In this document: positions 1 to 64,000 of the stretch, piece after piece
How the letters are laid out: the number at the start of each line of letters is the position of its first letter
Position numbering within the stretch: position 1 is the first letter of the stretch
Assembly: GCA_964563935.1 (NCBI GenBank)
Contig: CAZLZE010000004.1
Span: 6,514 to 70,513 of the forward strand
Origin: an uncultured Phycisphaerae bacterium
GTDB lineage: Bacteria; Planctomycetota; Phycisphaerae; JAAYCJ01
Length of the DNA: 64,000 nt
Direction of reading: 5' to 3'
Position numbers and translations under genes: made by a program
Notes under the pieces: generated by a model
Database searches by the model: none
Told to the model about the DNA's origin: nothing
Seen by the model: only the letters and a program-made list of their open reading frames with translations

Positions 1-35
1 GGCACAATAAAGGTAAGGCGATTGAGGAGAATCCG

Positions 36-461
36 ATGCCGGAGAGTGACCTTCCCCCAGCGGAAGAGACAAACGTCATAAAGATACCCATCCGACGGGT
101 CATGGATTTCCTGTATATTATCCTGGTGGCCTTCGTCCTTCTCATCGTCTACCTGACCTATCCGCCCGCAAAGTCGAATAGCGACTACGAACTGGAAACG
201 TGGGAAGCGCCCAGGCCCACCACCACTCAGCCCTTCATCCGGGTCCGGGCCATGCGCGACAAATCCAACGGCGAATATAAGTTCCCGGTAACCATCTCCA
301 TCAAAGATACCGACAATACCATCTGGAAGTTCCACGTCACCGGGAGCAATCCATCCTCCGACATCGCCGTCGATCACACTAACAAAGACGGCGAACCTGC
401 CGGATGGGTGACTTTCCAGCGCGTCCCCGACGACAAAGTTCCCTCACACGACAATTGGTAA
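36..461 (+). CDS. hypothetical membrane-anchored protein (N-terminal TM helix)
   Basis: 141-aa ORF with one hydrophobic helix (FLYIILVAFVLLIVYL) near the N-terminus and no recognisable motif. Confidence 0.35.
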   Translation: MPESDLPPAEETNVIKIPIRRVMDFLYIILVAFVLLIVYLTYPPAKSNSDYELETWEAPRPTTTQPFIRVRAMRDKSNGEYKFPVTISIKDTDNTIWKFHVTGSNPSSDIAVDHTNKDGEPAGWVTFQRVPDDKVPSHDNW

Positions 462-473
462 TGAAACGGGCAA

Positions 474-2972
474 TTACTTGCCTGATGCGGCCGTTTCCAC
501 CTTCTCACCAATCTCCTCCAAACGGAACCCTTCCGCCACCACGTTATGCTTCCGATCCGTCAACACAAGCCACGGCAGACGTCCCGCCCCCCACTTCCGA
601 AGAACATTCTCACTCTTGCCCTTGATCGTTCCCACTGGAAACGGCAGATGAGCTTGCGTCGTCCACGACTTCAGCGCCTGCGCATCCGCCATGTCCGCCT
701 GAACCGACACGATCACCACACCTTTCGTCGCCAACTCGCCCGCTCTCTTCGCCAACTCGCTCACGCAGTACCGCGACGGGCGCTGATTCATGTCCCAGAA
801 ACACACCAGCACCATCTTGCCCTCAATATCCTCAGCCTTCACGGGAATCCCGAAATCGCCAATCGCCGGCAACGGCTTACCCGTCAGTTTCGCCGGACGA
901 GTCGTCGGTCCCGGAACCTCCCACCCCCTATTCTCGGACATGACAATTCGAACATCCGTGTCGCCGCCCTGAGCCCGGGCACGGCCCGACATGCCGATCG
1001 GTCCCTGCACATAGGCACTCAGTTGGATGCTCCCCTGGCAAACCCCTTCAATTTTGAACTGCCCTTGCTGATCCGTCGTACTCCGGCGAAGCGGCTGATT
1101 GTCGCCATAGGTGTGAATCTGCGCATTCGCGATCGGATTATCCTCACTGTCGACCACCACGCCGGTCACGGACATATTGGCTCGATCCAGCGACAGCTTC
1201 TCCACCTCGACTCGCCCGGCCGGCCGGGTCGTCAGATCGATCCGAGCGCCTCGCTGACCGAATCCTTCCGCGGATGCGGTCACAGTGTACTTGTACCCGC
1301 TTGGAATGGCTGTGATCTCGTATCGACCCTTGTCGTCCGTAAAAATCTGACCGTTCTCCTGAATATATGCGCCCCACCGGCTGGCCTGCATCATCACCAT
1401 AGCCGTCGCCTTCGGAATCGGCTTGCCCTCAGAATCCACCACCAACCCCGTGAGCGTCACCCCCGGCTCCAGCTTCACTTCCACTCGTTTCGTATCCGTC
1501 TGAACCGGAACCACCGCCGCCAGATTTCTCTCCACATGCCGGACCACCAGGTAGAACTCCGTACTCTGCTGACCCCACCAGCCCGGATCCCAATCAATCA
1601 GGATTCCACCCTTCTCATCCGTCTGACGCATCTCCCTCGGTCCGACTATCGGAAGAATGAAATACCCGGCATCCTTCACCGGCTTGCCCGCCGCGTCCTT
1701 CACCACCCCCTGCATCGGAATCTTGCTCTCAACCTTGGCTTCATATTTGAACGTCTTGCCCTCTTCAATTGTGAACGGTATCGTTAACTGCTGCATCCGG
1801 TAACCACTGGACGGCTGAATCATCACCAGTTGATATTGTCCGGGCGACAAACGCGTTCGGACGATCCCGTCTTTGTCCGAACCTCCCGCGTTAATCCACT
1901 GGTTATTCGATACATTCCGAATTCCCACCATCACATCCGCCACGGGCTTTCCCGTCGCGTTATCGCGTACTGCAATCTCCGCAACTCCGCCCTTCACCAT
2001 GGATACGACCACGTCCGACTTGGTCTTCCCCACCTCCACCGTCACCACCACCGGGTCCGCCACCCAGTCGGCCAGTTTGTCCGACGAAGTGGCCGGCTGA
2101 AGGATATAAGTCCCCGCTGCCAACTGCCCCACAGCAAACGTACCATCCGTCCGCGAGACGAACTGCGATGCCTGGAGTGCGCCAGACGGCGTACTCGGAA
2201 CCAACCGGATCGATACCCCGCCAATCCCCTTCTGCGTGCCCTTCTCCACCACTCGACCCGTGATCCGCGACTCGACCGGCATGACGATCTTGATGTCCTT
2301 CTTCCCTGCCGCAAACTGCAGCGTTGTAATCACATTGCCCTTCATCGTCGTCGTCTTCGCCCGACCCGGCGCCTCGGCTGTGAACTCGGCTGTCGCGTTG
2401 CTCGGCATGTCCGAAAAAATAAATCGCCCCCCGGCATCGGTCGTCGCTACCAGTTCCGAAAAGTCCTTGCTGCCGAAAAGCCATTTCGGACGCTGCGGCT
2501 GACTGCCGGATATCGTCAAGAATGGAATAACCTTGACCCCAGCCAGGGGCTTGCCCCCCTCATCCACCACCACTCCGCCAAACGTCAACGGTTCGGTCAG
2601 CGTAATGTCTTCCCGAAGATTCTTCTCCTGCCGAAAATCCCAATTAAGCCAACCGAACGAAAGCCCTTGACCCTTGGCCATCACAATATAGAACCCATGC
2701 CCGAGTGACTTCTGCTCCCCTGATACCTTGAACATAAACGCACCGTCCGCCTTCGCGTTCATGGTCTCAACACCCTGAGAAACCGGCATCATCAGATTCG
2801 GATCATACGTGAACTTGATCAGCTTCACCGTCGCCCCCGCCACCGGTTTACCGTCCTTCGTAAGCACCCGCCCGGAACAAACTGCCTCGTCCGCACGCGC
2901 AATGCCCGCGCCAAATACCACAAAAAACGCCGCAGTCGCCAAGATTCCCCGCATGGTTCTTGTCTCCTTCAT
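474..2972 (-). CDS. secreted multidomain protein: repeated carboxypeptidase-regulatory-like beta-sandwich domains plus a C-terminal thioredoxin-like (TlpA/redoxin) domain
   Basis: 832-aa ORF. Signal peptide (MRGILATAAFFVVFGAGIARA). Repeated 'GxVxDxxGKPxAGAxV' beta-sandwich units. C-terminus 'KMVLVCFWDMNQRPSRYCV...' is redoxin-like. The start could be M1 (2972) or M7 (2954). Confidence 0.55.
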   Translation of the reverse strand: MKETRTMRGILATAAFFVVFGAGIARADEAVCSGRVLTKDGKPVAGATVKLIKFTYDPNLMMPVSQGVETMNAKADGAFMFKVSGEQKSLGHGFYIVMAKGQGLSFGWLNWDFRQEKNLREDITLTEPLTFGGVVVDEGGKPLAGVKVIPFLTISGSQPQRPKWLFGSKDFSELVATTDAGGRFIFSDMPSNATAEFTAEAPGRAKTTTMKGNVITTLQFAAGKKDIKIVMPVESRITGRVVEKGTQKGIGGVSIRLVPSTPSGALQASQFVSRTDGTFAVGQLAAGTYILQPATSSDKLADWVADPVVVTVEVGKTKSDVVVSMVKGGVAEIAVRDNATGKPVADVMVGIRNVSNNQWINAGGSDKDGIVRTRLSPGQYQLVMIQPSSGYRMQQLTIPFTIEEGKTFKYEAKVESKIPMQGVVKDAAGKPVKDAGYFILPIVGPREMRQTDEKGGILIDWDPGWWGQQSTEFYLVVRHVERNLAAVVPVQTDTKRVEVKLEPGVTLTGLVVDSEGKPIPKATAMVMMQASRWGAYIQENGQIFTDDKGRYEITAIPSGYKYTVTASAEGFGQRGARIDLTTRPAGRVEVEKLSLDRANMSVTGVVVDSEDNPIANAQIHTYGDNQPLRRSTTDQQGQFKIEGVCQGSIQLSAYVQGPIGMSGRARAQGGDTDVRIVMSENRGWEVPGPTTRPAKLTGKPLPAIGDFGIPVKAEDIEGKMVLVCFWDMNQRPSRYCVSELAKRAGELATKGVVIVSVQADMADAQALKSWTTQAHLPFPVGTIKGKSENVLRKWGAGRLPWLVLTDRKHNVVAEGFRLEEIGEKVETAASGK

Positions 2973-2977
2973 CTCGC

Positions 2978-3265
2978 TTAAGATTCAGATTTGCGCCTCA
3001 GCACAATCACAGCCACGATCAATACCAGCAACCCCAGCGCGATCGGACGATACCATTTCACCCACCGCGGAGTCCCGGACGCCACCGGAGCCGTCGTCGC
3101 AGCAAGTGGTTTCGCCGTAACCGTCGATTTACCGGCTGATTTCGCCGAATCGGAACTCACCCCCTTGGCCGTCACTGCCGGCGCCGTTACCGTGAAAGCA
3201 AAAGGCTTGCTTTCGATCTTGAATGGTCCGCTGAATTCCACCGAAGCCGTGTAGGGCCCCTTCAC
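2978..3265 (-). CDS. small hypothetical protein with a C-terminal TM anchor and basic tail
   Basis: 95-aa ORF lying between two larger minus-strand genes (6-nt and 39-nt gaps). C-terminus is 'LGLLVLIVAVIVLRRKSES'. Confidence 0.3.
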   Translation of the reverse strand: MKGPYTASVEFSGPFKIESKPFAFTVTAPAVTAKGVSSDSAKSAGKSTVTAKPLAATTAPVASGTPRWVKWYRPIALGLLVLIVAVIVLRRKSES

Positions 3266-3304
3266 ATCCTTAGGCTCTCGCCACGAGAGCGAACAGGTTC
3301 CGCC

Positions 3305-4504
3305 TCAGCCATACTCCAGCGAGTACGTCTGATCAAATGTCCCTGCCTTGTTCTTGATCCGAATCTTCGGAGCCGCCGGGCGCGTCCCGTTGCACTCAAC
3401 ATCGATCCGCTCGCCAAGCTTCCCCTGCAATCCCTGATTGAAACTGTACTGTCCACCCTCGGGATTCATCGCCAGTGACGACACCACCGGCTCGCCCACA
3501 TCCAGCGTCGCCGCCTTCTCTTTCGTTACCTCCAACAGCACGCTATTCGGAAACGATCGTCCCGCCAGTTTCCACGGAACCCCCGCCTCATCTTTTCGCT
3601 CGATTTCCCAGTCGTATACGCGGTACTTGCCTACCGGCAACTTGCCCACCCCTTTCGTATGGCGAAGATCGAGCAGACCGTTCAACCCGCCCACGCGAAC
3701 CTTCGTCAGCCCTTCCGGAACGCGCACCTCGCCCAGCACAATGTTCTCGCACGATGTAAACGCGACAAACGCCCCGTCTTGCGAGGGCTCCGGGTGATAG
3801 AACTTGCCATCGACCTCGATGTACCGGCCATTGAACCGGGCGTCCCAGATCTTTCCCTTGTCGATCAGAATTCGGTCGATCTGCCCGAAATCGTCCGCGC
3901 TGTCGTTGAACGTCCCGTTCGCGTTCGCATCCACCAGCGCACACTGATGCGACTTGCCACCGATCATCACCTGACCTTCATAATAACACGCCGAACCCAG
4001 ATTGACGCTCGACCGATTGGAACTCAGGTGAAACTGAACCTGAAAATGGTACGTAACCGGTCCGTCCTGAGTCGAAAAGACAACCTTCACCGGGGCAAAA
4101 ACCGCCCGGTAGTAGTTCTTGTCGTACTCCTGGACCTCGAACGGCTTATATGCTGTCTCGTTCGTCAAGTCCCCGTCGCAGTTCGAGTCCACGACCACTC
4201 GGTCATACGAGCCCTTCGGCTTCGATCGGTCGAAAACCATCCACACCAACCCGCTCTTCGCCATCGGCGTCGACCACTTCGCAAAAATCGGGTCCGAAGC
4301 GACAAACTTCCCCGCCTTGACCTCTTTGGGTAATGTTTTCTCGATCGGCACGGAAAAATGGCAGACATTCTCCCACCCAACCTTCTCACCTAACTCTCTC
4401 GCCACCCCATACTGCAGCCATTGCTTTTCCTGCGCAAACAACGTCCCTGTGGCAAAGATACCGATCACAATCAGGAGGAAACAACGAATCCAAGGTCCTC
4501 TCAT
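3305..4504 (-). CDS. secreted hypothetical protein
   Basis: About 400 aa. Signal peptide 'MRGPWIRCFLLIVIGIFATGTLFAQ' starts at the internal Met at 4504. No catalytic motif recognised. First gene of a three-gene minus-strand operon. Confidence 0.45.
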   Translation of the reverse strand: MRGPWIRCFLLIVIGIFATGTLFAQEKQWLQYGVARELGEKVGWENVCHFSVPIEKTLPKEVKAGKFVASDPIFAKWSTPMAKSGLVWMVFDRSKPKGSYDRVVVDSNCDGDLTNETAYKPFEVQEYDKNYYRAVFAPVKVVFSTQDGPVTYHFQVQFHLSSNRSSVNLGSACYYEGQVMIGGKSHQCALVDANANGTFNDSADDFGQIDRILIDKGKIWDARFNGRYIEVDGKFYHPEPSQDGAFVAFTSCENIVLGEVRVPEGLTKVRVGGLNGLLDLRHTKGVGKLPVGKYRVYDWEIERKDEAGVPWKLAGRSFPNSVLLEVTKEKAATLDVGEPVVSSLAMNPEGGQYSFNQGLQGKLGERIDVECNGTRPAAPKIRIKNKAGTFDQTYSLEYG

Positions 4505-4691
4505 GGCAAGCGTCTCCACCAATGATGCCCCGTTCGACCGAAACCGCCGAACAATAAAACCGTGATATATACCCTATCACTCCAGATTCTATCTGTCAAC
4601 TCTCAATGAAACAGCAATATTTCCCCCCGCCTGCCCGACTCTGAAGTGGCCAAGGGAAAATGGTAGGTCCACGTGGTTCGCCCGTCTTCGT

Positions 4692-7600
4692 CTATTTCGG
4701 ATTCATCATGCTCGCGCCCATCAGCCCAATCACGACTTCCTGTGAAAGCGTCTCCAGCGTCACATCCTCAAGCTCAACACCTTCACGAAGCTTCCAGCCG
4801 TAGACCATCGCCCGGCAATTCTCCCCAAGCTGCACCTGCGGCGGCGGTTCCTTCGGCATCGAGAAACTATCGCGAGCGTAATCATAGTCCGCGCCGCCGA
4901 AATGACAAAGCGACCAGAAATTAAACGGCGGAATGAGTTCCAGCGTCTCTTCTTTCCCATCGGCGTAACGGAACCGCAAAATGGCATTGGCGATCCGCCC
5001 CTGCATCGGATTGGTCGATCCGCACACCAGCAGCCAGATCGCTTCCCCGCTCGCGCTGACCGGCACCGTCACTGACCGCGGCCAATTGTCCCATAGTGAG
5101 GTAAACGCAATATTCTTCTTCTCGCCAAGCTTGGCAAACGGCACGCCCTGGGGCGTTGTTACCGCTTTACCGGGACCGGCAAGTTTGATCTCCGGCGGCT
5201 TGATATCCCAATGCTTGAAGGTCCACGCGCTATAGCCGTCGTAACCAATGCGCATCGAAACCGTGTTCGGCCGCGGTGACCGATACTCCTGCTTAAAAAT
5301 CGTCTGAACATCACCGTTCCACAAACCGGAAAGGTCGAATTTCTTCCACCGCGCATTCGCCGGAACCGCGCGAAGGAGCGGCACTCCGGGCCGCTCGGGC
5401 ACATGCACCTTCGTCATCTGATAACGAGGGACCGCACCGTTGATCTTTTTCCAAACAAGATGATATCCCGGTCGGCCTTCCTTTTCTTCAACCGTCAAAT
5501 ACGGCAATTGTCCGATCCGTTCACTCAGTTCGATAACTAAATCAACCTTGTCGCAGGTCGACGTTTTCACCGTCAGCATCCCGCATCCAGCCCAGGGTTC
5601 GATCTTCCACTTCACCGACTGACCATTGATGGTCACCCGCTTGACCTTCTCTGCCCGCACCGGCACCCGAAATTCAACCTTGGCCGGCCGGACCTGAGAA
5701 AATTCATAAACGTCCCGCTCCCCCTTCCGCCGATAGGCCAGCGAAAAATCCGGCGTCCGGATAGACGCGTGTGGCCACGCGGACGGAAACGCGGGTGCAA
5801 TTTGCACAACACCATTCGGATAATCAGGCCGATATCCGAAGAGTCCTTCGACCACCGATCTGCCGAACATCATGACAAGATCGCTGAAATCGATCCCGCA
5901 ATCCGAATGGCTGAGTCCCCCCGGCGACCGGATCGTGACCGCTCCGCTGCGCTGGCCGCCCGCAAAACGAAAACCGGATTTCGGCTCCGGGTCGCCGTAC
6001 ATCGTCTGCAGCATCGTCCCGCGCAGAATCTCCCAACCATCGTCGCCCTGACCGCCCAGGAAATAACCCAGCGCCATCGCGAAGTTATCGCCGTGATACA
6101 GTTCGCGGACCGACCATTTGGCCGGCACCCAGTTCGTCGTCTGCCGCATCTCGCCCCCATACGGCAATTTGAATCGCTCCATCGCCCATTCCGTATAATA
6201 CATCGCCTGCCACGCCTGCTCCGGCGTCGTCACTCCGGCTTCGATCGGCACGTGCTGGGCATACACCCAGGCGTCGTCATGTATTCGCCGGTGACCGCCT
6301 TGCTCAATGTGGGACGCGAACTGCCCCTTGTCTTTCAGCCACAATACCCGGTTCATCGCCTCGCGAATCTTATCCGCTTCCGCGTCGTGTTTGGCAGCCG
6401 TCTTTTTATCGCCTATTCGTCGGCGCATGTCCGCAGCGGCCCGGCGTGCGTAATATATGTACGCCGATTCCTCCGGCGTGGCGCCCCCGTTGAACCACAC
6501 CGAATCGCTGGGCCAGGTGTTGTTGAAGCTCTCGTACAGCCCGTCATCGTCGGGATCATAGCACGCCTTGCATCGATCAAGATGGAGTTCCAGCATCCCC
6601 AGCAATCGCTTCTCAAATACCGGATCGCCCGTAGCCCGCCAGTCACGGATACATTGGTCGAAAAACTGCGTCTGAAATTCATACAGCGACCGCGGTCCAC
6701 ACTCTTCATATCCGACGAACCCGGCTCCGTAGAACCGCGAATTCTCGGCCTGTTCGCAGCCGTCCTCGGATGGAGCGGGGACTGTCTTTGTGTTGTCCTT
6801 CTTGACTTGGAACCTGTCGAAATGCTCCAACGCCTTGGCGACGCGGTCGTGCCAGCCGTAGGCCGTCGCGCCGCCCATCACCCGCCAACCGGGGAACCGG
6901 ATTCGCCATGTCGATCCGCCGTGGGCAAAACCCGGCTCAACGTACAAACCGTCAATCGCGGCGCACGAAGCCGCCACCCCGGCGTCAAAATACGGGTCCG
7001 GCGTCTCCACCACCACCTGCCGACCCACCCGTTCAGCGCGGGCCAGTCCCTCGGCAAACGCGGTAACCGGATCGGCCACCAGCGCCGGGGCCATCGGCCT
7101 TTTGAAATATCGATCATCCTCGTCCGCAATCACTGCGACATACTGCGGCCTCCCCGCCTTCAACGGTATCTGCGCCACCAATCCATCGCCAACGGCGTCC
7201 CTAATCGCCTGGGGCAGATTCTCGGGAACGTCGAAAGCGAACGACTCCCACTTGCTGACCGGCTCGGAGAAACGACCATGCACGTGTTTGAACCAGAACC
7301 CATCCGCCTGTTGAACTCCTTTCTCCGGCCCAGGCGGGAATACGCACCATGCCGCAACGTCACCGCTCTTCGCCCCGTCGACCACCAGCCGGGCGGTAAA
7401 CCCGCTGGCATCCGCGAGAGTCGTACCGGTCAGACGCACCGTCAATCCCGGCAGACGCGAGTCGGTCATCTCCCATTCCATCCGCCCCGGCCGATACCGC
7501 GCAACCCGCTCCGCGAATTGATGGAGCAGCACGGTCTTCTTACCCCGCCGAACACCCACATAAAGCGTCCCCATCGGCCCGGTCAGCGACGGCATCTCAC

Positions 7601-7781
7601 CGGACATGACAAACGCATACCGACCGTTGCAGTACAACGGCCGATTGTCCCAAACCGTACCGTTGCGAACAACGATCGCGTCATCCTCGGGCCAATAAGT
7701 CAGCACCGGCAATCGGTCCGCCGTGCGTTTCTTCGACACATTTCCTACAAGTTTTTCGGTTCTTCTCGAGGTTGATCTCAT
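4692..7781 (-). CDS. large glycoside-hydrolase-like protein (probably an (alpha/alpha)6-barrel family)
   Basis: 1029-aa ORF. The central region, rich in W/Y/D/E, resembles six-hairpin glycosidases, but the family was not identified. No obvious signal peptide. Confidence 0.4.
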   Translation of the reverse strand: MRSTSRRTEKLVGNVSKKRTADRLPVLTYWPEDDAIVVRNGTVWDNRPLYCNGRYAFVMSGEMPSLTGPMGTLYVGVRRGKKTVLLHQFAERVARYRPGRMEWEMTDSRLPGLTVRLTGTTLADASGFTARLVVDGAKSGDVAAWCVFPPGPEKGVQQADGFWFKHVHGRFSEPVSKWESFAFDVPENLPQAIRDAVGDGLVAQIPLKAGRPQYVAVIADEDDRYFKRPMAPALVADPVTAFAEGLARAERVGRQVVVETPDPYFDAGVAASCAAIDGLYVEPGFAHGGSTWRIRFPGWRVMGGATAYGWHDRVAKALEHFDRFQVKKDNTKTVPAPSEDGCEQAENSRFYGAGFVGYEECGPRSLYEFQTQFFDQCIRDWRATGDPVFEKRLLGMLELHLDRCKACYDPDDDGLYESFNNTWPSDSVWFNGGATPEESAYIYYARRAAADMRRRIGDKKTAAKHDAEADKIREAMNRVLWLKDKGQFASHIEQGGHRRIHDDAWVYAQHVPIEAGVTTPEQAWQAMYYTEWAMERFKLPYGGEMRQTTNWVPAKWSVRELYHGDNFAMALGYFLGGQGDDGWEILRGTMLQTMYGDPEPKSGFRFAGGQRSGAVTIRSPGGLSHSDCGIDFSDLVMMFGRSVVEGLFGYRPDYPNGVVQIAPAFPSAWPHASIRTPDFSLAYRRKGERDVYEFSQVRPAKVEFRVPVRAEKVKRVTINGQSVKWKIEPWAGCGMLTVKTSTCDKVDLVIELSERIGQLPYLTVEEKEGRPGYHLVWKKINGAVPRYQMTKVHVPERPGVPLLRAVPANARWKKFDLSGLWNGDVQTIFKQEYRSPRPNTVSMRIGYDGYSAWTFKHWDIKPPEIKLAGPGKAVTTPQGVPFAKLGEKKNIAFTSLWDNWPRSVTVPVSASGEAIWLLVCGSTNPMQGRIANAILRFRYADGKEETLELIPPFNFWSLCHFGGADYDYARDSFSMPKEPPPQVQLGENCRAMVYGWKLREGVELEDVTLETLSQEVVIGLMGASMMNPK

Positions 7782-7806
7782 GAGCGTGCTGTCTCCTGGA
7801 CAATCG

Positions 7807-9123
7807 TTAGAATTGAGGCAGGTACTTTTTGTTGGCCTTGATCAATTTGTCGAGCAATTCACCGGCGGTGTTCCACTCCCGAACGAGCGGGTCCGAGGCC
7901 ATAGCCTCCTGCGCGAGCCTTCGATCCCCCGTTAACGCAGCCCGAATGATGATCCTGGTCCGAATCGCGTGGGGAGTCAGCAGGACAGTCAATTCGTCCG
8001 GCAGGGCGCCAACGGTGTGCGGGGAAACCTTGTCGGCCGTTATGGTCCCCATCGTCTCGACAACCACCCCGCGAGGCAGGTTGTCTATCTGCCCCTCATT
8101 GGGCAAGTTCACCACCTCGACCACCGGCTTGCCCGTCGAAAGAGAAACCACCAGACTGGACATCGCTTCACGCGAGGGCTCCAGGCTGATCTTCGACGGA
8201 TTCTTCGTCAGATCGTACGTATTCTTCTTGGCCCTGCTGAGCCACCTGTAGCGGTCCTTGATGTAGGTCAGCTTAATGTTGTACGCCTTGCCGTAGCCTG
8301 TCTCCTTCGTCAAAACATTGGGGACAAACTCGCTCGTGTGACGGTCGCCGGGATACAACTGGAATCCGGTCCGGCGGAAAAATTCACACATGAAAACAAA
8401 AACCCCGTGCGTCTCGGCATGGGTCAGATTGACCTTGGGCTTGAGCATGTGGTTCAGCGGGTCCGCCGCCAGTCTCTTGAAAGCTTCGAAACAATCGCGA
8501 TCCCTGTACCGGGCCGAGAGAATGAACGCAAAATGATTCAACCCACCCACGCTGAGGCAGATATCCTCCCAGCCACATTTGTACTGCTCGCGAAGCCAGC
8601 CCCACAGACCATAGAGTTCATGACACAGACCGATCGTCTTGCAGCCCTGCTCGCAGAGCACCTGCGTAAGTACCGTCATCGGATTGGTCAGATTGAAAAC
8701 CCACGCCTTCGGACAATGTTTCTTGATGCTCTTGGCGAAGTCCATGAAAACAGGAATATTCCGCAGGGCGCGAGAAATTCCACCCGGACCAACGGTATCG
8801 CCGACGGCCTGGAAGATGCCGTACTTGTATGGAATCTCCAGGTCCGGCCGCATCGCCTCCAACCCCCCGGTGGAAATGGTGATCACCACAAAGTCCGCCT
8901 TCGGCAGCGCCTCATCCCGCTCAGTCGTCGCATGGACCGTCCAATCGCTGTTGATACGCTGGATCGCAGCATGGCAATACAGCTCCAGGTCCTTAAGGGC
9001 CTTCTTATCGATATCCACCAGCCATAATTCCGACCCGGCCAGTTCCGGCTTCACCATCATGTCCCGCACCAAATGCGGCATCCAGTTGTAGCTTCCACCG
9101 CCAATCATCACGATCTTCGCCAT
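7807..9123 (-). CDS. glycoside hydrolase family 4 (NAD+/Mn2+-dependent glycosidase)
   Basis: N-terminal Rossmann motif 'KIVMIGGGSYNW', about 438 aa, typical GH4 architecture. Confidence 0.8.
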   Translation of the reverse strand: MAKIVMIGGGSYNWMPHLVRDMMVKPELAGSELWLVDIDKKALKDLELYCHAAIQRINSDWTVHATTERDEALPKADFVVITISTGGLEAMRPDLEIPYKYGIFQAVGDTVGPGGISRALRNIPVFMDFAKSIKKHCPKAWVFNLTNPMTVLTQVLCEQGCKTIGLCHELYGLWGWLREQYKCGWEDICLSVGGLNHFAFILSARYRDRDCFEAFKRLAADPLNHMLKPKVNLTHAETHGVFVFMCEFFRRTGFQLYPGDRHTSEFVPNVLTKETGYGKAYNIKLTYIKDRYRWLSRAKKNTYDLTKNPSKISLEPSREAMSSLVVSLSTGKPVVEVVNLPNEGQIDNLPRGVVVETMGTITADKVSPHTVGALPDELTVLLTPHAIRTRIIIRAALTGDRRLAQEAMASDPLVREWNTAGELLDKLIKANKKYLPQF

Positions 9124-9209
9124 GGTCTTCCTCTCTTATCTTGCCTTGATACTGTTATTGCACCGAGATCTGTCACATGACACGTCTCAACCGCATGGAT
9201 GGTTGCCTG

Positions 9210-10280
9210 TCAGGTCGACTCCCCTTTGGTTAGCTCCGGAGCAATGAGGATTTGTTCTTGAGGTATCGAGATCGTATCGCCCGATTGCGACGCGATCATC
9301 AACTCAAGGATCGCTTCCGCGATCTCCTTGCACGGCTGACGAACCGTCGTCAATGGCGGATCATGACGATAGGCTTCATAGTTCCCATCGTATCCCATCA
9401 ACGCGATATCCTGAGGAACGCGAACACCCAGCTCCGAAAGAATATCCCACAGACCAAGGGCCACATTGTCGCAAAAGGCAAAAATGCCGTCACAATCCTT
9501 GATCGCCTCGGCGACCTGCGACTTGAGCTCGGCCCTCGACTCGACAAGCTGATAAAACTCGATGTCCTCAAGCCGGCCGCCCGATTCAACCCATCCTTTC
9601 ATAAACCCCAACCGTCGAAGCGGCAACGCGCGCAAACGGGCTTCCCCCGTCGGATGGTTATCCCAATACGCCACTTTGCGGCACCCGCGTTCCCACAAAT
9701 GCCGGCCTGCCAGTTCGCCACCCTTGTGGTGATCGGTTTCAACAACGCAGTCCGTCTGAACATCCCTCCAATTGTCCAATCCGATCGTGAAACACCGGCA
9801 GAGTCGTTGCGCGTCCTCTGGAAGCCAGTCGGCCACCACGAGAAAATCGTAAAAACCGTCTTCGACCTCTTCGAGCGTATGATTCAGATCAAGCTGGCAG
9901 TCCACCGTAACATTCACATGACTGCCCAGCCTGACCAGATAGTTATGCAGGGATTGATAGATCGGATGGAGAATATGATCCTTGCCAATACCCATGAAAC
10001 CAACGCGCGTCAACCGGTTCTGCCGATCGCCCGACAACCTGGAACGGACTTGGTGCCGACCATTCTCCAGACGTTCGAGAATCCCCTCCTCCCTCAACTC
10101 CTTGATCGCCAGAAACACAACGTTGGTGCTGACATCCAATTGTCTGGCAATTTCACGTACCGTCGGAAGGTAGCTCCCCGGCTTCAGGATGCCTCGGTGG
10201 ATACCGTCGAGCAAAAAATTCCGCGTACGATCCTTTAGCGGCTCGTACGACTTGGACTGCTGCTTGTTCCATTTTGTCAT
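9210..10280 (-). CDS. GntR-family transcriptional regulator with a periplasmic-binding-protein-like sugar-binding domain
   Basis: N-terminal winged HTH ('TVREIARQLDVSTNVVFLAIKELREEGIL') followed by a LacI/PBP type-1-like domain. Confidence 0.75.
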   Translation of the reverse strand: MTKWNKQQSKSYEPLKDRTRNFLLDGIHRGILKPGSYLPTVREIARQLDVSTNVVFLAIKELREEGILERLENGRHQVRSRLSGDRQNRLTRVGFMGIGKDHILHPIYQSLHNYLVRLGSHVNVTVDCQLDLNHTLEEVEDGFYDFLVVADWLPEDAQRLCRCFTIGLDNWRDVQTDCVVETDHHKGGELAGRHLWERGCRKVAYWDNHPTGEARLRALPLRRLGFMKGWVESGGRLEDIEFYQLVESRAELKSQVAEAIKDCDGIFAFCDNVALGLWDILSELGVRVPQDIALMGYDGNYEAYRHDPPLTTVRQPCKEIAEAILELMIASQSGDTISIPQEQILIAPELTKGEST

Positions 10281-10913
10281 TCATTCCATAATAACATAAA
10301 ACATTTCACAACTCAACATATTACATAAATACATTGATTGCCCACAACCACCTACAGCAAAATCTTTTATACCGTCTTATATTGTTTTATTTTGTTCTTT
10401 ATACAACCAGACTCCCTGGACTCGCACCGCCAGAGCGATTTGACGCCAACGAAGGAATTCAGCCAGGATTCCCCCTGGAAATGTACAAGCCCGAGGAAGG
10501 AATCGCTGGGAAATAGTTCCCATCGCGGAACTCTGCTACCGGGAAAATTCCCCAACTATCGTCCAACCTTATAACACAAACCGCATTCTTGACTCGACCA
10601 AGGCCTGTAACCCTTTGGCACAGCCGTTGCCAATACTCTTCATAAAGAACTTGGAAAAAATAACAGAAAAAGCAAAAAAGAGCCAAAGGCCCCAAAAAAT
10701 GAAGACGATGGAAAAAGGACCGATGAGAACAACGATATTGGTGAGCAACTATCCGAACTAGAACTCCTGGAATCGCCGGGATTATCCACCGATACATCGT
10801 GCCTTTCCGGAAAGGCTCAGTTGCCTGAAGGGAAAGAAGAGCCAAGAGAATCCCGCCGGTACTCCCCCGCCGGCGGGATTTTCGCATTTGCGGGTTCCCG
10901 CCGGAATTTTGGG

Positions 10914-10941
10914 TTGACAAGTCAGTGGGTTTCATTAAAAT
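10914..10941 (+). promoter_or_regulatory. candidate sigma70 promoter for the HEAT-repeat gene
   Basis: TTGACA (10914-10919), 16-nt spacer, TAAAAT (10936-10941), about 100 nt upstream of the start codon at 11045. Preceded by inverted repeat CCGGCGGGA...TCCCGCCGG (10868-10905). Confidence 0.4.
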
Positions 10942-11044
10942 TTGGGCATCGGTTTACGGCAATTTATTTTGCAAATTGTAGTTACGTAAGATCGGTCCGG
11001 CAATCGGAACCCCGCCCGAACCTGAGTGACTCTTACGGAGAACA

Positions 11045-13294
11045 ATGGAGAAGATCATGAACCCCCGTTCGAGAACCTTACTGCTGATCCTGCTATCGAT
11101 CCTTGTCTTCGGCCCACTGACTTTCGCCCAGGTCGAGATCCAGAAAGAAGAGACGGAAAAAGACCTATGGACCGATGCCATGTATTATCTGAAGATCGGC
11201 CGGATGGAGTACGGTAAGGCATACCTGCAGGCCTACCTGGACCGCAAGGTTGACCCGGTCAAGACGCTGGAGTTCTCGGAACAGGACCCGCGTTCGGTGG
11301 AGATTCTGATCAAGCTGCAGACCGATCCGGCACTCGGGTCTCTGGCCCGGGCGGCACTGGACCAAATTGACAAAGGCTGGCAAATCCGACGGCGGGATAT
11401 TCCACGAATTCAAGGAGAAATCGATCGCCTGACGGGAACCCCTCGGGCCCAATTCCAGGCTACCGAACGATTAAAAGAAGCCGGTGAATACGCCGTTCCG
11501 GTCATGCTGGAATACCTGGCGGACGCGAATCGCCCAGCCATGCACGCCAAGATCATCGATGCCCTCGTGGCATTGGGACCCAGCGCCGTGGAACCCCTGG
11601 TGGCGGCGGTGACCGACCTTCCGGAACCCTCGAAACTCCTGGTCCTGCGGGCGATCGGCCGGCTGGACTACTCCCAATCGATCCCCTATCTGAAGGAAAT
11701 CATCGAAAATCGAACCGTCAATGCCACGGTCCGAGCCGCGGCGACCCGAGCTCTGGAGAGCATCCTCTCGCGAAATCCCAAGTACCGCACCGACGCCAAT
11801 GCAGCCAGGTCGTTCTACCAACTGGCTTTGCGGTACTATTACCGTGACAGCGCCGTGGCCCCCGCTATCGGCCTGGACAACACCAAGGCCGCCGGTCTGG
11901 CGAGCGACATCGCCGCCGATCAGCCGAATGTGTGGTTCTTCAGAGACGGAAAACTCATCCCGCAGCCGGTGCCCTGGGAAATCTACTACGAACTCATGAC
12001 GATGCGCCTTACCCGGCGGTCGCTCGGACTGGAAAGCACGGGCGGATATCGGGCGGCACTAACGCTCTGGCTGATGGCCAACTGCAAGCGCGAGTCGAAA
12101 CTCTCCGCCCAAGTGGTCGACCCGATCCACGCCAAAGATTTTCCGGACGCACAATACTTCTTCCGGTGCGCGGGCACGCGATACGGGCTTGAAGCCCTGG
12201 CCACCGCCCTCAAGGACGGCGACAACGTAATCGCGATCGCCGCACTCGAAGCCCTGCGTGAAGTAGCATCGGGGAACGATATTCTCGCGACGGCATGCGA
12301 ATCTCAGCCGATGGTCAATGCTCTGACGCATCGCAATCAGTTGGTGCAGACATACGCAGCCCTGGCCCTGGGATGGGCGGCGCCGGGCGACAAGTATCCC
12401 TCGATGGAGACGGTCGTTCCCCTGCTGGGACACGTGCTGATGGGTACGCAAAGCCCCATCGCCGTGCTGATCATCCCGGACGCCCCGAAGCGGACGGCGG
12501 CGGCTGCTCTGGCCAAGGGCATGGGGTATAACGTGAAAGAGGCGGGCGACTATGCGGCTGGCATGAAGACCCTGACGGAAAATCCCGCCGATGTTGAACT
12601 GATCGTTCTTGATTACAACCTGGCCACGCCCAGCGTGGATCAGGTGCTCAACCGGATTCGTGAAAACACGTTCCTCCGGCGTGTTCCGGTGCTTGTCGTG
12701 ACGAGCCAAGCCCAGATCTCGGACGCCGCTGCCGTCGTGGGACGCATGCCGGGCGTGTCGGTCGTTGCCGAAGGCGCCGCCGCCGATGTCCTGGCCAACC
12801 AGGTGGATTATCTGCGACGCCAGCTCGGACGCGTGGTCCTGGACAAGGAAATCGTCGCGAGAAATTCGCTGCTGGCGGCCGCCGCCCTGGAGCGTCTGGC
12901 TCGCCTGAAGCTTCCGCAGTATAACGTGGACGTGGCCGGCAAGAATCTCACCGAGACATTGAACAGTGCGGACTGGCCCCTCGCTGTCGTGGCGGGCAAG
13001 GTCCTGTCGCTGCTGCCGTCACCTGCCGCCCAGCGAACACTGGCCGATGCGGCCCTGGCGAGAAAAGACGTCGATCAGAAGATCTGCCTGCTCAACTTCC
13101 TCACCGACTCGGTGCGAAGCTACTGCAACAAACTGACGGCCCAGCAAGTGGCCCAGCTGCAGGACTTGGCCATCAAGGAAACCAACCCGGGCATCCGCCA
13201 CGCGACGGCCAATGTCCTGGGTGCTCTGAACCTGGAACCCCAGGTGGCCAAAAACGTGCTCCTCGCCCGCGACCCGTTCGGCGCAGCGAAGTAA
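11045..13294 (+). CDS. HEAT-repeat protein with an embedded receiver-like (REC) domain
   Basis: 749 aa. N-terminal signal-peptide-like segment. Multiple HEAT/PBS-lyase repeats ('AIGRLDYSQSIPYLKEII'). Residues ~480-600 resemble a CheY-like receiver ('ELIVLDYNL...VPVLVVTS'). Confidence 0.6.
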   Translation: MEKIMNPRSRTLLLILLSILVFGPLTFAQVEIQKEETEKDLWTDAMYYLKIGRMEYGKAYLQAYLDRKVDPVKTLEFSEQDPRSVEILIKLQTDPALGSLARAALDQIDKGWQIRRRDIPRIQGEIDRLTGTPRAQFQATERLKEAGEYAVPVMLEYLADANRPAMHAKIIDALVALGPSAVEPLVAAVTDLPEPSKLLVLRAIGRLDYSQSIPYLKEIIENRTVNATVRAAATRALESILSRNPKYRTDANAARSFYQLALRYYYRDSAVAPAIGLDNTKAAGLASDIAADQPNVWFFRDGKLIPQPVPWEIYYELMTMRLTRRSLGLESTGGYRAALTLWLMANCKRESKLSAQVVDPIHAKDFPDAQYFFRCAGTRYGLEALATALKDGDNVIAIAALEALREVASGNDILATACESQPMVNALTHRNQLVQTYAALALGWAAPGDKYPSMETVVPLLGHVLMGTQSPIAVLIIPDAPKRTAAAALAKGMGYNVKEAGDYAAGMKTLTENPADVELIVLDYNLATPSVDQVLNRIRENTFLRRVPVLVVTSQAQISDAAAVVGRMPGVSVVAEGAAADVLANQVDYLRRQLGRVVLDKEIVARNSLLAAAALERLARLKLPQYNVDVAGKNLTETLNSADWPLAVVAGKVLSLLPSPAAQRTLADAALARKDVDQKICLLNFLTDSVRSYCNKLTAQQVAQLQDLAIKETNPGIRHATANVLGALNLEPQVAKNVLLARDPFGAAK

Positions 13295-13310
13295 CAATAA
13301 GCATCCCAAG

Positions 13311-13346
13311 GGCGGCTGGTGAACATCAGCCGCCTTTTTTGTTTTT
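13311..13346 (+). terminator. rho-independent terminator after the HEAT-repeat gene
   Basis: Stem GGCGGCTG/CAGCCGCC followed by TTTTTTGTTTTT. Confidence 0.7.
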
Positions 13347-13367
13347 ACAGATATATCTGTGGGAATG

Positions 13368-13408
13368 TTGACTTTACCCCGGTCTTATGTATACTATCCA
13401 ATAGTATA
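13368..13408 (+). promoter_or_regulatory. promoter plus palindromic operator of the TA operon
   Basis: TTGACT (13368-13373), 16-nt spacer, TATACT (13390-13395). Perfect palindrome TATACTAT-CCA-ATAGTATA (13390-13408) overlaps the -10, about 20 nt upstream of the toxin ATG. Confidence 0.6.
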
Positions 13409-13427
13409 GCAACAAACAGGGTTCCTC

Positions 13428-13781
13428 ATGAAACGAACCTTCATCAACTCGGAGCTATTTACTCGGCAGACAACGGGGGTCCTGACAGAAGAGGCCCTTC
13501 GAATCGTCCAACTTGAGATTATGCAGGGCCAAGGAAAGACAATTCCAGGCACGAACGGTCTGCAGAAGATACGTTGTCGGGGCGATGGCAGAGGCAAACG
13601 CAGTGGATGGAGGATTGTATTTGCCGATTATCCCGCGTATGGGATAACGGTGCTGCTCGTCGGATTTCCAAAGAATGTGAAGGAGAATCTCTCGCCGGAG
13701 GAAACCAACGAGCTCAAGAGGATAAAGAAACAGATGGATTTGACAATGGAGATGAAATATGGGTCAAAGAAAGCAAAATGA
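13428..13781 (+). CDS. RelE/ParE-superfamily toxin (DUF1044 / HigB-2-like)
   Basis: 117 aa. 'GKRSGWRIVF...GITVLLVGFPKNVKENLSPEETNELKRIKK' matches the conserved core of DUF1044 toxins. The toxin lies upstream of an HTH antitoxin (HigBA order). Confidence 0.65.
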   Translation: MKRTFINSELFTRQTTGVLTEEALRIVQLEIMQGQGKTIPGTNGLQKIRCRGDGRGKRSGWRIVFADYPAYGITVLLVGFPKNVKENLSPEETNELKRIKKQMDLTMEMKYGSKKAK

Positions 13782-14151
13782 GTTCTTCGAGGGAATTCGA
13801 GACGGGATGTTAGGGGTTATCGATGCAATGGAGAAGGGACGACGCCTTCAACACCATGAAGTGGAAATCCCCGAGCCCAAACCGATGAGTTCTCGCGAAA
13901 TTGTTGACTTGCGGAAAAATTTGCTGAAGACCAGTCAACGGGTTTTCGCGGATCTGGTCAATGTCGCCCCTCAGACGGTTCAGGCGTGGGAGCAAGGCCG
14001 CAATCTCCCCACGGGTGCCGCCCTGCGATTGCTTCGTCTCACCCAGAACGATCCATCCATTTTGGCCAGGATTCTCGGTACCGGTGATCGTGGAAAATGG
14101 CGAAAATCCAGACCGCAAAGACGAAGGCCACGCCGAGCACTCGCAGGATAG
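13759..14151 (+). CDS. HTH (XRE/NadS-like) antitoxin
   Basis: 130 aa. 'VFADLVNVAPQTVQAWEQGRNLPTGAALRLLRL' is an HTH. Overlaps the toxin's 3' end by 23 nt. Confidence 0.6.
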   Translation: MGQRKQNEFFEGIRDGMLGVIDAMEKGRRLQHHEVEIPEPKPMSSREIVDLRKNLLKTSQRVFADLVNVAPQTVQAWEQGRNLPTGAALRLLRLTQNDPSILARILGTGDRGKWRKSRPQRRRPRRALAG

Positions 14152-14190
14152 GGAAATGATGAAAGGAATCTCTGATCAAGGAGAACCTCG

Positions 14191-14931
14191 ATGAGTGACT
14201 CGTGGGATACGTTATACCGTTGGAACTGGTTTGAACGATCGCGATGGCTTGGCTCATTCCGAGCCGTCAAACATAACTCGCCGCGGGCGTTGCAGAGGAT
14301 CCTGGCGGATAGGATTGATCCGGCCGTTCTGGATTGCTCATGCGGGTTTGGCCTCAAGACGATTGTGATGAAGGAACTGGGGATGCGCGTGTATGGCAGC
14401 GACGCCAGCAGCTTCGCCGTAGCCAAGGCACGGGAACTGGCGGATACCCAGGGGCTCAAGATCGAATACTTCACCGCCCGTTAGGACGACCTGCCCCAAC
14501 AGACGGATTTGCGGTTTGACGCTATCTTCAACGACGCCCTCTCGTGGATTACCTCTCACGAAGAATTCACAGCCTCCCTGGCTGGTTTCCGCGAAGCCCT
14601 GAAGCCGGGCGGGATTCTGGTATTCATGGGGGCGGAGAATGGCAACGATCATCCTAACGGCATCGAAGGCAGCCCGGGCGCGATAGTTCACGATAATGGT
14701 CCGCTCAAACCCGGCAAAGGGAAAACATCCCGCGAGAAACACATTACCGCGATACTTGTTGATCATATCCTTCAGGCCGGGAAGCTTCTTCTCCTTCCAC
14801 TCGTACGGCGGGACCTTTCGTTGTTCGAGGATTTCGAACCATTCATGCCAGGCGGATTCGGTCGCATTTCGGCAGGGAAGCTGATAGCTGAAAGCTATTT
14901 TTCCTTGACCCCCCGATATGTTGTGCTATAA
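14191..14931 (+). pseudogene. class I SAM-dependent methyltransferase, disrupted by an in-frame TAG and a degenerate 3' part
   Basis: Motif I 'VLDCSCGFG' and motif II/III 'FDAIFNDALSW...LKPGGILVF' lie in one frame interrupted by TAG at 14482-14484 ('EYFTAR*DDLP'). After ~14645 the plus-frame sequence is Gly/Pro-rich and GC3 drops. The tail contains a repeat/terminator hairpin. Confidence 0.5.
14884..14903 (+). terminator. small hairpin plus T-run (terminator-like) carrying the dispersed AGCTGATAGCT motif
   Basis: ATAGCT-GAA-AGCTAT followed by TTTTT, between the methyltransferase remnant and the nrdR promoter. Confidence 0.4.
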
Positions 14932-14932
14932 T
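14905..14932 (+). promoter_or_regulatory. nrdR promoter with extended -10
   Basis: TTGACC (14905-14910), 16-nt spacer, TGcTATAAT (14924-14932), about 48 nt upstream of the nrdR ATG. Confidence 0.55.
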
Positions 14933-14979
14933 CTTCGCCTAGTAGCACATGTCGTAGTGGTGGAAAGAATTGGTATGGT

Positions 14980-15483
14980 ATGCAGTGTCCTTTTTGCAAG
15001 ACCGAAGATTCGCGGGTTATCGACACGCGCGTGACGGACGGCGGAAGCACGGTTCGTCGGCGACGCGAATGTGTCAAGTGTACCAAGCGATTCACCACGT
15101 ACGAACGGCCGGAAACGTCGATCCGGTTGATGGTGATCAAGAAAGACGGGTCGCGGGTCCCCTATGAACGGGGCAAAATTCTGATGGGGCTTCAAAAGGC
15201 GTGCTACAAAAGACCGGTGAGCGAGGATCGCCTCGAGAAACTGGTGGATCGGATCGAAGAGAAGATCCTGGCCGGGTTCGATCGCGAGGTACCAAGCAAG
15301 TTCATCGGCGAACAGGCGGCGTTGGCATTGCGGGATGTGGACGAGATCGCCTATGTGCGATTCGCCAGCGTCTACCGGGAATTCCGGGATCTCGGCGAGT
15401 TCATCGAGGAAGCCAGGGGCATCATGAACGGGCAGACTCGCGAAGTTCCGGGCCAGACAAAGCTCTTTGAAGAAAACGAATAG
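14980..15483 (+). CDS. nrdR: transcriptional repressor NrdR (zinc ribbon + ATP-cone)
   Basis: 'MQCPFCKTEDSRVIDTR...CVKCTKRFTTYERPE' zinc ribbon followed by an ATP-cone, 167 aa. Confidence 0.9.
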   Translation: MQCPFCKTEDSRVIDTRVTDGGSTVRRRRECVKCTKRFTTYERPETSIRLMVIKKDGSRVPYERGKILMGLQKACYKRPVSEDRLEKLVDRIEEKILAGFDREVPSKFIGEQAALALRDVDEIAYVRFASVYREFRDLGEFIEEARGIMNGQTREVPGQTKLFEENE

Positions 15484-15488
15484 ACACG

Positions 15489-15575
15489 GCGGTTGAGCCA
15501 GACGGTATCAGCTTTGGAGAGGAAGAGCCATTTGGGAGAACGTTCTGCTCTAAAGCTGATAGCGGTTGGCTCAAG
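15489..15575 (+). repeat. long imperfect hairpin (21/23 bp stem) just after the nrdR stop, containing the AGCTGATAGC-type motif
   Basis: TTGAGCCAGACGGTATCAGCTTT...AAAGCTGATAGCGGTTGGCTCAA. The loop itself contains GAACGTTC and AGAGC/GCTCT sub-hairpins. Confidence 0.5.
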
Positions 15576-15915
15576 ACGGAGCGAAACCAAGACACCATCG
15601 CCAAACGACGGATCGGAAGTAGCCACGGCTGGATGGTGTCGCGACGGGAGCGAATCTTTGGTGGTTGGCATGACAGTCAACGCGAAAGGTTCGCTCCCTT
15701 TTTATGACAAGCGCACGCCATACCCCCTTCTACCGCAAGAGACTCCTCTAAAGTCCAATAGGTGTCGGCCCGATGATGTTCGATATAGATCGCCCGCAAC
15801 GCCAGTGTTCACGGTATTATGCATATGGCATTTCGACTGCCCGGCCGATAGAATATTGACATGGAATCGACCGCATGAGACGACACGGGTGATCCCACAG
15901 AGGATCTGCAGACGT

Positions 15916-16497
15916 ATGTCCGATACAATCGACGAAAACCAGTTCGCCATAGAAACCGTGCAGGACAATCCGAAGCTTGGACAGGTCCTCATCACACGGA
16001 CGCAGATCGCCCAGCGGGTGAAAGAACTGGCGGACGAAATCATGCGAACGTATGACCAGAACGAGCAGCCCGAGTTGCTGATCGTGGCGATCATGACCGG
16101 ATCGCTGATCTTCCTGGCCGACCTGGTCCGGGCCCTGCCGCTTCCCCTCCGAATCGCAATCATGGTTGTCAGCAACTATCCCGGAGCCACGACCCAGGCC
16201 AAGGGAGTCCAGATCAATTACGACCTAAAAGAAGATATCCGGGGTAAAAATGTGCTGGTGGTGGACGACATCCTGGATACAGGTCAAACCCTGTCGGCCG
16301 TAGTGGATGTAATCCGGCAGCGAGGCGCCGGCTCGGTCCGAACGTGCGTTCTTCTGGATAAACTCCTGGGAACCCCGAAGCAGTTGTCGCCCGATTTCGT
16401 CGGGTTCCAGATCCCGAACAAATTCGTGGTCGGTTACGGACTGGACTACGATAATCTATATCGCAACTATCCGCAAATCGCGGTATTGGAAGCATAA
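15916..16497 (+). CDS. hpt: hypoxanthine-guanine phosphoribosyltransferase
   Basis: PRPP-binding motif 'VLVVDDILDTGQTL', 193 aa starting from the internal ATG at 15916. The longer ORF upstream (from 15493) has no protein-like features. Confidence 0.8.
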   Translation: MSDTIDENQFAIETVQDNPKLGQVLITRTQIAQRVKELADEIMRTYDQNEQPELLIVAIMTGSLIFLADLVRALPLPLRIAIMVVSNYPGATTQAKGVQINYDLKEDIRGKNVLVVDDILDTGQTLSAVVDVIRQRGAGSVRTCVLLDKLLGTPKQLSPDFVGFQIPNKFVVGYGLDYDNLYRNYPQIAVLEA

Positions 16498-17132
16498 TGG
16501 CTGAAGAAACACTCCCCAAAAGGGAAGACAAAGTGGTTAGTGACCATTGCCGGATTCATCCCGAGCCCTTCCGGGTTGGGGCCGGTCAGGCAACGATCGC
16601 GGGATCGCTATCCGGCGTGGTTCCCGCGCATTTGGTGGAAGAGGGCGAACAGATTATCTTCGCGATCAAGCCGTCGATCTGGTTCATCGTCTTCTACTCC
16701 GCCAAGGTGGTCGTACTGGTGATGGCCATTCTTGTCGCCGTCCTGAACGCTCTGAAATATTTCCCCGACGCCTCCGGATGGCGGGCGTACGCCATACAGA
16801 TCGCGGCTGCGATCATTTTTCTGCAATTGGTCGTCGCGGTTCTCGAATGGGTGAGCCGGCTGTACGTCTTGACTGATCGGCGGGTGATTCGGATCAAAGG
16901 AGTCTTCAATATTGACGTTTTTGAGGCCCCCCTCGTCAAAATCCAGAACACGTATCTGACCTTCGCGCTGCACGAGCGCGTGGTGGCGATAGGTACGATC
17001 TTGTTCGCCACGGCGGGAACAGCGGGAATTGACGTGAGCTGGCAGAATATCAACCAACCTCTGGAAATCCATGAGCGTCTGCGGGCGGCGATTCGGGAAG
17101 CTCACCGCCGCTGGCCCAGCGGCTCGCCATAG
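16497..17132 (+). CDS. bacterial PH-domain (bPH_2/YdbS-like) membrane protein
   Basis: Two TM helices followed by 'LTDRRVIRIKGVFNIDVFEAPLVKIQNTYLTF'. Start codon overlaps the hpt stop (TAATG). Confidence 0.55.
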   Translation: MAEETLPKREDKVVSDHCRIHPEPFRVGAGQATIAGSLSGVVPAHLVEEGEQIIFAIKPSIWFIVFYSAKVVVLVMAILVAVLNALKYFPDASGWRAYAIQIAAAIIFLQLVVAVLEWVSRLYVLTDRRVIRIKGVFNIDVFEAPLVKIQNTYLTFALHERVVAIGTILFATAGTAGIDVSWQNINQPLEIHERLRAAIREAHRRWPSGSP

Positions 17133-17143
17133 CTCTGAAAAGA

Positions 17144-18049
17144 TTATTCGGGGGAAGAGATAGACGTCGCATCATCCCAGGACGCCTCCGCTTCCTCGGT
17201 ATTGGGATCCACGAAAATCGGGTAGTCAGCGCTGCGGGTTTCGGGGGCCACTCCAATCTTCAGGAGCTTCGGCGCGATGTAGTGTCGAACGAAGCTGTAG
17301 GTGGTTGCCGAGGTATGTCCCCCGTCGTTTCCAAGCTTCTCAAAACTGCTCCGCCACGGGATATTGATGACCTTCTCCTTGTACATTTCAATCGCGGCTC
17401 GAGTGGCCTTGGTGGGTGGATACAGACCCGCCAAGCCCGCCGGTTCGGTGAAGTATGCCCCGTCAATCGTCCCGGTTACCCGAACGAAACTCTTGAGGAT
17501 GGCATCGTGCGGCGAGTGGAGCACGTAGACCTTGTTCGTCACGTGCGATAGGCACCTGGTCATATCATACGTGGTCGACAGGCTGCTTCCCAGAAGCACA
17601 AGCGTATCGACCTGAAGTTCGGGTGGGAGATTCTCCACCGCCCAGACCCCAACGCCCGTACCGGCCGACAATCCAATGATGTAAACCGGCGTGTTAGGAT
17701 GCCGCTTGCGATAGTCGATAATCCGCTTGGTCAAACTTCGCGCCCGCAACCTCGCCTGTTCGCGGATAAGCTGGTCGCCCAAAGGACCGGTGTACGAGGT
17801 CCAGGAGAAATTCTCGATATCTCCTCGAAAACCCGCAGCCTTGAGGGCCTTGGGAACGGTTTCCTGCCCGAACCCCAGATTACCCGCGCCGTCCAGGTAG
17901 TAGACCTTTCCGTACCGCTCCCAGTAATTCGGGCGGTGTTCCTCGAAGGAGCTGGTGAATGCCTTGATAGGACGAGAGACGGTCCTGGCTACCCTGGAGC
18001 ATCCAGAGACGGCGAGGATCAACACCAACGCTAGCTTCATCCACTTCAT
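17144..18049 (-). CDS. alpha/beta-hydrolase-fold lipoprotein
   Basis: Lipoprotein signal 'LAVSGCS'. Nucleophile elbow 'GLSAGTG'. 301 aa. Confidence 0.5.
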   Translation of the reverse strand: MKWMKLALVLILAVSGCSRVARTVSRPIKAFTSSFEEHRPNYWERYGKVYYLDGAGNLGFGQETVPKALKAAGFRGDIENFSWTSYTGPLGDQLIREQARLRARSLTKRIIDYRKRHPNTPVYIIGLSAGTGVGVWAVENLPPELQVDTLVLLGSSLSTTYDMTRCLSHVTNKVYVLHSPHDAILKSFVRVTGTIDGAYFTEPAGLAGLYPPTKATRAAIEMYKEKVINIPWRSSFEKLGNDGGHTSATTYSFVRHYIAPKLLKIGVAPETRSADYPIFVDPNTEEAEASWDDATSISSPE

Positions 18050-18129
18050 ACATCAGCCCTTAAATTCAGAATACTGTATTATAAATATTGTCTTTCGCAA
18101 AGGAAAGCACGTATGGTATTTTATACCCC

Positions 18130-19140
18130 ATGGAGATCTCACGACTACACCGGATGCTGCATCTGATTACTCTGTTGCGATCAGGGCGACGATACAGCGC
18201 CGGCGAGTTGGCCAGGCAACTGGAGGTCTCCCGACGCACGATCTTCCGCGACCTGAACATTCTGACGGCCGCGGGCATCCCCTACTATTTCGACGAAGAG
18301 ACGGGATCCTACACGATCCACGAAACTTTTTTTCTTCCCGCTATCAACCTGACGGTCGACGAGGCGATGGCGCTGCTCCTGGCGACGCGGAAGATGATCG
18401 GAAAAGTACCGCTCCCGCTGTTCCAACAGGTTTCGAGAGCGGCTATTAAAGTGGAGTCCTCTCTGCCGTCCGTGATCCAGGATCACTGCGGACCGACGAT
18501 CAATCGAATGGATGTACGCTGGCCGCCCACGGCGGACGACGAGGCCCTGGATGAAAAATTCCGCATCCTTCGCCAGGCCGTCGAACGCCAGCGGAAAGTG
18601 CGAATCCGATACGAGTCGCTTTACGAAGCCAGGAACCTCAATCCAGTGGGCACGACAATCGACACGTCCGTCAGTCCCTATCGAATGGTCTTCATTCATC
18701 GCGCGTGGTATGTGATCGGATTCAGCAGCCTGCACAACCAGGTACGGACGTTCAAGATGGCACGGATCGCCTCAATCGAGATAACACAAGAGATGTATGC
18801 GGACCGGCCGGACTTCTCGCTCGAGGAGTATCTGGGCGATGCATGGGTTATGATTCCGGAAGGCAAGTCCCACAAGGTGGAACTGCTCTTTAGTCCAATG
18901 GTGTCTCGCAACGTGGCGGAGGTGCGGTGGCACCGGACGCAGAAGTGTGAATTCCTCGACGACGGTTCGCTGCGGTACGAGGTGACGGTGGATGGACTGA
19001 ACGAAATTTCCTGGTGGGTGCTTGGATACGGCGATAAGGTCCGGGTGATGAAACCCAAGGCCCTGGCGGATAAAATTAAGTCAATGGCGGAAAAGATGGT
19101 CCAGTTATATACTCGAGATGACAATGCGAGCACTGGTTGA
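18130..19140 (+). CDS. WYL-domain transcriptional regulator (HTH + WYL + WCX)
   Basis: N-terminal HTH ('LHLITLLRSGRRYSAGELARQLEVSRRTIFRDLNIL'). Central WYL-like region ('RMVFIHRAWYVIGF'). About 336 aa from the ATG at 18130. The listed ORF begins with TTG at 18088. Confidence 0.7.
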   Translation: MEISRLHRMLHLITLLRSGRRYSAGELARQLEVSRRTIFRDLNILTAAGIPYYFDEETGSYTIHETFFLPAINLTVDEAMALLLATRKMIGKVPLPLFQQVSRAAIKVESSLPSVIQDHCGPTINRMDVRWPPTADDEALDEKFRILRQAVERQRKVRIRYESLYEARNLNPVGTTIDTSVSPYRMVFIHRAWYVIGFSSLHNQVRTFKMARIASIEITQEMYADRPDFSLEEYLGDAWVMIPEGKSHKVELLFSPMVSRNVAEVRWHRTQKCEFLDDGSLRYEVTVDGLNEISWWVLGYGDKVRVMKPKALADKIKSMAEKMVQLYTRDDNASTG

Positions 19141-19573
19141 GCGGGTCCATGAGGCGACGGTCACGGTGGACGCCAAGCCCGTTGGCCAAATCGGGCCGGG
19201 GCTGCTGGTCTACCTGGGCGTGGAGAAAGGCGACACGGACGCCGACGTGGAATATATTGTCGACAAAGTACGGTATCTGCGGATCTTTGAAGACCAAGCG
19301 GAGAAGATGAACCTGGATGTGTCTCAGAAAGGCGGAGGCGTGCTGGTGATTTCCGCGTTCACGCTGCAGGCGGACGCACGAAAAGGCCGCCGACCCTCGT
19401 TCGATAACGCCGCAAGCCCGGAAATGGCCAACACCCTGTATCAGAAAGTGGTTCGCGGACTGACGGAGTCGGGACTGACCGTCCAGACAGGTCAATTCCA
19501 GGCCAAAATGACAGTGACGGCGGTGAACGACGGTCCGATCTGCGTCCCGCTGGACTCAAAACGGTTATTCTGA
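19124..19573 (+). CDS. dtd: D-aminoacyl-tRNA deacylase
   Basis: 'MRALVERV...GQIGPGLLVYLGVEKGD...KMNLDV...SAFTLQADARKGRRPSF...NDGP' matches Dtd along its length. Overlaps the WYL gene 3' end by 17 nt. Confidence 0.85.
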   Translation: MRALVERVHEATVTVDAKPVGQIGPGLLVYLGVEKGDTDADVEYIVDKVRYLRIFEDQAEKMNLDVSQKGGGVLVISAFTLQADARKGRRPSFDNAASPEMANTLYQKVVRGLTESGLTVQTGQFQAKMTVTAVNDGPICVPLDSKRLF

Positions 19574-19596
19574 GCAACGTTGGTTGAGGTTGGTGT

Positions 19597-21108
19597 ATGC
19601 TTGAGCGACAAGATGCAGACTGGGGCCGCGATTACCCCGAGGTAAACTTGCCTTCCGAGGCGGACTTGCAAGCTCTGGACGCATTGCGGGAACTCATGCC
19701 GCAAACGAGCCCGGGCAAACGCACAGAAGAGGCCACGCGACGAGGACTGCTCCGGGATCTCGCCAACGCCTTTGACCCAAAAGGTGAAGGAATCGAGAAG
19801 AAAAGGATCAGCGATCTGAAAACCGTACTGGTCGCCTTTCGCGCGACCGCAACCGCGCTGGGACACGTTCTGGAACCTCAGCCGGAATGCACAACGCCGA
19901 TTTTGAAACTGCAGTTGTCCCAGTGTCGAATCGAGGGCTGTGGAAATCTGTCCCGGACCATGCCTCGCATCCCATTTGGCCTGTGCTTCCACGAGTGCCT
20001 CTGGCCGAACTCCATCTATTTTACGGATGTCACCTTCGGTTCGATGGCGGATTTCCATTACAGCGAGTTCCACGCGGAAGCCAAGTTCTACCTGGTCAAA
20101 TTCGAGGGGGATGCCGATTTCCGAGGCGTGCGGTTCTGCAAGGACGCGGAATTCTGCGGCAGCGAGTTTCGTGAAAGCGCCTCATTCTTCATGGCTGCGT
20201 TCCACGGGTGCGCCAATTTCTCCGGAACGCGGTTCGACGGATCAAACGAGTTCTTGCAGACTACTTTCAGCGGTCCCGTGGATTTTCGCGACGCCGATTT
20301 CGCGCAGCCGCTCGATCTTCGCAAAATAGAACATACGGACCAACTGACCTGGAACTTCCACAACGTGAAGTTCAACGGCAGCACGATCCTCGCCGGCCAT
20401 CTTCACATCAATAGCGAATCCCTGCACCGCTGGAAGTGGTTCCTGCCCGGATGGATAGGATTGATCCACGGGGACAGCAAGTGGCCTGTGTCGTTCATCG
20501 CCCTGGGTCAGACGATATGGCAGATATGGAGGGGAAGGGAACGAGTGGGGGATTTCATGAAACACTACCGCCGCCACTATCGCCACGCGAGAGAAGACAT
20601 GCTCGCCGCCTGCGAGCAGTACGGCGTCCTGGAGGCGAACGTAAGCGTCCAGCCGTACGCGGACTCCTGGGATACACGCGACTGGTGTCACTTCCGATAT
20701 CTTGACCTGCACCGGCGGACGCGAAGACGGTTATTCTGTCCTCAGCGATGGGCCAACTGGTTGTTCCTCAAGTGGTGCTTCGGGTACGGCGCGTATCCGA
20801 GGCATGTGTTGGTGGCCGGATTGGTAACGATCGTTCTTTTCGCCCTGGTGTATACCTTTTGGCTGCCGCAGCATCTCTGGACCTCCTGCGATCCGACCAT
20901 GCCCAACCACAACCTGGCGGTCGAAAACACATGGTACTATCGATTCGGTAACGCGATGTATTTCTCCGTAATCACATTCGCTACGGTCGGATACGGCGAC
21001 TGGCACCCGGTGCACTATGCCAAGCCCGTGGCCGCCATAGAGGGACTACTCGGCATCCTCATCATGTCCGTGTTTACGGTCTCATTCGCCCGGAAAATTC
21101 TCCGATAG
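19597..21108 (+). CDS. pentapeptide-repeat protein fused to a 2-TM potassium-channel pore domain
   Basis: Residues ~150-260 are tandem pentapeptide repeats (ADFRG/VRFCK/DAEFC...). The C-terminus has TM1, a pore helix with K+ selectivity filter 'TVGYGD', and TM2. Confidence 0.7.
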   Translation: MLERQDADWGRDYPEVNLPSEADLQALDALRELMPQTSPGKRTEEATRRGLLRDLANAFDPKGEGIEKKRISDLKTVLVAFRATATALGHVLEPQPECTTPILKLQLSQCRIEGCGNLSRTMPRIPFGLCFHECLWPNSIYFTDVTFGSMADFHYSEFHAEAKFYLVKFEGDADFRGVRFCKDAEFCGSEFRESASFFMAAFHGCANFSGTRFDGSNEFLQTTFSGPVDFRDADFAQPLDLRKIEHTDQLTWNFHNVKFNGSTILAGHLHINSESLHRWKWFLPGWIGLIHGDSKWPVSFIALGQTIWQIWRGRERVGDFMKHYRRHYRHAREDMLAACEQYGVLEANVSVQPYADSWDTRDWCHFRYLDLHRRTRRRLFCPQRWANWLFLKWCFGYGAYPRHVLVAGLVTIVLFALVYTFWLPQHLWTSCDPTMPNHNLAVENTWYYRFGNAMYFSVITFATVGYGDWHPVHYAKPVAAIEGLLGILIMSVFTVSFARKILR

Positions 21109-21265
21109 GAGAACAAATGAAGCGGAAATACGCAAAGAAGGCACGGCAAAGCATGGGATCACCGTGGCATCTGAATCCGTTTCCGACGGTCGTTATTTTT
21201 TATTTGCAGGGTCTGTGAAGGTAATGTATTATTTTTGAATACAGAAATCTAGAGAGGGCATTCCA

Positions 21266-23416
21266 ATGACAAACGTTTGTTCTGCGCCAAAGACGCCATT
21301 ACTTCACGGGGACATGGACACGTTACTCTCTCGGGAATGGTTGATTTCAAACAAACTTGGGAGCTACGCTTCGTCCACGGTTCTCAACTGCAACACCCGC
21401 CGCTATCACGGAATGATGATCTCAGCCAACATTCCGCCGCTCGGCCGTGTCGTCACCGTAAGCAACTTCCTCGAACGGTTGATCATCGACGGCGTTGAAC
21501 ATCAGTTGAGCAATTTCGAATTCAACGGCGCCATTCATCCGCATGGATTCCAGTCGCAGACGTCGTTCCAACGCCAGAGCGAGGACGATCTGTCCAGCGT
21601 TTCGTTTGTGTACCAGGTGGACGACGTGACGTTCATTCGCACGCTGTGGCTGTTCGCCGACCATAATACGGCACTGGCCTACTGGCTGGCGGTCGATGGC
21701 AAAGGAATACGTCCGCTCCGCCTTTGCGTCCACCCCCTTCTGGCCATGCGAGACTTCCACATGCTGCGAAGGCAATCGGCGGGCAATCCGTTCAGCATGA
21801 AGCAGGAAAATCAGACGATAAGCGTGAAAGTCCCCGCCTTCGGTCCGGACAAGATGAACAAGTTCTACGGACTGTACCTGACCCCGACCGGTCTTCGCGG
21901 ACCGGTAAAGACCGATTTCACCTCCATGCCCGACTGGTGGTATAACTTCCGCTACCGGGTGGAAGCTGAGCGAGGCCAGGACTGCGGTGAAGACATCTTC
22001 ATGCCCGGGTTCTTCGAACTTCAGGGCCAAGGCCGAGTGGGATACGGACTCTGGCTGGACACCGAAGGACTCAGTCACGGCGAATTGGACAAGCTGCTGA
22101 CAAAAGTCAACTACCATCTGCAGTCAGCCCAGGGACCGCTGACCATTGTGGAAGAAGTCTCATCGACGCTGGCGCCATCGGTAGACAGTACAAGCGATAA
22201 TCCCTTGAATGAACCTGTGGAAACGACGCTTCGCAAGGCGGCCACGCAGTTCGTCGTGCGACGCAAGGACCTTAAGGGCAAGGACCGGTGGACCATCCTG
22301 GCCGGGTTCCCCTGGTTCGGTGACTGGGGACGGGACACGTTCATCTCCCTGCCCGGACTGCTGCTTGCCACGGGACGATACGAACAGGCGCTCGATTGCC
22401 TCCTGCTGTTCGGATCGGCGGAATCGGACGGCTTGATTCCGAATCGATTCGATGACTACGGCGGCGAACCGGAATACAACACGGTCGATGCCTCCTTGTG
22501 GTACATCTACGCCGTGGACGAGTACCTTCGCACAAGTGGAGACACCGAGAGTTGGAAGAAACACCTCCAGAAAATATGCCTGGCAATCATCGACAACTAC
22601 ATCGCGGGGACGCGGTACGGAATCAAGGTCGACGCGAGTGACGGACTGGTCTTCGCCGGCGATAGTCAGACCCAATTGACCTGGATGGACGCCCGGTGCG
22701 GAAACATATCCTTCACGCCCCGATGGGGAAAACCGGTCGAAATCAACGCCCTGTGGTACAACGCCCTGAAAATCGTGGCCGAGCGACTCGATAGCCGCAA
22801 GAAGAAAAAATCGCAGGAATTGACCGAATTGGCGGAAAAAGTGGCGGAAAGCTTCCAGACCAGGTTCTGGTACCGCGACGGTCAATATCTGTACGACTGC
22901 GTCCGGGACGACTTTAGCGATCCCACGATCCGCCCCAACCAAATCTATGCCGTAAGCCTGCGACATAGCCCGCTGCGAAAGGATCAGCAGCGACTGGTGG
23001 TCGACTGCGTACAGCGGAACCTCCTGACTCCCTTCGGCTTGAGAACACTGAACCCGGCGAACCCGGCCTACAAAGGCATGTGCACCGGCGACCAGTTCCA
23101 GCGGGACAGCGCCTATCACCAGGGAACGGTTTGGGCGTACCTGATGGGACCGTTCATCGAAGCATATCTCAAGGTCAACGATTATTCCATGACGGCGGGC
23201 ACCCTCGCCCGTGATTTCATGAAACCCTTGCTAGGCCACTTGTATGAAGCGGGGATCGGATCAATCAGCGAAATATTCGACGGCAATGAACCCCACAAGC
23301 CGCGAGGATGCATCGCCCAGGCGTGGTCCATCGCTGAAATCATCCGAACCCAATTGGCGATTCGGCAATGCCAGGAGCATAAACTCTCGTCCGAGACGCC
23401 GGTACAAAATCTGTAA
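21266..23416 (+). CDS. glycogen debranching enzyme (archaeal-type GDE; amylo-alpha-1,6-glucosidase family)
   Basis: N-terminal 'EWLISNKLGSYASSTV...TRRYHG' and a C-terminal (alpha/alpha)6 GDE_C-like region, 716 aa. Confidence 0.75.
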   Translation: MTNVCSAPKTPLLHGDMDTLLSREWLISNKLGSYASSTVLNCNTRRYHGMMISANIPPLGRVVTVSNFLERLIIDGVEHQLSNFEFNGAIHPHGFQSQTSFQRQSEDDLSSVSFVYQVDDVTFIRTLWLFADHNTALAYWLAVDGKGIRPLRLCVHPLLAMRDFHMLRRQSAGNPFSMKQENQTISVKVPAFGPDKMNKFYGLYLTPTGLRGPVKTDFTSMPDWWYNFRYRVEAERGQDCGEDIFMPGFFELQGQGRVGYGLWLDTEGLSHGELDKLLTKVNYHLQSAQGPLTIVEEVSSTLAPSVDSTSDNPLNEPVETTLRKAATQFVVRRKDLKGKDRWTILAGFPWFGDWGRDTFISLPGLLLATGRYEQALDCLLLFGSAESDGLIPNRFDDYGGEPEYNTVDASLWYIYAVDEYLRTSGDTESWKKHLQKICLAIIDNYIAGTRYGIKVDASDGLVFAGDSQTQLTWMDARCGNISFTPRWGKPVEINALWYNALKIVAERLDSRKKKKSQELTELAEKVAESFQTRFWYRDGQYLYDCVRDDFSDPTIRPNQIYAVSLRHSPLRKDQQRLVVDCVQRNLLTPFGLRTLNPANPAYKGMCTGDQFQRDSAYHQGTVWAYLMGPFIEAYLKVNDYSMTAGTLARDFMKPLLGHLYEAGIGSISEIFDGNEPHKPRGCIAQAWSIAEIIRTQLAIRQCQEHKLSSETPVQNL

Positions 23417-23459
23417 ACCTCAACAGGGCTTGCGAAAACAAACGTCTCTGCCGCATGGC

Positions 23460-24305
23460 TCAGTTCAGGACAAGGACCTCAAGCCCATACAGAGGCAGAT
23501 TCGTGACCATGCAAATCCGAACGGCGGACGGACCAATCTCAACCAACCGTGCCTCCGGAATCTGGTTCAACCATCCGGCGTAATCAAGCCGTGAGAGTCG
23601 TGTGGGCCGGATCGGCAATCGCCCCACCTCCACATCCAAGCTGAACATTGTGCTCGAACTGATATTCTGAACACTCAGAATGATTCCTCGCGGCGTATCC
23701 GTTCGCGTTGGAAGAACGGGGACACTTCCACCGACGAACATATCGACATGACCTCTCCCCAGCCACCTGAGAGTCTCGTACAGAAGCGCCTTTCGCCGCC
23801 GAAGCGGATAGTTCACGCCGCAAAAGCAGACCGCAGGATCGCCCGCCACAGGCAGAATGGCGACTCGTCCACCCAGATCGTTCTCGTACCAGATCAGACC
23901 AGGACAGATCGCCCTGCCATATTCGTTAAGAACTTCAGTTATTACCGTACATTCCTTCACCGGACGATGGCAGACATACCTGTCCGAACCCGCCGAATCA
24001 ACTGGCACCTGTTCCCCAACAAAACAGAGTCCCCCATGCACGACTTCCTCGGCGGTCGGCGTCCCATACGCCTCAATGTCCAATATTTCCCGCGTTCTCA
24101 AGCCGATGGCTGCGCCAAAACCCCGATCAATCAAAATACCGGCCGATTCCGCATCCAGAAGCATCCCTCCGGCAAGCATTTTGAGGATTCTGGACTCATC
24201 GACGTAACCCAGCATATCGCCCGCTGCGAAACGGACTTCGGCATCGCAGCAGGTGACCGGTACCCCGCATTTCATGATTGAAGAAACAGCGTCGAAGGGG
24301 TCCAT
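23460..24305 (-). CDS. hypothetical protein
   Basis: Long minus-strand ORF (344 aa from 24494) with no recognised motif. Start chosen at the internal Met. Overlapping plus-strand ORFs are shorter. Confidence 0.3.
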   Translation of the reverse strand: MDPFDAVSSIMKCGVPVTCCDAEVRFAAGDMLGYVDESRILKMLAGGMLLDAESAGILIDRGFGAAIGLRTREILDIEAYGTPTAEEVVHGGLCFVGEQVPVDSAGSDRYVCHRPVKECTVITEVLNEYGRAICPGLIWYENDLGGRVAILPVAGDPAVCFCGVNYPLRRRKALLYETLRWLGRGHVDMFVGGSVPVLPTRTDTPRGIILSVQNISSSTMFSLDVEVGRLPIRPTRLSRLDYAGWLNQIPEARLVEIGPSAVRICMVTNLPLYGLEVLVLN

Positions 24306-24551
24306 CGGCGAAGCCGATATATGCGACACAACGCCGATCCCCCGGTCTTGCCGTTCCCCCGATAGCAGTCTCTTTAGACCGCGAAAAAACGGCCTGGAGT
24401 CCCTAAGCCGTTTTCCTTGCGTCCGATCACTTGCCGGATGAAGCTCGTTCGACCACTTTCCCGCATCGGCATCAACCATCATTCCACTCCTCAAGATTGT
24501 TCCGTAATTATATCCCGAGAGTGGAAGATAGTTCCCGAACGCTCGAACCCG

Positions 24552-25016
24552 CTATCGTCCCTGATTCTTGTGATACTTCTCTTGCCAAGCGACGCTGAAA
24601 TTTGCGCCGCACTTGGGACACCTGTCGTCAAAAATCCCTTTGACCGGGTCAACCTTCATGATGAAGATTTCCGAACATTTGGGACACTCGACGGCCTGAG
24701 TCAACGCCTTCTTGCCGCACTTTTCGCACGGCAGAACCATTGGTCCCGGCATGGGCCCGCCCTGCCCGGCAGGCTGAATCTTCATCAATTCCCTGATGGT
24801 GAAGTGCTGAACGTTCCCACAATTGATGCACTTGAAGGGAATCTTCCGGCGGGAATCGAACCCGTCACGCCTGACGGCGCCGTCAATCACCGTCACAACG
24901 GCCATCGCCAACACGATCACGGTCAGAACGACCAGCGGAACCGGTTGGCCCCCACTACTGCCCCCAAAGGTAAGACCCGACAACCACGGCCTGAACCACA
25001 ACGATTTGCTTCGCAT
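24552..25016 (-). CDS. membrane-anchored multi-zinc-ribbon protein
   Basis: N-terminal TM helix, then CxxC pairs ('CINCG','CEKCG','CPKCS','CPKCG'), 154 aa. Confidence 0.45.
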   Translation of the reverse strand: MRSKSLWFRPWLSGLTFGGSSGGQPVPLVVLTVIVLAMAVVTVIDGAVRRDGFDSRRKIPFKCINCGNVQHFTIRELMKIQPAGQGGPMPGPMVLPCEKCGKKALTQAVECPKCSEIFIMKVDPVKGIFDDRCPKCGANFSVAWQEKYHKNQGR

Positions 25017-25180
25017 CGTCCAGCCCTCGCAAAAAATGGTTTTGAGACGGGAAAAGCCTCGCTCTTATTATACCCGATCTTCGAAATCGTCAAAACAGAA
25101 AACGTACCCCACAGAACAGAAGAAGCCGACCCGAAATCGAGTCGGCTTCTGGATGTACCTCGGTTGTACAAGTCGAATTT

Positions 25181-27187
25181 CTACGCCGCGGAAGCCGCCA
25201 CTTCCGTCCGTTGCGGCAACGGAACCACGCTGTGCTCCGCAAGTTGATCCTTGACGAGCGACCAATACTGACCACGCTTGTCGAAGAGTTCCTGGTGCAG
25301 GCCCGTCTCAACAACCTTGCCCTGATTCATAACCACGATCAGATCGGCATTGGAAGCCGCCGACACGCGGTGCGAAATCATAATCACAGTCTTCCCCTTC
25401 AACGCCGTCTTGAAGGTCTTCTGAATCTTCGCTTCCGTCTCGGCGTCCAACGCGCTGGTGCAATCGTCAAGCACAAGAATGTCCGGATCGGTCACCAGGG
25501 CGCGGGCCAGGCTGATACGCTGCTTCTGTCCACCCGAAAGCCGCAGACCGTTTTCGCCGATCACCGTCTCATACTTATCGGGCAGGGTCATAATATAATC
25601 ATGAATCTCCGCCGCCTTGGCCGCCGCAATCATCTGCTCTTCGGTGGCATCGGGATTTCCGTACAGAATATTGTTGGCCAGCGTTCCCGAAAACAGAATC
25701 GGCTCCTGCGGAACGTAAGATATACGCCGCCGCCAGTGGGAAATCTTGATATCCTTCAGATTCACGCCGTCAACCGTAATGTCACCCGACGTCGGATCGT
25801 AAAGCCGCAAAAGCTGAATGCCCAGCGTGCTCTTGCCGGCTCCGGAAGAACCCATGAGGCAGACATTCTGCCCGCTGCGGATCTTCAAATTGATGTCCTG
25901 CAGCGCCCAGGGGCTATCGTCCTTGTACCTGAACGAAATGTTCTTCACGTCAATCTCGCCGCGGAACCGATCGATGTCGCGGGCGCCCGGATGGTCGGCG
26001 ATGATAATCGGCTCGTCGAGCACTTCCAGCACGCGTTCGCAGGCAATTCGCACCCACTGAATCCACGCACTGGTATTGCTCAGCACAGCGATGGGCCAGA
26101 ACAAACCCCAAGACACGCCGTAGAAAAATAAAAGATATCCGACGGTCATTTCACCGGCCTTGACCATCGTCACGCCAATCCCCAGAGGAATAGCAGTGGC
26201 CATCACGGCGATAAACGTACAGATCATCGAAAGCATATTGTTCAGAACCACTATCTTCCGGTTCCGCCGGAAAAGGTCCGCCGCGCCGCGGAAGAACTGG
26301 AGCAGTTCCCGCTTCTCCTGACCGAACCCCTTGATGATACGCGGGTTCGCCAGACGATCGCGGATCAGACCATACAACGCGGAATTCTTCTTCCGCTGCT
26401 CACGGTGAAGATCGCGCATCCGATCGCACAGGGTCCTGTGGGCCCAGAAATAAAACGGCAGCGACAACAGTGAAATTCCCGTCAGCTTCGGGGAAATCCA
26501 GTACATAATCGAAATATTGATGATCAGTAAACCGAAAATCTGAGTCATCGTGGTGATGATCGGCGTGAAGTTGCCCTCGATCACCGAAATATCGTCGATC
26601 GCCCGGGCCAAAAGCCGACCCGTCTGATGCTGATTGTGGAAACTCAACTGCAGACGCATGAGCTTCTCGTGCATGTGACGCCTCATGCGGAAGACAATCT
26701 GCTTGACCATCACCCCGAGATTCACGTTGGTCCACGTATTGATCGCAATGGCAAACAAGTGCGTGAATACAAGTCCCAACGCAACAAGAACGAGCATCTC
26801 GAGCTTCTGCGCAACGGGCTTTCCTGGCCGGGCCGCAATCCGATCCTGCAAACCTCCGTCGGCCGACACGTTCGAGGTCAGGAGGGCCTGCTTCTGATTC
26901 TGAATGTCCACCGGCAACGGCCTGTCCGCCACCCGCGAACTCAACACCGCCTGTTCCCGCCGAATGTTCGGAAGCTCGACGTCCGAGTTCACAAACTTGC
27001 CCGGCTGACCGTGGAGCATCGGCGAAAGCACCAGGTTGACCTCCAAAACGTTGTCAACCAGATACCGTCCGATCGCGGAGAGCACCGATCCTTCCGCGGC
27101 ACACAGAACATAGCACATCACGGCCAGGAGCAGACTCGCAAAATGCGCCCGAAAGTACCGTCTGTAGATCTGATACATCGCGTTCAT
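25181..27187 (-). CDS. ABC exporter, fused permease/ATPase (type I exporter half-transporter)
   Basis: Walker A 'GSSGAGKST', signature 'LSGGQKQRISLARAL', Walker B 'ILVLDD', and an N-terminal 6-TM domain. Confidence 0.8.
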   Translation of the reverse strand: MNAMYQIYRRYFRAHFASLLLAVMCYVLCAAEGSVLSAIGRYLVDNVLEVNLVLSPMLHGQPGKFVNSDVELPNIRREQAVLSSRVADRPLPVDIQNQKQALLTSNVSADGGLQDRIAARPGKPVAQKLEMLVLVALGLVFTHLFAIAINTWTNVNLGVMVKQIVFRMRRHMHEKLMRLQLSFHNQHQTGRLLARAIDDISVIEGNFTPIITTMTQIFGLLIINISIMYWISPKLTGISLLSLPFYFWAHRTLCDRMRDLHREQRKKNSALYGLIRDRLANPRIIKGFGQEKRELLQFFRGAADLFRRNRKIVVLNNMLSMICTFIAVMATAIPLGIGVTMVKAGEMTVGYLLFFYGVSWGLFWPIAVLSNTSAWIQWVRIACERVLEVLDEPIIIADHPGARDIDRFRGEIDVKNISFRYKDDSPWALQDINLKIRSGQNVCLMGSSGAGKSTLGIQLLRLYDPTSGDITVDGVNLKDIKISHWRRRISYVPQEPILFSGTLANNILYGNPDATEEQMIAAAKAAEIHDYIMTLPDKYETVIGENGLRLSGGQKQRISLARALVTDPDILVLDDCTSALDAETEAKIQKTFKTALKGKTVIMISHRVSAASNADLIVVMNQGKVVETGLHQELFDKRGQYWSLVKDQLAEHSVVPLPQRTEVAASAA

Positions 27188-27216
27188 GACTTTCCTAGCC
27201 TCTCCACCCTTTTCCC

Positions 27217-28947
27217 TTATGCGACCTTCGTAAACTGTGTAAAATACAGATGCCGGTAATGACCGTCCTTGTTCGCCAGCAATTCCTCATGACGTCCCAT
27301 TTCCAAAATCTCCCCTTTGGAAAGAACTACGATCAAATCGGCGCCGACGATCGTACTGAGTCGGTGCGCGACCACAAACGATGTTCGATTGGCCATGATC
27401 CGATTCAAAGCCTTCTGCAGCAGCCGCTCGGACTCCGTATCCAGCGAACTCGTCGCTTCGTCCAGAACGAGAATGGCCGGGTCCGCCAGCAACGCGCGGG
27501 CGATAATCAACCGCTGCTTCTGACCCACCGACAACTTCATCCCCTCCTCCCCGAGAAACGTATCATAGCCGTCCGGAAGCTCCGTAATCGTCTTATGAAT
27601 CTCCGCCGCCTTGGCCGCCGCGATAATCTCCTCCATCGGAGCCGTCGGCCGACCGTAAGCAATGTTCTCCCGAACCGTACCCTCAAAAAGAACAGGGTCC
27701 TGGGGCACCATGGCAATATTGTTCCGCAGACAGGCATGCGAATATCGATTGATGTCGATTCCGTCGATCAGTAATCGTCCCGACACAGGCCGATAGAACC
27801 GCAGCAGAAGTGAAATGATCGTCGTCTTCCCACACCCGGTGTGTCCGACCAACGCCACCGTCTTTCCCGCCGGCACGTCAATGTTGATATTCTTCAGAAC
27901 CAGGCTGTCCTTCTCGTATCCGAAGCACAGATTCTCGAGCGTCACATGCCCTTGGAATTTCTCCACATGCACCACATCCACCGGGTCCGGCGGCTCGGGC
28001 GGCTCGTCCAGCAGCTCACCAATCCGGTTCACCGAAATCATGGCCCGTTCCACCTGCTCCGTCATCTGGCTGAACCGCACTGCCGGCCCGAGCAGATAAA
28101 CACAGTAACTGGTAAACGCAATCACACTTCCCAACGTCATTTCGTTCTTCACAACCAGGTAACAGCCAAGAAGGTAGATACCCGTCTGACCCACCCAGTA
28201 TATAAGGTTGGCCGTCGTTCCGAAGGCAACCGAGAAATTGTGGACCTTCACACCGCTGTTCTTGGCTTCATACGCCTCGCCCGCAAACCGCTTGTCCTCA
28301 TGACGCTCCTGACCAAACGCCTTGACCGCCATCGCCCCTGACAGACGCTCCTGCATGCTCGAACTCATGTCCTCCATCTTCTCCCGCAGATGCTCCCCAT
28401 ATTCGCGAATCCGCTTGATAAAAAAATGATAGTTGAGTACGTACATGGGAACAAAAAGGCTCAAAAGGAGCGTCATTCGCCAATTCAGGCTCGTCATGAA
28501 GAAAACAGCCACCACACACGCGACAATATCCGAAGCCAACGTAATGGTCTGACCGGCCACCATCGACTGCACCTGGCCAACGTCACCCATCAACCGCTCC
28601 ATCAAGCCACCGGTCGAACTCTTATCGTAAAACCGCATGGGAAGGTTCTGAAGGTGCTGATAGAGTTTCCGACGCATGTCCAGAACCAGTTTGTCACCGA
28701 TCAGACTGATCGTATAGTTGTTGGCGAAGCCGATCAGGTTTCCAGTCAGGGGAGTAAGGACAAAAATAAACATTACGGGCCAAAATAGGTCATCCCGATG
28801 CGCGCCGATAACTTTATCGACGATCGTTCCGAGCAGGATCGGAGGCACCAGCGAGGTCGCCGTACACAACGCCGTCAAGACCACAGCCCTATAAAACCAC
28901 TTTTTATAAGGTCTTACGAATTTCCAGACTGTCTCTAAGTTGATCAT
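27217..28947 (-). CDS. ABC exporter, fused permease/ATPase (heterodimer partner)
   Basis: Walker A 'GHTGCGKTT', signature 'LSVGQKQRLIIARAL', Walker B 'ILVLDE'. Directly upstream of the other half-transporter. Confidence 0.8.
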   Translation of the reverse strand: MINLETVWKFVRPYKKWFYRAVVLTALCTATSLVPPILLGTIVDKVIGAHRDDLFWPVMFIFVLTPLTGNLIGFANNYTISLIGDKLVLDMRRKLYQHLQNLPMRFYDKSSTGGLMERLMGDVGQVQSMVAGQTITLASDIVACVVAVFFMTSLNWRMTLLLSLFVPMYVLNYHFFIKRIREYGEHLREKMEDMSSSMQERLSGAMAVKAFGQERHEDKRFAGEAYEAKNSGVKVHNFSVAFGTTANLIYWVGQTGIYLLGCYLVVKNEMTLGSVIAFTSYCVYLLGPAVRFSQMTEQVERAMISVNRIGELLDEPPEPPDPVDVVHVEKFQGHVTLENLCFGYEKDSLVLKNINIDVPAGKTVALVGHTGCGKTTIISLLLRFYRPVSGRLLIDGIDINRYSHACLRNNIAMVPQDPVLFEGTVRENIAYGRPTAPMEEIIAAAKAAEIHKTITELPDGYDTFLGEEGMKLSVGQKQRLIIARALLADPAILVLDEATSSLDTESERLLQKALNRIMANRTSFVVAHRLSTIVGADLIVVLSKGEILEMGRHEELLANKDGHYRHLYFTQFTKVA

Positions 28948-29480
28948 TTTTGCACTGCGTGGAAAGTTGCCCCCAATAAATTAGCAACGCCCGGCATGCC
29001 CGCCATGCGTTGCTTGATCCGTCACCTCACCCAAGTTGGCACTTGGCTGAGAAAGTTGTACCGCTTAATTGAAAATTAAGCTTATAACCGCCTCCAGTTT
29101 TTCATGATTTCGCCCTATGTTAAGCAAGCTGGCAGATCGTTTATCCCCAAACAATCGCACCAGCCATCAGAACGAAATCATATTCTATTGTTTTAAACGC
29201 CTTTACGCGCCTTCACTTCTAATAATAATGATCGACTGAAAACAGCCGGTCGTTTTAATAAATATACCACAAAAAAAGACGGATGCAAATAAACCGGCGT
29301 TATTTCCGAATAAATAATGCGTTCATTCCGCCTATAGACGCATTATAACGCATTTTCAAAAGGAAGCAGACTACCATAAGAAGATGCATTGTCAAGCCAA
29401 AACGTTTACCAGGACACAAAAATTGTTCTGCTATTGTGGTCCAGGAAGGAAAAAGTGCCGAAATTATACCCTGTGCCCGA

Positions 29481-29509
29481 TTGACAATCAGACCCAAACC
29501 GCTTAGTAT
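29481..29509 (+). promoter_or_regulatory. tRNA-Thr promoter
   Basis: TTGACA (29481-29486), 17-nt spacer, TAGTAT (29504-29509), about 20 nt upstream of the tRNA 5' end. Confidence 0.55.
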
Positions 29510-29529
29510 TGTGTCGTCCGATTTGGGAC

Positions 29530-29601
29530 GCCGATGTAGCTCAATGGCAGAGCACGGCTTTCGTAAAGCCGGGGTTGTGGGTTCAACTCCCACCATCGGC
29601 T
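29530..29601 (+). tRNA. tRNA-Thr (anticodon CGU)
   Basis: Cloverleaf folded by hand. Acceptor GCCGATG/CATCGGC. D-arm GCTC-AATGGCA-GAGC. Anticodon arm CGGCT-TTCGTAA-AGCCG (anticodon CGT). T-arm GTGGG-TTCAACT-CCCAC. CCA not encoded. Confidence 0.8.
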
Positions 29602-29774
29602 TTGTGTCGTTTTTGGGACAGGGAAAGCAAATAACTTTTATTTATGCCCGCTTGGGGCTTGCTTTTATTTCCAGATTCTTATAGATTAGACTCTGGCACA
29701 TGGGAGTGATTAGTCGCATTAACCTATGTGCTGTTATTGTATTGAGAGAGAAAAACGAGTTTTTGCGGTTAAGA

Positions 29775-29819
29775 ACGCATGGGAGAGAGCCGCTGGTTCC
29801 CATGCGTTTTTTTGTTTTT
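29775..29819 (+). terminator. rho-independent terminator
   Basis: Stem ACGCATGGGA/TCCCATGCGT followed by TTTTTTTGTTTTT, in the 280-nt spacer between the tRNA and the PEP-CTERM gene. Confidence 0.65.
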
Positions 29820-29880
29820 GAGGTATGGGCGGCGGGTCTGGGAAACGATTCGTTTTCAGGCATGTTTGAAGGAGCGGAAT

Positions 29881-30570
29881 ATGATGACACGACAGTGGGT
29901 CCGGGAAAAGGCATGGGCGGTGGTTCTGGCAGCGATGATCCTGTCACTGCCCGGAACGGTCAGCGGAGCGATCAGTTACTCGTTCGACATTTTCACCGAC
30001 AACGGGTTGTACAATGACGACCCCGGCGTGAAACTGGTGGCGGAGGTGTCCGGCGGGTTCGAGCAGGCGAGCTTCAAGTTCTACAACAACAGTACGGTCG
30101 ATTGCGTAATCGCGAACATCTACTTCGAGGATGGCTCGCTGTTGGGACTCGACACAATCGTCAATGGCCCGAACACGTTGTTCATCAACGGCGGCACGCC
30201 GAAGAACATGCCCTCGGCAAACACGCTGAGTCCTGCGTTCAATGCAACGCGAGAGTTCACGACCAGTGCGGACAATCCCATGCCGCAGAACGGCATTTCG
30301 AACGTAACCGTGCCCGCCAAAAAGTGGCTCCAACTGAACTTCTCGCTGATGAACAACAAATCCATCCAGGATGTTTACAACGAGTTGAATTCCGGAACGC
30401 TGCGAGTGGGCGCCCATGTGATCGCCTTCGCCGACGGATCGAGCGAGTCGGCGATCCTCGTTCCCTCCACCGGCGAAGTTATCCCGGATAATCCGGAACT
30501 TCCGGAACCGGTGAGCCTGGCCTTCCTGGTCACGGGAGCGGTGGCTCTCCTGCGCCGCCGTACGGCATAA
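29881..30570 (+). CDS. PEP-CTERM sorting-domain protein (putative exosortase substrate)
   Basis: Signal peptide 'MMTRQWVREKAWAVVLAAMILSLPGTVSG'. C-terminus 'PEPVSLAFLVTGAVALLRRRTA' is PEP, then TM, then an Arg cluster. Confidence 0.65.
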   Translation: MMTRQWVREKAWAVVLAAMILSLPGTVSGAISYSFDIFTDNGLYNDDPGVKLVAEVSGGFEQASFKFYNNSTVDCVIANIYFEDGSLLGLDTIVNGPNTLFINGGTPKNMPSANTLSPAFNATREFTTSADNPMPQNGISNVTVPAKKWLQLNFSLMNNKSIQDVYNELNSGTLRVGAHVIAFADGSSESAILVPSTGEVIPDNPELPEPVSLAFLVTGAVALLRRRTA

Positions 30571-30598
30571 CGCGAAGTTGCATTCAGAGTACGTTTCA

Positions 30599-30634
30599 GG
30601 GCTGCTCGGTGAACACGGGCAGCCCTCTCTTTTT
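30599..30634 (+). terminator. rho-independent terminator after the PEP-CTERM gene
   Basis: GGGCTGC...GCAGCCC followed by TCTCTTTTT. Confidence 0.6.
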
Positions 30635-30714
30635 GCGCGGGCATCGAGTCCGAAAAAATGTCCGTGGCGCGCGAAATCCGCCCATTTCGTCAAGGTTTTC
30701 TGGAAATTTTGCTC

Positions 30715-30808
30715 TTGCAATGAAATCTTCAATTCACTATACTATATCCTGAAGCACTTGGGAGAGTGAGAGTAAAAGAGAGAAAATCCCCAAGTGCTTT
30801 TTTTGTTT
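30715..30808 (+). ncRNA. candidate small RNA: promoter immediately followed by a terminator hairpin
   Basis: TTGCAA (30715-30720), 17-nt spacer, TATACT (30738-30743). Then stem AGCACTTGGG(G)/CCCCAAGTGCT (30753-30798) with a 26-nt loop and TTTTTTTGTTT. Predicted transcript about 60 nt. Confidence 0.35.
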
Positions 30809-30907
30809 GGTCTTCAGGGTATGCAAGTCTGTCACGCAATCCGGGAAGATCACGAAGGTTGATGACCCGTCTGACCGTAGAGATCAGGCGGGCAGCTGCG
30901 GAAGAAG

Positions 30908-31183
30908 GTGCCTGGAGCTATGGACGAGAAACGAGCACAGGTGATTTTCAAACTGGAAGATGTACTTTGCCCGGACCAGGACGCGATCTTCGCCCATATT
31001 AACGGCGAACTGGAGGTGGTCGGCAAAGAGGTCTTCCGCAGCGATGGCCCTCAACAAAAAGGTGAGTTTGCCATTATCGAAGTACTGGGAATCGCCATGC
31101 CGCTGGTGGTTCCGCTTAAAAAACTCAGATTGCTGACGACGCAAGAAGAATCTGCAAAGCGGCACGCGGAAGTCCAGCACTAA
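30908..31183 (+). CDS. small hypothetical protein
   Basis: 91-aa ORF (GTG start, Met at 30920) with protein-like composition. The antisense ORF 30884-31372 looks like junk. Confidence 0.3.
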   Translation: MPGAMDEKRAQVIFKLEDVLCPDQDAIFAHINGELEVVGKEVFRSDGPQQKGEFAIIEVLGIAMPLVVPLKKLRLLTTQEESAKRHAEVQH

Positions 31184-31413
31184 AGCTGGCCCGCAAGACA
31201 GTTGAAATGTGAATAACCAGACTATCGCGATCCCGGCTTCGGCTGGCGTCGATGAACGATACTCTCTCTCCCTCCCAGGCTTGAGCTGCTCTACTCTGGA
31301 CAGCTTGAGCCTGTATGAAGGCAACCCCGAAAATGATCGGGAAGCAATAGACAGGACCTCCTGGTCGAACAAAACTCCTTGACCAGGAGGAGGCGGAAAA
31401 AGAAGGTGGGAAC

Positions 31414-31437
31414 GGTGGGCTTAGCCCACCTTTTTTT
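31414..31437 (+). terminator. rho-independent terminator
   Basis: GGTGGGC-TTA-GCCCACC followed by TTTTTTT. A second hairpin CCTCCTGGTC...GACCAGGAGG sits at 31346-31380 just upstream. Confidence 0.65.
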
Positions 31438-31603
31438 ATGCGCGGAATCTTTGGAAGGACAGCCGTAGCTGCACGCTTCAGCGTGCGTTCTTCTCTGTGT
31501 AGGTCACCCGCCCTCGGCTGACGTCTTCTCTTCTTCCGATTGACATCTCCATCCCACCTTCCATAGCATTAAACAGGTATGTGTTGGTTAGGGGACATAG
31601 AAA

Positions 31604-31780
31604 ATGAACTTGGTTAAAAATCTATTGATGCTGCTTGGAATCGCGTCGCTGATCTTGGTTATCGACGGCTTGCGAAAGAAGGGACCGGCTGAAAAAGTCG
31701 GCGAACAACTGGACGAAGCAGGAAGACAGGTGGGGCGAGATCTTCGACATGCCGGTCGGAGTCTCCACCAGCCCAGCTAG
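31604..31780 (+). CDS. small single-TM protein (58 aa), absent from the ORF track because of the length cutoff
   Basis: ATG at 31604 after 'ggggacatagaaa'. 'MNLVKNLLMLLGIASLILVIDGL' is a TM helix, followed by a charged tail. Confidence 0.3.
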   Translation: MNLVKNLLMLLGIASLILVIDGLRKKGPAEKVGEQLDEAGRQVGRDLRHAGRSLHQPS

Positions 31781-32031
31781 ACAGAAACGCGATGACCCGC
31801 GGGGAATGATTTCAACAGAACCGGCCAGACAATCAACGACAGCCGAAATCTTAAGGGTAAACGCGCCTTCACGCCTCATGAGAATCCCTGCCATTTTACT
31901 GAAAGAAATGCACCGGGAACCTTCAATTATTAATACTGGAAATCGATGGCCCGATCCCTGACATCATGGTTGACCGGCGGTGGAATTCCGTCATAATGAT
32001 GGCACGTGCTTTCTTTCATGGAGGTCCTTGC

Positions 32032-34155
32032 ATGCTGAACAGAGTGATGTCCCTGATGATCCTCTTGGCTGTTTCTTGTTCCCTGGCATTCGCCCAGCAG
32101 GAGGGAATGGTGCCCTTCTGTATCCCCGCCAAACCGGATCCCCAGTCTGTCATCCAGATGCCACCGCCCGCGCCCATCTCCGTGACCAGTGAACGCGTGG
32201 CCGTCAAGAACGGCAAATTCTACGTCGGTGATCGTCGATTCATTGTCTGGGGCGTGAACCTCGGCGGAGCCACGCCCACGCACGCGGAAGCCGAAACGCT
32301 CGCCAAACGCATGGCCCAAGCCGGCGTCAACTCCGTCCGATTCCACGGTATCGAGTACTGGAGCTTCTGGAAGGAAGGACCGCTCACACCCGCCGAAGCC
32401 GAGGTCGCCGACAAGTTCGACTACCTCGTCGCCCAACTCGCACAAAACGGGATCTATGCCAATTTCAACCTGCACACTTACCGCCGATACAGCACGGAAC
32501 TCAAACTCCCCGACGCGGACAAGGTGCCCGGCATCGGCGACAAGCTCATCGACATCTTCACTCCCCAACTCATCGACGCCCAGCGAAAACACGCCAGGAA
32601 CCTGCTCAATCACGTCAACCCCTACCGCAAAGTTCGCTACGCGGACGACCCGGCCCTCGCCTTCATCGAAATCAACAACGAGAACAGCCTCTTCCTCTGG
32701 GACGCCGAACAGCTCTATCCCCAACTCCCCCCCTACTACATCAACATCATCCAGGCCCGATTCAACGAATACCTCAAATCCACCTACGGCTCAACACCAA
32801 AGCTCCAGGCCGCCTGGGGCCCCGCCCTGGCCAAGGATGAAACCATCGAGGCCGCAAACGTCAAATTCGTCGTCCCCAATGAACCCGAAGTCAGAAAAAT
32901 CGACCGCTTCAAATGCCTCATGCAAGTGGAAAAAGGATACTGGGAGAACATCTATAACTTCGTGAAGAAGGATCTCGGCTGCAAGGCCCTGGTCACCGGA
33001 ACCATCGTCTTCGGACCGTGCAACCTGTACGCTCAGCAAAACATGGACTGGATCGACTGTCACGCCTATTGGGGACATCCCCGCTGGGCCAAGGGCGTCA
33101 ACCGCTGGGACCCTGTCAACTGGACCGTACCCTCCGCCGCCATGGTCGATAGTCCTCACGAGACGATCACCGATCTGGACAAGATCTCGGGCCTCATGTT
33201 CTACATGACCTCCCAGCAATACAAGGGCAAACCATACACCAACAGCGAGTACAATCACCCCGCACCCAATGACTACCAGGCCGAATGCGTGCCTCTCATG
33301 GCCTCCTTCGGCGCCATGCAGGACTGGGACGGACTCTGGCTGTTCGTCTACGAAGCGGGAAACTGGGACCGCAACCGCATCCACTGGTTCGACCTCGATA
33401 CAAACCCCGCAAAGTGGGGGTTCATGCAGACCGGCGCCGCCATCTTCCGAGATCGACAAATCACACCCTTCCAGAAATCACGAACCCTCAGCTACACCTC
33501 ATCCAGCGACCCTCTCGCCGATATGGCCAGGCATCAGATCAAACGCAACTACGACACATTCACCATGCTCGCCGACCAGCATGGCATAAACTGGAAGGAC
33601 TTCCTCGACACCCGCCTCATTTCCTCCCTTCATAAAAAGGACAACGCCAAACACAATCCGATCCCCCTGCTCCAACCGGAGAAATCCAAACTTGCATGGG
33701 ACCTCGCCCCCAACGGCCATGGAAAATACCTCGCAAAAGGCGTCGGCGCCATGGTGTGGATGGGGCACAAAGACCGCTTCACCGAAGGTAACTTCATCCT
33801 CGAAAGCCCCGACTATGCCGTGGTCACCATGACCGCCCTGGACGATCAACCCTTCCAAAAGAGCAAAAAAATCCTCGTCACCGCGATCAAGCGGTGCGAA
33901 AACACAGGCATGAAGTTCAACGAAAAACGCGACTCCGTGGGCAACAACTGGGGCGGACCGCCCGTCATCATCGAGCCGATCAAGGGCACAATCTCCGGTC
34001 TGTCGTTCCTCAAGGGTGACTGGAAATGCCAGACCCTCGGCCCCGACGGAAAACCGACAGCCAACGTCCCGCTCACGACAGACGCCAAAACCAAAACCCT
34101 CGTCCTGAAACTGTCGCCCGAATACAAAACAATGTGGTACCTGCTGACAAAGTAA
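32032..34155 (+). CDS. secreted clan GH-A TIM-barrel glycoside hydrolase (GH5-like)
   Basis: Signal peptide 'MLNRVMSLMILLAVSCSLAFAQQ'. 'GVNLGG...GVNSVRFHG' and 'FIEINNENS' (candidate acid/base NE[N/P]). About 707 aa. Confidence 0.6.
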   Translation: MLNRVMSLMILLAVSCSLAFAQQEGMVPFCIPAKPDPQSVIQMPPPAPISVTSERVAVKNGKFYVGDRRFIVWGVNLGGATPTHAEAETLAKRMAQAGVNSVRFHGIEYWSFWKEGPLTPAEAEVADKFDYLVAQLAQNGIYANFNLHTYRRYSTELKLPDADKVPGIGDKLIDIFTPQLIDAQRKHARNLLNHVNPYRKVRYADDPALAFIEINNENSLFLWDAEQLYPQLPPYYINIIQARFNEYLKSTYGSTPKLQAAWGPALAKDETIEAANVKFVVPNEPEVRKIDRFKCLMQVEKGYWENIYNFVKKDLGCKALVTGTIVFGPCNLYAQQNMDWIDCHAYWGHPRWAKGVNRWDPVNWTVPSAAMVDSPHETITDLDKISGLMFYMTSQQYKGKPYTNSEYNHPAPNDYQAECVPLMASFGAMQDWDGLWLFVYEAGNWDRNRIHWFDLDTNPAKWGFMQTGAAIFRDRQITPFQKSRTLSYTSSSDPLADMARHQIKRNYDTFTMLADQHGINWKDFLDTRLISSLHKKDNAKHNPIPLLQPEKSKLAWDLAPNGHGKYLAKGVGAMVWMGHKDRFTEGNFILESPDYAVVTMTALDDQPFQKSKKILVTAIKRCENTGMKFNEKRDSVGNNWGGPPVIIEPIKGTISGLSFLKGDWKCQTLGPDGKPTANVPLTTDAKTKTLVLKLSPEYKTMWYLLTK

Positions 34156-34313
34156 TCTGTCATCACAGAATATCCCAAGAACCCGGAACTACATTTTTGT
34201 GGCTCCGGGTTCTTTTACGCACACTTTTGTGCTCAAATACCCCCACAACACCCCTTCCGACACGCCTCCAGACCGTTTGGCACGCGTGGCACACCGTTTG
34301 CCACACTCTTGAT

Positions 34314-35147
34314 ATGTCTACAACAACGAGAGTACTTGTTTTGAGAAGGAACGACCCTGTGAGACGAGGCTGCTTGATCGACATGGATGGCGTGATGTAC
34401 CGGGGAAATGAACTCATTCCCAGTGCGGACATCTTTATAAACAAACTGATCCAATTGGACATTCCGTTCCTGTTTCTGACGAACAACAGTCAACGAACGC
34501 GACGCGACGTGGCCACACGACTCAACCGCATGGGAATCGCCGCGGAAGAACGACACATCTTCACCTGCGCCATGGCCACCGCAAGGTTCCTCGCCATGCA
34601 GAAACCCGGCGGAACAGCCTACGTCATCGGCGAGGGCGGATTGCTTAACGCCCTGTATCAAAACGGATACGCCGTCGTCGATCATGACCCGGACTACGTG
34701 GTCATCGGAGAAGGCAGGACCATGACGCTTGAGACGGTGGAAAAGGCAGTACGAATGATCCTCAACGGCGCCAAGCTCATCGCCACGAATCTCGACCCGA
34801 ATTGTCCGACCGCCGACGGACTGCGACCCGGATGCGGAGCCATCACCGCCATGCTCGAAACCGCCACCGGAACCAAGGCCTTCAGCGTCGGAAAACCCAG
34901 CCCCGTCATGATGAGAATGGCCAGAAAGGAAATCGGCCTGGATACTCAGGCCACCACCATGATCGGTGATACGATGGAAACCGACATTCTCGGCGGGGTC
35001 CAGATGGGATATCGCACGGTTCTGGTGCTCTCCGGCGGAACTCGCGAGGCGGATCTGGCAAAGTATGCATATCGGCCGGACTTGGTCGTGGCCTCCGTTG
35101 CCGACCTGTGTACCCCGGAATTCCTCTCGGGAGAACTGGCCGCATAA
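34314..35147 (+). CDS. HAD-superfamily hydrolase, subfamily IIA (NagD-like)
   Basis: 'LIDMDGVMYRG' motif I, 'FLTNNS' motif II, 'GKPSP...IGDTMETDILGG' motifs III/IV. 277 aa from the ATG at 34314. Confidence 0.75.
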   Translation: MSTTTRVLVLRRNDPVRRGCLIDMDGVMYRGNELIPSADIFINKLIQLDIPFLFLTNNSQRTRRDVATRLNRMGIAAEERHIFTCAMATARFLAMQKPGGTAYVIGEGGLLNALYQNGYAVVDHDPDYVVIGEGRTMTLETVEKAVRMILNGAKLIATNLDPNCPTADGLRPGCGAITAMLETATGTKAFSVGKPSPVMMRMARKEIGLDTQATTMIGDTMETDILGGVQMGYRTVLVLSGGTREADLAKYAYRPDLVVASVADLCTPEFLSGELAA

Positions 35148-35264
35148 TCGAACCTGCAACCAATACTACCGGACAATATTATGGAATGATCTCATAGAAT
35201 GACGCGACCGTAAGGGAGTCTGGAACCGTTCTCCCCCTTCACACCCCTCCCTGGCGTGTCTCGT

Positions 35265-36761
35265 TCAATCGGCAGGTACGCACCGCCCCGTCGACCACTT
35301 CCGCAGCGCGTCCACACGCTCCGCCATCGTCACCGAGAGTGGCGGCGACGACTGAATTGCCTGCAAAACATGCTCCGTCGTCAACTCCACCTTCGAACCA
35401 AAGACGTTATGAAGTGCCGATACGATCGCCGACTCGATTTCCGCCCCGCTGAACCCTTCCGACGCGTCGGCCAACGCGTTCAAGTCAAACTGCGAGGGAT
35501 TGCGACGGCGTTTCTTGAGGTGAATGGCAAAAATCTCCTTCCGAACGTCCCGAGAGGGAAGATCGACAAAAAAAATCTCGTCAAATCGACCCTTGCGAAG
35601 CAATTCCGGCGGCAAAGCCTCGATATCGTTCGCCGTCGCCACCAGAAACACATGTGCATTGTGTTCCTGCATCCACGTCAGCAGCATGCCGAACATGCGC
35701 TGCGACAATCCCCCGTCGCTGCTCCGGCTGGCGGCCGAGGCGAACCCCTTTTCGATCTCGTCAATCCATAGAACAATCGGCGCCATGCGCTCCGCCTGGC
35801 GAAACGCGTCCCGAAGCCGACGCTCGGATTCACCAATGTACCGATCGTACAACGCCCCAGGATCCATACGCAAAAGAGGCCGCTGCCACGCCGTCGCGAT
35901 CGCCTTCGCGCATAAACTCTTTCCCGCCCCCTGCACCCCCAGCATCAGCACACCACGCGGCGGAGCCAGCCCGAACGCCAATGCCTCATCCGTCGCCGCG
36001 TTCTGTCGCTGCTTAAGCCAGCCCTTGAGCCGGCGAAATCCGCCGATCTCCTCCAGGTCCACCGGCGTCTCGATGTATTCCAGCAGTCCGCCCCCGTGAA
36101 GCACTTGGCGCTTGCCCGCCAGAATCGCGTTGATGTCGCTGGCGTTGAAACTCAAATCCTCGGACACGGTATCGATAATGATCTGCTGCGCCTGACGCCG
36201 AGTCAGTCCCCGCAAATTACGTATGATCGTCTTCAACGCCGGCCGCGTGATGTCGATCTTGATCGGATTTTCCTTATGGATCACCCGAAGGCTGTCCAGT
36301 ACGATCATCTCCAATTCTTTTTCGTCCGGAAACGACAACTCAAATCTCGTCGCATACGAAGAAATCACCGCCGGCAGATCGTCACGGGGATCGATGATCA
36401 CCAGATGCCCGCCGCCCTGGCTGAACAAATCAATCAACTCGCGCAGTATCCGCAGCGTCCTTGGCTCCTTCAAATGCTCCACCAGATCCAACGCGACGCA
36501 GACCGACCCGTTCTCACGCACCCCGTAGTAATACAACGCCGCCGCCGGATGCTCCGTATCCGAAATCGGCATCCCGTCGTCACGATATCCGTCGCGAATC
36601 CCCCGATTCATCGACCACACCCAGAGCTTCTGCCCCGCCCGCTCCGACGCCCGCCGAACCAGGTTCAACGCATATTCCTCTTCAAACGTCGAAATGAAAA
36701 TGCACGTGTGGCGGGCCCGAAATAAATGTTCCAACCGCTCCAGGTCTGTCATGATCACCAT
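35265..36761 (-). CDS. classical-clade AAA ATPase with a degenerate N-terminal AAA-like domain
   Basis: Walker A 'GVQGAGKS', Walker B 'IVLWIDEIE', second region of homology 'ATANDIEALPPELLRKGRFDEIFFVDLP'. 498 aa. Confidence 0.7.
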   Translation of the reverse strand: MVIMTDLERLEHLFRARHTCIFISTFEEEYALNLVRRASERAGQKLWVWSMNRGIRDGYRDDGMPISDTEHPAAALYYYGVRENGSVCVALDLVEHLKEPRTLRILRELIDLFSQGGGHLVIIDPRDDLPAVISSYATRFELSFPDEKELEMIVLDSLRVIHKENPIKIDITRPALKTIIRNLRGLTRRQAQQIIIDTVSEDLSFNASDINAILAGKRQVLHGGGLLEYIETPVDLEEIGGFRRLKGWLKQRQNAATDEALAFGLAPPRGVLMLGVQGAGKSLCAKAIATAWQRPLLRMDPGALYDRYIGESERRLRDAFRQAERMAPIVLWIDEIEKGFASAASRSSDGGLSQRMFGMLLTWMQEHNAHVFLVATANDIEALPPELLRKGRFDEIFFVDLPSRDVRKEIFAIHLKKRRRNPSQFDLNALADASEGFSGAEIESAIVSALHNVFGSKVELTTEHVLQAIQSSPPLSVTMAERVDALRKWSTGRCVPAD

Positions 36762-36887
36762 CCCTGTAAAACAATCTTGACCGGAACCATTCTATCACGC
36801 ATCAACGCCCCCAGGCAAGTCCTGCAGTCCTGTAGAAGGGTTCACCAACCCATCGCTTCTTCTCTTTCTACATGCATCCGCGACTTC

Positions 36888-38015
36888 TCAACCCACCACT
36901 GCCTTCATCCAGCAATAAATCGCATCCCCGATCTGCCGGTAACCCTCGGCCGACGGGTGAACGCCATTATCAAGCCGCGCGCCCTCCTGCGACGTCCGCG
37001 AGTTCCACGGCTTCGTCGCCTGCGGATAATTGTGGACACAATCCACATTCGTACCCGCCGGAACAAGCCACAAATTCTCCTTCTCGCGCCCACCGTATCG
37101 CTCAGTCATAACCTCCACCACCCGATGCTGGTTCCGCTTGTATTGCCAGCGAGTCTGCAGGCATCCGTAGTTGGACCCAAACGCGTCCTGCGATGCCGCC
37201 GGCGGCGGGGGAAGAACCGCCCCAATCTTGATTTTCCGACTAAAGCCATGGATCATCGCGAGCAGTTGATCGTAATACCGCATCATCCGCTCGACGTGCT
37301 GCGGCAAATTCTCTTCCGTGGCGTGAAAAATATCATTCGCCCCGAGAAAAATCGTCACCACGTCCGGCGCCTTGCCGTCGTTCGTCTCCCGAATGTACCG
37401 GGCGAAATCAAGCTGCGGCTTGCCGTCCGCCCCTTCATACAGAAATGGACTGCCGCACTCCCGATAGTTGCTCGTCCGAGCCACGCCCGTATACGCGGTG
37501 ACAAACGCCTCCGCCGTCCACCCGCCGTACCCCTCGTGCCGATTCTCCGGCGGCATCTTCAAGTCCGTCGAAACATGCGTTCCGATGAGTCTAAGCCGCG
37601 GCTGGCCCACCGACCCGCAAAGCTCAAGCAGATGGCCCGTGTATACCGACTGATACGTCAGACTGTCCCCAATGCACAGCATCGCGATGGATCTGCCCGC
37701 CCCCGCCTCAGCCGAAACGACACGCACCGTCGAACTCCCCCGCGCAATGACCGCATTATCCTCGTCAATCACCTCCAGCACCAGCACATGCTCCCCCACA
37801 TCCTCAGCCAACGGCACAAAAGTCCACCGTTCCGCCTGCAATCTCCCCTTGGCGCATGATACGCGAAACACATAATTCGCCGGATTCACCACCAGCACAA
37901 CGTTGTCAAAATAAACGTTCGTCTCAATCCCCGATACCGCGTAAATCACCTTCGGCAGCACCAGCCGGACCGGACCCAAAACATCAGGCTCGTTATGATT
38001 CGCCTTCCTGCTCAT
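36888..38015 (-). CDS. SGNH/GDSL-family hydrolase with an N-terminal beta-sandwich domain (cytoplasmic)
   Basis: 'LCIGDSLT' block I and 'DGVHPSAEGY' block V. Start at the internal ATG at 38015, preceded by GGAGGAA. No signal peptide. Confidence 0.65.
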   Translation of the reverse strand: MSRKANHNEPDVLGPVRLVLPKVIYAVSGIETNVYFDNVVLVVNPANYVFRVSCAKGRLQAERWTFVPLAEDVGEHVLVLEVIDEDNAVIARGSSTVRVVSAEAGAGRSIAMLCIGDSLTYQSVYTGHLLELCGSVGQPRLRLIGTHVSTDLKMPPENRHEGYGGWTAEAFVTAYTGVARTSNYRECGSPFLYEGADGKPQLDFARYIRETNDGKAPDVVTIFLGANDIFHATEENLPQHVERMMRYYDQLLAMIHGFSRKIKIGAVLPPPPAASQDAFGSNYGCLQTRWQYKRNQHRVVEVMTERYGGREKENLWLVPAGTNVDCVHNYPQATKPWNSRTSQEGARLDNGVHPSAEGYRQIGDAIYCWMKAVVG

Positions 38016-38088
38016 GGGCTGTTCCTCCACTTGATCAAACGGGAAATGATACCACCGACAGGATGTCCGCACAACGTATACACGGAAA

Positions 38089-39129
38089 TCAAAAACCATC
38101 CGGATAACATTCCGCCGGACCGAGCCATTTATGGCACTGGTTGGCATGATACAGCGTCCAGCGAAGATGATAGCAAAGCTGGCACTTGGAAATGTACCCC
38201 CGCGCCAACGGCTTAAAACCATATCGCGACGCCAGTTCGATCAGCCCCACCGGCCCGTGCTCCACGAGCGTCGGAATCACCGGCCCGCTCGGACCACGGT
38301 CGTTCAACCAGTCATAAACGTCGCCGATTTGCTCACTGATCGCGTTGCCCAGAATGATCCCGCAACACGTTCCCGGAAAGATGTTGCCGTACGGGTCGAT
38401 GTGGACATGCTTGCTCTTCAGGATACCCTTCTGGCAGTTCTCGCCGACGAACGCCTCCGGCGGACTCCCGGAAACAAGCTTCGCCGCCAGCATGGCCGCC
38501 CGACCATTCAAACGCTCCCGCCCGTCCTTCAATGCATCGATCTGAATCTCCCGCCGCTGCTCTTCATCGAGATTCGAAATATCCAGATCGTTCTCGAGAA
38601 CGAAATTGTAAAAATCCCACCAGCGAACGCGGACACCCTCAGACCCGAGCACGTCCGGGCCGATATCCACCAACCGTTTGACGTTCGCAATCGGCACAAA
38701 CTCCTGATGAAACACATCGGCGTCGGTCGTGATAAGCTGCACGCCCAATTCCTTGAGCGAGGTCAGCCGTTCGCGAACGATCGTGTCGTCGGTCGCCCAG
38801 AAGGCATTCGTCTCGATCTTCTCCAACGACGGCAGCCCCGCCTCATTCGCCAGCCGAAGAACGCCAACCACAAGGGCCCAATTTCCAAACGCTTCCCCGC
38901 CCGTCAGGTGAATCTTCACATGACCGCACGTGCGACCCGCCAGCGCCTCCAACTGCTTCCACCAATCCACCACGCGCTCCGCCTCAGCCCAGAATTTATG
39001 CTCCGGACTGCAATTGACGTAACAAAATGCGCACCGGGCCGGACACCAGTAGCTCAGCATCAGACCGGCGTATTGCCAGGGCGACAAACGCCCCGCGGAT
39101 TCTCTTGTTGGTTTCTGAACCTTCGTCAT
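38089..39129 (-). CDS. radical SAM enzyme with a Cys-rich C-terminal region
   Basis: 'CPARCAFC' CxxxCxxC cluster near the N-terminus. C-terminal 'CQKG...GTCCGII...CQLCYH...CHKW' looks like an auxiliary cluster. 346 aa. Confidence 0.7.
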   Translation of the reverse strand: MTKVQKPTRESAGRLSPWQYAGLMLSYWCPARCAFCYVNCSPEHKFWAEAERVVDWWKQLEALAGRTCGHVKIHLTGGEAFGNWALVVGVLRLANEAGLPSLEKIETNAFWATDDTIVRERLTSLKELGVQLITTDADVFHQEFVPIANVKRLVDIGPDVLGSEGVRVRWWDFYNFVLENDLDISNLDEEQRREIQIDALKDGRERLNGRAAMLAAKLVSGSPPEAFVGENCQKGILKSKHVHIDPYGNIFPGTCCGIILGNAISEQIGDVYDWLNDRGPSGPVIPTLVEHGPVGLIELASRYGFKPLARGYISKCQLCYHLRWTLYHANQCHKWLGPAECYPDGF

Positions 39130-39175
39130 GTTACAATCAATTATTGAACAACGAATAAGGGAATCAAGGCTAAAG

Positions 39176-39937
39176 ATGGAACAATCGACGAATCAGAAAC
39201 TCCAGCGCTATGCACGCCAGATGATGCTGCCCCAGGTCGGTCAGGCAGGCCAGGAAAAGCTGCTGCGATCGAAGGTGGCGGTCATCGGCTGTGGCGGCCT
39301 CGGCTGTACGATTACCCAGATCCTCGCCCGCGCAGGGATCGGCGAAATCACGATCTGCGACCACGACACGGTCGACCTGGAGAACCTGCACCGTCAGATT
39401 CTGTACGAAGAAAAGGATATCGGTAAGCTCAAGGCGGTGGCGGCAGGGGCGAAATTGCTGATGTTCAATTCGAACACAAAATTACACGTTTTCACATCGA
39501 AAGTTGACGGCACCAATGTTTCTGAACTCATAACCAACACGGATTTGGTGGTTGATGCGACGGATAATCTCGCCAGCCGGTACATGTTGAACTCGGCCGC
39601 GGTTCGTCTGGGTCGCGACTGGATCTACGGCGGATGCGTGGAGACCCAGGGAACGGTCATGGTTGTTCGGACCCGAACCGGCGCGTGCCTGGAATGCCTG
39701 TTCGGACCTTTTGACCCCGAAGAACAGGGCAAGAGCGGACGATTCCCAATCCTGCCGACGACGGCCGTCACGGTCGGCGCCATCCAGGCCCACGAAGTCA
39801 TCCGGTACCTGCTGACAAAAGGCGAGGATAACTCTTGCGGCAGCAAGATCATTTGCATAGATTTGTGGCAAACGCGGGTCCGGTCGAACGAAGCGGCCGG
39901 CAAAAACCCCAACTGCGGGACCTGCGGCAACATCTAG
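39176..39937 (+). CDS. ThiF/MoeB/HesA-family E1-like adenylyltransferase
   Basis: 'VAVIGCGGLGCTITQILARAGIG' nucleotide-binding loop, 'CLEC' zinc motif, C-terminal 'CGTCG'. About 253 aa from the ATG at 39176. Confidence 0.7.
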   Translation: MEQSTNQKLQRYARQMMLPQVGQAGQEKLLRSKVAVIGCGGLGCTITQILARAGIGEITICDHDTVDLENLHRQILYEEKDIGKLKAVAAGAKLLMFNSNTKLHVFTSKVDGTNVSELITNTDLVVDATDNLASRYMLNSAAVRLGRDWIYGGCVETQGTVMVVRTRTGACLECLFGPFDPEEQGKSGRFPILPTTAVTVGAIQAHEVIRYLLTKGEDNSCGSKIICIDLWQTRVRSNEAAGKNPNCGTCGNI

Positions 39938-39947
39938 ATAGAGAATC

Positions 39948-41057
39948 ATGGCGAAACGAAAAATATTACATATTGCGGGCGCCGAAGCCTCCGGGTGGCT
40001 GATCGGACAACTAGCGGCACAGTATCGCCTGCTTCCGGATGAGTTGTTCGAGCAAACGATCGCCGCCGGCGAGGACCGCGTGGCCCGAATGATCGAGGAC
40101 CAGGTACTGCACCCGGCGGTTCGACTCCACCGGCGAATGCGGATCGAATACTCCGCCGCCCGAAACCTGGCAAGATTTCTCCGGCAGCACAATCCGGATC
40201 TCGTCGTCTGCTGGGATATTCAGGCGACGGAACAACTGAAGCTCGCCATGCGGGGAAGCCGACGACCTGCCCCCGCAGTCGCCATGCTGTTCAGTCCGAG
40301 CACAAACGAGGAACTGCTCTTCAAGCTCAAATCGAATTTCCACCACGTGGGCCTGCATCTGGTCTGCGGGTCCGAACGCCTCGCCCAGTGGGCAAGGCAG
40401 GAACTATCGATTCACCAGCGTCTGCACTGCGTCTACCCAGCCTTTGAGAAATCGGCAGAAAATCTGAGCAAAGACGCGATCCGTCTGCGTTTGGGGCTCA
40501 AACCCGAAGACGTCGTCGTGTTCGTCCCCACCGAAGGAAAAAACGAGGACATCCACCAGGCATTCATCGGCTGTGGAATTCTGGAGCGTATCAATCACAA
40601 GGTGCGGATCGTCATCGCGGAACACGATCCCGAACGGCTTTGGAATTTCCAGCGATTCATCGAGCAAACGATCGTACCCCGCATTCTTCATGTGGTCGAT
40701 CCGTCGAACATCCGCCTGGCGGTAGCGGCGGCCGATGCGGTCGTTCAGCCGATGACGTGCGTCACCGAGACCCTGGTCCTGCTGGAAGCACTCGGTCGCT
40801 GCGTTCCCGTGGTAACCAATTCCTGGGCAGAACCGGCGGAGCTTTTGAGACCTGGCGAAACCTTCTGGAATCTGGACAAGACCAATGGTCGGGCCATTGC
40901 CGGAGGACTCAACCACGTGCTGACCGACTCGGACCTTCGTTCGCGTCTGACAGCCGATGCTCGCGAGAGCGTCCAGCAAAAATGCTCGGAGGGCGAATAT
41001 CGGGCTCGCATCGTCAAACTGTATCAGCAATTGCTCACTCCACAGCTTGAGGCATAA
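39948..41057 (+). CDS. GT-B fold glycosyltransferase (GT4-like)
   Basis: 369 aa. The C-terminal half has the GT4-like 'E...E' region ('VQPMTCVTETLVLLEALGRCVPVVTN'). Confidence 0.6.
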   Translation: MAKRKILHIAGAEASGWLIGQLAAQYRLLPDELFEQTIAAGEDRVARMIEDQVLHPAVRLHRRMRIEYSAARNLARFLRQHNPDLVVCWDIQATEQLKLAMRGSRRPAPAVAMLFSPSTNEELLFKLKSNFHHVGLHLVCGSERLAQWARQELSIHQRLHCVYPAFEKSAENLSKDAIRLRLGLKPEDVVVFVPTEGKNEDIHQAFIGCGILERINHKVRIVIAEHDPERLWNFQRFIEQTIVPRILHVVDPSNIRLAVAAADAVVQPMTCVTETLVLLEALGRCVPVVTNSWAEPAELLRPGETFWNLDKTNGRAIAGGLNHVLTDSDLRSRLTADARESVQQKCSEGEYRARIVKLYQQLLTPQLEA

Positions 41058-41065
41058 AGAGTCAT

Positions 41066-42955
41066 ATGAAGATTTTCGATCTGCTTGAATCCTACAAAGT
41101 CGTCATCGGTGACGGCGCCCTGGGCACGCAGCTTCAGCAGGTGTCGCAGACGCCGGTGGAACTGCCGGAAACTTTCTGTCTTGACCCCGGCGGCCAGGAA
41201 TTGATCAAGCAGGTCCACCTGTCGTACATAGAAGCAGGCTCGCAGATCCTCGAGACCAACACCTTCGCCGCCAATCCGTGGCGACTGGCCCAGATCGGCC
41301 TGGCCGAACAGTGCGAGCCGATCAACCGGATCGCCGTTGAACTGGCCAAATCCGTGGCGGGAATCAAGGCCGCCGTGGTCGGATCCGTCGGACCCCTGGA
41401 CCTCGGATTGGGCGTCAAAGACTTCAGCGAATATCAACTGCGCGAGTACTATCACGCACAGGTCGAGACGCTGGCCCAAGCCGGCGTTGACGGCTTTTTC
41501 CTCGAAACGTTTTCCTCCGTCGACGAAGCCCGCGGCGCCCTGCTGGAAGTTCGGGAGACGGGCTTGCCCATCCTCTTTTCCCTCGGCGGATTGGCCCTTT
41601 GTCAACCCTACGCGCGGCGAACGGTACTGGACCTGATCGAATTGGCCGAACAGATGGGCGTGCAAGCCCTGGGCATCAACTGCGTCTCACCGTATGACTT
41701 GAGCCAACTCCTGCCCGTACTGGCCGAACGAACCAAACTGCCCCTGATGGCCTATCCCAACGCGGGAACACCGACCGTGCAGCGTGGAGTGGTCCGATAC
41801 GACCTGCCGACCGCCATTCTGCTCTCCGAGGCGCGGACCTGGTACCAAGCCGGCGTAAAAATCATCGGCGGATGCTGCGGAACGGCCCCGGAACACATCA
41901 AGGCGCTCCAGAGAGAGTTTGGCGAACTCTCCGTCAAAAGCCGAACGGGGCGATTCACCATCGACATGCCCGCAGAGAAGACCGTTGCACGAACGGAGAA
42001 TCTGGGGGCCATTCCGCAGGAACAAAACCCCCTCCGTCGTGTCCTCCGCGACGCCCCTCGGCCGCTGGTGGCCGTGGAAATCCGCGCGAGCCTCAATAGA
42101 CCGCTGGCCGAGACGATCCAGGCCGCGAAAGTCGTCGCCGACGCCAGGCCGGACTTCTTCGACGTGCCCGACAATCCCGGAGCCAACCCCGGGCGCGATT
42201 GCGTCGCCTGCGCCTTTCTTCTCCAGCAGCAATACGAAATTCCGACGATCATCCACAAATCCGCCACGCAAACCAACGCCCTGCACCTGCATTCGTATCT
42301 GCTCGGCGCCGCCGATCTCGGCGTCCGCGGCGTACTCGCGGTCACCGGCGACCCGCCCCACGTCGGCCCCTTCGACCGCTGGGCTTCACGGGTAAACGAC
42401 ATCAAAAGCTCGGTGGAACTGTTGCGTCTGATGACGCTGATGCGATCGGGCGAACTCCTGAGCGGTCAGCCGTTGCCGGAACCGGTGGACTTCCTCGCCG
42501 GGTGCGCCTATGCCCCGACGCTGAATCTCTCAAGCCAGACCCAGTGGCTCAAACGCAAGGTCCAGGCAGGCGCCGAATTCGTCTTCACTCAGCCGATCTA
42601 TCTCTACGAGGATTTCGACAAGATCCAAAAGGCCACGCTCGATATTCACATCCCCATGTTCATCGGAATCCTGCCCCTGACCTCAGCCCGACAGATCGCG
42701 TACCTTCGCTCAGGAAAAATCCCCGGCATCCAGGTCCCCGATCAGGCAGCCCAGTTCATTCTCCGCTACAACGACGCCGAATCGCAGGCCAAAGCCGGCA
42801 TGGAATACGCCGAACGCCTCATCGTCGAACTCGCCGAGCGGGCCTTCGGATTCTACCTCGTCATGCCCTTCCACAAAAACTGCTTCGAACTGTCCGCCGG
42901 ACTCGTCAAACGCATCGCGACCTTCAAAAAGAAAAAAACGTCGGGCGATAATTGA
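41066..42955 (+). CDS. yitJ: bifunctional homocysteine S-methyltransferase / 5,10-methylenetetrahydrofolate reductase (YitJ-type)
   Basis: N-terminal Hcy-binding domain with 'IIGGCCGT' zinc site. C-terminal MTHFR-like domain. 629 aa. Confidence 0.75.
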   Translation: MKIFDLLESYKVVIGDGALGTQLQQVSQTPVELPETFCLDPGGQELIKQVHLSYIEAGSQILETNTFAANPWRLAQIGLAEQCEPINRIAVELAKSVAGIKAAVVGSVGPLDLGLGVKDFSEYQLREYYHAQVETLAQAGVDGFFLETFSSVDEARGALLEVRETGLPILFSLGGLALCQPYARRTVLDLIELAEQMGVQALGINCVSPYDLSQLLPVLAERTKLPLMAYPNAGTPTVQRGVVRYDLPTAILLSEARTWYQAGVKIIGGCCGTAPEHIKALQREFGELSVKSRTGRFTIDMPAEKTVARTENLGAIPQEQNPLRRVLRDAPRPLVAVEIRASLNRPLAETIQAAKVVADARPDFFDVPDNPGANPGRDCVACAFLLQQQYEIPTIIHKSATQTNALHLHSYLLGAADLGVRGVLAVTGDPPHVGPFDRWASRVNDIKSSVELLRLMTLMRSGELLSGQPLPEPVDFLAGCAYAPTLNLSSQTQWLKRKVQAGAEFVFTQPIYLYEDFDKIQKATLDIHIPMFIGILPLTSARQIAYLRSGKIPGIQVPDQAAQFILRYNDAESQAKAGMEYAERLIVELAERAFGFYLVMPFHKNCFELSAGLVKRIATFKKKKTSGDN

Positions 42956-42956
42956 A

Positions 42957-42985
42957 GATAGCTATCAGCCGTCAGCTTTCAGCTT
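42957..42985 (+). repeat. solo copy of the dispersed AGCT-rich repeat
   Basis: GATAGCTATCAGCCGTCAGCTTTCAGCTT, right after the yitJ stop. Shares 'TCAGCTTTCAGCTT' and 'GCTATCAGC' with the repeats flanking 59074-59433. Confidence 0.5.
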
Positions 42986-43022
42986 CAATAACCCACCTCA
43001 TAGAATCTTCCGTTTGAAGGAC

Positions 43023-43083
43023 TTGACAGGCGGGGAGATTCTTCGTATACTGAATGCAACATTATGCAACATCTTATGCAACA
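43023..43083 (+). promoter_or_regulatory. sigma70 promoter followed by three direct repeats of ATGCAACA
   Basis: TTGACA (43023-43028), 17-nt spacer, TATACT (43046-43051). Then ATGCAACA at 43054, 43064 and 43076, one helical turn apart, upstream of the LacI-family gene. Confidence 0.55.
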
Positions 43084-43106
43084 CATAGTCGGCAGGACAC
43101 GACCAA

Positions 43107-44159
43107 ATGACTGTAAGCACCAATAATACATCCATTTACACACTCAGCAAAGAGCTGGGCATATCGACGGCAACCGTGTCCCGTGCCCTCAAGAACCACC
43201 CAGCCATCAGCGCCGCTGTACGCAAAAAGGTCCAGGCCGCCGCACGCAAATGCAACTACCGGCCGAAGTTCGTCCGCACGCGAATCACTAATCTGTGCGT
43301 CCTGATCCAGCAATACGACGAGCATCCCCTGGACTTCGGGTCCTTCATCTCGCGCGTCCTCGAGGGCGTCGCCGAGTATTGCCGCCAGGAAGAACTGGAA
43401 ATGAGCCTCTTCAGCGCACACGTTCGCGAACTCAATCAGTACGACATCGTTCGAGAACTCCGCCGACGAAACGCGGACGGCGCTGTAGTCCTCCGGGCAA
43501 CCAGCCAGAGCCGATACCTGCCCCAAATGGACGCCCAGGAATTCCCCTACTTCTGCCTGCTCGCCAACGACGGAAACGCGTCCGAAAAACTGCTGTCGAT
43601 CGATGAAGAAAAACTGGCGCATGAGGCGGTAAGTCATCTGGTCGAACTGGGACATCGTCGGATCGGAGCCTTGGTGACCTCGCCGATGACCACTGCCGGC
43701 CAGTTGCGCCTGAAGGGATACCGGCGAGCACTGAAAGAGCACAAGATCGAACCGATAGAGTCACTGGTCTTCACGGCCGACGCCAAGATTCACTGTGGCG
43801 GACTGCCGTTCGGAGTGTTGGGAATTGACGCGCTGCTGTCCCGCGAACCGAACCTGACAGCTGTGTTCACCACATGCGAGGAAAGCGCACGCGGAGCGAT
43901 CTTCCGATTGAATGAGCGAGGAATCGCCGTTCCGGACCGGATGTCCGTCGTCGGGTTCGACGATTTTCCAGGCACAGCCTACACTTGGCCGCCGCTGACC
44001 ACAGTTCGCATTCCGTACCTGGCCATCGGATACGAAGGGGCAAGGCAGGTCCACCGCCTGACCCGAGGACTGCCCGTGCTCATCGATGACGAGGTCAAAC
44101 GCAAAACAGCCGGTGAATTGGTGATCCGGGGAACAACGGGAAGAATTGCTGATTGCTGA
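43107..44159 (+). CDS. LacI-family transcriptional regulator
   Basis: N-terminal HTH 'IYTLSKELGISTATVSRALKN' and a PBP type-1 sugar-binding core. 350 aa. Confidence 0.8.
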   Translation: MTVSTNNTSIYTLSKELGISTATVSRALKNHPAISAAVRKKVQAAARKCNYRPKFVRTRITNLCVLIQQYDEHPLDFGSFISRVLEGVAEYCRQEELEMSLFSAHVRELNQYDIVRELRRRNADGAVVLRATSQSRYLPQMDAQEFPYFCLLANDGNASEKLLSIDEEKLAHEAVSHLVELGHRRIGALVTSPMTTAGQLRLKGYRRALKEHKIEPIESLVFTADAKIHCGGLPFGVLGIDALLSREPNLTAVFTTCEESARGAIFRLNERGIAVPDRMSVVGFDDFPGTAYTWPPLTTVRIPYLAIGYEGARQVHRLTRGLPVLIDDEVKRKTAGELVIRGTTGRIADC

Positions 44160-44183
44160 TTGCTGATTGTTAATTGCTAATTG
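44145..44183 (+). repeat. tandem heptamer repeat (ATTGCTG x3, ATTGTTA, ATTGCTA, ATTG)
   Basis: Counted directly. Overlaps the last codons and stop of the LacI-family gene. Confidence 0.8.
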
Positions 44184-44195
44184 AAGGAGAAGAAT

Positions 44196-44921
44196 ATGAA
44201 GAAACTGTCCAACCGGCAAAGCTCCGCCAATCAACAATTAACAATCAGCAATCAACAATCGTTCACCCTCATCGAACTCCTCGTCGTTATCGCCATCATC
44301 GCCGTACTCGTAGCCCTGCTCCTGCCGGCGCTCCAGCGGGCACGCGATGAAGCGAAGACTTTACGCTGCAAGAGCCAATTGCGGCAGTTGGGTACCGCGA
44401 TGGTGATCTACCAGAATGACTTCAAATATCTCCCCTACTATTTCGGGGCCCTGAAGGCAGACTTGACCGTTGACCCGACAAAATGGGCGCACCGGTACAT
44501 TGCAGACCCGCGACTGGTCGTCTGCCCGGGCGACCCGTGGGGCGGATCAGAACCGTACCAGGGACCAGGTTTCACGGACCCGAAATATAACTACCTTGAA
44601 CAGCGATGGTATTGGACCCCACCGTGCTCGTATTGGAGCCCGTTGAATCATTACATGGCTTGGCTGGGAAGCAAGGCGTTCGCCGACAGGTTCATGATCG
44701 AGTACAGCGGGGGTTTTGTCAGGCCCGAAGACAGATTGGACCCGGGACAGGACTACATGGGACAAGACTGCACATACATTCGGTGCATGAACGACGGCTA
44801 TGTTCGGCATCCGGGTCGTACGTCCATTCATCTGTCACCCTCGGGTCGCGTGACAGATTTCCGCTCGTCAGCTTCGAATCCCTGGGAATGGCCTGGGTGG
44901 TATCGAATGGATCGATATTAA
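44196..44921 (+). CDS. prepilin-type N-terminal cleavage/methylation-domain protein (DUF1559-like)
   Basis: '[28 protein letters not shown]' class-III signal with an unusual 22-aa leader ending NQQS. Start at the ATG at 44196, with GAAGGAGAAG upstream. Confidence 0.7.
44228..44261 (+). repeat. tandem heptamer repeat (CAATCAA-type), inverse complement of the upstream repeat
   Basis: The reverse complement matches 44151-44183 at about 31/34 positions. It lies within the codons for the prepilin leader. Confidence 0.75.
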
Positions 44922-45074
44922 AAGATCCTGTAGGACTACCCGAACGTCATCCTGAGCAAAGCGAAGGATCTGGAGTCTACCGCGCAGTGGATTGTCCATG
45001 CACACAGGCGGCTAGATGCTTCGCTTCACTCAGCATGACATTGGAAACACAACGTAACCAGAAAGGAAAATCAC

Positions 45075-46910
45075 ATGCGTTTCATCAGCGTCATCAGCCT
45101 GACATTGTTGATATCGAGCGTCAGTCTTGCGACGAACCTAATACCCAATCAAAGCGAATTCTCCATCGAACAGAAAGACCAAAAAGGCGAGGCTGGTAAA
45201 TGGTTCGACAAGGTCAAAGTCCCAGCCGGGACAAAAACCTTGTACTGCTCTGCCTGGGTCAAAACGCAGAACGTCACCGGCGACGACGGATCCCTGCACC
45301 TGTGGCTGACCGTGTTCGACAAGTCAGGCAAGGAAATCACCAAGACGGCGTGGGAAAAAATCAAGGATACCCCCGCCGTATGGCGAAAAGTCCGGGCCGC
45401 GGTCGCCATTCCCGAAAACGCGGATTCCGCACAGATGGGATTCCAACTATACAAAGCTTCCGGGAAGACATGGGTAAAACACGTGGTCCTTGAAACCGAA
45501 GATTTCGGAACAGTGACCGCGCATTTCAAGAATAACCAACGGTTCTTTGATGCCGGCAAGACAATCGAGTTTGAACTCCAGAGCACCCGGACAGGTTCGG
45601 TCCAGATTCTTGATTTCGACGAGAAGGTCGTACGGAACATCCCTCTGGAAAAGTCCAAGCGAACCGCGGTGAAGATCGAGAAAGCGGAATCGGGAGTCTA
45701 TTGGATCACCGACGGCGGCGTGTACATCGACAGCTTCGCCGTCCTGGTTCCAGTCAAGCCCCTGGCCAACCCCGAAGACAGCAAATTCGGTGTCCACTAT
45801 GCCTATATCGATCAAGACCCTGGATACCATGTCCCAAAACTCGACATTTTTCAGAAAATCGGCGCAGTATGGCTTCGATGCACCACGATGAGCCCTGAAT
45901 TGGACGCCGACCCGCAAAAACGCCTCTGGCCGGCGCGTGACCGCTTCATCGATGAGGCAACCCAAAGAGGATTGAACACGTATTCCTTCTTTGAATACAT
46001 CAACTTCCCCTATCCTCACCAGGGCCAGTGGAAGAACCCGAAAGTGTCGGCCTTAATGGAACGATACGTCATCCAACACCCAAATCTGAAGTACTTTGAA
46101 GTCTGGAACGAGCCGAATGGCAAGAACGTATCGATTGAGGAATATTTCAATCTGCACAAAAACTTCCACGCGGCGGTCAAGAAGGCCAATCCCAAGGCCG
46201 TCGTGGTTCACGGCGCCATGGCTGGCGCGGGTTTTTCCGGCCAGTGGGACTGCGAACTGGCCAACGTATGGCAAGACAAGCTCCTGAAAATGGGGATCGA
46301 CAAATACACCGACATCTACAACATTCACTTCTATCCCTACCAGTGGAATACCCGCGATTTTGTCGACAAGCATATGATGACGGTCTATCGAAAACACGGC
46401 GTTAAAAAACCAGTCTGGGTAACCGAAAACGGCATGGCGGCGGAAATGAACAACATAGCCCAACAGCGAGCCCAGGCTGAGTATCTGGCCCGAAGCGCCG
46501 TGACGTGTCTGGCGCTTGGCGTGGAAAAATACTTCTGGTTCCTCGCGTTCGACCATCCGGCATTCAGCTATGGATTGATCGACGAAGAACTTCGGCCCAA
46601 GGCGATATGCGTGACGTATGGCGTCATGTCGCAAATGCTGAACAACGCGCGGTTCGTCAAGAAACTGAACCTCGATTATCGCGGCGCGGAAGGATACGAG
46701 TTCTCCAGCCCGGGTCAGACCGTCACCGTGCTCTGGTCCAAAGGCAAGCCCACTCGCGCCGTCGCCAAGGAACTTCTTCCATCTCCATTCGTGGCCAGGA
46801 AATGGATGACGGTCGACCTGATGGGACGGGAACATCAAATCTCCTGGGAAGGAGAAGACATCCCCATTACCACCGCCCCCATTTTTCTCGTGTGCCGCAA
46901 AACAGAATGA
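45075..46910 (+). CDS. secreted clan GH-A glycoside hydrolase (GH39/GH5/GH1-like catalytic motifs) with an N-terminal beta-sandwich domain
   Basis: Signal peptide. 'FEVWNEPN' (acid/base) and 'VWVTENGM' (nucleophile). 611 aa. Confidence 0.6.
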   Translation: MRFISVISLTLLISSVSLATNLIPNQSEFSIEQKDQKGEAGKWFDKVKVPAGTKTLYCSAWVKTQNVTGDDGSLHLWLTVFDKSGKEITKTAWEKIKDTPAVWRKVRAAVAIPENADSAQMGFQLYKASGKTWVKHVVLETEDFGTVTAHFKNNQRFFDAGKTIEFELQSTRTGSVQILDFDEKVVRNIPLEKSKRTAVKIEKAESGVYWITDGGVYIDSFAVLVPVKPLANPEDSKFGVHYAYIDQDPGYHVPKLDIFQKIGAVWLRCTTMSPELDADPQKRLWPARDRFIDEATQRGLNTYSFFEYINFPYPHQGQWKNPKVSALMERYVIQHPNLKYFEVWNEPNGKNVSIEEYFNLHKNFHAAVKKANPKAVVVHGAMAGAGFSGQWDCELANVWQDKLLKMGIDKYTDIYNIHFYPYQWNTRDFVDKHMMTVYRKHGVKKPVWVTENGMAAEMNNIAQQRAQAEYLARSAVTCLALGVEKYFWFLAFDHPAFSYGLIDEELRPKAICVTYGVMSQMLNNARFVKKLNLDYRGAEGYEFSSPGQTVTVLWSKGKPTRAVAKELLPSPFVARKWMTVDLMGREHQISWEGEDIPITTAPIFLVCRKTE

Positions 46911-46998
46911 TGGAACTGGCGGGAAGATTTGGTAAAATCACTTCCTTTATTTTCAGGTGTTCTGGACATATAAGAACGAAACAGGCAGGTATGCGATA

Positions 46999-48939
46999 AT
47001 GTCGAAGACAATTCATGATTTGAACGGCGGCTGGGAATTCACGTGGACGAGTTACTGCGGTAAGGATCGCGGCATCCTGAGAGAGCAGGAAAATTGGGTG
47101 CGAAAGTGGCTCCCTGCCACGGTCCCTGGAAATGTGCAGTCGGACCTGGAAAAGGCCGGACTGGTCGAAGACCCCTTCTTCGCCGATAACGCCGACCATC
47201 TCCGCTGGTGCGAAGAGGTCGATTTCTGGTACCGGCGATCGATCGGACCGGTGGACGTCCCCCACGGAGCACGGGCCATTCTGCACTTCGACGGTCTGGA
47301 CTGCTTCGCGACCGTCTGGATCGACGGCCGGCCCGTCGGCAAGCACGACAATATGTTCGTCCCCTACTGGATCGACGTGACCGACCATATCCGCTCTGAT
47401 CGACCGGTGCAGATCATGATCCGCCTGGCGTCGGTGTCCCAGGAGACGGAAGTCTCCCACCGCGACCCGATCAGCACGCCGCCCATGCAGCGAATCCGCA
47501 GTCGCAAACCGCAAATCAGCTTCGGATGGGATATCGGTCCGCGAATCGTCACCGTCGGACTCTGGCGACCGGTTCGGCTGGAGATCATCGAACGCGGACG
47601 GATCCTCCACGCCGGGGCACGCACTGTAGATGTCGCAGGCAATACAGCCAAAATGGAAGTCGTCGCCACCATCGACTGGCACAGTCGCCCGGGAACAGGC
47701 AAAATCACAGGCCAATTCGGTCCCGTGAAGATCGAACAGACGGTGGACCTGACCGGCGGCGAAAACGACGTCATCATTCCGTTTGAAATTTCGAGTGCAG
47801 AACTCTGGTGGCCAAAAGGGCACGGCAAACCGCACCTGTACAACTTCGAGCTGACCCTCAGCGACGAAAAGTCCAAAGTCCTGGACCAGTCCACAGGCCG
47901 ATTCGGCGTCTGCAAAATCCAGATGCTCGAAGAACCCCGCACCGACGGCGGACTCGGACTCCGATTCAAGATCAACAACAAGGACTACTTCATCAAGGGA
48001 ATCAACTGGACGCCCTGCGATTCCATGTTCGGGCGCATCACCGACGACCGAATCCGCGAACTGGTCAAAACCGCCTCCGAAGCCAACATCAACATGCTCC
48101 GCGTCTGGGGCGGCGGCGTCTACGAACCCAAAAGCTTCTTTGACGCCTGCGACGAGCAAGGTCTGCTCGTCTGGCAGGACTTCCTCTTCGCCTGCTCACA
48201 CTTCCCGCAGGACAGCGAATTCCTGAACATGATCCGATACGAAGCCGCCAAGGTCGTCCGCGCCTTCCGCGGACACGTCTCGATGGCTGTCTGGTCGGGC
48301 GATAACGAAATCGACTTGTGCTGCGGAGCCGACGGGGGCGTGGTCATCTCCCGACGAGTCCTGCCCGAAGTCCTCAAGAAACTCGACCCCCATCGACCCT
48401 ACATCATCAGCAGCCCATATTCCACGCCCGGCAACGATCCCAACGATCCTCGCTATGGCGACTGTCACCTGTGGAACCATACCGTCCGCCCGGATGACCC
48501 GTTCTACACAAAATATTCAGCCAATATCGTCAGCGAAATCGGACGAATCTCTCTGCCAAGCCAGAAAACGATCGACTCCTTCATTCCCAAGGACAAGCAG
48601 TGGCCCGTACGCAATCCGCTCTGGTACTATCATTCGAGCGACACGAACCGCTGGGGCTGGTACCGAAATATCGACAGTGTCCTGGAGTGCGTGAAAAACA
48701 ACGGTTACCCCGAACCCAAGTCGCTGTCCGAGTTGATCGAAGTGACGCAGAAAATCCAGGCCGACGCCTGCCGATTCTGGATCGAGCATTACGGACAAGA
48801 CAAGCAGTGCTGGGGGCTGCTCCTGTGGAACCTCTGCGACTGCTGGCCTCAGGTCTCCGACGCCGTAATCAGCTACAACCTCGACAAAAAACCGGCGTAC
48901 TTCGCCATCAAAGACGCCTACGGGAAGCTCAATCGCTGA
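46999..48939 (+). CDS. glycoside hydrolase family 2 (beta-mannosidase-like)
   Basis: 'LNGGWEF' N-terminal sugar-binding domain. 'WSGDNEI' acid/base region. About 646 aa. Cytoplasmic. Confidence 0.7.
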   Translation: MSKTIHDLNGGWEFTWTSYCGKDRGILREQENWVRKWLPATVPGNVQSDLEKAGLVEDPFFADNADHLRWCEEVDFWYRRSIGPVDVPHGARAILHFDGLDCFATVWIDGRPVGKHDNMFVPYWIDVTDHIRSDRPVQIMIRLASVSQETEVSHRDPISTPPMQRIRSRKPQISFGWDIGPRIVTVGLWRPVRLEIIERGRILHAGARTVDVAGNTAKMEVVATIDWHSRPGTGKITGQFGPVKIEQTVDLTGGENDVIIPFEISSAELWWPKGHGKPHLYNFELTLSDEKSKVLDQSTGRFGVCKIQMLEEPRTDGGLGLRFKINNKDYFIKGINWTPCDSMFGRITDDRIRELVKTASEANINMLRVWGGGVYEPKSFFDACDEQGLLVWQDFLFACSHFPQDSEFLNMIRYEAAKVVRAFRGHVSMAVWSGDNEIDLCCGADGGVVISRRVLPEVLKKLDPHRPYIISSPYSTPGNDPNDPRYGDCHLWNHTVRPDDPFYTKYSANIVSEIGRISLPSQKTIDSFIPKDKQWPVRNPLWYYHSSDTNRWGWYRNIDSVLECVKNNGYPEPKSLSELIEVTQKIQADACRFWIEHYGQDKQCWGLLLWNLCDCWPQVSDAVISYNLDKKPAYFAIKDAYGKLNR

Positions 48940-48954
48940 CCGGCGACCTGAAGC

Positions 48955-50706
48955 TTGAACATTTTCCAGACGGGGAGACATCTGGTCATGCCCAACGAGC
49001 AGATCGCAGCCGACCGCCGAAACCTGCGGTACAAAGTGCTGCGATTTCTGGTGTGGATCCATGTCCCGCCCCTGCTCGTCATTCCCCTGATTCACGTGGC
49101 CTTCAAAAATCCCGACCCCGGTGATCTCGCGGGACGGGCTATCGCGGCCCGGTGCACAGGGAACATGGCGGAAGAAAAAAACGCCCTGGCCAAACTCATC
49201 CAAGCCGAACCCCTCAACACAAAACACCACTATCGTTACATCAACGTATCCTTCGACGAAATGGAGGGCGCCGACACCCGGGAGGAACAAACCCGGGCCT
49301 TATGTTTCGAGTATCGTCAACGAACATGGGAGAGAGATCCGAAAATCTCAAATATAGGCCATTTTGGCCTCGGACTGTGCCACCTGCGCCAAAAACAATA
49401 CAACTGGGCCATGGAGTCGCTGCTGAATGTATCCGATCCCAACATACCGGGTCTGAACTACCTGCTGGGACGAACGAACACCGAACTCCGGCAGTATCTG
49501 GAGGCGGAACGATGTTTCCGCGAGGAGATCCGCAAGGGCAGTTTTCTGCTTCCTTCCGTCACGGACCTTGCCCATCTGCTCTATGATCAGCAAGAGTGGG
49601 GCAAACTCCATGAGTTATGCCGCGATCCCGCCACTCGGCCCCACGTTCCGACTCATCTGCTCCGAATACAAAGCTTGCACGAACGCGACTCTCGCGGATA
49701 CCTGGGCGCATTCGCCCGCAGTATCAGCCAAAACGTCAGTTGTCCCGGATTGATAGGCGGAATCCTGATCACGGTCGTGTGGCTGGCGTTCCTCAAACGC
49801 CTGGATGTCTTCGAGCCCGAAAAGGACCGGTATCTCGCCATCGCCCTGGCGGGCGGCATGTCAGCCAGCCTTCTGGCCCCGGTCCTCTACGATCTCCTGG
49901 AACACTATCTGAATTTCAGCATGACAGACGCCTGGATCGGAAACCTCGTCTACTGCATCTTCGGCATCGGCCTCGTTGAGGAAATCGTCAAAGCCGTCCC
50001 CCTGCTCCTGATGATCCGCCTCAGCCGCCAGTTCAACGAGTCCATCGACTACCTTATCTACGCCTCCGTCAGCGCCCTGGGATTCGCCCTCGTCGAAAAC
50101 ATCTTCTACTTCAACGAATCCTGCCTCTTCCTGATCGAAGGGCGCGGGCTGATCTGCGTCATCGGACATATGTTCTACACCGCTCTCGTCGCCTACGGTA
50201 TCATCCTCGCCCGCTATCGCCATCGCGGTACCGTCGCGGGAAACGTCCTGCTCTTGCTTCTCCTCGCCGCCGTACTGCACGGGCTCTACGATTTCTGGCT
50301 TTCCCTCCCCTTCCCCTGGGGGCTCCTCGCCGTCACCCAGACCGTCCTGGCAGTGGTCGTCTACAATCACATGGTAAACAACGCCCTGAATCAATCGGAG
50401 TTCTTCGACCCTCGCGATCTGCCCAGACTGCACCACCGGCGGGAAAAACTCGGGGTGTCCCTGGTCGCAATCGTCCTCGTGGAATACATCATCCTCGCCT
50501 GGAAGTATGGCCCGGAACTCACACAGATGCATTTCTTCCGTATGCTGACCATTACCTCATTCTTTGTCTTCTTCCTCTCATTCGGCCTGAGCATCTTTGT
50601 CCCCCTCCGGCGGCATTGGATATCCCCAATCAGCGACTTTCGCCGAAAGTACATCCTGATGAACAGAGACTGGTTTCGGCTCCTTGGGCAACGTCGCAGC
50701 CGTTAA
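48955..50706 (+). CDS. PrsW-family intramembrane metalloprotease with an N-terminal soluble domain
   Basis: 'EEIVK', 'FALVENIFY' and 'HMFYTAL' motifs across multiple TM helices. The start could be 48955 or 48988. Confidence 0.55.
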   Translation: MNIFQTGRHLVMPNEQIAADRRNLRYKVLRFLVWIHVPPLLVIPLIHVAFKNPDPGDLAGRAIAARCTGNMAEEKNALAKLIQAEPLNTKHHYRYINVSFDEMEGADTREEQTRALCFEYRQRTWERDPKISNIGHFGLGLCHLRQKQYNWAMESLLNVSDPNIPGLNYLLGRTNTELRQYLEAERCFREEIRKGSFLLPSVTDLAHLLYDQQEWGKLHELCRDPATRPHVPTHLLRIQSLHERDSRGYLGAFARSISQNVSCPGLIGGILITVVWLAFLKRLDVFEPEKDRYLAIALAGGMSASLLAPVLYDLLEHYLNFSMTDAWIGNLVYCIFGIGLVEEIVKAVPLLLMIRLSRQFNESIDYLIYASVSALGFALVENIFYFNESCLFLIEGRGLICVIGHMFYTALVAYGIILARYRHRGTVAGNVLLLLLLAAVLHGLYDFWLSLPFPWGLLAVTQTVLAVVVYNHMVNNALNQSEFFDPRDLPRLHHRREKLGVSLVAIVLVEYIILAWKYGPELTQMHFFRMLTITSFFVFFLSFGLSIFVPLRRHWISPISDFRRKYILMNRDWFRLLGQRRSR

Positions 50707-50847
50707 CGATTGCCCGGATTGGACCCTGTCAGGCGAGAACGCGGCTCTCAGTCGCTCATAAAAGATTTTGATGCCTCCTCAAGATGAAAGTTGAAACCGG
50801 CGGGACAGCCCGTAATAATAAAGTAGCATTTTTTTCGGGAGAAACTC

Positions 50848-51090
50848 GTGCCGATTTACGAATACGCGTGTGACAAGTGCGGACACAAATTCGAGATGCT
50901 CAAAAGCAAAATGGTCAAAAACTCGCGGGAGACCTGCCCGTCCTGCGGCGCAAGCGCCAAGCAGCAGTTGAGCAGTTTCGGAGTGAGCGTCACCGGTGGT
51001 TGCTCGCCCTGTGCCGAGGCCGTTGAAACCGGCGGGTGCCCAAACTCACGGTCGTGCGCCTCCGGCGGTTGTCCGTTCTCCGGCATGTAA
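50848..51090 (+). CDS. FmdB-family zinc-ribbon protein
   Basis: 'MPIYEYACDKCGHKFE...CPSCG'. GTG start. 80 aa. Confidence 0.7.
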   Translation: MPIYEYACDKCGHKFEMLKSKMVKNSRETCPSCGASAKQQLSSFGVSVTGGCSPCAEAVETGGCPNSRSCASGGCPFSGM

Positions 51091-51110
51091 CCCAAGGAAA
51101 CCTTACGGCT

Positions 51111-51506
51111 ATGGCAAAAACGAAAAACCAAATTGATCCGATGTGGGCAATTGCCTTGAACTGGATCGTTCCCGGCCTGGGACACTGGTACATCGGCGAA
51201 AAAGTCCGCGGCGTTATCTTCTTCGTAACCATTACGCTCACGTACTGGACGGGTATCCTCATCGGCGGCGCTCTCAGCACGGTAAACTTCAAAACAAACA
51301 CCGCCTGGTTCTTCGCCGAGATCTTCGCCGGCGGATACACGGTCCTGGCGATGCTCCTGGGAAATTTGCCCGGAGCCGTGCCGTCGTACAGCAAGACCCT
51401 GGACCTGGCCACCATCTACGCCGGTGTGGCCGGCCTGCTCAACCTGTTCGTTATTCTGGATACGACTATCCGTACCGGCGATCAGCCCGAGGCGGATGGC
51501 CAATAG
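51111..51506 (+). CDS. hypothetical multi-TM membrane protein
   Basis: 131 aa from the ATG at 51111, 20 nt after the fmdB-like stop. Three or four hydrophobic helices. Confidence 0.45.
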   Translation: MAKTKNQIDPMWAIALNWIVPGLGHWYIGEKVRGVIFFVTITLTYWTGILIGGALSTVNFKTNTAWFFAEIFAGGYTVLAMLLGNLPGAVPSYSKTLDLATIYAGVAGLLNLFVILDTTIRTGDQPEADGQ

Positions 51507-51530
51507 AGAACACAAAACCTAAGGGAACTT

Positions 51531-51767
51531 ATGGACGTGACGAGCCTGATCTTTGCATTACCGTTTCTTCAACCGATCATCTGCGATAGCGGCCGGCTCT
51601 GGATGCTCCTGCCGCTTTCCCTGGCCGTCGCCATCGTCTACAAGGCTACTCGAATCAAGGACCTCAAAGCCCTCCCCGTCGCCTGCCTCCTCCTCTGGCT
51701 CACCATCGTCGGCGGCATGATCGGTGTAGCCATCCTTCTCTACATCATCATCCTCATCTTCCAATAG
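51531..51767 (+). CDS. small hypothetical membrane protein
   Basis: 78 aa, two hydrophobic helices, co-oriented with and close behind the previous gene. Confidence 0.35.
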   Translation: MDVTSLIFALPFLQPIICDSGRLWMLLPLSLAVAIVYKATRIKDLKALPVACLLLWLTIVGGMIGVAILLYIIILIFQ

Positions 51768-51839
51768 ACGATATGCTCTTTATATAAACTTGCAGGGTTT
51801 GGCGCAACACATCGCCCGGATCCCGCCCCCCGCGATCCC

Positions 51840-52631
51840 TCACGAAACGCGCCGACTGCGACGCTGCTCGCGAACGTCGCTCAACGCCTGCATCCCATTC
51901 GGATCTTCCCGCACGAGCGCACTCTTGCGGCCGTACTTCAAAATATCGATCATCCGATCCAGCGCCTGGGCCTGGTAAACCTGAATCTCATGCTTCTGCA
52001 GCGGGAAAAACGACAACTCATGACACACCTTCACCGCCAGGTTGAACCGCCGGCTGTGGGTCAGCCGGTGGACGTTCATGAAAATGCTCCGGTTCAGTCC
52101 ATACCACTTCATCTGGGGGTACAGGTGATCCTCCAGAAGCTGTTCGTTGGCCACCGAAGAGTCACTCAATAACCTGCGAACCGTCCGACGATGACCGGGA
52201 TTCATCATCTGATCCGCCATCAACTCCCAATACAAATGACCCAGCGTCACCGACGAACCCGTACGAACGAGCTGCCGGGGAACAAAATCATTGTGAGCGA
52301 CGGTGTCCGCCGCCAGGTGGGTGAGAAATCCGTGGGCAAACGCACGCGTCCGATCGTCGTGTGCGTTATCAAGCAATCTCCAGCCCGCGCCCCAGTCGTG
52401 CGTCCGACGTCGACGCCGACTGAGCTTCTTTCCGATCATCACGTCGGCCAGAAGATTACCAAGCGAAAAATCCTTCCGATAACGCAGCAGAAGCGAACCA
52501 ATTCCCGCCGCCAGCAATGATGCCTGGCTCAACAACGACTCCGTCAACTCAACGTGAGTCATCAAGCCCCAGGCATACACGTTACCACTCAACACCAAAA
52601 CGGCGAAAATCGCCAATATGATCGCTCTCAT
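51840..52631 (-). CDS. zinc-dependent phospholipase C-like protein
   Basis: Signal peptide then 'AWGLMTHVEL' (W at the mature N-terminus plus His). 'FLTHLAADTVAHNDF' His/Asp cluster. 263 aa. Family assignment is tentative. Confidence 0.4.
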   Translation of the reverse strand: MRAIILAIFAVLVLSGNVYAWGLMTHVELTESLLSQASLLAAGIGSLLLRYRKDFSLGNLLADVMIGKKLSRRRRRTHDWGAGWRLLDNAHDDRTRAFAHGFLTHLAADTVAHNDFVPRQLVRTGSSVTLGHLYWELMADQMMNPGHRRTVRRLLSDSSVANEQLLEDHLYPQMKWYGLNRSIFMNVHRLTHSRRFNLAVKVCHELSFFPLQKHEIQVYQAQALDRMIDILKYGRKSALVREDPNGMQALSDVREQRRSRRVS

Positions 52632-52734
52632 GTTCGTTACATATCCTGTAAGGCAACGCCAGCTCTCAACCTCTCGCTGCCGACGTAGTTACACCACAAT
52701 GACAACCCGCGCCGACCACCGGCAGCTATTGTAA

Positions 52735-52770
52735 ATTATACCATGCTTCCACAACAAGTCGTGGTATAAT
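52735..52770 (+). promoter_or_regulatory. extended -10 promoter element within an inverted repeat
   Basis: ATTATACCA (52735-52743) ... TGGTATAAT (52762-52770). The second arm is a TGnTATAAT extended -10, about 120 nt upstream of the small Cys-rich ORF. Confidence 0.4.
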
Positions 52771-52890
52771 AATACCGTCGGCAGGATGAAATACTCAAGT
52801 TAGGAACGTAATAAAGCGATCCGGGGAAGGACCAGAACCGGCAAGGATGGAGGCCAACGCCTAGTTCCTTGCTACAGAAAGGTTTATATC

Positions 52891-53214
52891 ATGATACAAT
52901 GCCAGGACTGTGAATTTTGCGTACAGGATGAGATGGGGCGAATCCAGCTCCGCTGCAACCCGTTCTCCAACGCCAAAGAGCCCGAATGCCTGCAGAAATG
53001 GATGCTCCTGAAAATGGACCTCCTGGTCAGATCATACCAAGCCACACTGAACTTCTACCAGAAACTTGCACCCCTGCAGGAAAAAATGCTCAAGCACATT
53101 GAACGGGAAATTGAGGATATCGAAGAGTCCGACCGCTGGAAATCCCCCGAGGAAACGGTAGACGAGGCTCCGTCGGACGATCAGGACGACGATCTGGATC
53201 AACGCCTGCCGTAG
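52891..53214 (+). CDS. small Cys-rich hypothetical protein with an acidic tail
   Basis: 107 aa. 'CQDCEFC...C...C' at the N-terminus and a D/E-rich C-terminus. Confidence 0.35.
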   Translation: MIQCQDCEFCVQDEMGRIQLRCNPFSNAKEPECLQKWMLLKMDLLVRSYQATLNFYQKLAPLQEKMLKHIEREIEDIEESDRWKSPEETVDEAPSDDQDDDLDQRLP

Positions 53215-53262
53215 CGACTCTTCGAATACGACTCAACAAACGTGACGAACAGTGGCACACGC

Positions 53263-53616
53263 TTACTGGTAAATATACTCGTTACCCACAGCCGGGGCTT
53301 CCGCCAAAGGCTGATTGAAGCGGACGACAAGACGCCGAAGCGAGGAGTTATACCACTCGTTCCGATAGACCGTTCCGCGAACGTGGTTGTGAACGATGTC
53401 AAACGAACCGTTGATCACCCGGGGATACATCAGTCCAAGCTCGATCTCCTGGCCGCTCCATAAGTTCCGGTCATTTTCAACCAGAATGGCCGCACCGTCC
53501 GAATTCAAGTCCACCATCCGCGTTCTGATACCCCCACGAACATTGTTCATGAACACCTGACTGTCCCAGGAGTACCTCAGTCTTGGTTCGCGCCGTCGAT
53601 CAACGTTGGCAATCAT
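53263..53616 (-). CDS. PilZ-domain protein (c-di-GMP binding)
   Basis: 'RREPRLRY' and 'DLNSDGAAI' match the PilZ RxxxR and D/NxSxxG motifs. 117 aa. Confidence 0.6.
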   Translation of the reverse strand: MIANVDRRREPRLRYSWDSQVFMNNVRGGIRTRMVDLNSDGAAILVENDRNLWSGQEIELGLMYPRVINGSFDIVHNHVRGTVYRNEWYNSSLRRLVVRFNQPLAEAPAVGNEYIYQ

Positions 53617-54232
53617 GTTTTTCTCCCTTTATCGAAGCGTTCTCTCTGAGCTTAACGACATTCGATATTTCGACCGGAATGTAGGGGTACTTTACCTAAT
53701 TACCCATTTTACACACCTCTAACACCTTAGACATAAAGCGATTGGGGTAAATGGTTCAGACGTGAAACGCAAGCTCGACCTGTGTGGTAAGTGTGAAGTG
53801 ACAGAAAATTGCATCCAGCGATCTCATTATGATGAGCCCGCAAACCGCCCATAACACTCATAAGAATCTACAACTACAGTAGTTAGGTCGCACCAGAAAT
53901 GCCGGAGACCCATACCGGTCTGCCTATATGCCAGTGATCTCCAATTCCCTCAACCGCGATCCGGCATCCGACGCTTCATCAAAATCGGCTTCTGGTTCGA
54001 CACAATCATCTCCTTCACGCCCAAAACAGGCTGATCTCCTCATCATAAACAGTAAGCGAGGGAAGTCGAGCCTTCGTGGGGTACGTCGTGACGCACCATC
54101 TTCTCTTAATGTGGCGTACACTTTAGTGCGGAATATTCTCTTCGACTCTTGCGACTTTCCCGACTTCTCCTGCCTCAAACTGACCGCCGAGAACTGCCAA
54201 CTGACAGTTCTTCCGCCCTCCGCGTCTCTTCT

Positions 54233-56035
54233 CTACAAGCCGCCACTCGCATGCCGTATCAAGCACGCAACAACACCGCTCAACAGCAGTAATCCCATCG
54301 ACGCGCATCCGCCGGAAGGCGTGGGCGTGACCTCACCACCGGACACGTCACCCACGATAATCTGAACCGGATCGGACGTTCCCGACACTCCTTGCACGTC
54401 GTAGGCCTTGGCCGTCACCGTGTAAGAACCCGCGGGAACCTTGGACCAGGTAAAACCAAACGGCGACACCATCGAGGTCCCCAGCAGCGTTTCCCCACAA
54501 TAGAACTCCACCTTTTGAACATTGCTGTCGATATCGGCAGCTGTGACGGTGAATGTAACGTCGTCGTCGGGCGCAAACCATCCCGCGCCGCTCGGACTGG
54601 TGATGGAGACCTTCGGTGCGTCGTTGATCGGGTTGACAATGACGCTGACCAGGCCGCTGCTGGTCAACACTCCGTCGGTCACCGTGTAGCGGAAAGTATC
54701 GAACCCGTTGAAGTCGGCGCCGGGAGTATAGCGTACGGTTCCGTTCGCGTTGATCGTCACCGATCCGTATTGGCCCTGGGTAACGCTCTTCAGGGAAAGC
54801 GGGTCACCCTCCGTGTCCGTGTCGTTGTCGAGGACGAGGATATCGACAGCCACGTCTTCGTCCGTGCTCATCGCGTCCTCGATCGCCCGTGGCCGGGTGT
54901 CTGGAACGGTAACGTAATCCAGCGAATTCGTGTCCGCGCCGCAAAAACTGATGTGAGGCCGTCCGCTCCGATCAAGCACCAGCGAAAACGCGTCGTCCAG
55001 AACCCCACAGTTTCGGACCGTCTCCTTGTGCCAACCGGAATCGTCTTTGTATGCGAATTTCAGAGTCTTGTTTGTCAGGTCCAGGTAACACATCTGCGGA
55101 TTGCCGTTGCGATCGACCACCAGATCGACGTTCCGTCCGATATCAATCCCGCTCGCCCCATCAATCACCTCGATGGCCCATCCGGAATTCGATCTGCCGG
55201 CCAGTTTGAGACGCTTGTTCGCCTCATCGTAGTATCCGATGAAGGCACGTCCCTTGCCGTCGAATCCCACAGCGCTGAATCGTCCGACCTGCCTGGCCGA
55301 ATCGACCGTCTCCGCATTCCACAACCCTCCCGTCGTTCGGTAGGCAAACTTCAGTCGCTGCCCGTCCGCGTCGTAATAACTGATCCCGAGATTACCGCCC
55401 GCGTCGAACGCCGCGGAAACGCACCACCCAATGTTGATCCCCGGCCCGTCCGCCAGTTCCGTCCCCCACGTCTCCGCCTCCCTGATGGCAAATTGCAAAC
55501 TTCGGTCGGTGACGTTGTAGAAGGCGATGCCGGGCCGATTCTGACCGTTCACCGCGATGGACGTACAACTCCCGGTGTCCGCCGATTCCGTTCCGTCCGG
55601 CGTTTCAATTGTCCAGCTTGCGCCTTTCTTGAATGCGTATTTCAAATCCTTGTGAAACGCGTCGTAGTAACTGATGTGGACGGCGTCGTCGCCACCGACC
55701 GCCAGCGAACAGTGCTGTCCCACATGGTCTTCATTTCCCACGACCGTGCTGTGCCAACCCTGGCTGTCCTTGTAGGCGTATCGTGGCCTCTGAATGGCGG
55801 CATCGTAATATCCGATGCACGGATACCCCTCGCTATTGACGGCAATGCGTGATCGGCTGCCGGCATCCACCGCGGGGTCCACTGTCGTATAAACCCAATC
55901 CAAGCCGAGGGCGCTGGGCGTGAGAAAACAAAGGGATCCCCAAATCAGCAGGACATAGAGGCGTCGCATCATCAATCTCCACTCTTCTTCAAAGAGCCGC
56001 GACCGTAAGGGAGAGGGTGTCTTCTTCCTTTGCAA
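54233..56035 (-). CDS. secreted repeat protein: six ~45-aa 'YYD...LK(F/Y)A' repeats plus a cadherin-like/VCBS-type domain and a hydrophobic C-terminal tail
   Basis: Signal peptide. Repeats 'ISYYDADGQRLKFAY'. 'VLDNDTDTEGDPL...YTPGADFNGFDTFRYTVTDG' is cadherin-like. C-terminus 'SGGCASMGLLLLSGVVACLIRH'. Confidence 0.55.
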   Translation of the reverse strand: MQRKKTPSPLRSRLFEEEWRLMMRRLYVLLIWGSLCFLTPSALGLDWVYTTVDPAVDAGSRSRIAVNSEGYPCIGYYDAAIQRPRYAYKDSQGWHSTVVGNEDHVGQHCSLAVGGDDAVHISYYDAFHKDLKYAFKKGASWTIETPDGTESADTGSCTSIAVNGQNRPGIAFYNVTDRSLQFAIREAETWGTELADGPGINIGWCVSAAFDAGGNLGISYYDADGQRLKFAYRTTGGLWNAETVDSARQVGRFSAVGFDGKGRAFIGYYDEANKRLKLAGRSNSGWAIEVIDGASGIDIGRNVDLVVDRNGNPQMCYLDLTNKTLKFAYKDDSGWHKETVRNCGVLDDAFSLVLDRSGRPHISFCGADTNSLDYVTVPDTRPRAIEDAMSTDEDVAVDILVLDNDTDTEGDPLSLKSVTQGQYGSVTINANGTVRYTPGADFNGFDTFRYTVTDGVLTSSGLVSVIVNPINDAPKVSITSPSGAGWFAPDDDVTFTVTAADIDSNVQKVEFYCGETLLGTSMVSPFGFTWSKVPAGSYTVTAKAYDVQGVSGTSDPVQIIVGDVSGGEVTPTPSGGCASMGLLLLSGVVACLIRHASGGL

Positions 56036-56041
56036 AACGAC

Positions 56042-57031
56042 CTAATTCGTCTTGATCGTCTTTTTCGCGGCTTGCGTGAATCCTGTGGAAGGCAAATCGG
56101 TCGGATATGGCGTGATCTTCTTCTCTTCCGACGGCGTCTTGGCCGGTTGGAGCGATTCAAACCATTCGTGGAAATCCCTCGACAGCAGACCCGACTCGAT
56201 CAACTCCGCCAGACTGGTCTGGCAGGTGCATTCCGGCTTAATCTGCGGCAGTATGCCCAGCAGGCTTTCCAGGACCGCCGGCATCTGGTCCAGGGCGTCC
56301 TTCGCTCGGTGGTCTCCGTCCGCGATCATCAGATTGCTGAACAATCCACCCGCTTCGTAAGGCCTGTGGACGCTTCCCGTCTCCGCAAAGTCGTGAATGA
56401 AGCACAGACTCGCGTAACACATCTGCAGTTCCCTGGCCAGAAAGGCCTCCGGAGCCAGACTGTGACCCAGGAGATCCGCGCCCCACTGAGCGTATTTCCG
56501 AACCTCCGCCCGCGTCTCGCGACGAGGACCCTCTCCGCACAAATACGTTCCCGTCTCGCTGTATTTGAGTCCCAGATGATGCAGCGTATCCGCCAACGCC
56601 GACCGCAGCGTCGGACAGAACACGGGCCATTGACGAAGATCCAGAATCGCCCCGTGCTCGAAAAATGTACCCACCCGATGCTTCGTTTCGTCGATCAGGT
56701 CGTCCGCCAGAACAAATTGTCCCACGCGGTAATTGTGCGATACCGCCCGGGCGCCGCTCCAGGAAACAATGTGCGTCACGCCCAGTTCCTTCAACGCGTA
56801 AATATTCGCCCGGTGATTGGCGAAGCTGCTGGCGATCGGAACGTTCCCGTCCGAGTGCCGAAGCAGGACATGGTATCGCCCCGCCGCCGTCTCGCACTGG
56901 TAGACCGGTTGTGACATTCCAAACGGGGTCCTGCGAGGTCCGAGGCGATTTCCAGACAGCTTCCCACTCTCAAACAATTCCTTCGTGAAGCTTCCGCCGA
57001 TACAGGCCAGCGAAAAAGACAATGTTCCCAT
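56042..57031 (-). CDS. purine-nucleoside/5'-methylthioadenosine phosphorylase-family enzyme with a C-terminal extension
   Basis: 'CIGGS', 'TPFGMS', 'RHSDGN' and 'NHRANIYALKELGVTHIV' match the MTAP/PNP family. 329 aa. Confidence 0.65.
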   Translation of the reverse strand: MGTLSFSLACIGGSFTKELFESGKLSGNRLGPRRTPFGMSQPVYQCETAAGRYHVLLRHSDGNVPIASSFANHRANIYALKELGVTHIVSWSGARAVSHNYRVGQFVLADDLIDETKHRVGTFFEHGAILDLRQWPVFCPTLRSALADTLHHLGLKYSETGTYLCGEGPRRETRAEVRKYAQWGADLLGHSLAPEAFLARELQMCYASLCFIHDFAETGSVHRPYEAGGLFSNLMIADGDHRAKDALDQMPAVLESLLGILPQIKPECTCQTSLAELIESGLLSRDFHEWFESLQPAKTPSEEKKITPYPTDLPSTGFTQAAKKTIKTN

Positions 57032-57039
57032 TCCTCCTC

Positions 57040-57789
57040 CTACCCTGAAACCACTGTGGGGGGACTGATGACGGCTGCCTGAGGGAAAACCTCGTCAATA
57101 TTCAGATCCTCCAGGGCGGTTTCTTGACGCAAAAGATCAAAAAATTTACCCATCTTCTCAAGACGTCGACGGGCAATCTTCTTGGACGTCTCCAGATGCA
57201 GCGCGCTCTTAATCCGGGCTTCCCAGTAGTTGTACTCCTGTTGCCGATTCCAGCCTTCCACAACCTGACGTACTGATTTGCCCTGTGAATGTGCGGCACG
57301 AATCTGAAGCGTGATCCCCAGGAGTCCAAAATCATCCAGATTGTCCGCATCGGCCAGCACACGGGTCTCCGGGAGGCTGGGACGCGGCTGTTTCAATTCC
57401 GTGATGGCCTGCACGACTCGCTTTAAGGCATTGGCTGATAACAGTTTACCGATCTGGTCGGATGCGATCTGCGAGCTCCGCTTCAGCAGTTCAATGTCGG
57501 CTTGACGAGTCAGGACCTCCGACGGGTGGATCTGACCGGTATTCACCAGATCGACCCAGCCGGCGTCGTGGAACATGGCACAGGCGGCCAGAACCGCAGG
57601 ATCCATGGGGTAATTGCTGATTTCCGGGTCCTTTACCAGAAGTTTCATGGTTTCCAGGACACGAAAGGCATGATCAAACACCAGTTCCGGCGGGGCTTTG
57701 ATGCTGGATCGAGCGATCGTCTTCAACGAAGACCAGCCGGACGTCAGATAAGTCCGGGCTCGATCGACAATATCATCGCTGTAGCTCAT
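57040..57789 (-). CDS. HD-domain protein
   Basis: 'AMFHDAGW' H-D motif. 249 aa. Confidence 0.5.
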   Translation of the reverse strand: MSYSDDIVDRARTYLTSGWSSLKTIARSSIKAPPELVFDHAFRVLETMKLLVKDPEISNYPMDPAVLAACAMFHDAGWVDLVNTGQIHPSEVLTRQADIELLKRSSQIASDQIGKLLSANALKRVVQAITELKQPRPSLPETRVLADADNLDDFGLLGITLQIRAAHSQGKSVRQVVEGWNRQQEYNYWEARIKSALHLETSKKIARRRLEKMGKFFDLLRQETALEDLNIDEVFPQAAVISPPTVVSG

Positions 57790-58094
57790 AACACGGCACC
57801 AATAGTCCGAACGGTACGTATTTCCTGGAAACGAAACGCCTTCGGCACGCAGATATGCTTCTATTCTACCATTTTTTTCAATTTATGCCAGTCCCTGGTT
57901 ATATTCCTACAGGCACAGACTGGACTTATTCGCCAACACCGCCGGATATCGCGAAAATGCGAAATTACCTCGTTTTGCCCTTTATCCCATAAGGCTCGTT
58001 GAATATACTACGGGGTCGGAATTTTGGACGCCGATGCCGCAAGGCAGCTTCGGCCCGTCGAAAAGAAGAGCACCAGAAAAGGAGAATGCATTTA

Positions 58095-59018
58095 ATGGCA
58101 GGTACTACCGCGTTTCTGTTCCCCGGACAGGGAAGTCAATATGTGGGTATGGGACTGGATCTGTATCAGAATGTCCCTGCCGCAAAGGATATTTTTGACC
58201 GGGCCGATGCCCTCCTGGGCTTCAAGATTTCCGAACTGTGCTTCACCGGCCCTCTGGAAAAGCTCAACGCCACCGATATTCAACAGCCGGCAGTGTTCGT
58301 CATGTCCGTTGCCGCCCTGGAAGCGATGCGGGCGGGCGCAAAGTATAAGGATGTAACTCCTGCCTATGTCGGCGGTCTGAGCCTCGGCGAATACACCGCT
58401 CACTACGCGGCTGGGAGTCTCGATTTCGAACCGGCCCTCAAGCTCGTTCAGGCGAGAAGCCAATTCATGCAGGAAGCGTCCAAAATGGTCGACAGCACCA
58501 TGGTCGCGATCGTCGGCCTGGAGGACCAGAAGGTCCAGGAAGTGTGCGACCAAGTGCGAGGCAGCGATGTCCTGGTTCCCGCGAATTACAACTGTCCGGG
58601 ACAAGTGGTCGTCTCCGGACACCGCGCCGCGTGCGTGCGCGTGGCCGATGCGGCCCAGCAGGCCGGCGCGATGAAGGCGATTATTCTCGATGTGGCGGGC
58701 GCGTTCCACTCGCCGCTCATGCAGCCGGCGGCGAACCGACTGATGACCGTACTGAACCAGACGGAATTCCGGTCGCCGAAGATTCCGGTCATGGCCAACG
58801 TCGATTGCGAGTTCCACTCCGACCCAGCCGACATCCGCCAGTCGCTCTTCCGCCAGTTGACCTCCAGTACCTACTGGGGCAAGTCTCTCAAAAAGTTCCA
58901 GGACCTCGGCGTGACGGATTTTGTGGAAATTGGTCCCGGCCGAACCTCGGCAGGATTCCTAAAACGCATTGACCGCAAGGCAAAATGTGTTAATATCTCG
59001 GGAATTGCGGACATATAA
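58095..59018 (+). CDS. fabD: malonyl-CoA:ACP transacylase
   Basis: 'FLFPGQGSQYVGMG' and 'GLSLGEYTA'. Start at the ATG at 58095 after GGAGAA. 307 aa. Confidence 0.85.
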   Translation: MAGTTAFLFPGQGSQYVGMGLDLYQNVPAAKDIFDRADALLGFKISELCFTGPLEKLNATDIQQPAVFVMSVAALEAMRAGAKYKDVTPAYVGGLSLGEYTAHYAAGSLDFEPALKLVQARSQFMQEASKMVDSTMVAIVGLEDQKVQEVCDQVRGSDVLVPANYNCPGQVVVSGHRAACVRVADAAQQAGAMKAIILDVAGAFHSPLMQPAANRLMTVLNQTEFRSPKIPVMANVDCEFHSDPADIRQSLFRQLTSSTYWGKSLKKFQDLGVTDFVEIGPGRTSAGFLKRIDRKAKCVNISGIADI

Positions 59019-59019
59019 A

Positions 59020-59052
59020 AGCTGTCAGTTGTCAGCTATCAGCTTTCAGCTT
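59020..59052 (+). repeat. left arm of the 33-bp inverted repeat flanking the four-helix-bundle gene
   Basis: AGCTGTCAGTTGTCAGCTATCAGCTTTCAGCTT, starting 2 nt after the fabD stop. Confidence 0.8.
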
Positions 59053-59073
59053 AAAGACGAAGAGGGCTGATCA

Positions 59074-59433
59074 TTGCAGGATTTTCGGAAGTTGAATGTT
59101 TGGAAAAAGAGCCATGATGTCGTCCTGAAGATATATGGTGTGACGGCGAAATTTCCTCCTGCTGAAATGTATGGATTGACGAGCCAGATGAGGAGGTCCT
59201 CCGGCTCCATCGCGATGAACATTGCGGAGGGATGCGGACGAGGCGGCGACACGGACTTTGCTCGGTTCCTTGCCATGGCGATGGGATCGGCCAGTGAGCT
59301 GGAATATCAGATATTGTTGGCCAAAGACCTTAACTTTGTGAAGGACCCTGATTACAATTTGTTGTCGTCGGATGTAATAGAAGTAAAACGAATGCTATCT
59401 TCTCTTATCCAAAAGCTGAGAGCTGATAGCTGA
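59074..59433 (+). CDS. four-helix-bundle protein (the family encoded in 23S rRNA intervening sequences)
   Basis: 119 aa. '[18 protein letters not shown]...[15 protein letters not shown]...[22 protein letters not shown]' matches the conserved core of this family. TTG start after GAAGAGGG. Confidence 0.65.
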
Positions 59434-59445
59434 GAACTGACAGCT
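59413..59445 (+). repeat. right arm of the 33-bp inverted repeat
   Basis: AAGCTGAGAGCTGATAGCTGAGAACTGACAGCT. Its reverse complement matches the left arm at 31/33 positions. It overlaps the last 7 codons of the four-helix-bundle ORF. Confidence 0.8.
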
Positions 59446-59462
59446 ATCACGAAAGGACAGTC

Positions 59463-60203
59463 ATGAGTTTACAGGACAAAGTGGCGTTTGTGACGGGCGG
59501 ATCTCGCGGTATTGGTCGCTCTATCTTATTGGCCCTGGCGAAGGAAGGGGCGACGGTGGTGGCTGTGGCGCGAAACCAGGACAAACTCAACGAAGTGGCC
59601 CAGGCGGCCGGCGGACTGGCCGGAACCGTTCAGCCCAAGGTCGTCGATATCGGCGACGCCAAGCAACTTGAAGCCGCGATCGAGGAAACCGTCGAAAAAT
59701 TCGGCAAAATCGATATCCTCGTCAACAACGCCGTAATCACCCGCGACGGCCTGCTCATCAGAATGGATGAGAGCCAGTTCGACGAAGTGATCAACGTGAA
59801 CCTCAAGTCGGCCTTCATCTCCATGAAGACGGCCGCCAAGCATATGCTCCGCCAGCGTTCCGGACGCATCATCAACATCACCAGCGTGTCCGGAATCATG
59901 GGCAACGCCGGACAGGCCAACTACTCTGCCGCCAAGGCGGGACTCATCGGACTGACCAAGTCCACCGCCAAGGAAGTCTCCAAACGCGGCATCACCGTCA
60001 ACGCTGTCGCCCCGGGCTTCATCACCACCGACATGACCGACGTCCTGCCGGACAAGGTCAAGGAAGTGGTCAAGCCCATGATCCCCATGCAGCGGTTCGG
60101 CAATCCCGAGGAAATCGCCTCCGTGGTGACGTTCCTCGCCTCTGACGCCGCCAGCTATGTCACCGGCCAAGTCATCGTCGTCGACGGCGGCCTGCACATG
60201 TAA
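59463..60203 (+). CDS. fabG: 3-oxoacyl-[ACP] reductase
   Basis: '[15 protein letters not shown]', 'NNAV', 'YSAAKAG' SDR motifs. 246 aa. Confidence 0.9.
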
Positions 60204-60227
60204 CCGCGGCCAAGCGGTCGTTTTTGT
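60203..60227 (+). terminator. weak terminator-like hairpin after fabG
   Basis: ACCGC-GGCCAA-GCGGT followed by CGTTTTTGT. Confidence 0.35.
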
Positions 60228-60571
60228 ACCAGTTTTTCAGTGCGCACCGCAAAAACCGTGAAAACGGTGCAATTCCGGTGCGCTTTCGGTGCGTGAAAGA
60301 GAAAGTGGGTGGGATGGCGAAAATGGGCAGGGAGTCAGTTCCGCAGGGCGGGTCGTTCTGCCGTTTTCGGCTCCCTTGACCCGCCAGTGCGGAAGCCAAA
60401 GACGGCGGGTTAATAACCCGCCCCACATGGAGAAGAATCGCCCGCTAAAGCGTGCGCCACATAAGAGGAGAGGATGTCAGCCGAGGGCGGTGAGAGCTAC
60501 ACAGAAAAGAGGGCACGGCGTGCTGGGCCGGGCCCCTGCGAATTTTGAAGGTTGTGGGATCGTTTTTCAGT

Positions 60572-61912
60572 CTACCGGACTGGTTCGCCGGCCAGGAAGA
60601 TGGTTCCGGCGTACCAGAGGATCGGTTTGTATTTTTCGGGGTGATCGGCCAGATCCTGGTGGTTCCAGTTGAAGAGGATTTTCTTTTTGTCGAGCTGGTC
60701 GGGCAACAGTTTGATGTGGACCGTATGGACCTTCTTCGGGTCGAGCGAATTACACAACGGCAGCAGGGCTAATCGATGATAGCAGCAGAAACCATCGATG
60801 CGCTGAGGGTTGGAGACCTGTCCGTCGATAGTCACTTGCAGCCGTCCGCCGTCGGGTCCGAGGAGATCGTAGATGAGGGCCCGGCTGCCCTTGAATCGGA
60901 AGGTGAGTTCGGCTCCGGGCTCCCCGCGCCAGATGGTGGGGAGGAATTGGGCGAAGTCCTGGCCGCCGACGGTCGCGTTCGGGAGCCTGGTCCACGGGCC
61001 TGCCATTTTGGCCCAGTCCAGGGGTTTGGAGGTCGTGGTTTCCAGGTTGTCTTCCATGATGGGCGCGGTCAGCGTGTGCGGCTGGGGTTTGGTCGAGACG
61101 GCCTGGATCTTCGGCAGCGAACGGAGAATGGCTTCGGTGTACAGCCGATGGCCCGTGTCGTTGAATGGATGGACGCCGTCTTGCGCGAAGACGATCTTGC
61201 CCTCTGCGTTCACGGGTAACGGGGCGCTGCGATCGAGTTCATCGCCGGAAACCTTCTCCACCTGGGCTTGCGGCCCGGACATGATGAGTTTGCCCTGTTT
61301 TTCCAGTTCGACGACTTGTGTGCCCATGAAGATCGAAGGAATCTGATAATGATCGGCCACTTTTTCCATCGTCGCGGCGGACGGGAAGAGTTTCCCTTGT
61401 CGCAGATCCGGCAGCAGGTCGGCCGTGAGCGTGTAGACGAAACAAATATCGCACTGGGGGAATTGCCGCCAGGTTTTTCGGACGATGCCTTCCATGCCCC
61501 GGATGATCTCGGCGGGGTCTCGGCCCGAGTCGTTCACGGCGAACTCGACGAACAGGAGATCGGGCTTGTGCTGCAGGACGTCGCGATCGAGACGATACAC
61601 GCCGAGGTCCGAGCCGGTTCCGCCGATGGCGGCGTAGATTTCGGTGATCCTGGTTTTCGGGTAGGATCGGCGAAAGTGGGCAAGGCTTTGCACTCGCCAG
61701 CCGGACTGCGCGGTAATACTGCCGCCGAGATAGGCGATTTTCACCTCGCCGCCCCGATCCAATTTGGCTAAGAAGTTCGGTAATCCGCCTCGCGGTGTGC
61801 ATTCGGTCAACATGGGATGCTCCTTTGTCTTGCTGGTGCTCGCCTGGACCGCGGCCAGGAAGAACAGACTGCAGCCGAGTCCGAATATCATTCGGCGGAT
61901 TAGTATTGTCAT
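60572..61912 (-). CDS. secreted SGNH/GDSL-family hydrolase with a C-terminal beta-rich domain
   Basis: Signal peptide 'MTILIRRMIFGLGCSLFFLAAVQA' (start at the internal ATG at 61912, alternative 61948). 'IAYLGGSITAQ' block I. 'DGVHPFNDTGH' block V. Confidence 0.6.
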   Translation of the reverse strand: MTILIRRMIFGLGCSLFFLAAVQASTSKTKEHPMLTECTPRGGLPNFLAKLDRGGEVKIAYLGGSITAQSGWRVQSLAHFRRSYPKTRITEIYAAIGGTGSDLGVYRLDRDVLQHKPDLLFVEFAVNDSGRDPAEIIRGMEGIVRKTWRQFPQCDICFVYTLTADLLPDLRQGKLFPSAATMEKVADHYQIPSIFMGTQVVELEKQGKLIMSGPQAQVEKVSGDELDRSAPLPVNAEGKIVFAQDGVHPFNDTGHRLYTEAILRSLPKIQAVSTKPQPHTLTAPIMEDNLETTTSKPLDWAKMAGPWTRLPNATVGGQDFAQFLPTIWRGEPGAELTFRFKGSRALIYDLLGPDGGRLQVTIDGQVSNPQRIDGFCCYHRLALLPLCNSLDPKKVHTVHIKLLPDQLDKKKILFNWNHQDLADHPEKYKPILWYAGTIFLAGEPVR

Positions 61913-62242
61913 CCTGGCCGATCCGCTTGGATTCGTGATTTTGTCCATGAGCGCCTTTCCTGTAATGCCAACAGGTCGTGTTGGGAAAATCAAGGTCAGG
62001 TTATCACGGAACGTGGTCCAAATCCATCGGAAAGTCGGGTGGTGTGGTTTGCGTGTGCCGGATTGTCGTCCGGTCGAGCCGGAGTATGGCGAAAGGAGAG
62101 TCGGCCACAGATGCACATAGACAGACACGGATCAAGAGAAAGATGGGAAGGGAAGATCACAAGCAAGATGCTTGTACCCCTGCCGGAAGAGACTGAAGCG
62201 TGCGCCATGATAGGAAGAAAGACGCACGTTCTGTCATTTGGG

Positions 62243-62286
62243 TTGACAAATCTCCCGCTTTCGCGTAGTGTTGTTAACAGTTAACA
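62243..62286 (+). promoter_or_regulatory. promoter plus tandem GTTAAC palindromes upstream of the MFS gene
   Basis: TTGACA (62243-62248), 17-nt spacer, TAGTGT (62266-62271), then TGTTAACAGTTAACA (62272-62286). Confidence 0.4.
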
Positions 62287-62350
62287 AAATAGTCACAGAA
62301 AGCAATTGGCGGACATCGGAGGCTGACGACGAGTCTCCGACCGATAATTT

Positions 62351-63745
62351 ATGGCATCTGCAACGGATCGCGACATCGACACGACCAGCCCAGCACTTTC
62401 CCTGAACGATCAACGACGAGGGTTTCGTCTGATGGCCCTTTCCACGATCATCGCGTTCGTGGGCGACGAGGTGTTCAGCGGCAATATCCTCATGATTATC
62501 GCTCTGCACTTCAAGGCCACTGAAGGTTATATCGGTCTGCTGTGGTTTCTGATCTTGAGCAGTTCGCTGGCCCAGTTGTTCATGGTCAGTCTGGTTCAGG
62601 GGAGGTCCAAAAAACTGCTGCTCTACGGCATCTACGGCGGGGCCATGTTGTGTTCCGTTCCCGTGTTGGGTCTGGAATGGACACTGAGTCATCGAGGCGC
62701 GGCGGCGGCGCTCGTTCTGCTGGCCTTGTGCGTGGGATTGAGGCAGACGGTTTACAATACAGCCAATCCGGTCTGGATGGCGTTGCTTCGCCAGATGACC
62801 CCGGCGGCGGTGCGAGGTCGATGGCTCGGGCTGCTTCGGACAGGGTGGCAGGCGTCGCTGGTTTTGACACTGATTGTGACCGGGGTGTATCTTGGTCGGA
62901 ACCCGGAATGGAACAAGCTGCAAGTAATGCTCATCATCGGCGTGCTGGCCCAGTTGTTCCGAACGCTGTGTCTTGTTCCTGTTCCGCGGGCGCCCTCCGA
63001 CGCGTTGTCGTCAGGCAACCGCTGGCGGGACATCATTCTGACCCCGATACGGGACAAGACATTTCGGCCATTCTTGTTGTACCTGGCGTTCTATGGTCTG
63101 GCGTTGGGGTTACAGGACGGGTTCCGGCTCGTGTATCTGATTCGTTTGGGATTCGGCCAAAATCTGGCGTTGGTGTGCAGTTCTCTGACGGCCTTGGGCG
63201 CGGTGACGACGCTGTTTCAGTGGGGCAAATTGGCGGACCGGTTCGGAAATCACGGGGTGTTTTCGCTATCGCTCGCGGGATTCATCGCGTGCGCAGCATG
63301 CTGGATTTTTGTTTCGAGCCATCCGATAGGGTTGGTTTTGGCCATGATTCTTTTCTTCGCGGCTGGGATTTTTAACAGCGGAAACGGATTGGTTCAGACC
63401 CGTTATCTCTGGGCCGCGTCGAATCCGGAACTGCAGGCTTCATATATCGCCGTGGCGTTCGTCATCCTTCAGCAGGCGACGGGGGTGGGCGCCCTTCTGG
63501 GAGGCCAGTTGCTGACGCTTGCCGACAGACTGGGGTTCCAGATCGGAGCGACGGGGATCAACAATTACCACGTGATCTTTTTGACGTCCACCCTGATGTT
63601 CCTCGTCCCGTGGCTGATTCGCCGAAGAATGAAGGAGCCTGCGGACTCCCCCACTCGCGAGGTAATTGCCGTCGTCCTTCAACAGGCACGAACGACGATC
63701 GGCTCAATGGCGATTTTGGGGAAGGGGCGGGACAAACAGCCGTAA
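62351..63745 (+). CDS. MFS-superfamily transporter
   Basis: 464 aa, about 12 hydrophobic helices, loop motif 'GRNPEWNKL' between TM6 and TM7. Confidence 0.6.
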   Translation: MASATDRDIDTTSPALSLNDQRRGFRLMALSTIIAFVGDEVFSGNILMIIALHFKATEGYIGLLWFLILSSSLAQLFMVSLVQGRSKKLLLYGIYGGAMLCSVPVLGLEWTLSHRGAAAALVLLALCVGLRQTVYNTANPVWMALLRQMTPAAVRGRWLGLLRTGWQASLVLTLIVTGVYLGRNPEWNKLQVMLIIGVLAQLFRTLCLVPVPRAPSDALSSGNRWRDIILTPIRDKTFRPFLLYLAFYGLALGLQDGFRLVYLIRLGFGQNLALVCSSLTALGAVTTLFQWGKLADRFGNHGVFSLSLAGFIACAACWIFVSSHPIGLVLAMILFFAAGIFNSGNGLVQTRYLWAASNPELQASYIAVAFVILQQATGVGALLGGQLLTLADRLGFQIGATGINNYHVIFLTSTLMFLVPWLIRRRMKEPADSPTREVIAVVLQQARTTIGSMAILGKGRDKQP

Positions 63746-64000
63746 TCACATTCATCATTTCCTTTTTCTGACCGCACAGAAGACGATCGTGTAACGGCAT
63801 CTCGACGGGACATAGGAGCACTCAGTGGTCCCTCCCAGCATCGGCGGAACCGACGGTGAAGCGGAAGGCGTAGAGACTGGCGTTGGTCATTTCCACGTGT
63901 AGCTTCGTTGGCCGACCGGATCGCCTCATCACGTCGCCATTATCCTGCCAGCGGACCAGGACGTCGATGTGATCCCCGGTGATGGGAACGCACTCTTCGA

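Follow-up and report, generated by a model that had tools for sequence, protein, structure and literature searches.

The window, by which we mean the whole 64-kb stretch of Phycisphaerae DNA analysed here, contains a compact run of same-strand genes encoding a WYL-domain regulator, a D-aminoacyl-tRNA deacylase (dtd) and a pentapeptide-repeat K+ channel (Table 1). An earlier note on this DNA had placed the three genes where we list them, and their Pfam domains and translations agree with that placement. The regulator and dtd genes overlap by the 17 nt that the note had reported, dtd starting at an orthologue-supported ATG (19124) ahead of the regulator stop codon (19138-19140), and the 23-nt gap from the dtd stop to the channel ATG is likewise correct. 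A further 8 nt separate the channel gene from a 33-codon ORF, 3′ of which a gene for a glycogen-debranching enzyme starts at 21266. On the other side of the regulator, a divergent gene encodes a predicted lipoprotein with no Pfam match; its homologue at locus L139 has a weak Abhydrolase_8 match. This gene is syntenic with the regulator gene in the nearest relatives only (L003 and L054 by tblastn; the genes of L138 and L139 are arranged likewise). No Rfam match was found in the locus.

Table 1. Features of the regulator-dtd-channel locus, in window coordinates.
Feature	Position	Strand	Basis
Divergent gene, predicted lipoprotein (signal peptide + Cys lipobox)	17144..18049	-	translation
Extended -10-like element TGGTATTTT (TGnTAnnnT)	18114..18122	+	layout common to relatives
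HTH-WYL-WCX transcription regulator, DriD/PafBC-like, 336 aa	18130..19140	+	Pfam, profile vs PDB, AlphaFold/Foldseek
dtd, D-aminoacyl-tRNA deacylase, 149 aa	19124..19573	+	Pfam, TIGR00256, motif survey
Pentapeptide-repeat K+ channel, 503 aa	19597..21108	+	Pfam, model
33-codon ORF, most likely non-coding	21117..21218	+	composition, terminator-like site inside
Terminator-like hairpin, weak, CCGTTTCCGACGG then T-run	21177..21204	+	

The dtd product matches Pfam Tyr_Deacylase (E 1.6e-50) and, over residues 1-145, scores 163 bits with TIGR00256, whose trusted cut-off is 101.5. Its signature motifs read SAFTL and NDGPIC rather than SQFTL and NxGPVT, with the Gly-Pro kept, and a motif survey found this variant to be clade-wide in Phycisphaerae. 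As read from these matches, the protein is best explained as an ordinary chiral-proofreading deacylase. In other phyla, dtd is a housekeeping gene.

The WYL regulator and its relatives

The start of the regulator, ATG 18130, matches the N-termini of 50 orthologues. Pfam recognises HTH_11/HTH_PafC (residues 5-108), WYL (143-218; E 6e-16) and WCX (248-324; E 1e-17), and the corresponding DNA segments are the wHTH at about 18151-18282, WYL at 18556-18783 and WCX at 18871-19101. When a profile was compared with the PDB, it matched over the full length, best with PafBC (6sj9, E 2e-24) and then with DriD at E 1e-20. The best Foldseek match of the AlphaFold model (pLDDT 85.5) was DriD (8tp8, E 4e-20, TM 0.60-0.65), aligned over 334 columns, and the domain order of wHTH, helical bundle, WYL (an Sm-like barrel) and WCX is that of the DriD/PafBC type.

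In Caulobacter crescentus, the WYL protein DriD activates a response to DNA damage that is independent of SOS. Our regulator is only about 20% identical to DriD, but shares the wHTH, three-helix bundle, WYL and WCX domains across its full length, together with the Arg-x3-Arg pair that reads bases. R36 and R40, which are invariant across 51 orthologues, align with DriD R37 and R41, which read the G in GAC/GTC half-sites (PMC10853764), and in the DriD/PafBC type the recognition-helix arginines i and i+4 read the guanines of the GTC/GAC triplet (PMC10853764, PMC8635444). Like DriD, the regulator is encoded by a single gene, consistent with a homodimer, and a homodimer is probably what it forms. 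Of ten residues that contact ssDNA in DriD (PMC10853764), six (Y161, R191, Y194, R206, F208 and K209) are kept in the alignment or exchanged conservatively, whereas the intercalating Tyr240 of DriD and its WCX residue Arg288 are not conserved, the regulator having Pro243 and Asn291 there; its ligand may therefore differ from that of DriD.

The best profile match, PafBC, is an actinobacterial DNA-damage activator that works by sigma adaptation. It is a heterodimer or a fusion of two paralogues, with a non-palindromic motif and a link to the Pup-proteasome locus, whereas here we find one gene and a palindromic site. BrxR and CapW, defence-associated WYL repressors, share the HTH-WYL-WCX fold (Foldseek E about 1e-10), but their likeness to the regulator is far weaker (TM about 0.35, compared with 0.6 for DriD), and neither BREX nor CBASS nor any other defence genes lie in its vicinity. 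The link between WYL regulator and defence that the earlier note had raised was not borne out, as PADLOC returned nothing beyond generic WYL/Cas3c-N matches for the regulator, and no match for dtd, the channel or the neighbouring genes. Because the regulator is closest to DriD and PafBC and keeps the base-reading arginine pair, it is, to the extent that sequence and fold can tell, most likely a DriD-like, nucleic-acid-sensing activator, with dtd as its ancestral operon partner.

Pairing with dtd and the palindrome upstream

In 42 of the 65 metagenome loci with enough downstream DNA, dtd comes directly after the WYL orthologue and is read in the same direction; the pair is present in five of the seven nearest relatives, and a WYL gene lies upstream of dtd in 5 of 14 Planctomycetota dtd loci, counts which overstate the independent events because the loci are phylogenetically related. 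The flanks of dtd loci from other phyla contained no WYL match. The two genes are still adjacent where regulator identity is as low as 40-45%, flanking genes being otherwise scrambled in the phylum, and the junctions are frequently -6 to +25 nt, which leaves dtd no intergenic space in which a separate promoter could lie. The link is not obligatory, since about one third of the orthologues (23/65) have lost the dtd neighbour; downstream genes are variable at these loci, and we found no alternative conserved partner there. There is also no conserved third gene after dtd, the downstream neighbours differing at every locus, close relatives included. These comparisons support the view that the WYL and dtd genes are a real, conserved, overlapping pair in Phycisphaerae.

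A palindrome, GTGACA-N6-TGTCAC, is found in 34 of 80 orthologue upstream regions (with at most 2 mismatches in 12), mostly 25-41 nt 5′ of the WYL ATG, and in the examples listed it is followed by a constant 10 nt and then by a -10-like (G/T)ATAA(T/G). Across 973 kb there are 36 sites with no more than one mismatch, and 32 of them stand upstream of a WYL start at a distance of at most 130 nt. In its position over the -35 region, such a palindrome could serve a repressor just as it could an activator. At palindrome loci with enough downstream DNA (n = 26), dtd was present in 25 and absent from one, against 18 present and 21 absent at loci without the palindrome; with dtd kept at 25 of these 26 loci, its expression there is mechanically subject to the palindrome promoter.

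The palindrome occupies -40 to -23 of a promoter that has a -10 and no properly spaced -35, an arrangement in which binding would activate the operon. DriD- and PafBC-dependent promoters are also without a properly spaced -35 (PMC13004042, PMC8635444). The site used by DriD, ATACGAC-N7-GTCGTAT, keeps a constant distance to the -10 and overlaps with the -35 position (PMC13004042); it resembles the Phycisphaerae site in being a GAC...GTC pseudo-palindrome, also found at the regulator's own promoter (PMC10853764, PMC13004042), and differs from it in half-site spacing (GAC-N7-GTC against GAC-N8-GTC). Furthermore, the promoters that these papers name as regulated by DriD, namely didA, bapE, dnaG, recJ and CCNA_03891/01149, do not include that of dtd (PMC10853764, PMC13004042). 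PafBC promoters share the geometry, with a GTC-containing -26 element spanning -28 to -23, a canonical -10 and no -35 (PMC8635444), and the TGTCAC half-site of the palindrome falls exactly at the position of that element.

The regulator might instead be an autorepressor of the BrxR/CapW type, whose palindromic operator occludes the promoter until a ligand derepresses WYL and dtd. We consider this unlikely. The palindrome does overlap the core promoter region, BrxR and CapW are structural relatives that act as repressors, and the upstream half-site GTGACA resembles TTGACA; however, GTGACA is 22 nt from the -10, which is too far for it to act as a -35, and the fixed 10-nt register to the -10 is the PafBC -26 geometry. 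The sequence and fold of the regulator, moreover, are clearly nearer to those of DriD and PafBC, which are activators. Activation by a DriD/PafBC-type regulator is thus the reading that we prefer for the palindrome loci.

At the window's own WYL promoter the palindrome is absent, so that, unlike driD, this regulator gene has lost the site from its promoter, and the DriD/PafBC-type arrangement over -35/-26 in fixed register to the -10 is present in relatives and absent here. There is no convincing palindrome in the 64 kb either: GTGACA-N6-TGTCAC (up to two mismatches), TGACA-N6-TGTCA (up to one) and GAC-N8-GTC all occur at chance level, and the best two matches (11844 and 10130) are inside coding DNA, so no regulon member can be named in the window. 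Given this absence from both the promoter and the 64 kb, control of dtd by the regulator is unsupported in the source organism. What the promoter region does contain is an extended -10 element, separated from the WYL ATG by 7 nt, which, if it serves as the promoter, as we infer, implies a leaderless or near-leaderless WYL mRNA. The TGnTAnnnT-N7-ATG layout is kept in the window and in L054, L003, L056 and L139. A short inverted repeat, GGTAT-TTT-ATACC (18115-18127), overlaps the element, which a sigma-70 scan did not flag because there is no -35.

Inherited synteny without regulatory meaning, in which dtd is a passenger and the real targets of the regulator lie elsewhere, is distinctly improbable in our view, as the adjacency survives to low regulator identity amid scrambled flanks, the tight junctions leave no room for a dtd promoter and dtd is kept at all but one of the palindrome loci. 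It draws some support from the dtd-less orthologues with their variable neighbours, from the missing operator at the window promoter, and from the housekeeping status of dtd in phyla where no WYL match lies beside it.

The channel gene and the end of the unit

The channel gene has GAGG 7 nt before its ATG, and this start agrees with those of homologues. Its product matches Pentapeptide_3 (E 3.5e-17) and Ion_trans_2 (E 2e-12), which, together with the filter T463-V-G-Y-G-D468 encoded at 20983-21000, confirms the fusion of pentapeptide repeats to a 2-TM pore with a TVGYGD filter; throughout the family, T463, G465, G467 and D468 do not vary. In the AlphaFold model, which is confident for the monomer, N-terminal helices (residues 21-87) are followed by a β-solenoid of about 185 residues (~104-290; 19906-20466), where the earlier note had estimated ~110, and then by a helical linker (296-394), TM1 (401-422; 20797-20862), a pore helix (446-462) and TM2 (475-502; 21019-21102). 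In the solenoid, repeats of the A(D/N)LxX type stand in tandem and build up a right-handed quadrilateral β-helix.

TM1, pore helix, TVGYGD filter and TM2 are shared with the 2-TM K+ channels KcsA and KirBac, which Foldseek and phmmer match to the pore region only. In contrast to these, the channel has a cytosolic N-terminal part of about 400 residues, made up of a helical domain, the solenoid and a helical linker, and lacks a C-terminal domain, ending 6 residues after TM2. Sequence and model are best explained by a tetrameric 2-TM K+-selective pore, the solenoid presumably serving as a large N-terminal cytosolic domain for gating or for binding a partner. Qnr, MfpA and EfsQnr are soluble pentapeptide-repeat DNA mimics that act on gyrase, whereas the solenoid here is covalently fused to a membrane pore, and the likeness implies no function.

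The channel belongs to a family in which >100 of the top 150 representatives have the full architecture; the family profile gave 4884 matches at E<=1e-30, a number inflated by pentapeptide-only proteins, and we found no experimental description of the family. The GC and GC3 of the channel gene equal those of its neighbours, which argues that it is native to the genome and rules out a recent horizontal transfer. A location on mobile elements was also considered and rejected, as tblastn against plasmids matched pentapeptide regions only and phages gave no match.

In no other fetched locus, including those of the seven nearest relatives, does the channel gene adjoin dtd or WYL. Six channel-homologue contexts contain neither gene, and nothing in the window is homologous to the genes that follow dtd in L003 and L054. 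Judged by these loci, the channel gene is a one-off neighbour of the WYL-dtd pair from a widespread family. Of the three-gene operon proposed earlier, the WYL-dtd part, which recurs in relatives, stands, while membership of the channel does not, its juxtaposition being unique to this genome. Nevertheless, from the spacing, and with no terminator-like site 5′ of 21177, it is plausible that WYL, dtd and channel are on one transcript.

The 33-codon ORF, which has GGAGAA just upstream, had been put forward as a coupled small peptide. With a GC of 0.48 and a GC3 of 0.56, compared with 0.70-0.72 for GC3 in every neighbouring gene, its composition is non-coding, and its 3′ third is the terminator-like hairpin and T-run (21177-21189 onward). 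It has no Pfam match and no homologous locus exists. By its composition and the terminator-like site inside it, the ORF is most likely non-coding, and the peptide proposal is not supported. The hairpin is possibly the end of the transcription unit. An intrinsic terminator and a structured RNA 3′ of the channel gene were both considered and rejected, there being only this weak hairpin in a region that folds no better than shuffles (z = -0.61). Since the region is not unusually structured, read-through into the debranching-enzyme gene may occur.

That WYL, dtd, channel and a coupled peptide form one stress or defence module under ligand-gated control is largely refuted by the neighbourhood data, and we regard it as very unlikely. 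The tight same-strand packing and the lack of a terminator-like site before 21177 are what such a module would have, WYL regulators control stress and defence operons (PMC10693628), and BrxR and CapW are among the regulator's Foldseek matches. However, the channel is absent from every other dtd/WYL locus, its homologues lie in unrelated contexts, PADLOC matched neither dtd nor the channel, and the ORF is of non-coding composition.

The channel architecture is topical because the Hailong effector, according to secondary descriptions, is a channel that is gated by DNA and bears a cytosolic crown. The partner protein HalB is a nucleotidyltransferase that makes inhibitory oligo-dA. A Hailong variant with pentapeptide repeats and a K+ channel domain has been described (PMC13586616). 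The anti-phage effector HalA is a tetrameric ion channel with a large cytosolic domain, which our channel resembles in architecture only. One could accordingly imagine a HalA-like, nucleic-acid-gated effector whose solenoid crown binds an oligonucleotide, sharing its signal with an ssDNA-sensing regulator. We give this little credence. No sequence link to HalA emerged, whichever query was used (whole protein, family profile, or solenoid and linker alone); the genes beside the channel are dtd and the debranching enzyme rather than a HalB-type nucleotidyltransferase, and none of the six channel-homologue contexts holds a nucleotidyltransferase.

Proposed regulation and its meaning for Phycisphaerae

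We propose, with a probability of roughly 0.6, that the locus derives from a Phycisphaerae-wide WYL-dtd bicistronic unit with a regulator of the DriD/PafBC type, behind which the channel gene stands in this lineage alone. The WYL domain would most likely sense single-stranded nucleic acid, and the regulator would most likely bind GTGACA-N6-TGTCAC in most orthologous loci, thereby activating, rather than repressing, its own operon and dtd with it. dtd would be translationally coupled to the regulator through the 17-nt overlap. In the window's subclade, where the palindrome is gone, WYL and dtd would be driven by the extended -10, placed for a leaderless transcript, and the targets of the regulator would for that reason lie elsewhere in the genome. 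Given the 23-nt gap and the lack of a terminator before it, the channel is probably co-transcribed with the pair, but would not be functionally tied to it.

A more elaborate circuit, which we think has only a slim chance of being correct, would have the WYL domain sense, in place of resected DNA, a signal of translation quality (such as the single-stranded 3′ end of a tRNA, or nucleic acid derived from aminoacyl-tRNA). The pair would then act as a self-contained sensor and effector of chiral proofreading, and a solenoid-gated K+ channel, perhaps responsive to nucleic acid as HalA is, would in this lineage have been recruited onto the transcript.

To our knowledge, work on regulators of the DriD/PafBC type has until now dealt with those of Alphaproteobacteria, Actinobacteria and Moraxellaceae. 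If our inference is true, Phycisphaerae carry one as well, with a defined candidate operator at -40 to -23, and the gene most constantly co-transcribed with it would be dtd, which encodes a translation-proofreading enzyme not previously tied to WYL regulators; in the literature searched, no paper mentioned both. The combination with the channel is a lineage-specific juxtaposition and not a module, while the pairing of WYL and dtd leads to the hypothesis that chiral proofreading is induced by stress.

Gene order in and around the locus

The regulator, dtd and channel genes are successive on the + strand, and their layout as given in the earlier note was confirmed by ORF listing and Pfam scans, with a gap of 23 nt between dtd and the channel, whose start is preceded by GAGG. 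The regulator begins at ATG 18130 rather than at the upstream TTG 18088, as the N-termini of 50 orthologues agree. The dtd product was identified by Pfam (1.6e-50) and TIGR00256 (163 bits, cut-off 101.5), and the T-V-G-Y-G-D filter of the channel is encoded at 20983-21000. No Rfam matches were found in or near the locus.

Features of the window (window coordinates)
Feature	Position	Strand	Remarks
Phosphoribosyltransferase (hpt-like), longest ORF, 334 aa	15493-16497	+	Pfam domain from residue 171
TGnTAnnnT element, TGGTATTTT	18114-18122		ends 7 nt before WYL ATG
HTH-WYL-WCX regulator	18130-19140	+	ORF listing and Pfam
dtd	start ATG 19124	+	start backed by orthologues; overlaps regulator stop by 17 nt
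Channel, 503 aa	19597-21108	+	Pentapeptide_3 and Ion_trans_2 domains (Pfam)
33-codon ORF	21117-21218		present in sequence
Terminator-like site	21177-21189 and following		sole such site in region
Promoter-like site for downstream debranching-enzyme gene	21203-21232
344-aa ORF	23460-24494	-	convergent with debranching-enzyme gene; no Pfam match
tRNA-Thr(CGT)	29530-29601	+	sole RNA gene detected in 64 kb

The 33-codon ORF had been proposed to encode a coupled peptide. Its GC3 is 0.56, versus 0.70-0.72 in all neighbouring genes, and its hydrophobic tail is encoded by the T-run of the terminator-like site; the region around it is not significantly structured (z = -0.61). On composition and tail the proposal was dropped, and the ORF, for which no homologous locus exists, is treated as putatively non-coding.

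Orthologues of the hpt-like protein are 186-194 aa long, and its translation probably begins at the ATG near 15961 (MSDTIDENQF...), which leaves about 470 nt between nrdR and this likely start. The 344-aa ORF, with a GC3 of 0.59 versus 0.70-0.73 in its neighbours, may be a wrong gene call or specific to this lineage.

The pentapeptide-repeat channel

Contrary to the earlier suggestion, the channel does not belong to one unit with WYL and dtd. No channel matches occur in the dtd-centred or WYL-centred loci, and neither a dtd nor a WYL gene was found in six channel-homologue contexts; the WYL-dtd-channel arrangement is unique to the window genome. The genes 3′ of dtd in the related loci L003 and L054 have no homologue within the 64-kb window. 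Since linkage is not conserved and the GC (0.571) and GC3 (0.716) of the channel gene are those of its neighbours, we conclude that it is native to the genome and was juxtaposed to dtd through local rearrangement.

The best non-identical homologue of the channel is just 38% identical. The members of a family alignment (n = 39) share one plan: helices at the N-terminus, A(D/N)F-type pentapeptide repeats that vary in number, a conserved helical module (ACEQYG...DWCHYRY...), a membrane-proximal CFGYG, and then TM1, pore helix, TVGYGD filter and TM2; the C-terminal end of the channel reads ...FARKI(I/L)R. AlphaFold gave a confident model (pLDDT 91.4, pTM 0.86). Searched against 1.84 billion representatives, the family profile gave 4884 matches at E<=1e-30, and over 100 of the 150 best run from solenoid to pore, so the architecture is widespread; a literature search found no experimental paper on it.

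[quoted passage not shown] The window channel shares the architecture alone: it has no sequence similarity to HalA, no nucleotidyltransferase neighbours it in the window or its homologues in the six contexts, and its filter is of the canonical K+ type. PADLOC found nothing on the channel. In L137 and the P0017 contig, two related loci, a DUF4416 gene lies directly 3′ of the channel homologue; in two other channel-homologue loci, a two-gene cassette of an AAA_15/AAA_21 ATPase and a DUF3226 protein lies between the channel and DUF4416 genes (L135, 6400-8039; L136, 1603-3242) and looks like a small defence-type insertion.

Conservation of the WYL-dtd pair

Of the operon put forward in the earlier note, what stands is WYL-dtd, which is a conserved gene pair; the channel and the peptide are not part of it. 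A scan of a genome collection yielded 51 dtd-centred loci, whose flanks were probed by tblastn with window proteins. A WYL orthologue lies directly 5′ of dtd in 5/14 Planctomycetota loci (L003, L004, L007, L009, L010), and no WYL matches were found in the flanks of dtd loci from other phyla. The regulator has 1756 homologues at E<=1e-10, and scanning metagenomes with an alignment of 51 sequences yielded 80 WYL-centred loci (41-71% identity). Dtd is immediately 3′ of WYL on the same strand in 42 of the 65 with >=450 nt of downstream DNA. Where both genes are present the junction is typically -6 to +25 nt; in dtd-less loci the downstream genes vary, and no substitute partner was found. The pair occurs in five of the seven nearest relatives (65-72% identity; L003, L007, L055, L139, L140) and is lacking in L054 and L138.

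The closest relative, L003 (dtd 78% identical), retains the entire upstream synteny nrdR-hpt-bPH-lipoprotein(-)-WYL-dtd. The block of nrdR, hpt, bPH-domain membrane protein and divergent lipoprotein (14980-18049) is syntenic with WYL in the nearest relatives (compared with L003 and L138); everything 3′ of the window dtd is rearranged relative to the same two loci.

In a survey of the window dtd (19124-19573) and the dtd genes of L003-L133, Phycisphaerae DTD signatures differ from SQFTL / NxGPVT, the canonical pair. The window gene has SAFTL / NDGPIC, and another type, which combines PNFTL or SNFTL with ADGPVN, predominates in the clade bearing the palindrome described below. Non-Planctomycetota loci are mostly canonical (SQFTL / NDGPVT in 29/45 unlinked dtd genes), and Gly-Pro is retained in all DTDs surveyed.

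A DriD-like regulator and its candidate operator

A profile search of PDB sequences matched the regulator to PafBC (6sj9, 2e-24) and full-length DriD (8tp8 and 9pfq, 1e-20). The best Foldseek matches of its AlphaFold model (pLDDT 85.5) were DriD-ssDNA-DNA complexes (E 4e-20, TM 0.60-0.65, 334 columns), followed by PafBC (1e-14), with CapW and BrxR far weaker (TM about 0.35). DriD binds ATACGAC-N7-GTCGTAT via Arg37 and Arg41, holds ssDNA in its WYL/WCX pocket and has a high-affinity site in its own promoter (PMC10853764). In the HMMER alignment these arginines correspond to R36/R40 of the window regulator, invariant in 51 orthologues. Six of ten ssDNA contacts are kept (Y161, R191, Y194, R206, F208 for Trp, K209 for Arg); Tyr240 and Arg288 have no conserved counterpart.

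When the regions upstream of WYL orthologues were printed, a palindrome, GTGACA-N6-TGTCAC, was seen. It is present (<=2/12 mismatches) in 34 of the 80 distinct regions, in most of them 25-41 nt ahead of the ATG; 34 is a lower bound because N7-spaced variants exist (e.g. L109). Bearers include L061, L067, L080, L081, L087, L089, L091, L092, L102, L103, L110, L117, L119, L122, L130, L131 and others. Exact copies appear a single time per locus, at this position only, and across 973 kb of fetched DNA 32/36 sites with <=1 mismatch are in the 130 nt that precede a WYL start. Dtd is present in 25/26 motif-bearing loci with downstream room versus 18/39 motif-less loci. An extra site lies 400-490 nt further upstream in L096, L102 and L127.

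In the examples read, a constant 10 nt separates the palindrome from a -10-like hexamer, (G/T)ATAA(T/G). Setting the hexamer at -12 to -7 puts TGTCAC at -28 to -23 and GTGACA at -40 to -35, and these promoters have no -35 hexamer at workable spacing. DriD sites overlap the missing -35 position and keep a constant distance to the -10 (PMC13004042), and PafB uses R46 and R50 to read a GTC triplet in a -26 element (-23 to -28) of promoters without a -35 (PMC8635444). The palindrome is a candidate operator of a Phycisphaerae DriD-like regulator. Repression rather than activation would also be compatible with the sequence; most likely, though, the regulator is a DriD-like activator that acts as a homodimer, senses nucleic acid and would positively autoregulate WYL-dtd in most Phycisphaerae.

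The palindrome is missing from the promoters of the window and several near relatives. Common to the window, L054, L003, L056 and L139 is the TGnTAnnnT element with its 7-nt spacing, whose layout is the geometry expected of an extended -10 driving a leaderless mRNA. Palindrome and half-site scans of the 64-kb window gave chance-level matches only, all inside genes, and control of dtd and the channel by the regulator in this organism is not supported. As its DNA-reading residues are intact, the window regulator is probably still able to recognise sites of this kind in other parts of the genome. In a subset of loci without the palindrome (L058, L060, L063, L064, L069, L084, L123), WYL lies directly behind a gene whose product has a HisA/HisF-like end (...GRALYEG.F.L.EAL...), which suggests a third promoter arrangement with WYL co-transcribed with the upstream gene.

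A DriD/PafBC-like promoter element and a WYL-dtd bicistron across Phycisphaerae would extend a known regulator class to a new phylum, with dtd as an unexpected partner gene for it.

Follow-up and report, generated by a model that had tools for sequence, protein, structure and literature searches.

Is the group of genes surrounding a radical SAM (rSAM) enzyme gene in an uncultured Phycisphaerae bacterium a dedicated multi-gene system, or a gene order inherited within a lineage? Comparison with related loci revealed lineage-restricted synteny around this uncharacterised rSAM gene. The locus is therefore probably a patch of gene order inherited in one Phycisphaerae lineage and not a dedicated multi-gene system, and we infer that its genes are not functionally coupled.

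Organization of the locus

The genes considered here lie within positions 34320–42955 of the window, i.e. the whole stretch of 64,000 nt that was analysed:

34320–35147, plus strand: HAD-IIA family hydrolase gene (TIGR01457, 237.4 against a cutoff of 247.65)
35265–36752, minus strand: AAA ATPase gene (495 aa; PF00004, 103 bits, residues 271–400)
36888–38015, minus strand: SGNH/GDSL hydrolase gene (375 aa; PF00657, 53.5 bits; PF13472, 45.8 bits; GDSLT motif)
38089–39129, minus strand: rSAM gene (346 aa; PF04055, 35.1 bits)
39176–39937, plus strand: MoeB/ThiF-type adenylyltransferase gene, hereafter ThiF (253 aa; PF00899, 233.9 bits, positions 1–237 of 238)
39948–41057, plus strand: GT4-type glycosyltransferase gene (369 aa; PF00534, 35.7 bits)
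41066–42955, plus strand: YitJ-like gene (629 aa; PF02574, 205.5 bits, and PF02219, 91.3 bits)

All six genes named in the initial annotation were recovered in place by Pfam matches, and the JGI gene calls for the same contig have lengths identical to those found here. The distances that it gave were also read from the sequence: 46 nt between the divergent rSAM and ThiF genes, 73 nt between the rSAM and SGNH genes (with GGAGGAA located 6 nt ahead of the SGNH ATG), and 10 nt between ThiF and GT4. The YitJ-like gene follows GT4 after 8 nt, and 135 nt separate the SGNH and AAA genes. The operon proposed for the minus-strand genes was an inference and was not confirmed. A promoter-like site lies inside the 135-nt gap, but sites of this kind show no enrichment versus shuffled sequence. 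Searches for a riboswitch and for a compositional anomaly found neither. The HAD-IIA hydrolase gene, which is convergent with the AAA gene, is absent from all related loci compared and is a bystander.

The rSAM enzyme

The rSAM protein contains the SAM-cluster motif CxxxCxxC (C29/C33/C36), and all 25 homologues compared (41–71% identity) retain its four C-terminal cysteines, C232, C255, C316 and C319, giving a family total of seven invariant cysteines. The motif and the Cys-rich C-terminus described previously are thus genuine. Homologue searches yielded 431 proteins in one case, at least 335 species genomes, nearly all of them Planctomycetota, in another, and 183 clusters at 50% identity (E≤1e-30) in a third. 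It is uncurated, uncharacterised and mostly planctomycetal. The HMM classification proposed in the initial annotation confirmed the radical SAM assignment (PF04055) and placed the enzyme outside the SPASM, MoaA and ThiH groups. No match to SPASM was obtained by HMM, and the NCBIfam scan gave four matches at E≤0.01, all to other families and none to an MnmL-type model; with the TIGR04078 (YydG) model, whose cutoff is 300, the score was 53.5 bits.

Among characterised proteins, its closest relative is the peptide epimerase EpeE/YydG of Bacillus subtilis (PDB 8AI1–8AI6; TIGR04078), which is the best match in both sequence and fold. With the AF2 model of rSAM (pLDDT 87.3), the best PDB matches in Foldseek were EpeE chains (E 3e-10, TM 0.58–0.62, 335 aligned columns), and the rSAM profile matched PDB EpeE with E 7e-13 over the N-terminal half, including the NxFW and D-x-x-H stretches. 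Like EpeE, rSAM has both CxxxCxxC and C-terminal cysteines, consistent with one auxiliary cluster. However, its identity to EpeE is only about 15%, its locus lacks an EpeX-like precursor, peptidase or ABC-transporter operon, and its family is spread over Planctomycetota in housekeeping-like, clade-specific contexts.

In EpeE, Cys223 is the H-donor residue. The single auxiliary [4Fe-4S] cluster of EpeE is housed by an extended twitch ('T-SPASM') domain (PMC13012085). The rSAM enzyme probably binds two [4Fe-4S] clusters: CxxxCxxC would carry the SAM cluster and the four invariant C-terminal cysteines an auxiliary one, the latter in an EpeE-like extended twitch-type domain. Its 5'-deoxyadenosyl radical would act on a substrate whose gene lies elsewhere in the genome, and not on a neighbouring precursor peptide. 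The earlier statement that no precursor peptide or ubiquitin-like carrier ORF is present was upheld: there are no credible small ORFs in the gaps of the window, no credible Gly-Gly-ending carrier ORF in the 64 kb (two ORFs of 50–130 aa ending in GG look spurious), and no MoaD or ThiS gene within the same 64 kb. Nor does a conserved small ORF flank the rSAM gene in any clade, the recurrent small ORFs being shadows of larger genes.

ThiF, GT4 and YitJ-like proteins

ThiF is a member of the ThiF family (PF00899), as expected from the initial annotation, and falls below every NCBIfam equivalog cutoff (207.6 versus 275 for ThiF; 199.6 versus 449 for MoeB), so that it may belong to the ThiF, the MoeB or another subfamily. 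Its alignment with E. coli MoeB (1JW9; E 4.5e-34) spans both proteins from one end to the other, and its reported 'zinc motifs', CLEC and CGTCG, do exist and represent the standard MoeB CxxC pairs (CLEC corresponds to CYRC, and CGTC to CEVC). It shares with E. coli MoeB/ThiF (PDB 1JW9, 1ZUD) a similar length (253 versus 249 aa), the GxGxxG nucleotide loop and both Zn-binding CxxC pairs; unlike these proteins, it has no MoaD or ThiS carrier nearby and, in the window's clade, forms an operon with GT4. It has no rhodanese domain.

The GT4 family is lineage-restricted and fast-evolving: only 16 relatives were found among 5.8 billion proteins, and a GT4-family HMM detected no member in 77 distant rSAM loci. 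GT4 faces the rSAM gene in every context examined. The YitJ-like protein, a bifunctional homocysteine S-methyltransferase/MTHFR of the methionine cycle, has both domains of YitJ (PRK08645) in the same order (the alignment covers 9–623, for a model of 611 positions), although its score of 431.6 (NF006396) is slightly under the curated cutoff of 453. Its gene follows GT4 only among the nearest relatives (L001, L002, L089, L092 and the P0249 contig).

SGNH hydrolase and AAA ATPase

The SGNH hydrolase has an N-terminal extension of ~110 aa; no signal peptide was seen on inspection by eye, and an NCBIfam scan gave no match. Outside the window, its gene adjoins the rSAM gene only in L083/L092 and the P0249 contig. 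As a core member of a system it was rejected, since just 3 of the 12 contexts in the clade contain it, with insertions on both sides: a toxin-antitoxin pair lies between the rSAM and SGNH genes in one SGNH-bearing relative, and three genes lie between SGNH and AAA in another.

The AAA ATPase had been described as a tandem-domain classical AAA protein. Instead, it has a single module, in which Walker A (G272) and Walker B occur once each: AAA modules in Pfam and PDB match only residues ~227–461, and comparison of the N-terminal 222 residues with the C-terminal module gives an hhalign probability of 0.9%. It is a single-module classical AAA+ ATPase of the SpoVK/Ycf46/Vps4 (COG0464) type, and close relatives carry the JGI label 'SpoVK/Ycf46/Vps4 family'. 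With the single-ring proteins of this type it shares one module comprising Walker A, Walker B and lid; it differs from them in its conserved non-AAA alpha/beta N-terminal domain (~220 aa), which has neither a Pfam match nor similarity to AAA profiles. The best structural matches of the module are FtsH-like, VAT and Cdc48 D2 modules; unlike Cdc48, the protein is not a tandem type-II AAA. Relatives over Planctomycetota are 63–79% identical along their full length, which fits an independent housekeeping role, and a copy 91% identical resides in an unrelated context in the same metagenome.

Gene neighbourhoods of the rSAM family

The window's clade (rSAM at least 60% identical) comprises 12 contexts from uncultured Phycisphaerae. 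In all 11 informative contexts the rSAM gene faces GT4. ThiF is the intervening gene in 11 of the 12, and one member without ThiF still has rSAM facing GT4. This facing order survives heavy rearrangement on both sides and holds at identities as low as 34% for GT4 and 60% for rSAM; the shared divergent region is 10–221 nt long, and ThiF and GT4 either overlap or are 10 nt apart. Co-regulation or a common pathway could account for the stability of this arrangement, together with the short divergent region. The nearest relatives have a common plus-side gene order (ThiF-GT4-YitJ-LacI-pseudopilin-GH-GH2), and because this synteny is long-range, their agreement is not independent evidence. The AAA gene occurs nearby in 7 of the 12 contexts, in five different arrangements: adjoining on the same strand (L002, L093), convergent (L003), or inverted with an MscS gene between (L084, L085), among others, and it is absent from L001. 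Of about 9 informative contexts, 7 have it no more than 7 kb away, which exceeds what random placement would yield.

The wider comparison covered 80 species-level loci with an rSAM homologue (38–47% identity), within a radius of 10 kb. In 77 of them tblastn detected no homologue of ThiF, AAA, GT4, SGNH or YitJ, and the conservation of the five-gene neighbourhood, which the initial annotation had put forward as its own check, thus fails there. The neighbours of rSAM are clade-specific, tracking the rSAM tree. In a deep clade (23 loci) mnmG is located directly upstream on the same strand (gaps of approximately −40 to +20 nt), in a block that also carries acpS and, from reading of the translation, a SurA-like gene; in 11–13 loci two GT2 genes, GT87 and a membrane protein gene flank rSAM, and in about six a 610-aa B12-binding rSAM enzyme is encoded upstream. 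Recurrence of the rSAM gene facing the ThiF-GT4 pair is confined to a single narrow lineage of uncultured Phycisphaerae.

Possible roles of the locus

It is possible, though unlikely, that rSAM, ThiF and GT4 constitute a lineage-specific module with a shared divergent promoter region, in which SGNH, AAA and YitJ are bystanders. ThiF would adenylate a carboxylate, either at the C-terminus of a protein or in a small molecule, GT4 would transfer a sugar, and rSAM would contribute a radical step such as an epimerisation or the formation of a C-C or C-S bond, yielding an envelope or secondary-metabolite compound. The facing order described above, kept while both flanks vary, the tight ThiF-GT4 spacing, a tiny GT4 family not seen apart from the rSAM gene, and glycosyltransferases flanking rSAM orthologues in another clade all argue for this. 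However, neither partner accompanies the rSAM orthologues at 77 other species loci, so the rSAM enzyme can do without them; one clade member has no ThiF, ThiF itself resembles an ordinary MoeB, and genes for an acceptor, carrier, transporter or precursor are absent. Moreover, one monophyletic clade supplies all of the evidence, and shared ancestry alone could explain it. A single new system of five genes (rSAM-SGNH-AAA plus ThiF-GT4), whether RiPP-like, sulfur-carrier or anti-phage with AAA as a motor, is very improbable. In its favour, the window has these genes close together and co-oriented, a RiPP epimerase is the nearest match to the rSAM fold, and PADLOC gives a weak IetA match for the AAA module (82.9 bits) and generic E1-E2 matches for ThiF. 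Against this, the uninterrupted set exists only in the window, as inserted genes break it in the two close relatives that carry it, the orientation of AAA flips among relatives, and this protein is conserved phylum-wide; the IteA model reaches 80 against a cutoff of 510, through the generic AAA module only, neither SGNH nor GT4 has a PADLOC match, and precursor and carrier ORFs are lacking. The neighbourhood data have already largely refuted a conserved five-gene system. The family assignments of the initial annotation stand, while its functional multi-gene set does not, given the 77 of 80 loci without these neighbours and the rarity of SGNH.

Two pathway assignments of the rSAM enzyme were also weighed. 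The mnmG linkage raises the prospect that its family acts in tRNA wobble-uridine (xnm5/s2U34) modification, with the mnmG and ThiF linkages both meaningful. In certain organisms s2U synthesis draws on E1-like enzymes, mnmG is directly upstream and co-oriented in 23 species genomes of a deep clade, and there is a precedent in MnmL/YhcC, an rSAM enzyme that is reported to replace MnmC in this pathway. We consider this improbable: MnmL-type models are missing from the four NCBIfam matches, the nearest fold is a peptide epimerase, the presence of acpS and the SurA-like gene makes the mnmG block look like a mixed housekeeping operon, and the two linkages occur in different clades, never together. 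Even harder to credit is a divergent pair of MoeB with MoaA (molybdenum cofactor) or ThiF with ThiH (thiamin). MoaA, a GTP cyclase, is a two-cluster rSAM enzyme as well, and ThiH is an rSAM tyrosine lyase; ThiF aligns with MoeB over its full length, and ThiE-like and ThiC-like genes (from reading of translations) lie 5–8 kb away in L001. Yet no MoaA or ThiH model matches rSAM at E≤0.01, its profile reaches PDB MoaA with E of about 0.2 in the N-terminal part only, the Foldseek TM is 0.31 to MoaA versus 0.58–0.62 to EpeE, and the 64 kb hold no MoaD or ThiS gene. The enzyme is none of the classical rSAM partners of an E1-like protein, such as MoaA or ThiH.

Inherited gene order remains our preferred reading, and since the recurring core is narrow and confined to one lineage, the locus appears mostly ordinary. 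The opposite strand would carry a ThiF-GT4(-YitJ) unit consisting of a canonical MoeB/ThiF adenylyltransferase, a lineage-specific GT4 and a methionine-cycle enzyme; the SGNH esterase is probably a recent local acquisition, and the highly conserved Ycf46/SpoVK-type AAA+ ATPase is probably nearby by chance in this clade.

Two different clades have glycosyltransferase genes beside rSAM (GT4 in this one, GT2/GT87 in the other), which could be a real functional theme.

Organization of the locus

The gene set surrounding the radical SAM gene does not amount to a system of a new kind. Each of its genes sits in a known superfamily, and the radical SAM protein (rSAM) belongs to a family that is functionally unknown and has no curated model. 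The locus is arranged as follows.

Genes of the locus (ORF listing and HMM scans)
35265-36752, minus strand: AAA ATPase (AAA), 495 aa
36888-38015, minus strand: SGNH/GDSL hydrolase (SGNH), 375 aa
38089-39129, minus strand: radical SAM protein (rSAM), 346 aa
39176-39937, plus strand: ThiF/MoeB-type enzyme (ThiF), 253 aa
39948-41057, plus strand: GT4 glycosyltransferase (GT4), 369 aa
41066-42955, plus strand: YitJ-like homocysteine methyltransferase/MTHFR (YitJ)

The ORF listing and the HMM scans agree on the genes and strands named in the initial annotation. The same contig is present in JGI metagenome 3300023207, where independent gene calls gave equal lengths. The gap of 46 nt between the divergent rSAM and ThiF genes, and that of 73 nt between rSAM and SGNH (with GGAGGAA ahead of the SGNH ATG), were likewise read in the raw sequence, in which the plus-strand gaps are 10 nt and 8 nt. 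GC content across the locus is unremarkable. A promoter and terminator scan gave counts no higher than in shuffled sequence, and therefore says little about operon structure; one promoter-like site is at 36818-36789, between SGNH and AAA. The SGNH assignment is based on PF00657 (53.5 bits, gathering score 23.6), and the nucleophile block GDSLT is legible in the translation. An Rfam scan of the window detected one tRNA (29530-29601, 70 bits), away from the locus, and no riboswitch or other RNA element.

A radical SAM family related to the peptide epimerase YydG

A word-seeded search retrieved 431 rSAM homologues, a cluster-level search gave 183 clusters at 50% identity (E<=1e-30), and relatives of the protein occur in 335 species-representative genomes. 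A literature search on this family in Planctomycetota found no relevant work. The initial annotation had left the choice between SPASM/twitch and another subfamily to HMM classification, which gave no SPASM or twitch match and, as the nearest family, YydG at a score below its cutoff. This best NCBIfam match (TIGR04078, the Bacillus subtilis radical SAM peptide epimerase EpeE/YydG) scored 53.5 bits, where the cutoff is 300, over residues 25-154 only; ten remote members of the rSAM family also matched YydG alone (33-63 bits). The family is a sister of YydG, and not YydG itself.

The cysteines of the CxxxCxxC motif (C29, C33 and C36) do not vary among 25 aligned members (41-71% identity), nor do C232, C255, C316 and C319. 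Enzymes with a SPASM domain have a seven-cysteine motif and two auxiliary clusters, whereas only four C-terminal cysteines are conserved in rSAM. This difference, together with the lack of a PF13186 match at E<=0.01, speaks against a SPASM-domain enzyme; a canonical twitch domain was likewise not detected by HMM. A profile search of the PDB found EpeE/YydG (E 7e-13, N-terminal half), and the AF2 model (pLDDT 87) gave a full-length Foldseek match to EpeE (E 3e-10, TM 0.58-0.62), with far lower scores for SkfB, CteB, viperins and MoaA. EpeE contains one auxiliary [4Fe-4S] cluster within an extended twitch (T-SPASM) domain (PMC13012085). The four invariant C-terminal cysteines and the full-length fold match are consistent with one such T-SPASM auxiliary cluster in rSAM, for which a two-cluster architecture like that of EpeE would naturally follow. 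Two cofactor enzymes were rejected as identities of the protein: MoaA (TIGR02666 unmatched, PDB profile E ~0.2 in the N-terminal part only, TM-score 0.31) and ThiH (no NCBIfam match at E<=0.01).

The gene context also separates the two families. The EpeE/YydG gene is accompanied by an adjacent gene for the EpeX/YydF precursor, a peptidase and an ABC transporter, whereas the rSAM locus contains neither a precursor gene nor a peptidase-transporter operon of this kind. The initial annotation had stated that the small gaps contain no precursor peptide or carrier ORF, which is borne out. The gaps of 46 and 73 nt are too short, so that there is no room for a precursor gene, and no plausible small ORF was found in the gaps of the window. 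No credible Gly-Gly-ending carrier ORF (MoaD/ThiS-like, 50-130 aa) was found in the 64-kb window. A search for conserved small ORFs up to 2.5 kb from 80 rSAM homologues yielded shadow ORFs of larger genes only; those recurring across the loci shadow either mnmG or rSAM itself.

The ThiF- and AAA-type neighbours

The ThiF protein is a typical member of its family, matching PF00899 with 233.9 bits over positions 1-237 of 238 and aligning end to end with Escherichia coli MoeB (1JW9), including both CxxC pairs and the nucleotide loop. The zinc motifs singled out in the initial annotation are present; since CLEC matches CYRC and CGTC matches CEVC of MoeB, they represent the family norm. HMM classification of this E1-like protein succeeded at the family level (PF00899) and gave no equivalog: the scores for ThiF, MoeB, MoeZ, TcdA and UbaA all lie under their cutoffs, the best being ThiF (207.6 vs 275.25) and MoeB (199.6 vs 449). 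A nearby ubiquitin-like carrier is common in the MoeB/ThiF family, although not obligatory.

The AAA protein had been described as a tandem-domain ATPase, a description that did not hold: it contains one Walker A motif, one Walker B motif and one PF00004 stretch. A type II tandem (Cdc48/p97-like) ATPase is rejected on this single AAA module and on the TIGR01243 score (128.8 vs 802.65), and hhalign gives a probability of 0.9% for similarity between the N-terminal and C-terminal parts. Residues 1-222 are strongly conserved in Planctomycetota and are confidently predicted (pLDDT 85-94) to form an alpha/beta domain and, after it, a helical bundle; they match no Pfam family, and profile comparison shows no similarity to AAA modules. 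The anti-phage ATPase IetAS/IteA was also rejected (NF042959, 80.2 vs 510), as the PADLOC IetA match covers only the generic AAA module, and the neighbouring genes match no protease family that could supply the IetAS partner. The AAA family is 63-79% identical phylum-wide, a conservation that fits an independent conserved role. A 91% identical copy from the same metagenome sits among unrelated genes on another contig (locus L082, 2363-6374), with two radical SAM genes of other kinds (Rv2578c-like, 319 aa, and an rSAM/SPASM protein, 359 aa) and a 58-aa ORF ahead of it and no ThiF, GT4 or window-type rSAM gene nearby.

Gene neighbourhoods across the rSAM family

We searched 80 species loci with 10-kb flanks (mostly from Planctomycetota MAGs, and three labelled Actinomycetes/Actinomycetota) using the neighbours of the window's rSAM. 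Only three loci, those closest to the window (rSAM 62-71% identical), had any such neighbour; the 77 distant loci (38-47%) contained no homologue of ThiF, AAA, GT4, SGNH, YitJ, HAD or LacI, and the GT4 HMM found no member in them. Clustering of all ORFs of the 80 loci showed that the neighbours are clade-specific.

Other arrangements recur elsewhere in the family. In 23 loci mnmG lies directly upstream of the rSAM orthologue and co-oriented with it, in many cases behind acpS and a SurA-like gene; the genomes are MAGs labelled Sedimentisphaerales, Pirellulales, Phycisphaerales and others (L052-L080). The two genes are separated by about -40 to +20 nt and their stop and start codons often overlap (for L079, mnmG is at 8114-9928 and the rSAM orthologue at 10001-10957). 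The pair resembles a deep operon with tightly packed genes. In another clade the rSAM orthologue has glycosylation genes on its flank: 11-13 loci (L007, L009, L015, L018, L023, L025, L028, L030, L043, L051 and L065 being of this type) carry two GT2 genes, a GT87 gene and a gene for an unknown 182-aa protein divergently upstream, with a membrane protein of ~700 aa encoded downstream. The gene for this multipass protein (e.g. L028, 11074-13191) sometimes overlaps the rSAM stop codon; Pfam gives no match for the protein, and NCBIfam only a weak, LIC_10190-like one. In about six loci, a 610-aa B12-binding radical SAM protein is encoded directly upstream, forming a co-oriented tandem pair with the rSAM orthologue (L026, 8130-9953; L040, 8142-9971; also L032, L034, L035 and L041); its NCBIfam matches, to B12-binding families, are weak (best HpnJ, 41 bits vs 577). 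In a neighbour-joining tree of rSAM proteins the clade of the window and the mnmG clade are each monophyletic, and the other two contexts are more scattered. Contexts thus largely track the clades of the tree, the pattern expected of inherited gene order.

Within the clade of the window (rSAM at least 60% identical), look-ups of AAA and GT4 homologues and a ThiF scan brought the number of distinct contexts to 12. The metagenome scan from the ThiF side found four loci, adding two contexts; three of the four belong to the same clade, so that no independent lineage was gained. The rSAM gene faces GT4 in all 11 contexts whose contig reaches that far, and ThiF lies between them in 11 of the 12, being missing in L086/L087, where GT4 identity is 34%. 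This arrangement is absent outside the monophyletic clade of the window, and shared ancestry could therefore account for it. YitJ follows GT4 in the nearest relatives only; these share at least eight syntenic plus-side genes with the window and are thus not independent observations.

The minus-strand side is less constant. SGNH is present in 3 of the 12 contexts. In one (the P0249 contig of a close relative, JGI 3300075153) a UPF0175/DUF3368 toxin-antitoxin-like pair (5141-5874) separates it from rSAM; in another, a sigma factor, a glycoside hydrolase and a phosphatase-family gene lie between SGNH and AAA. In L002 and L093 the AAA gene is adjacent and on the same strand; in L003 it is convergent, and in L084 and L085 it is inverted, with an MscS gene in front. 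L001 has no AAA gene within 10 kb. The five-gene neighbourhood put forward in the initial annotation is therefore not conserved: it is absent from all the distant loci, and in the clade itself SGNH is mostly missing and the placement of AAA varies.

Origin and possible role of the gene arrangement

Lineage-restricted synteny is probably the best explanation of the locus. On this reading rSAM, an uncharacterised and probably two-cluster enzyme, would act on a substrate encoded in another part of the genome. Its neighbours would be a MoeB-like gene of ordinary type, a GT4 private to the lineage and a methionine-cycle gene, together with a recently acquired esterase (SGNH) and an AAA+ ATPase that is conserved. 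The principal rival, that rSAM, ThiF and GT4 constitute a real lineage-specific module, appears rather unlikely to us: the trio persists despite heavy rearrangement of its flanks, and glycosyltransferases again adjoin rSAM orthologues in another clade, but the whole evidence is drawn from one clade. A bolder version also seems unlikely. In it, rSAM would represent a new functional class (EpeE-like, two-cluster, precursor-less and retained on the chromosome of many Planctomycetota) that here recruited the MoeB-like enzyme and the private GT4 into a three-enzyme module with an unknown modified product; such an enzyme might act as an epimerase or cross-linker on a cellular protein, an envelope glycoconjugate or tRNA.

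The mnmG linkage in other clades raises a role of rSAM in tRNA wobble-uridine modification, for which the radical SAM enzyme MnmL/YhcC offers a precedent; we regard this as a low-probability lead. A five-gene system is effectively excluded by the variable neighbourhoods, and a MoeB-MoaA or ThiF-ThiH cofactor pair by the rejection of both radical SAM identities. The same applies to a defence role, for which PADLOC gave generic matches only (the AAA module as IetA, and E1-E2 models).

Under the favoured reading, inherited synteny, the unfamiliar combination is mostly a chance product of gene order within a single lineage. It carries little weight as a system, and ought thus not to be listed among new pathways or defence systems. 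The useful pointer is the rSAM family itself, which hundreds of Planctomycetota species carry and for which no curated model exists. Among characterised enzymes a RiPP epimerase is the closest to it, yet a precursor peptide is absent nearby. The tight rSAM/ThiF-GT4 and mnmG-rSAM arrangements provide two concrete starting hypotheses, and the substrate, once found, would widen the range of twitch-type radical SAM enzymes as well as our view of the poorly known cell biology of Planctomycetota.

Other features of the flanking regions

A DUF6677 gene lies a few genes downstream of GT4 in three related loci (L084, 16673-17356; L085, 10566-10985; L092, 17989-18652), with a Zn_ribbon_8 gene ahead of it in L084 and L092. 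The inspected part of the window showed no DUF6677 gene. At 43107-48939 the window encodes a LacI-family regulator, a pseudopilin-like protein with an N-terminal methylation motif and glycoside hydrolases. Cassettes of this type recur in L092 (12125-17831) and L086 (214-4299), and a comparable regulator-plus-hydrolase block is found elsewhere in the window (~4692-10280).

Follow-up and report, generated by a model that had tools for sequence, protein, structure and literature searches.

Organization of the fabD-fabG junction

The window, by which we mean the whole 64-kb stretch of DNA analysed here, carries on its + strand a compact arrangement in which a small gene, flanked by two inverted arms, fills the space between fabD and fabG. 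The upstream host gene, fabD (58095-59018), encodes ACP S-malonyltransferase (TIGR00128 302.8 bits, cutoff 260.9; PF00698), and the downstream host gene, fabG (59463-60203), encodes 3-oxoacyl-ACP reductase (TIGR01830 324 bits, cutoff 297.75). The TAA stop codon of fabD lies at 59016-59018, and after a gap of a single nucleotide the left arm begins (59020-59052, + strand). It reads as the heptads AGCTGTC AGTTGTC AGCTATC AGCTTTC AGCTT, in which a TCAGY core is joined to a 2-nt spacer. Downstream of it we found a Shine-Dalgarno-like AAGAGGG (59060-59066, + strand), of putative function, placed 7 nt 5' of the TTG start of a gene for a 119-aa four-helix-bundle (4HB) protein (59074-59433, + strand). 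The product belongs to the fold family of 23S rRNA intervening-sequence (IVS) proteins and Avd-like proteins (PF05635, TIGR02436). The left array ends 21 nt before the 4HB start, and the right arm (59413-59445, + strand; heptads AAGCT GAGAGCT GATAGCT GAGAACT GACAGCT) covers the last 21 nt of the ORF, encoding its final six codons, KLRADS, and the stop. TRF assigns both arms a period of 7 and 4.6 copies, and together they form the inverted repeat I1. Just outside the right arm, the fabG ribosome-binding site GAAAGGA (59451-59457, + strand) is intact in comparison with the junctions of three related genomes (L086, L088 and L090), and the fabG ATG follows at 59463. An earlier note on this DNA had reported 33-bp arms matching at 31 of 33 positions, a fabD stop at 59018 and a fabG start 18 nt past the right arm, and all of these coordinates hold.

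A terminator-like hairpin with a T-run 3' of fabG (60203-60229, + strand; consensus scan only) likely marks the end of a fabD-cassette-fabG transcription unit, and a consensus scan detected no + strand terminator-like site between fabD and fabG. Promoter-like consensus matches inside fabD (58969-58996) and inside the 4HB ORF (59330-59358) could give rise to independent transcripts. The GC content of the cassette is ~0.42-0.55, compared with ~0.6 in its flanks. The gene neighbourhood comprises fabD, fabG, a PNP_UDP_1-family gene, a GDSL lipase and an MFS transporter, and includes no reverse transcriptase. There is no rRNA match within 58800-59700, which places the cassette outside any 23S gene, no defence-system match by PADLOC, and no second 4HB gene in the window. 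The gene acpP, which the earlier note had found to be missing after fabG, has no match anywhere in the window (tblastn, E ≤ 1).

Family assignment of the four-helix-bundle protein

To characterize the ORF, we performed profile searches, which confirmed the membership in the 23S-IVS family that the earlier note had recognized from the letters. PF05635 matched at 127.7 bits (cutoff 33.8, E 2.7e-37), with residues 5-109 aligned to positions 1-105 of the 106-position model, and TIGR02436 matched at 126.9 bits (cutoff 24, E 3.6e-37). Judged by these profiles, the ORF genuinely belongs to the four-helix-bundle family of 23S IVSs. We know of no catalytic activity for the 4HB protein. A profile built from 25 homologs and searched against PDB retrieved 2GSC (E 7.7e-29) and 2RLD (E 1e-13). 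Both entries contain five chains, and PMC4990558 describes 2GSC as a homopentamer. One search that scored 8,000 candidates gave more than 7,900 homologs at E ≤ 1e-3, and an alignment of 25 diverse homologs retains 27 invariant columns.

The nearest homologs are 64-69% identical and come from Dehalococcoidia, Nitrospirota, cyanobacteria, Acidobacteriota, Chloroflexota and one Bathyarchaeia bin. Many homologs end in a KLRADS-like tail, and the identical 21-mer together with the KLRADS tail is found even at 66% identity. By residue count the protein is near neutral, with 16 basic and 14 acidic residues. The exact product is not on record; its sole cluster mate comes from the same organism with identical DNA, so there is no population variation to exploit. 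We also considered the Avd of DGRs as an identity and rejected it, with NF033474 at 16.9 bits (cutoff 80), PF22296 at 17.6 bits (cutoff 40) and no neighbouring reverse transcriptase.

Complementarity and predicted folding of the arms

The two arms, each 33 nt long and 360 nt apart, are complementary at 31 of 33 positions (94%). The two non-Watson-Crick positions, a G-G mismatch and a U-G wobble, lie 14 nt apart and share a heptad phase. A search for the 33-mer allowing up to 3 mismatches returned just the two arm sites in 64 kb, and chance pairing was rejected since 100 shuffles gave 0 matches. The earlier note had proposed that the mRNA would fold into a 33-bp stem enclosing the ORF, and this stem is present in both the MFE and the centroid structure of the predicted RNA fold of 59005-59465 (z = -5.09). 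In the MFE fold part of the AAGAGGG motif pairs with 59398-59412 (UCUUCUCUU), which extends the clasp weakly, in line with a second inverted repeat, I2, of 41 nt at 73%. No Rfam family covers the arms, either in the cassette or in 19 loci with ORF-less hairpins.

Inverted heptad arrays accompany the gene across phyla

We then surveyed 83 homologous loci from more than 10 phyla and called period-7 arrays with TRF. Arrays lie upstream of the 4HB gene in 74 loci and downstream of it in 75, and 66 loci have both. Array density reaches 3.0/kb in the sequence adjoining the ORF, compared with 0.26/kb in the rest of these loci, a difference of ~12-fold, and each side holds a median of 4.4 units (IQR 3.4-5.0). 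The usual register places the end of the left array 15-50 nt before the start codon and the right array over or just past the stop codon. The fabD-fabG locus has this anatomy, with inverted period-7 arrays of 4.6 copies on both sides in the usual register, and is an ordinary member of the heptad-clasped class.

The genomic settings of the class are diverse. At L002 the 4HB gene lies between lpxB and gidB with CAGCT-type heptad arrays on both sides, and at L001 it lies between a carboxyltransferase gene and hisA with a clear 3' array and a degenerate upstream one. Among cultured cyanobacteria, Calothrix PCC 7716 has the gene inside a TTAGC/GCTAA clasp and Pseudanabaena galeata has it between cas6 and cas4, flanked by very long arrays; viral contigs carry it within a TCGGC/GCCGA clasp. 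Two viral homologs at 37-39% identity have other heptads altogether, GGAGAGT and GGGAATT, so it is the period that is conserved and not the sequence. Because homologs in unrelated contexts bear the same type of arm, the arms belong to the gene and not to the site, and the loci compared here show that the 4HB gene keeps its arms across phyla and in differing genomic contexts.

In 47 of 72 loci the genes on either side point in the same direction as the 4HB gene, where 25% would be expected, and the 4HB start follows the upstream stop at a median of 87 nt; both figures derive from crude ORF calls. On these calls the cassettes show a preference for co-directional sites just downstream of a host gene, a placement that fits a promoter-less passenger relying on host transcription.

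The two arms co-vary

The dominant cores are TCAGC on the left and GCTGA on the right, and the left cores TCAGT, TTAGC, TCGGC, TCAGG and TTAGT are each matched by their complement on the right. The cores of the two arms agree in 48 of 52 loci (permutation mean 21.8, p ≤ 1e-4), and in 17 of the 21 loci that have a core other than TCAGC on at least one side. The same is seen among ten copies from Terriglobales, which are orthologous since they share the same host flanks. Here TCAGC/GCTGA gives way to TCAGT/ACTGA on both arms together, with T-A in 2 loci and C-G in 6-7 loci at the same phase of three successive heptads and with no broken pairs.

Over 48 loci, the five core positions are Watson-Crick paired in 93-98% of cases and the two spacer positions in 73% and 59%, a pattern from which the general stem emerges as blocks of 5-6 bp with one tolerant position every 7 nt. 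Typical loci are complementary at a median of 18/21 positions with a regular mismatch in every heptad, and the 31/33 pairing of the fabD-fabG arms lies at the well-paired end of the family range. In a fixed window, arms from the same locus are complementary at 17.4/21 positions and arms from different loci at 15.4/21. This measure replaced an RNAduplex rank test (-71 kcal/mol for the same locus versus -56 kcal/mol for different loci), which is confounded by array length and by a high shuffled baseline of -47. Across the loci compared, these results show that the two arms co-vary. Mismatched arm positions display no sense-strand G·U excess (G·U 33 versus A·C 38), so the sense RNA is not singled out over a DNA-level or strand-symmetric constraint.

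The cassette is absent from related fabD-fabG junctions

FabD homologs place the host among the Phycisphaerae (Planctomycetota), and three relatives have fabD followed directly by fabG. In L090 (84% FabD identity) a 116-nt spacer holds a lone GGCTTTG x4 array; in L086 (80%) a 47-nt spacer retains a degenerate remnant, ACTGACG GCCGATA GCTAT; and in L088 (74%) a 180-nt spacer contains an unrelated long palindrome. None of the three has a 4HB gene at this junction, so the cassette is dispensable. The fabG ribosome-binding site is conserved at all four junctions.

The earlier suggestion of a mobile IVS-like cassette thus stands in part: the element is dispensable and its arms occur in unrelated contexts, but recent movement finds no such backing. 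No near-identical cassette was found at a second site, the nearest homolog being 69% identical, and none of 25 well-defined copies, this locus and 24 others, has a target-site duplication, which together leave recent mobility unproven. No known mobility enzyme is present, and no transposase or integrase lies nearby.

Arms without the gene

The exact right-arm 21-mer occurs in at least 120 metagenome stretches, and we counted the context of 83 occurrences in the 80 loci listed, all of them from metagenomes and not from this genome. A 4HB gene lies near 10 of these 83 occurrences, and in 5 of the 80 loci listed the arms are 360-370 nt apart, as they are at fabD-fabG. ORF-less hairpins account for 38 of the 83; they consist of a TCAGY array, 9-171 nt of intervening sequence and then a GCTGA array, with a mismatch at each seventh position. 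The remaining occurrences in the loci listed are lone or degenerate arrays. Wherever the 21-mer has a partner array in these loci, the partner lies upstream, never downstream within 1 kb. With the arms so often ORF-less, the cassette resembles a full-length member of a repeat family in which short members are commoner. The ORF-less hairpins, sharing these arms, look like miniature derivatives of the element, and the pattern of cassette and short forms resembles that of autonomous and miniature elements, or that of RAYT genes and REPINs.

One ORF-less array copy, at L143, lies in a 16S-tRNA spacer, and some ORF-less hairpins run into T-runs. Given these T-runs and the majority of 21-mers without a 4HB gene, the arrays may have functions independent of the ORF. 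The window itself holds further period-7 arrays at 42960, 44145, 44228 and 14878. We considered a LacI-type gene at 43107-44159 as a second clasped cassette and downgraded it, as its 3' array pairs far better with an array lying 45 nt beyond it than with the array 1.2 kb upstream.

Interpretation of the clasped element

We lean, by a modest degree and with the RNA steps included, towards the reading that 59020-59445 is a widespread and dispensable element of the IVS type, in which a promoter-less 4HB gene is enclosed by inverted arrays of ~4-5 heptads. The cassette would be transcribed by read-through from fabD, and the right arm, once transcribed, would pair with the left into a 33-bp dsRNA clasp built of 6-bp blocks with one tolerant position per heptad. 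On the model of the Coxiella IVS, RNase III would cut this clasp, freeing the 4HB message and leaving the fabD and fabG messages separate, and we propose that the insertion is tolerated through this separation. Co-transcription, RNase III cleavage and mobility at this locus are steps that we infer. At typical loci, where the arms are moderately paired with a mismatch in every heptad, the clasp may be a poor RNase III substrate.

A rival reading, which we regard as possible though clearly less probable, takes the heptad arrays to be chiefly binding sites of a pentameric 4HB protein on RNA, ssDNA or dsDNA, at ~5 heptads per array and with pairing secondary. Gene and arms would then be a master copy acting in trans on ORF-less arrays, either as a regulator or by spreading the repeats as RAYT does with REPINs. 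The median of 4.4 units per array and the five chains of both 2GSC and 2RLD agree with such stoichiometry, and a 7-nt period that is kept while the unit sequence varies by lineage is what a co-evolving pair of protein and site is expected to leave. ORF-less arrays with the same units are several-fold commoner than cassettes in the loci listed, and more are present in the window. Avd binds nucleic acid in DGRs. As a homolog, Avd has been placed in the 4HB family (PMC10053308), and the heptamer arrays published from Beggiatoaceae, cyanobacteria and Nostoc, which lie close to start codons, are partnerless as described in PMC4679880 and in bioRxiv 10.1101/2022.06.06.494920. Against this, the coupling between core and protein is weak, with a protein identity of 0.60 within a core class and 0.565 between classes. 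The Terriglobales orthologs keep approximately the same protein sequence despite the switch of the core from C to T, which argues against a tight specificity of protein for core. Moreover, spacers are complementary between arms above chance, a pairing that a pure binding model does not need, and the near-neutral charge of the protein does not favour it either.

In its broadest form, which we put forward only tentatively, the 4HB proteins are the missing partner of tandem heptamers such as STRR, TAACTGA and TCAGCNN scattered through cyanobacteria, Bacteroidetes, Beggiatoaceae, Acidobacteria and Planctomycetes. Gene plus arrays would be the master copy of a repeat system spanning phyla, the protein would bind ~5 heptads per array and regulate or propagate the ORF-less hairpins, and the 23S IVSs with an ORF would be copies that landed in rRNA.

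We consider it unlikely that the arms are the terminal inverted repeats of a MITE-like non-autonomous DNA transposon mobilized in trans by a transposase or recombinase, in which case the 4HB gene would be a passenger and the RNA structure of no account. Such an origin would fit the presence or absence of the insert at fabD-fabG, the inverted termini, the short forms without an ORF and the lack of a G·U excess, and IVSs were once suggested to be remnants of transposition (PMC4990558). Yet the 25 well-defined copies lack a target-site duplication, no transposase lies nearby, and the arms enclose, essentially without exception, one and the same small gene in a constant register. In addition, the number of units per array and the core vary even among orthologous copies, unlike the TIRs recognized by a specific transposase. 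On the missing duplication and this variation of the arms among orthologs we also rejected a MITE or IS element as the identity of the cassette, though an enzyme acting in trans may be involved.

Finally, the cassette occupies the fabD-fabG spacer precisely, leaves the fabG ribosome-binding site untouched and has a strong predicted stem, as would a host-selected device for processing or attenuation that uncouples fabD from fabG around an incidental ORF; but relatives with 74-84% FabD identity have unrelated spacers and do without the cassette, the same cassette type recurs in dozens of unrelated operons and the ORF is conserved as a protein, so we judge this reading very improbable. As relatives do without the cassette, we also think it unlikely that separating the fabD and fabG messages, which the earlier note had offered as an alternative, serves the host.

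Returning to the clasped, IVS-type element that we favour, several of its components are already known, namely 4HB genes outside rRNA, rRNA IVS stems with RNase III processing, the heptamers of the Coxiella IVS and the TAACTGA repeats. In the literature outside subscription journals, no paper turned up that connects 4HB genes outside rRNA with heptad arms or that reports ORF-less hairpins with the same arms, and co-varying inverted heptad arrays around the 4HB family in ordinary operons across phyla appear not to have been described previously. The earlier note had overlooked the heptad arrays in the arms, the family-wide architecture across phyla and the mostly ORF-less state of the arms. PF05635/TIGR02436 is a very large family with solved structures and no known function, and the clasped anatomy, which the Coxiella IVS shares, ties together three puzzles, the 4HB family and two older ones that lack a mechanism, the rRNA intervening sequences and the heptamer repeats. 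For annotation it matters that operons in many uncultured phyla are split by the cassettes and by their ORF-less kin, which may alter how mRNA is processed there. The practical message at this locus is modest: the fab operon carries a dispensable passenger.

Comparison with known systems

Several classes of repeat-bearing elements share features with the cassette. An integron gene cassette was rejected, as the repeats lie on both sides of a solitary copy in a housekeeping operon with no integrase nearby. In Neisseria, Correia elements and similar MITEs are intergenic inverted repeats that are co-transcribed with their neighbours, and RNase III acts on their hairpin, with consequences for the mRNAs on either side; Correia elements have 26-bp TIRs, a TA target duplication and no ORF. 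In contrast, the cassette has heptad arrays as arms, shows no duplication and, in its full-length form, contains a gene. RAYT/REPIN systems likewise consist of a small gene flanked by an inverted short repeat that is also dispersed as ORF-less hairpins. RAYT, however, is a Y1 transposase of the IS200/IS605 type, and REPs are single imperfect palindromes, not tandem heptad arrays. Dispersed ORF-less hairpins are found for the arms of the cassette too, in metagenomes, but the enclosed gene is PF05635 and not a Y1 (HUH) transposase. With Avd (bAvd, PF22296 / NF033474) the protein shares the 4HB fold superfamily at a weak profile match, a homology noted in PMC10053308.

The arms also recall intergenic heptamer repeats. 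TAACTGA heptamer direct repeats are known from Beggiatoaceae, cyanobacteria and Bacteroidetes (PMC4679880), and STRR-type heptamers from Nostocales (bioRxiv 10.1101/2022.06.06.494920). Like the arms, these repeats have 7-nt units with an ACTGA/GCTGA-like core, come in 2-6 copies near start codons and show a patchy distribution across phyla, and TAACTGA-type units are present in the arms of L044 and L071. They are described as direct and without an inverted partner, whereas the arms of the cassette are inverted. The terms '23S', 'S23', 'four-helix' and 'intervening' are absent from the text of PMC4679880.

The closest counterpart in our comparison is the 23S IVS with an ORF, the S23p ORF, of Coxiella burnetii, Leptospira, Xanthomonas and Brucella. 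In Coxiella, a 28-bp terminal stem and 2-3 tandem GACAGAT units just before the S23p start have been reported, and RNase III excises the IVS, its 5' cut mapping to where the first heptamer begins (PMC4990558). The cassette differs in lying between protein-coding genes of an mRNA operon and not in an rRNA gene, the defining feature of an IVS; its heptad unit is AGCTNTC in place of GACAGAT, and the predicted outcome of cleavage is a split mRNA where that of the IVS is a fragmented rRNA. What the two share is a PF05635 protein, a size of ~430 nt, a terminal stem of ~28-33 bp around the ORF, tandem heptamers of variable copy number directly upstream of the ORF and a dependence on read-through from the host, and by this matching anatomy the likeness to an IVS is one of homology of the whole element, beyond the ORF.

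Heptad hairpins without the four-helix-bundle gene

The right-arm 21-mer AAGCTGAGAGCTGATAGCTGA is common in environmental contigs, where it occurs most often in paired heptad arrays that form a hairpin but enclose no four-helix-bundle gene (38 of the 80 metagenome loci carrying it, L104-L183). At these 21-mer loci, 9-171 nt separate the two arrays of such ORF-less hairpins, and within the hairpins a mismatch recurs every 7 nt. Terminator-like T-runs lie 3' of some of them, and Rfam, run on 19 loci with such hairpins, returned no family match. One of these contigs covers an rRNA operon spacer (L143:1-711), with a heptad hairpin between the 16S rRNA 3' end and two tRNA genes.

Palindromes and arrays at the fabD-fabG junction and across the window

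Two host relatives that lack the four-helix-bundle gene at the fabD-fabG junction carry other repeats in that spacer. One (L090:925-1040) has a lone array of four GGCTTTG units together with a GC hairpin; the other (L088:3422-3601) has a long compound palindrome that reads GGGTGGCATGGGCAA...TTGCCCATGCCACCC. The junction seems to collect palindromic elements. Around the window's own cassette, sigma-70-like promoter matches of 9/12, each a match to the consensus only, lie at the fabD 3' end just upstream of the left arm (58969-58996), a coding stretch that relatives conserve, and inside the four-helix-bundle ORF (59330-59358). Non-coding DNA 3' of the terminator-like site of fabG holds an 11-nt tandem repeat, CGGTGCGATTC, in 2.6 copies (60265-60293).

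Heptad arrays recur elsewhere in the window. An (AGCTNTC)x3.7 array (42960-42985) directly follows the stop of the gene at 41066-42955. Farther on, an (ATTGCTG)x5.6 array (44145-44183) runs over the stop of a LacI-type ORF (43107-44159), and a (CAATCAA)x4.7 array (44228-44260) falls within the opening codons of a prepilin-like ORF. These two are complementary to each other; in the hairpin that they would form, the 44-nt loop carries the downstream gene's ribosome-binding site and ATG. At 14878-14896, close to the 3' end of the ORF at 14509-14931, a short (AAGCTGA)x2.7 array has no obvious partner array.

The four-helix-bundle gene in other settings

On a Pseudanabaena galeata plasmid (L102; NZ_CP112875, 45156-47320), the four-helix-bundle gene lies between cas6 and cas4 in a CRISPR-Cas operon. 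About 16 GCTAAAA units stand before the gene and about nine GCCAAAA units after it, with TTAGC-type arrays farther upstream. In ten Terriglobales genomes (L006, L009, L010, L012, L014, L021, L022, L023, L026 and L030), the cassette occupies a common host site, directly 3' of a conserved gene end, ...GAAGAGCTTTTAG. The number of heptads varies among these ten copies, as does the core (TCAGC or TCAGT), and they offer a ready-made series on the joint evolution of heptad arrays.
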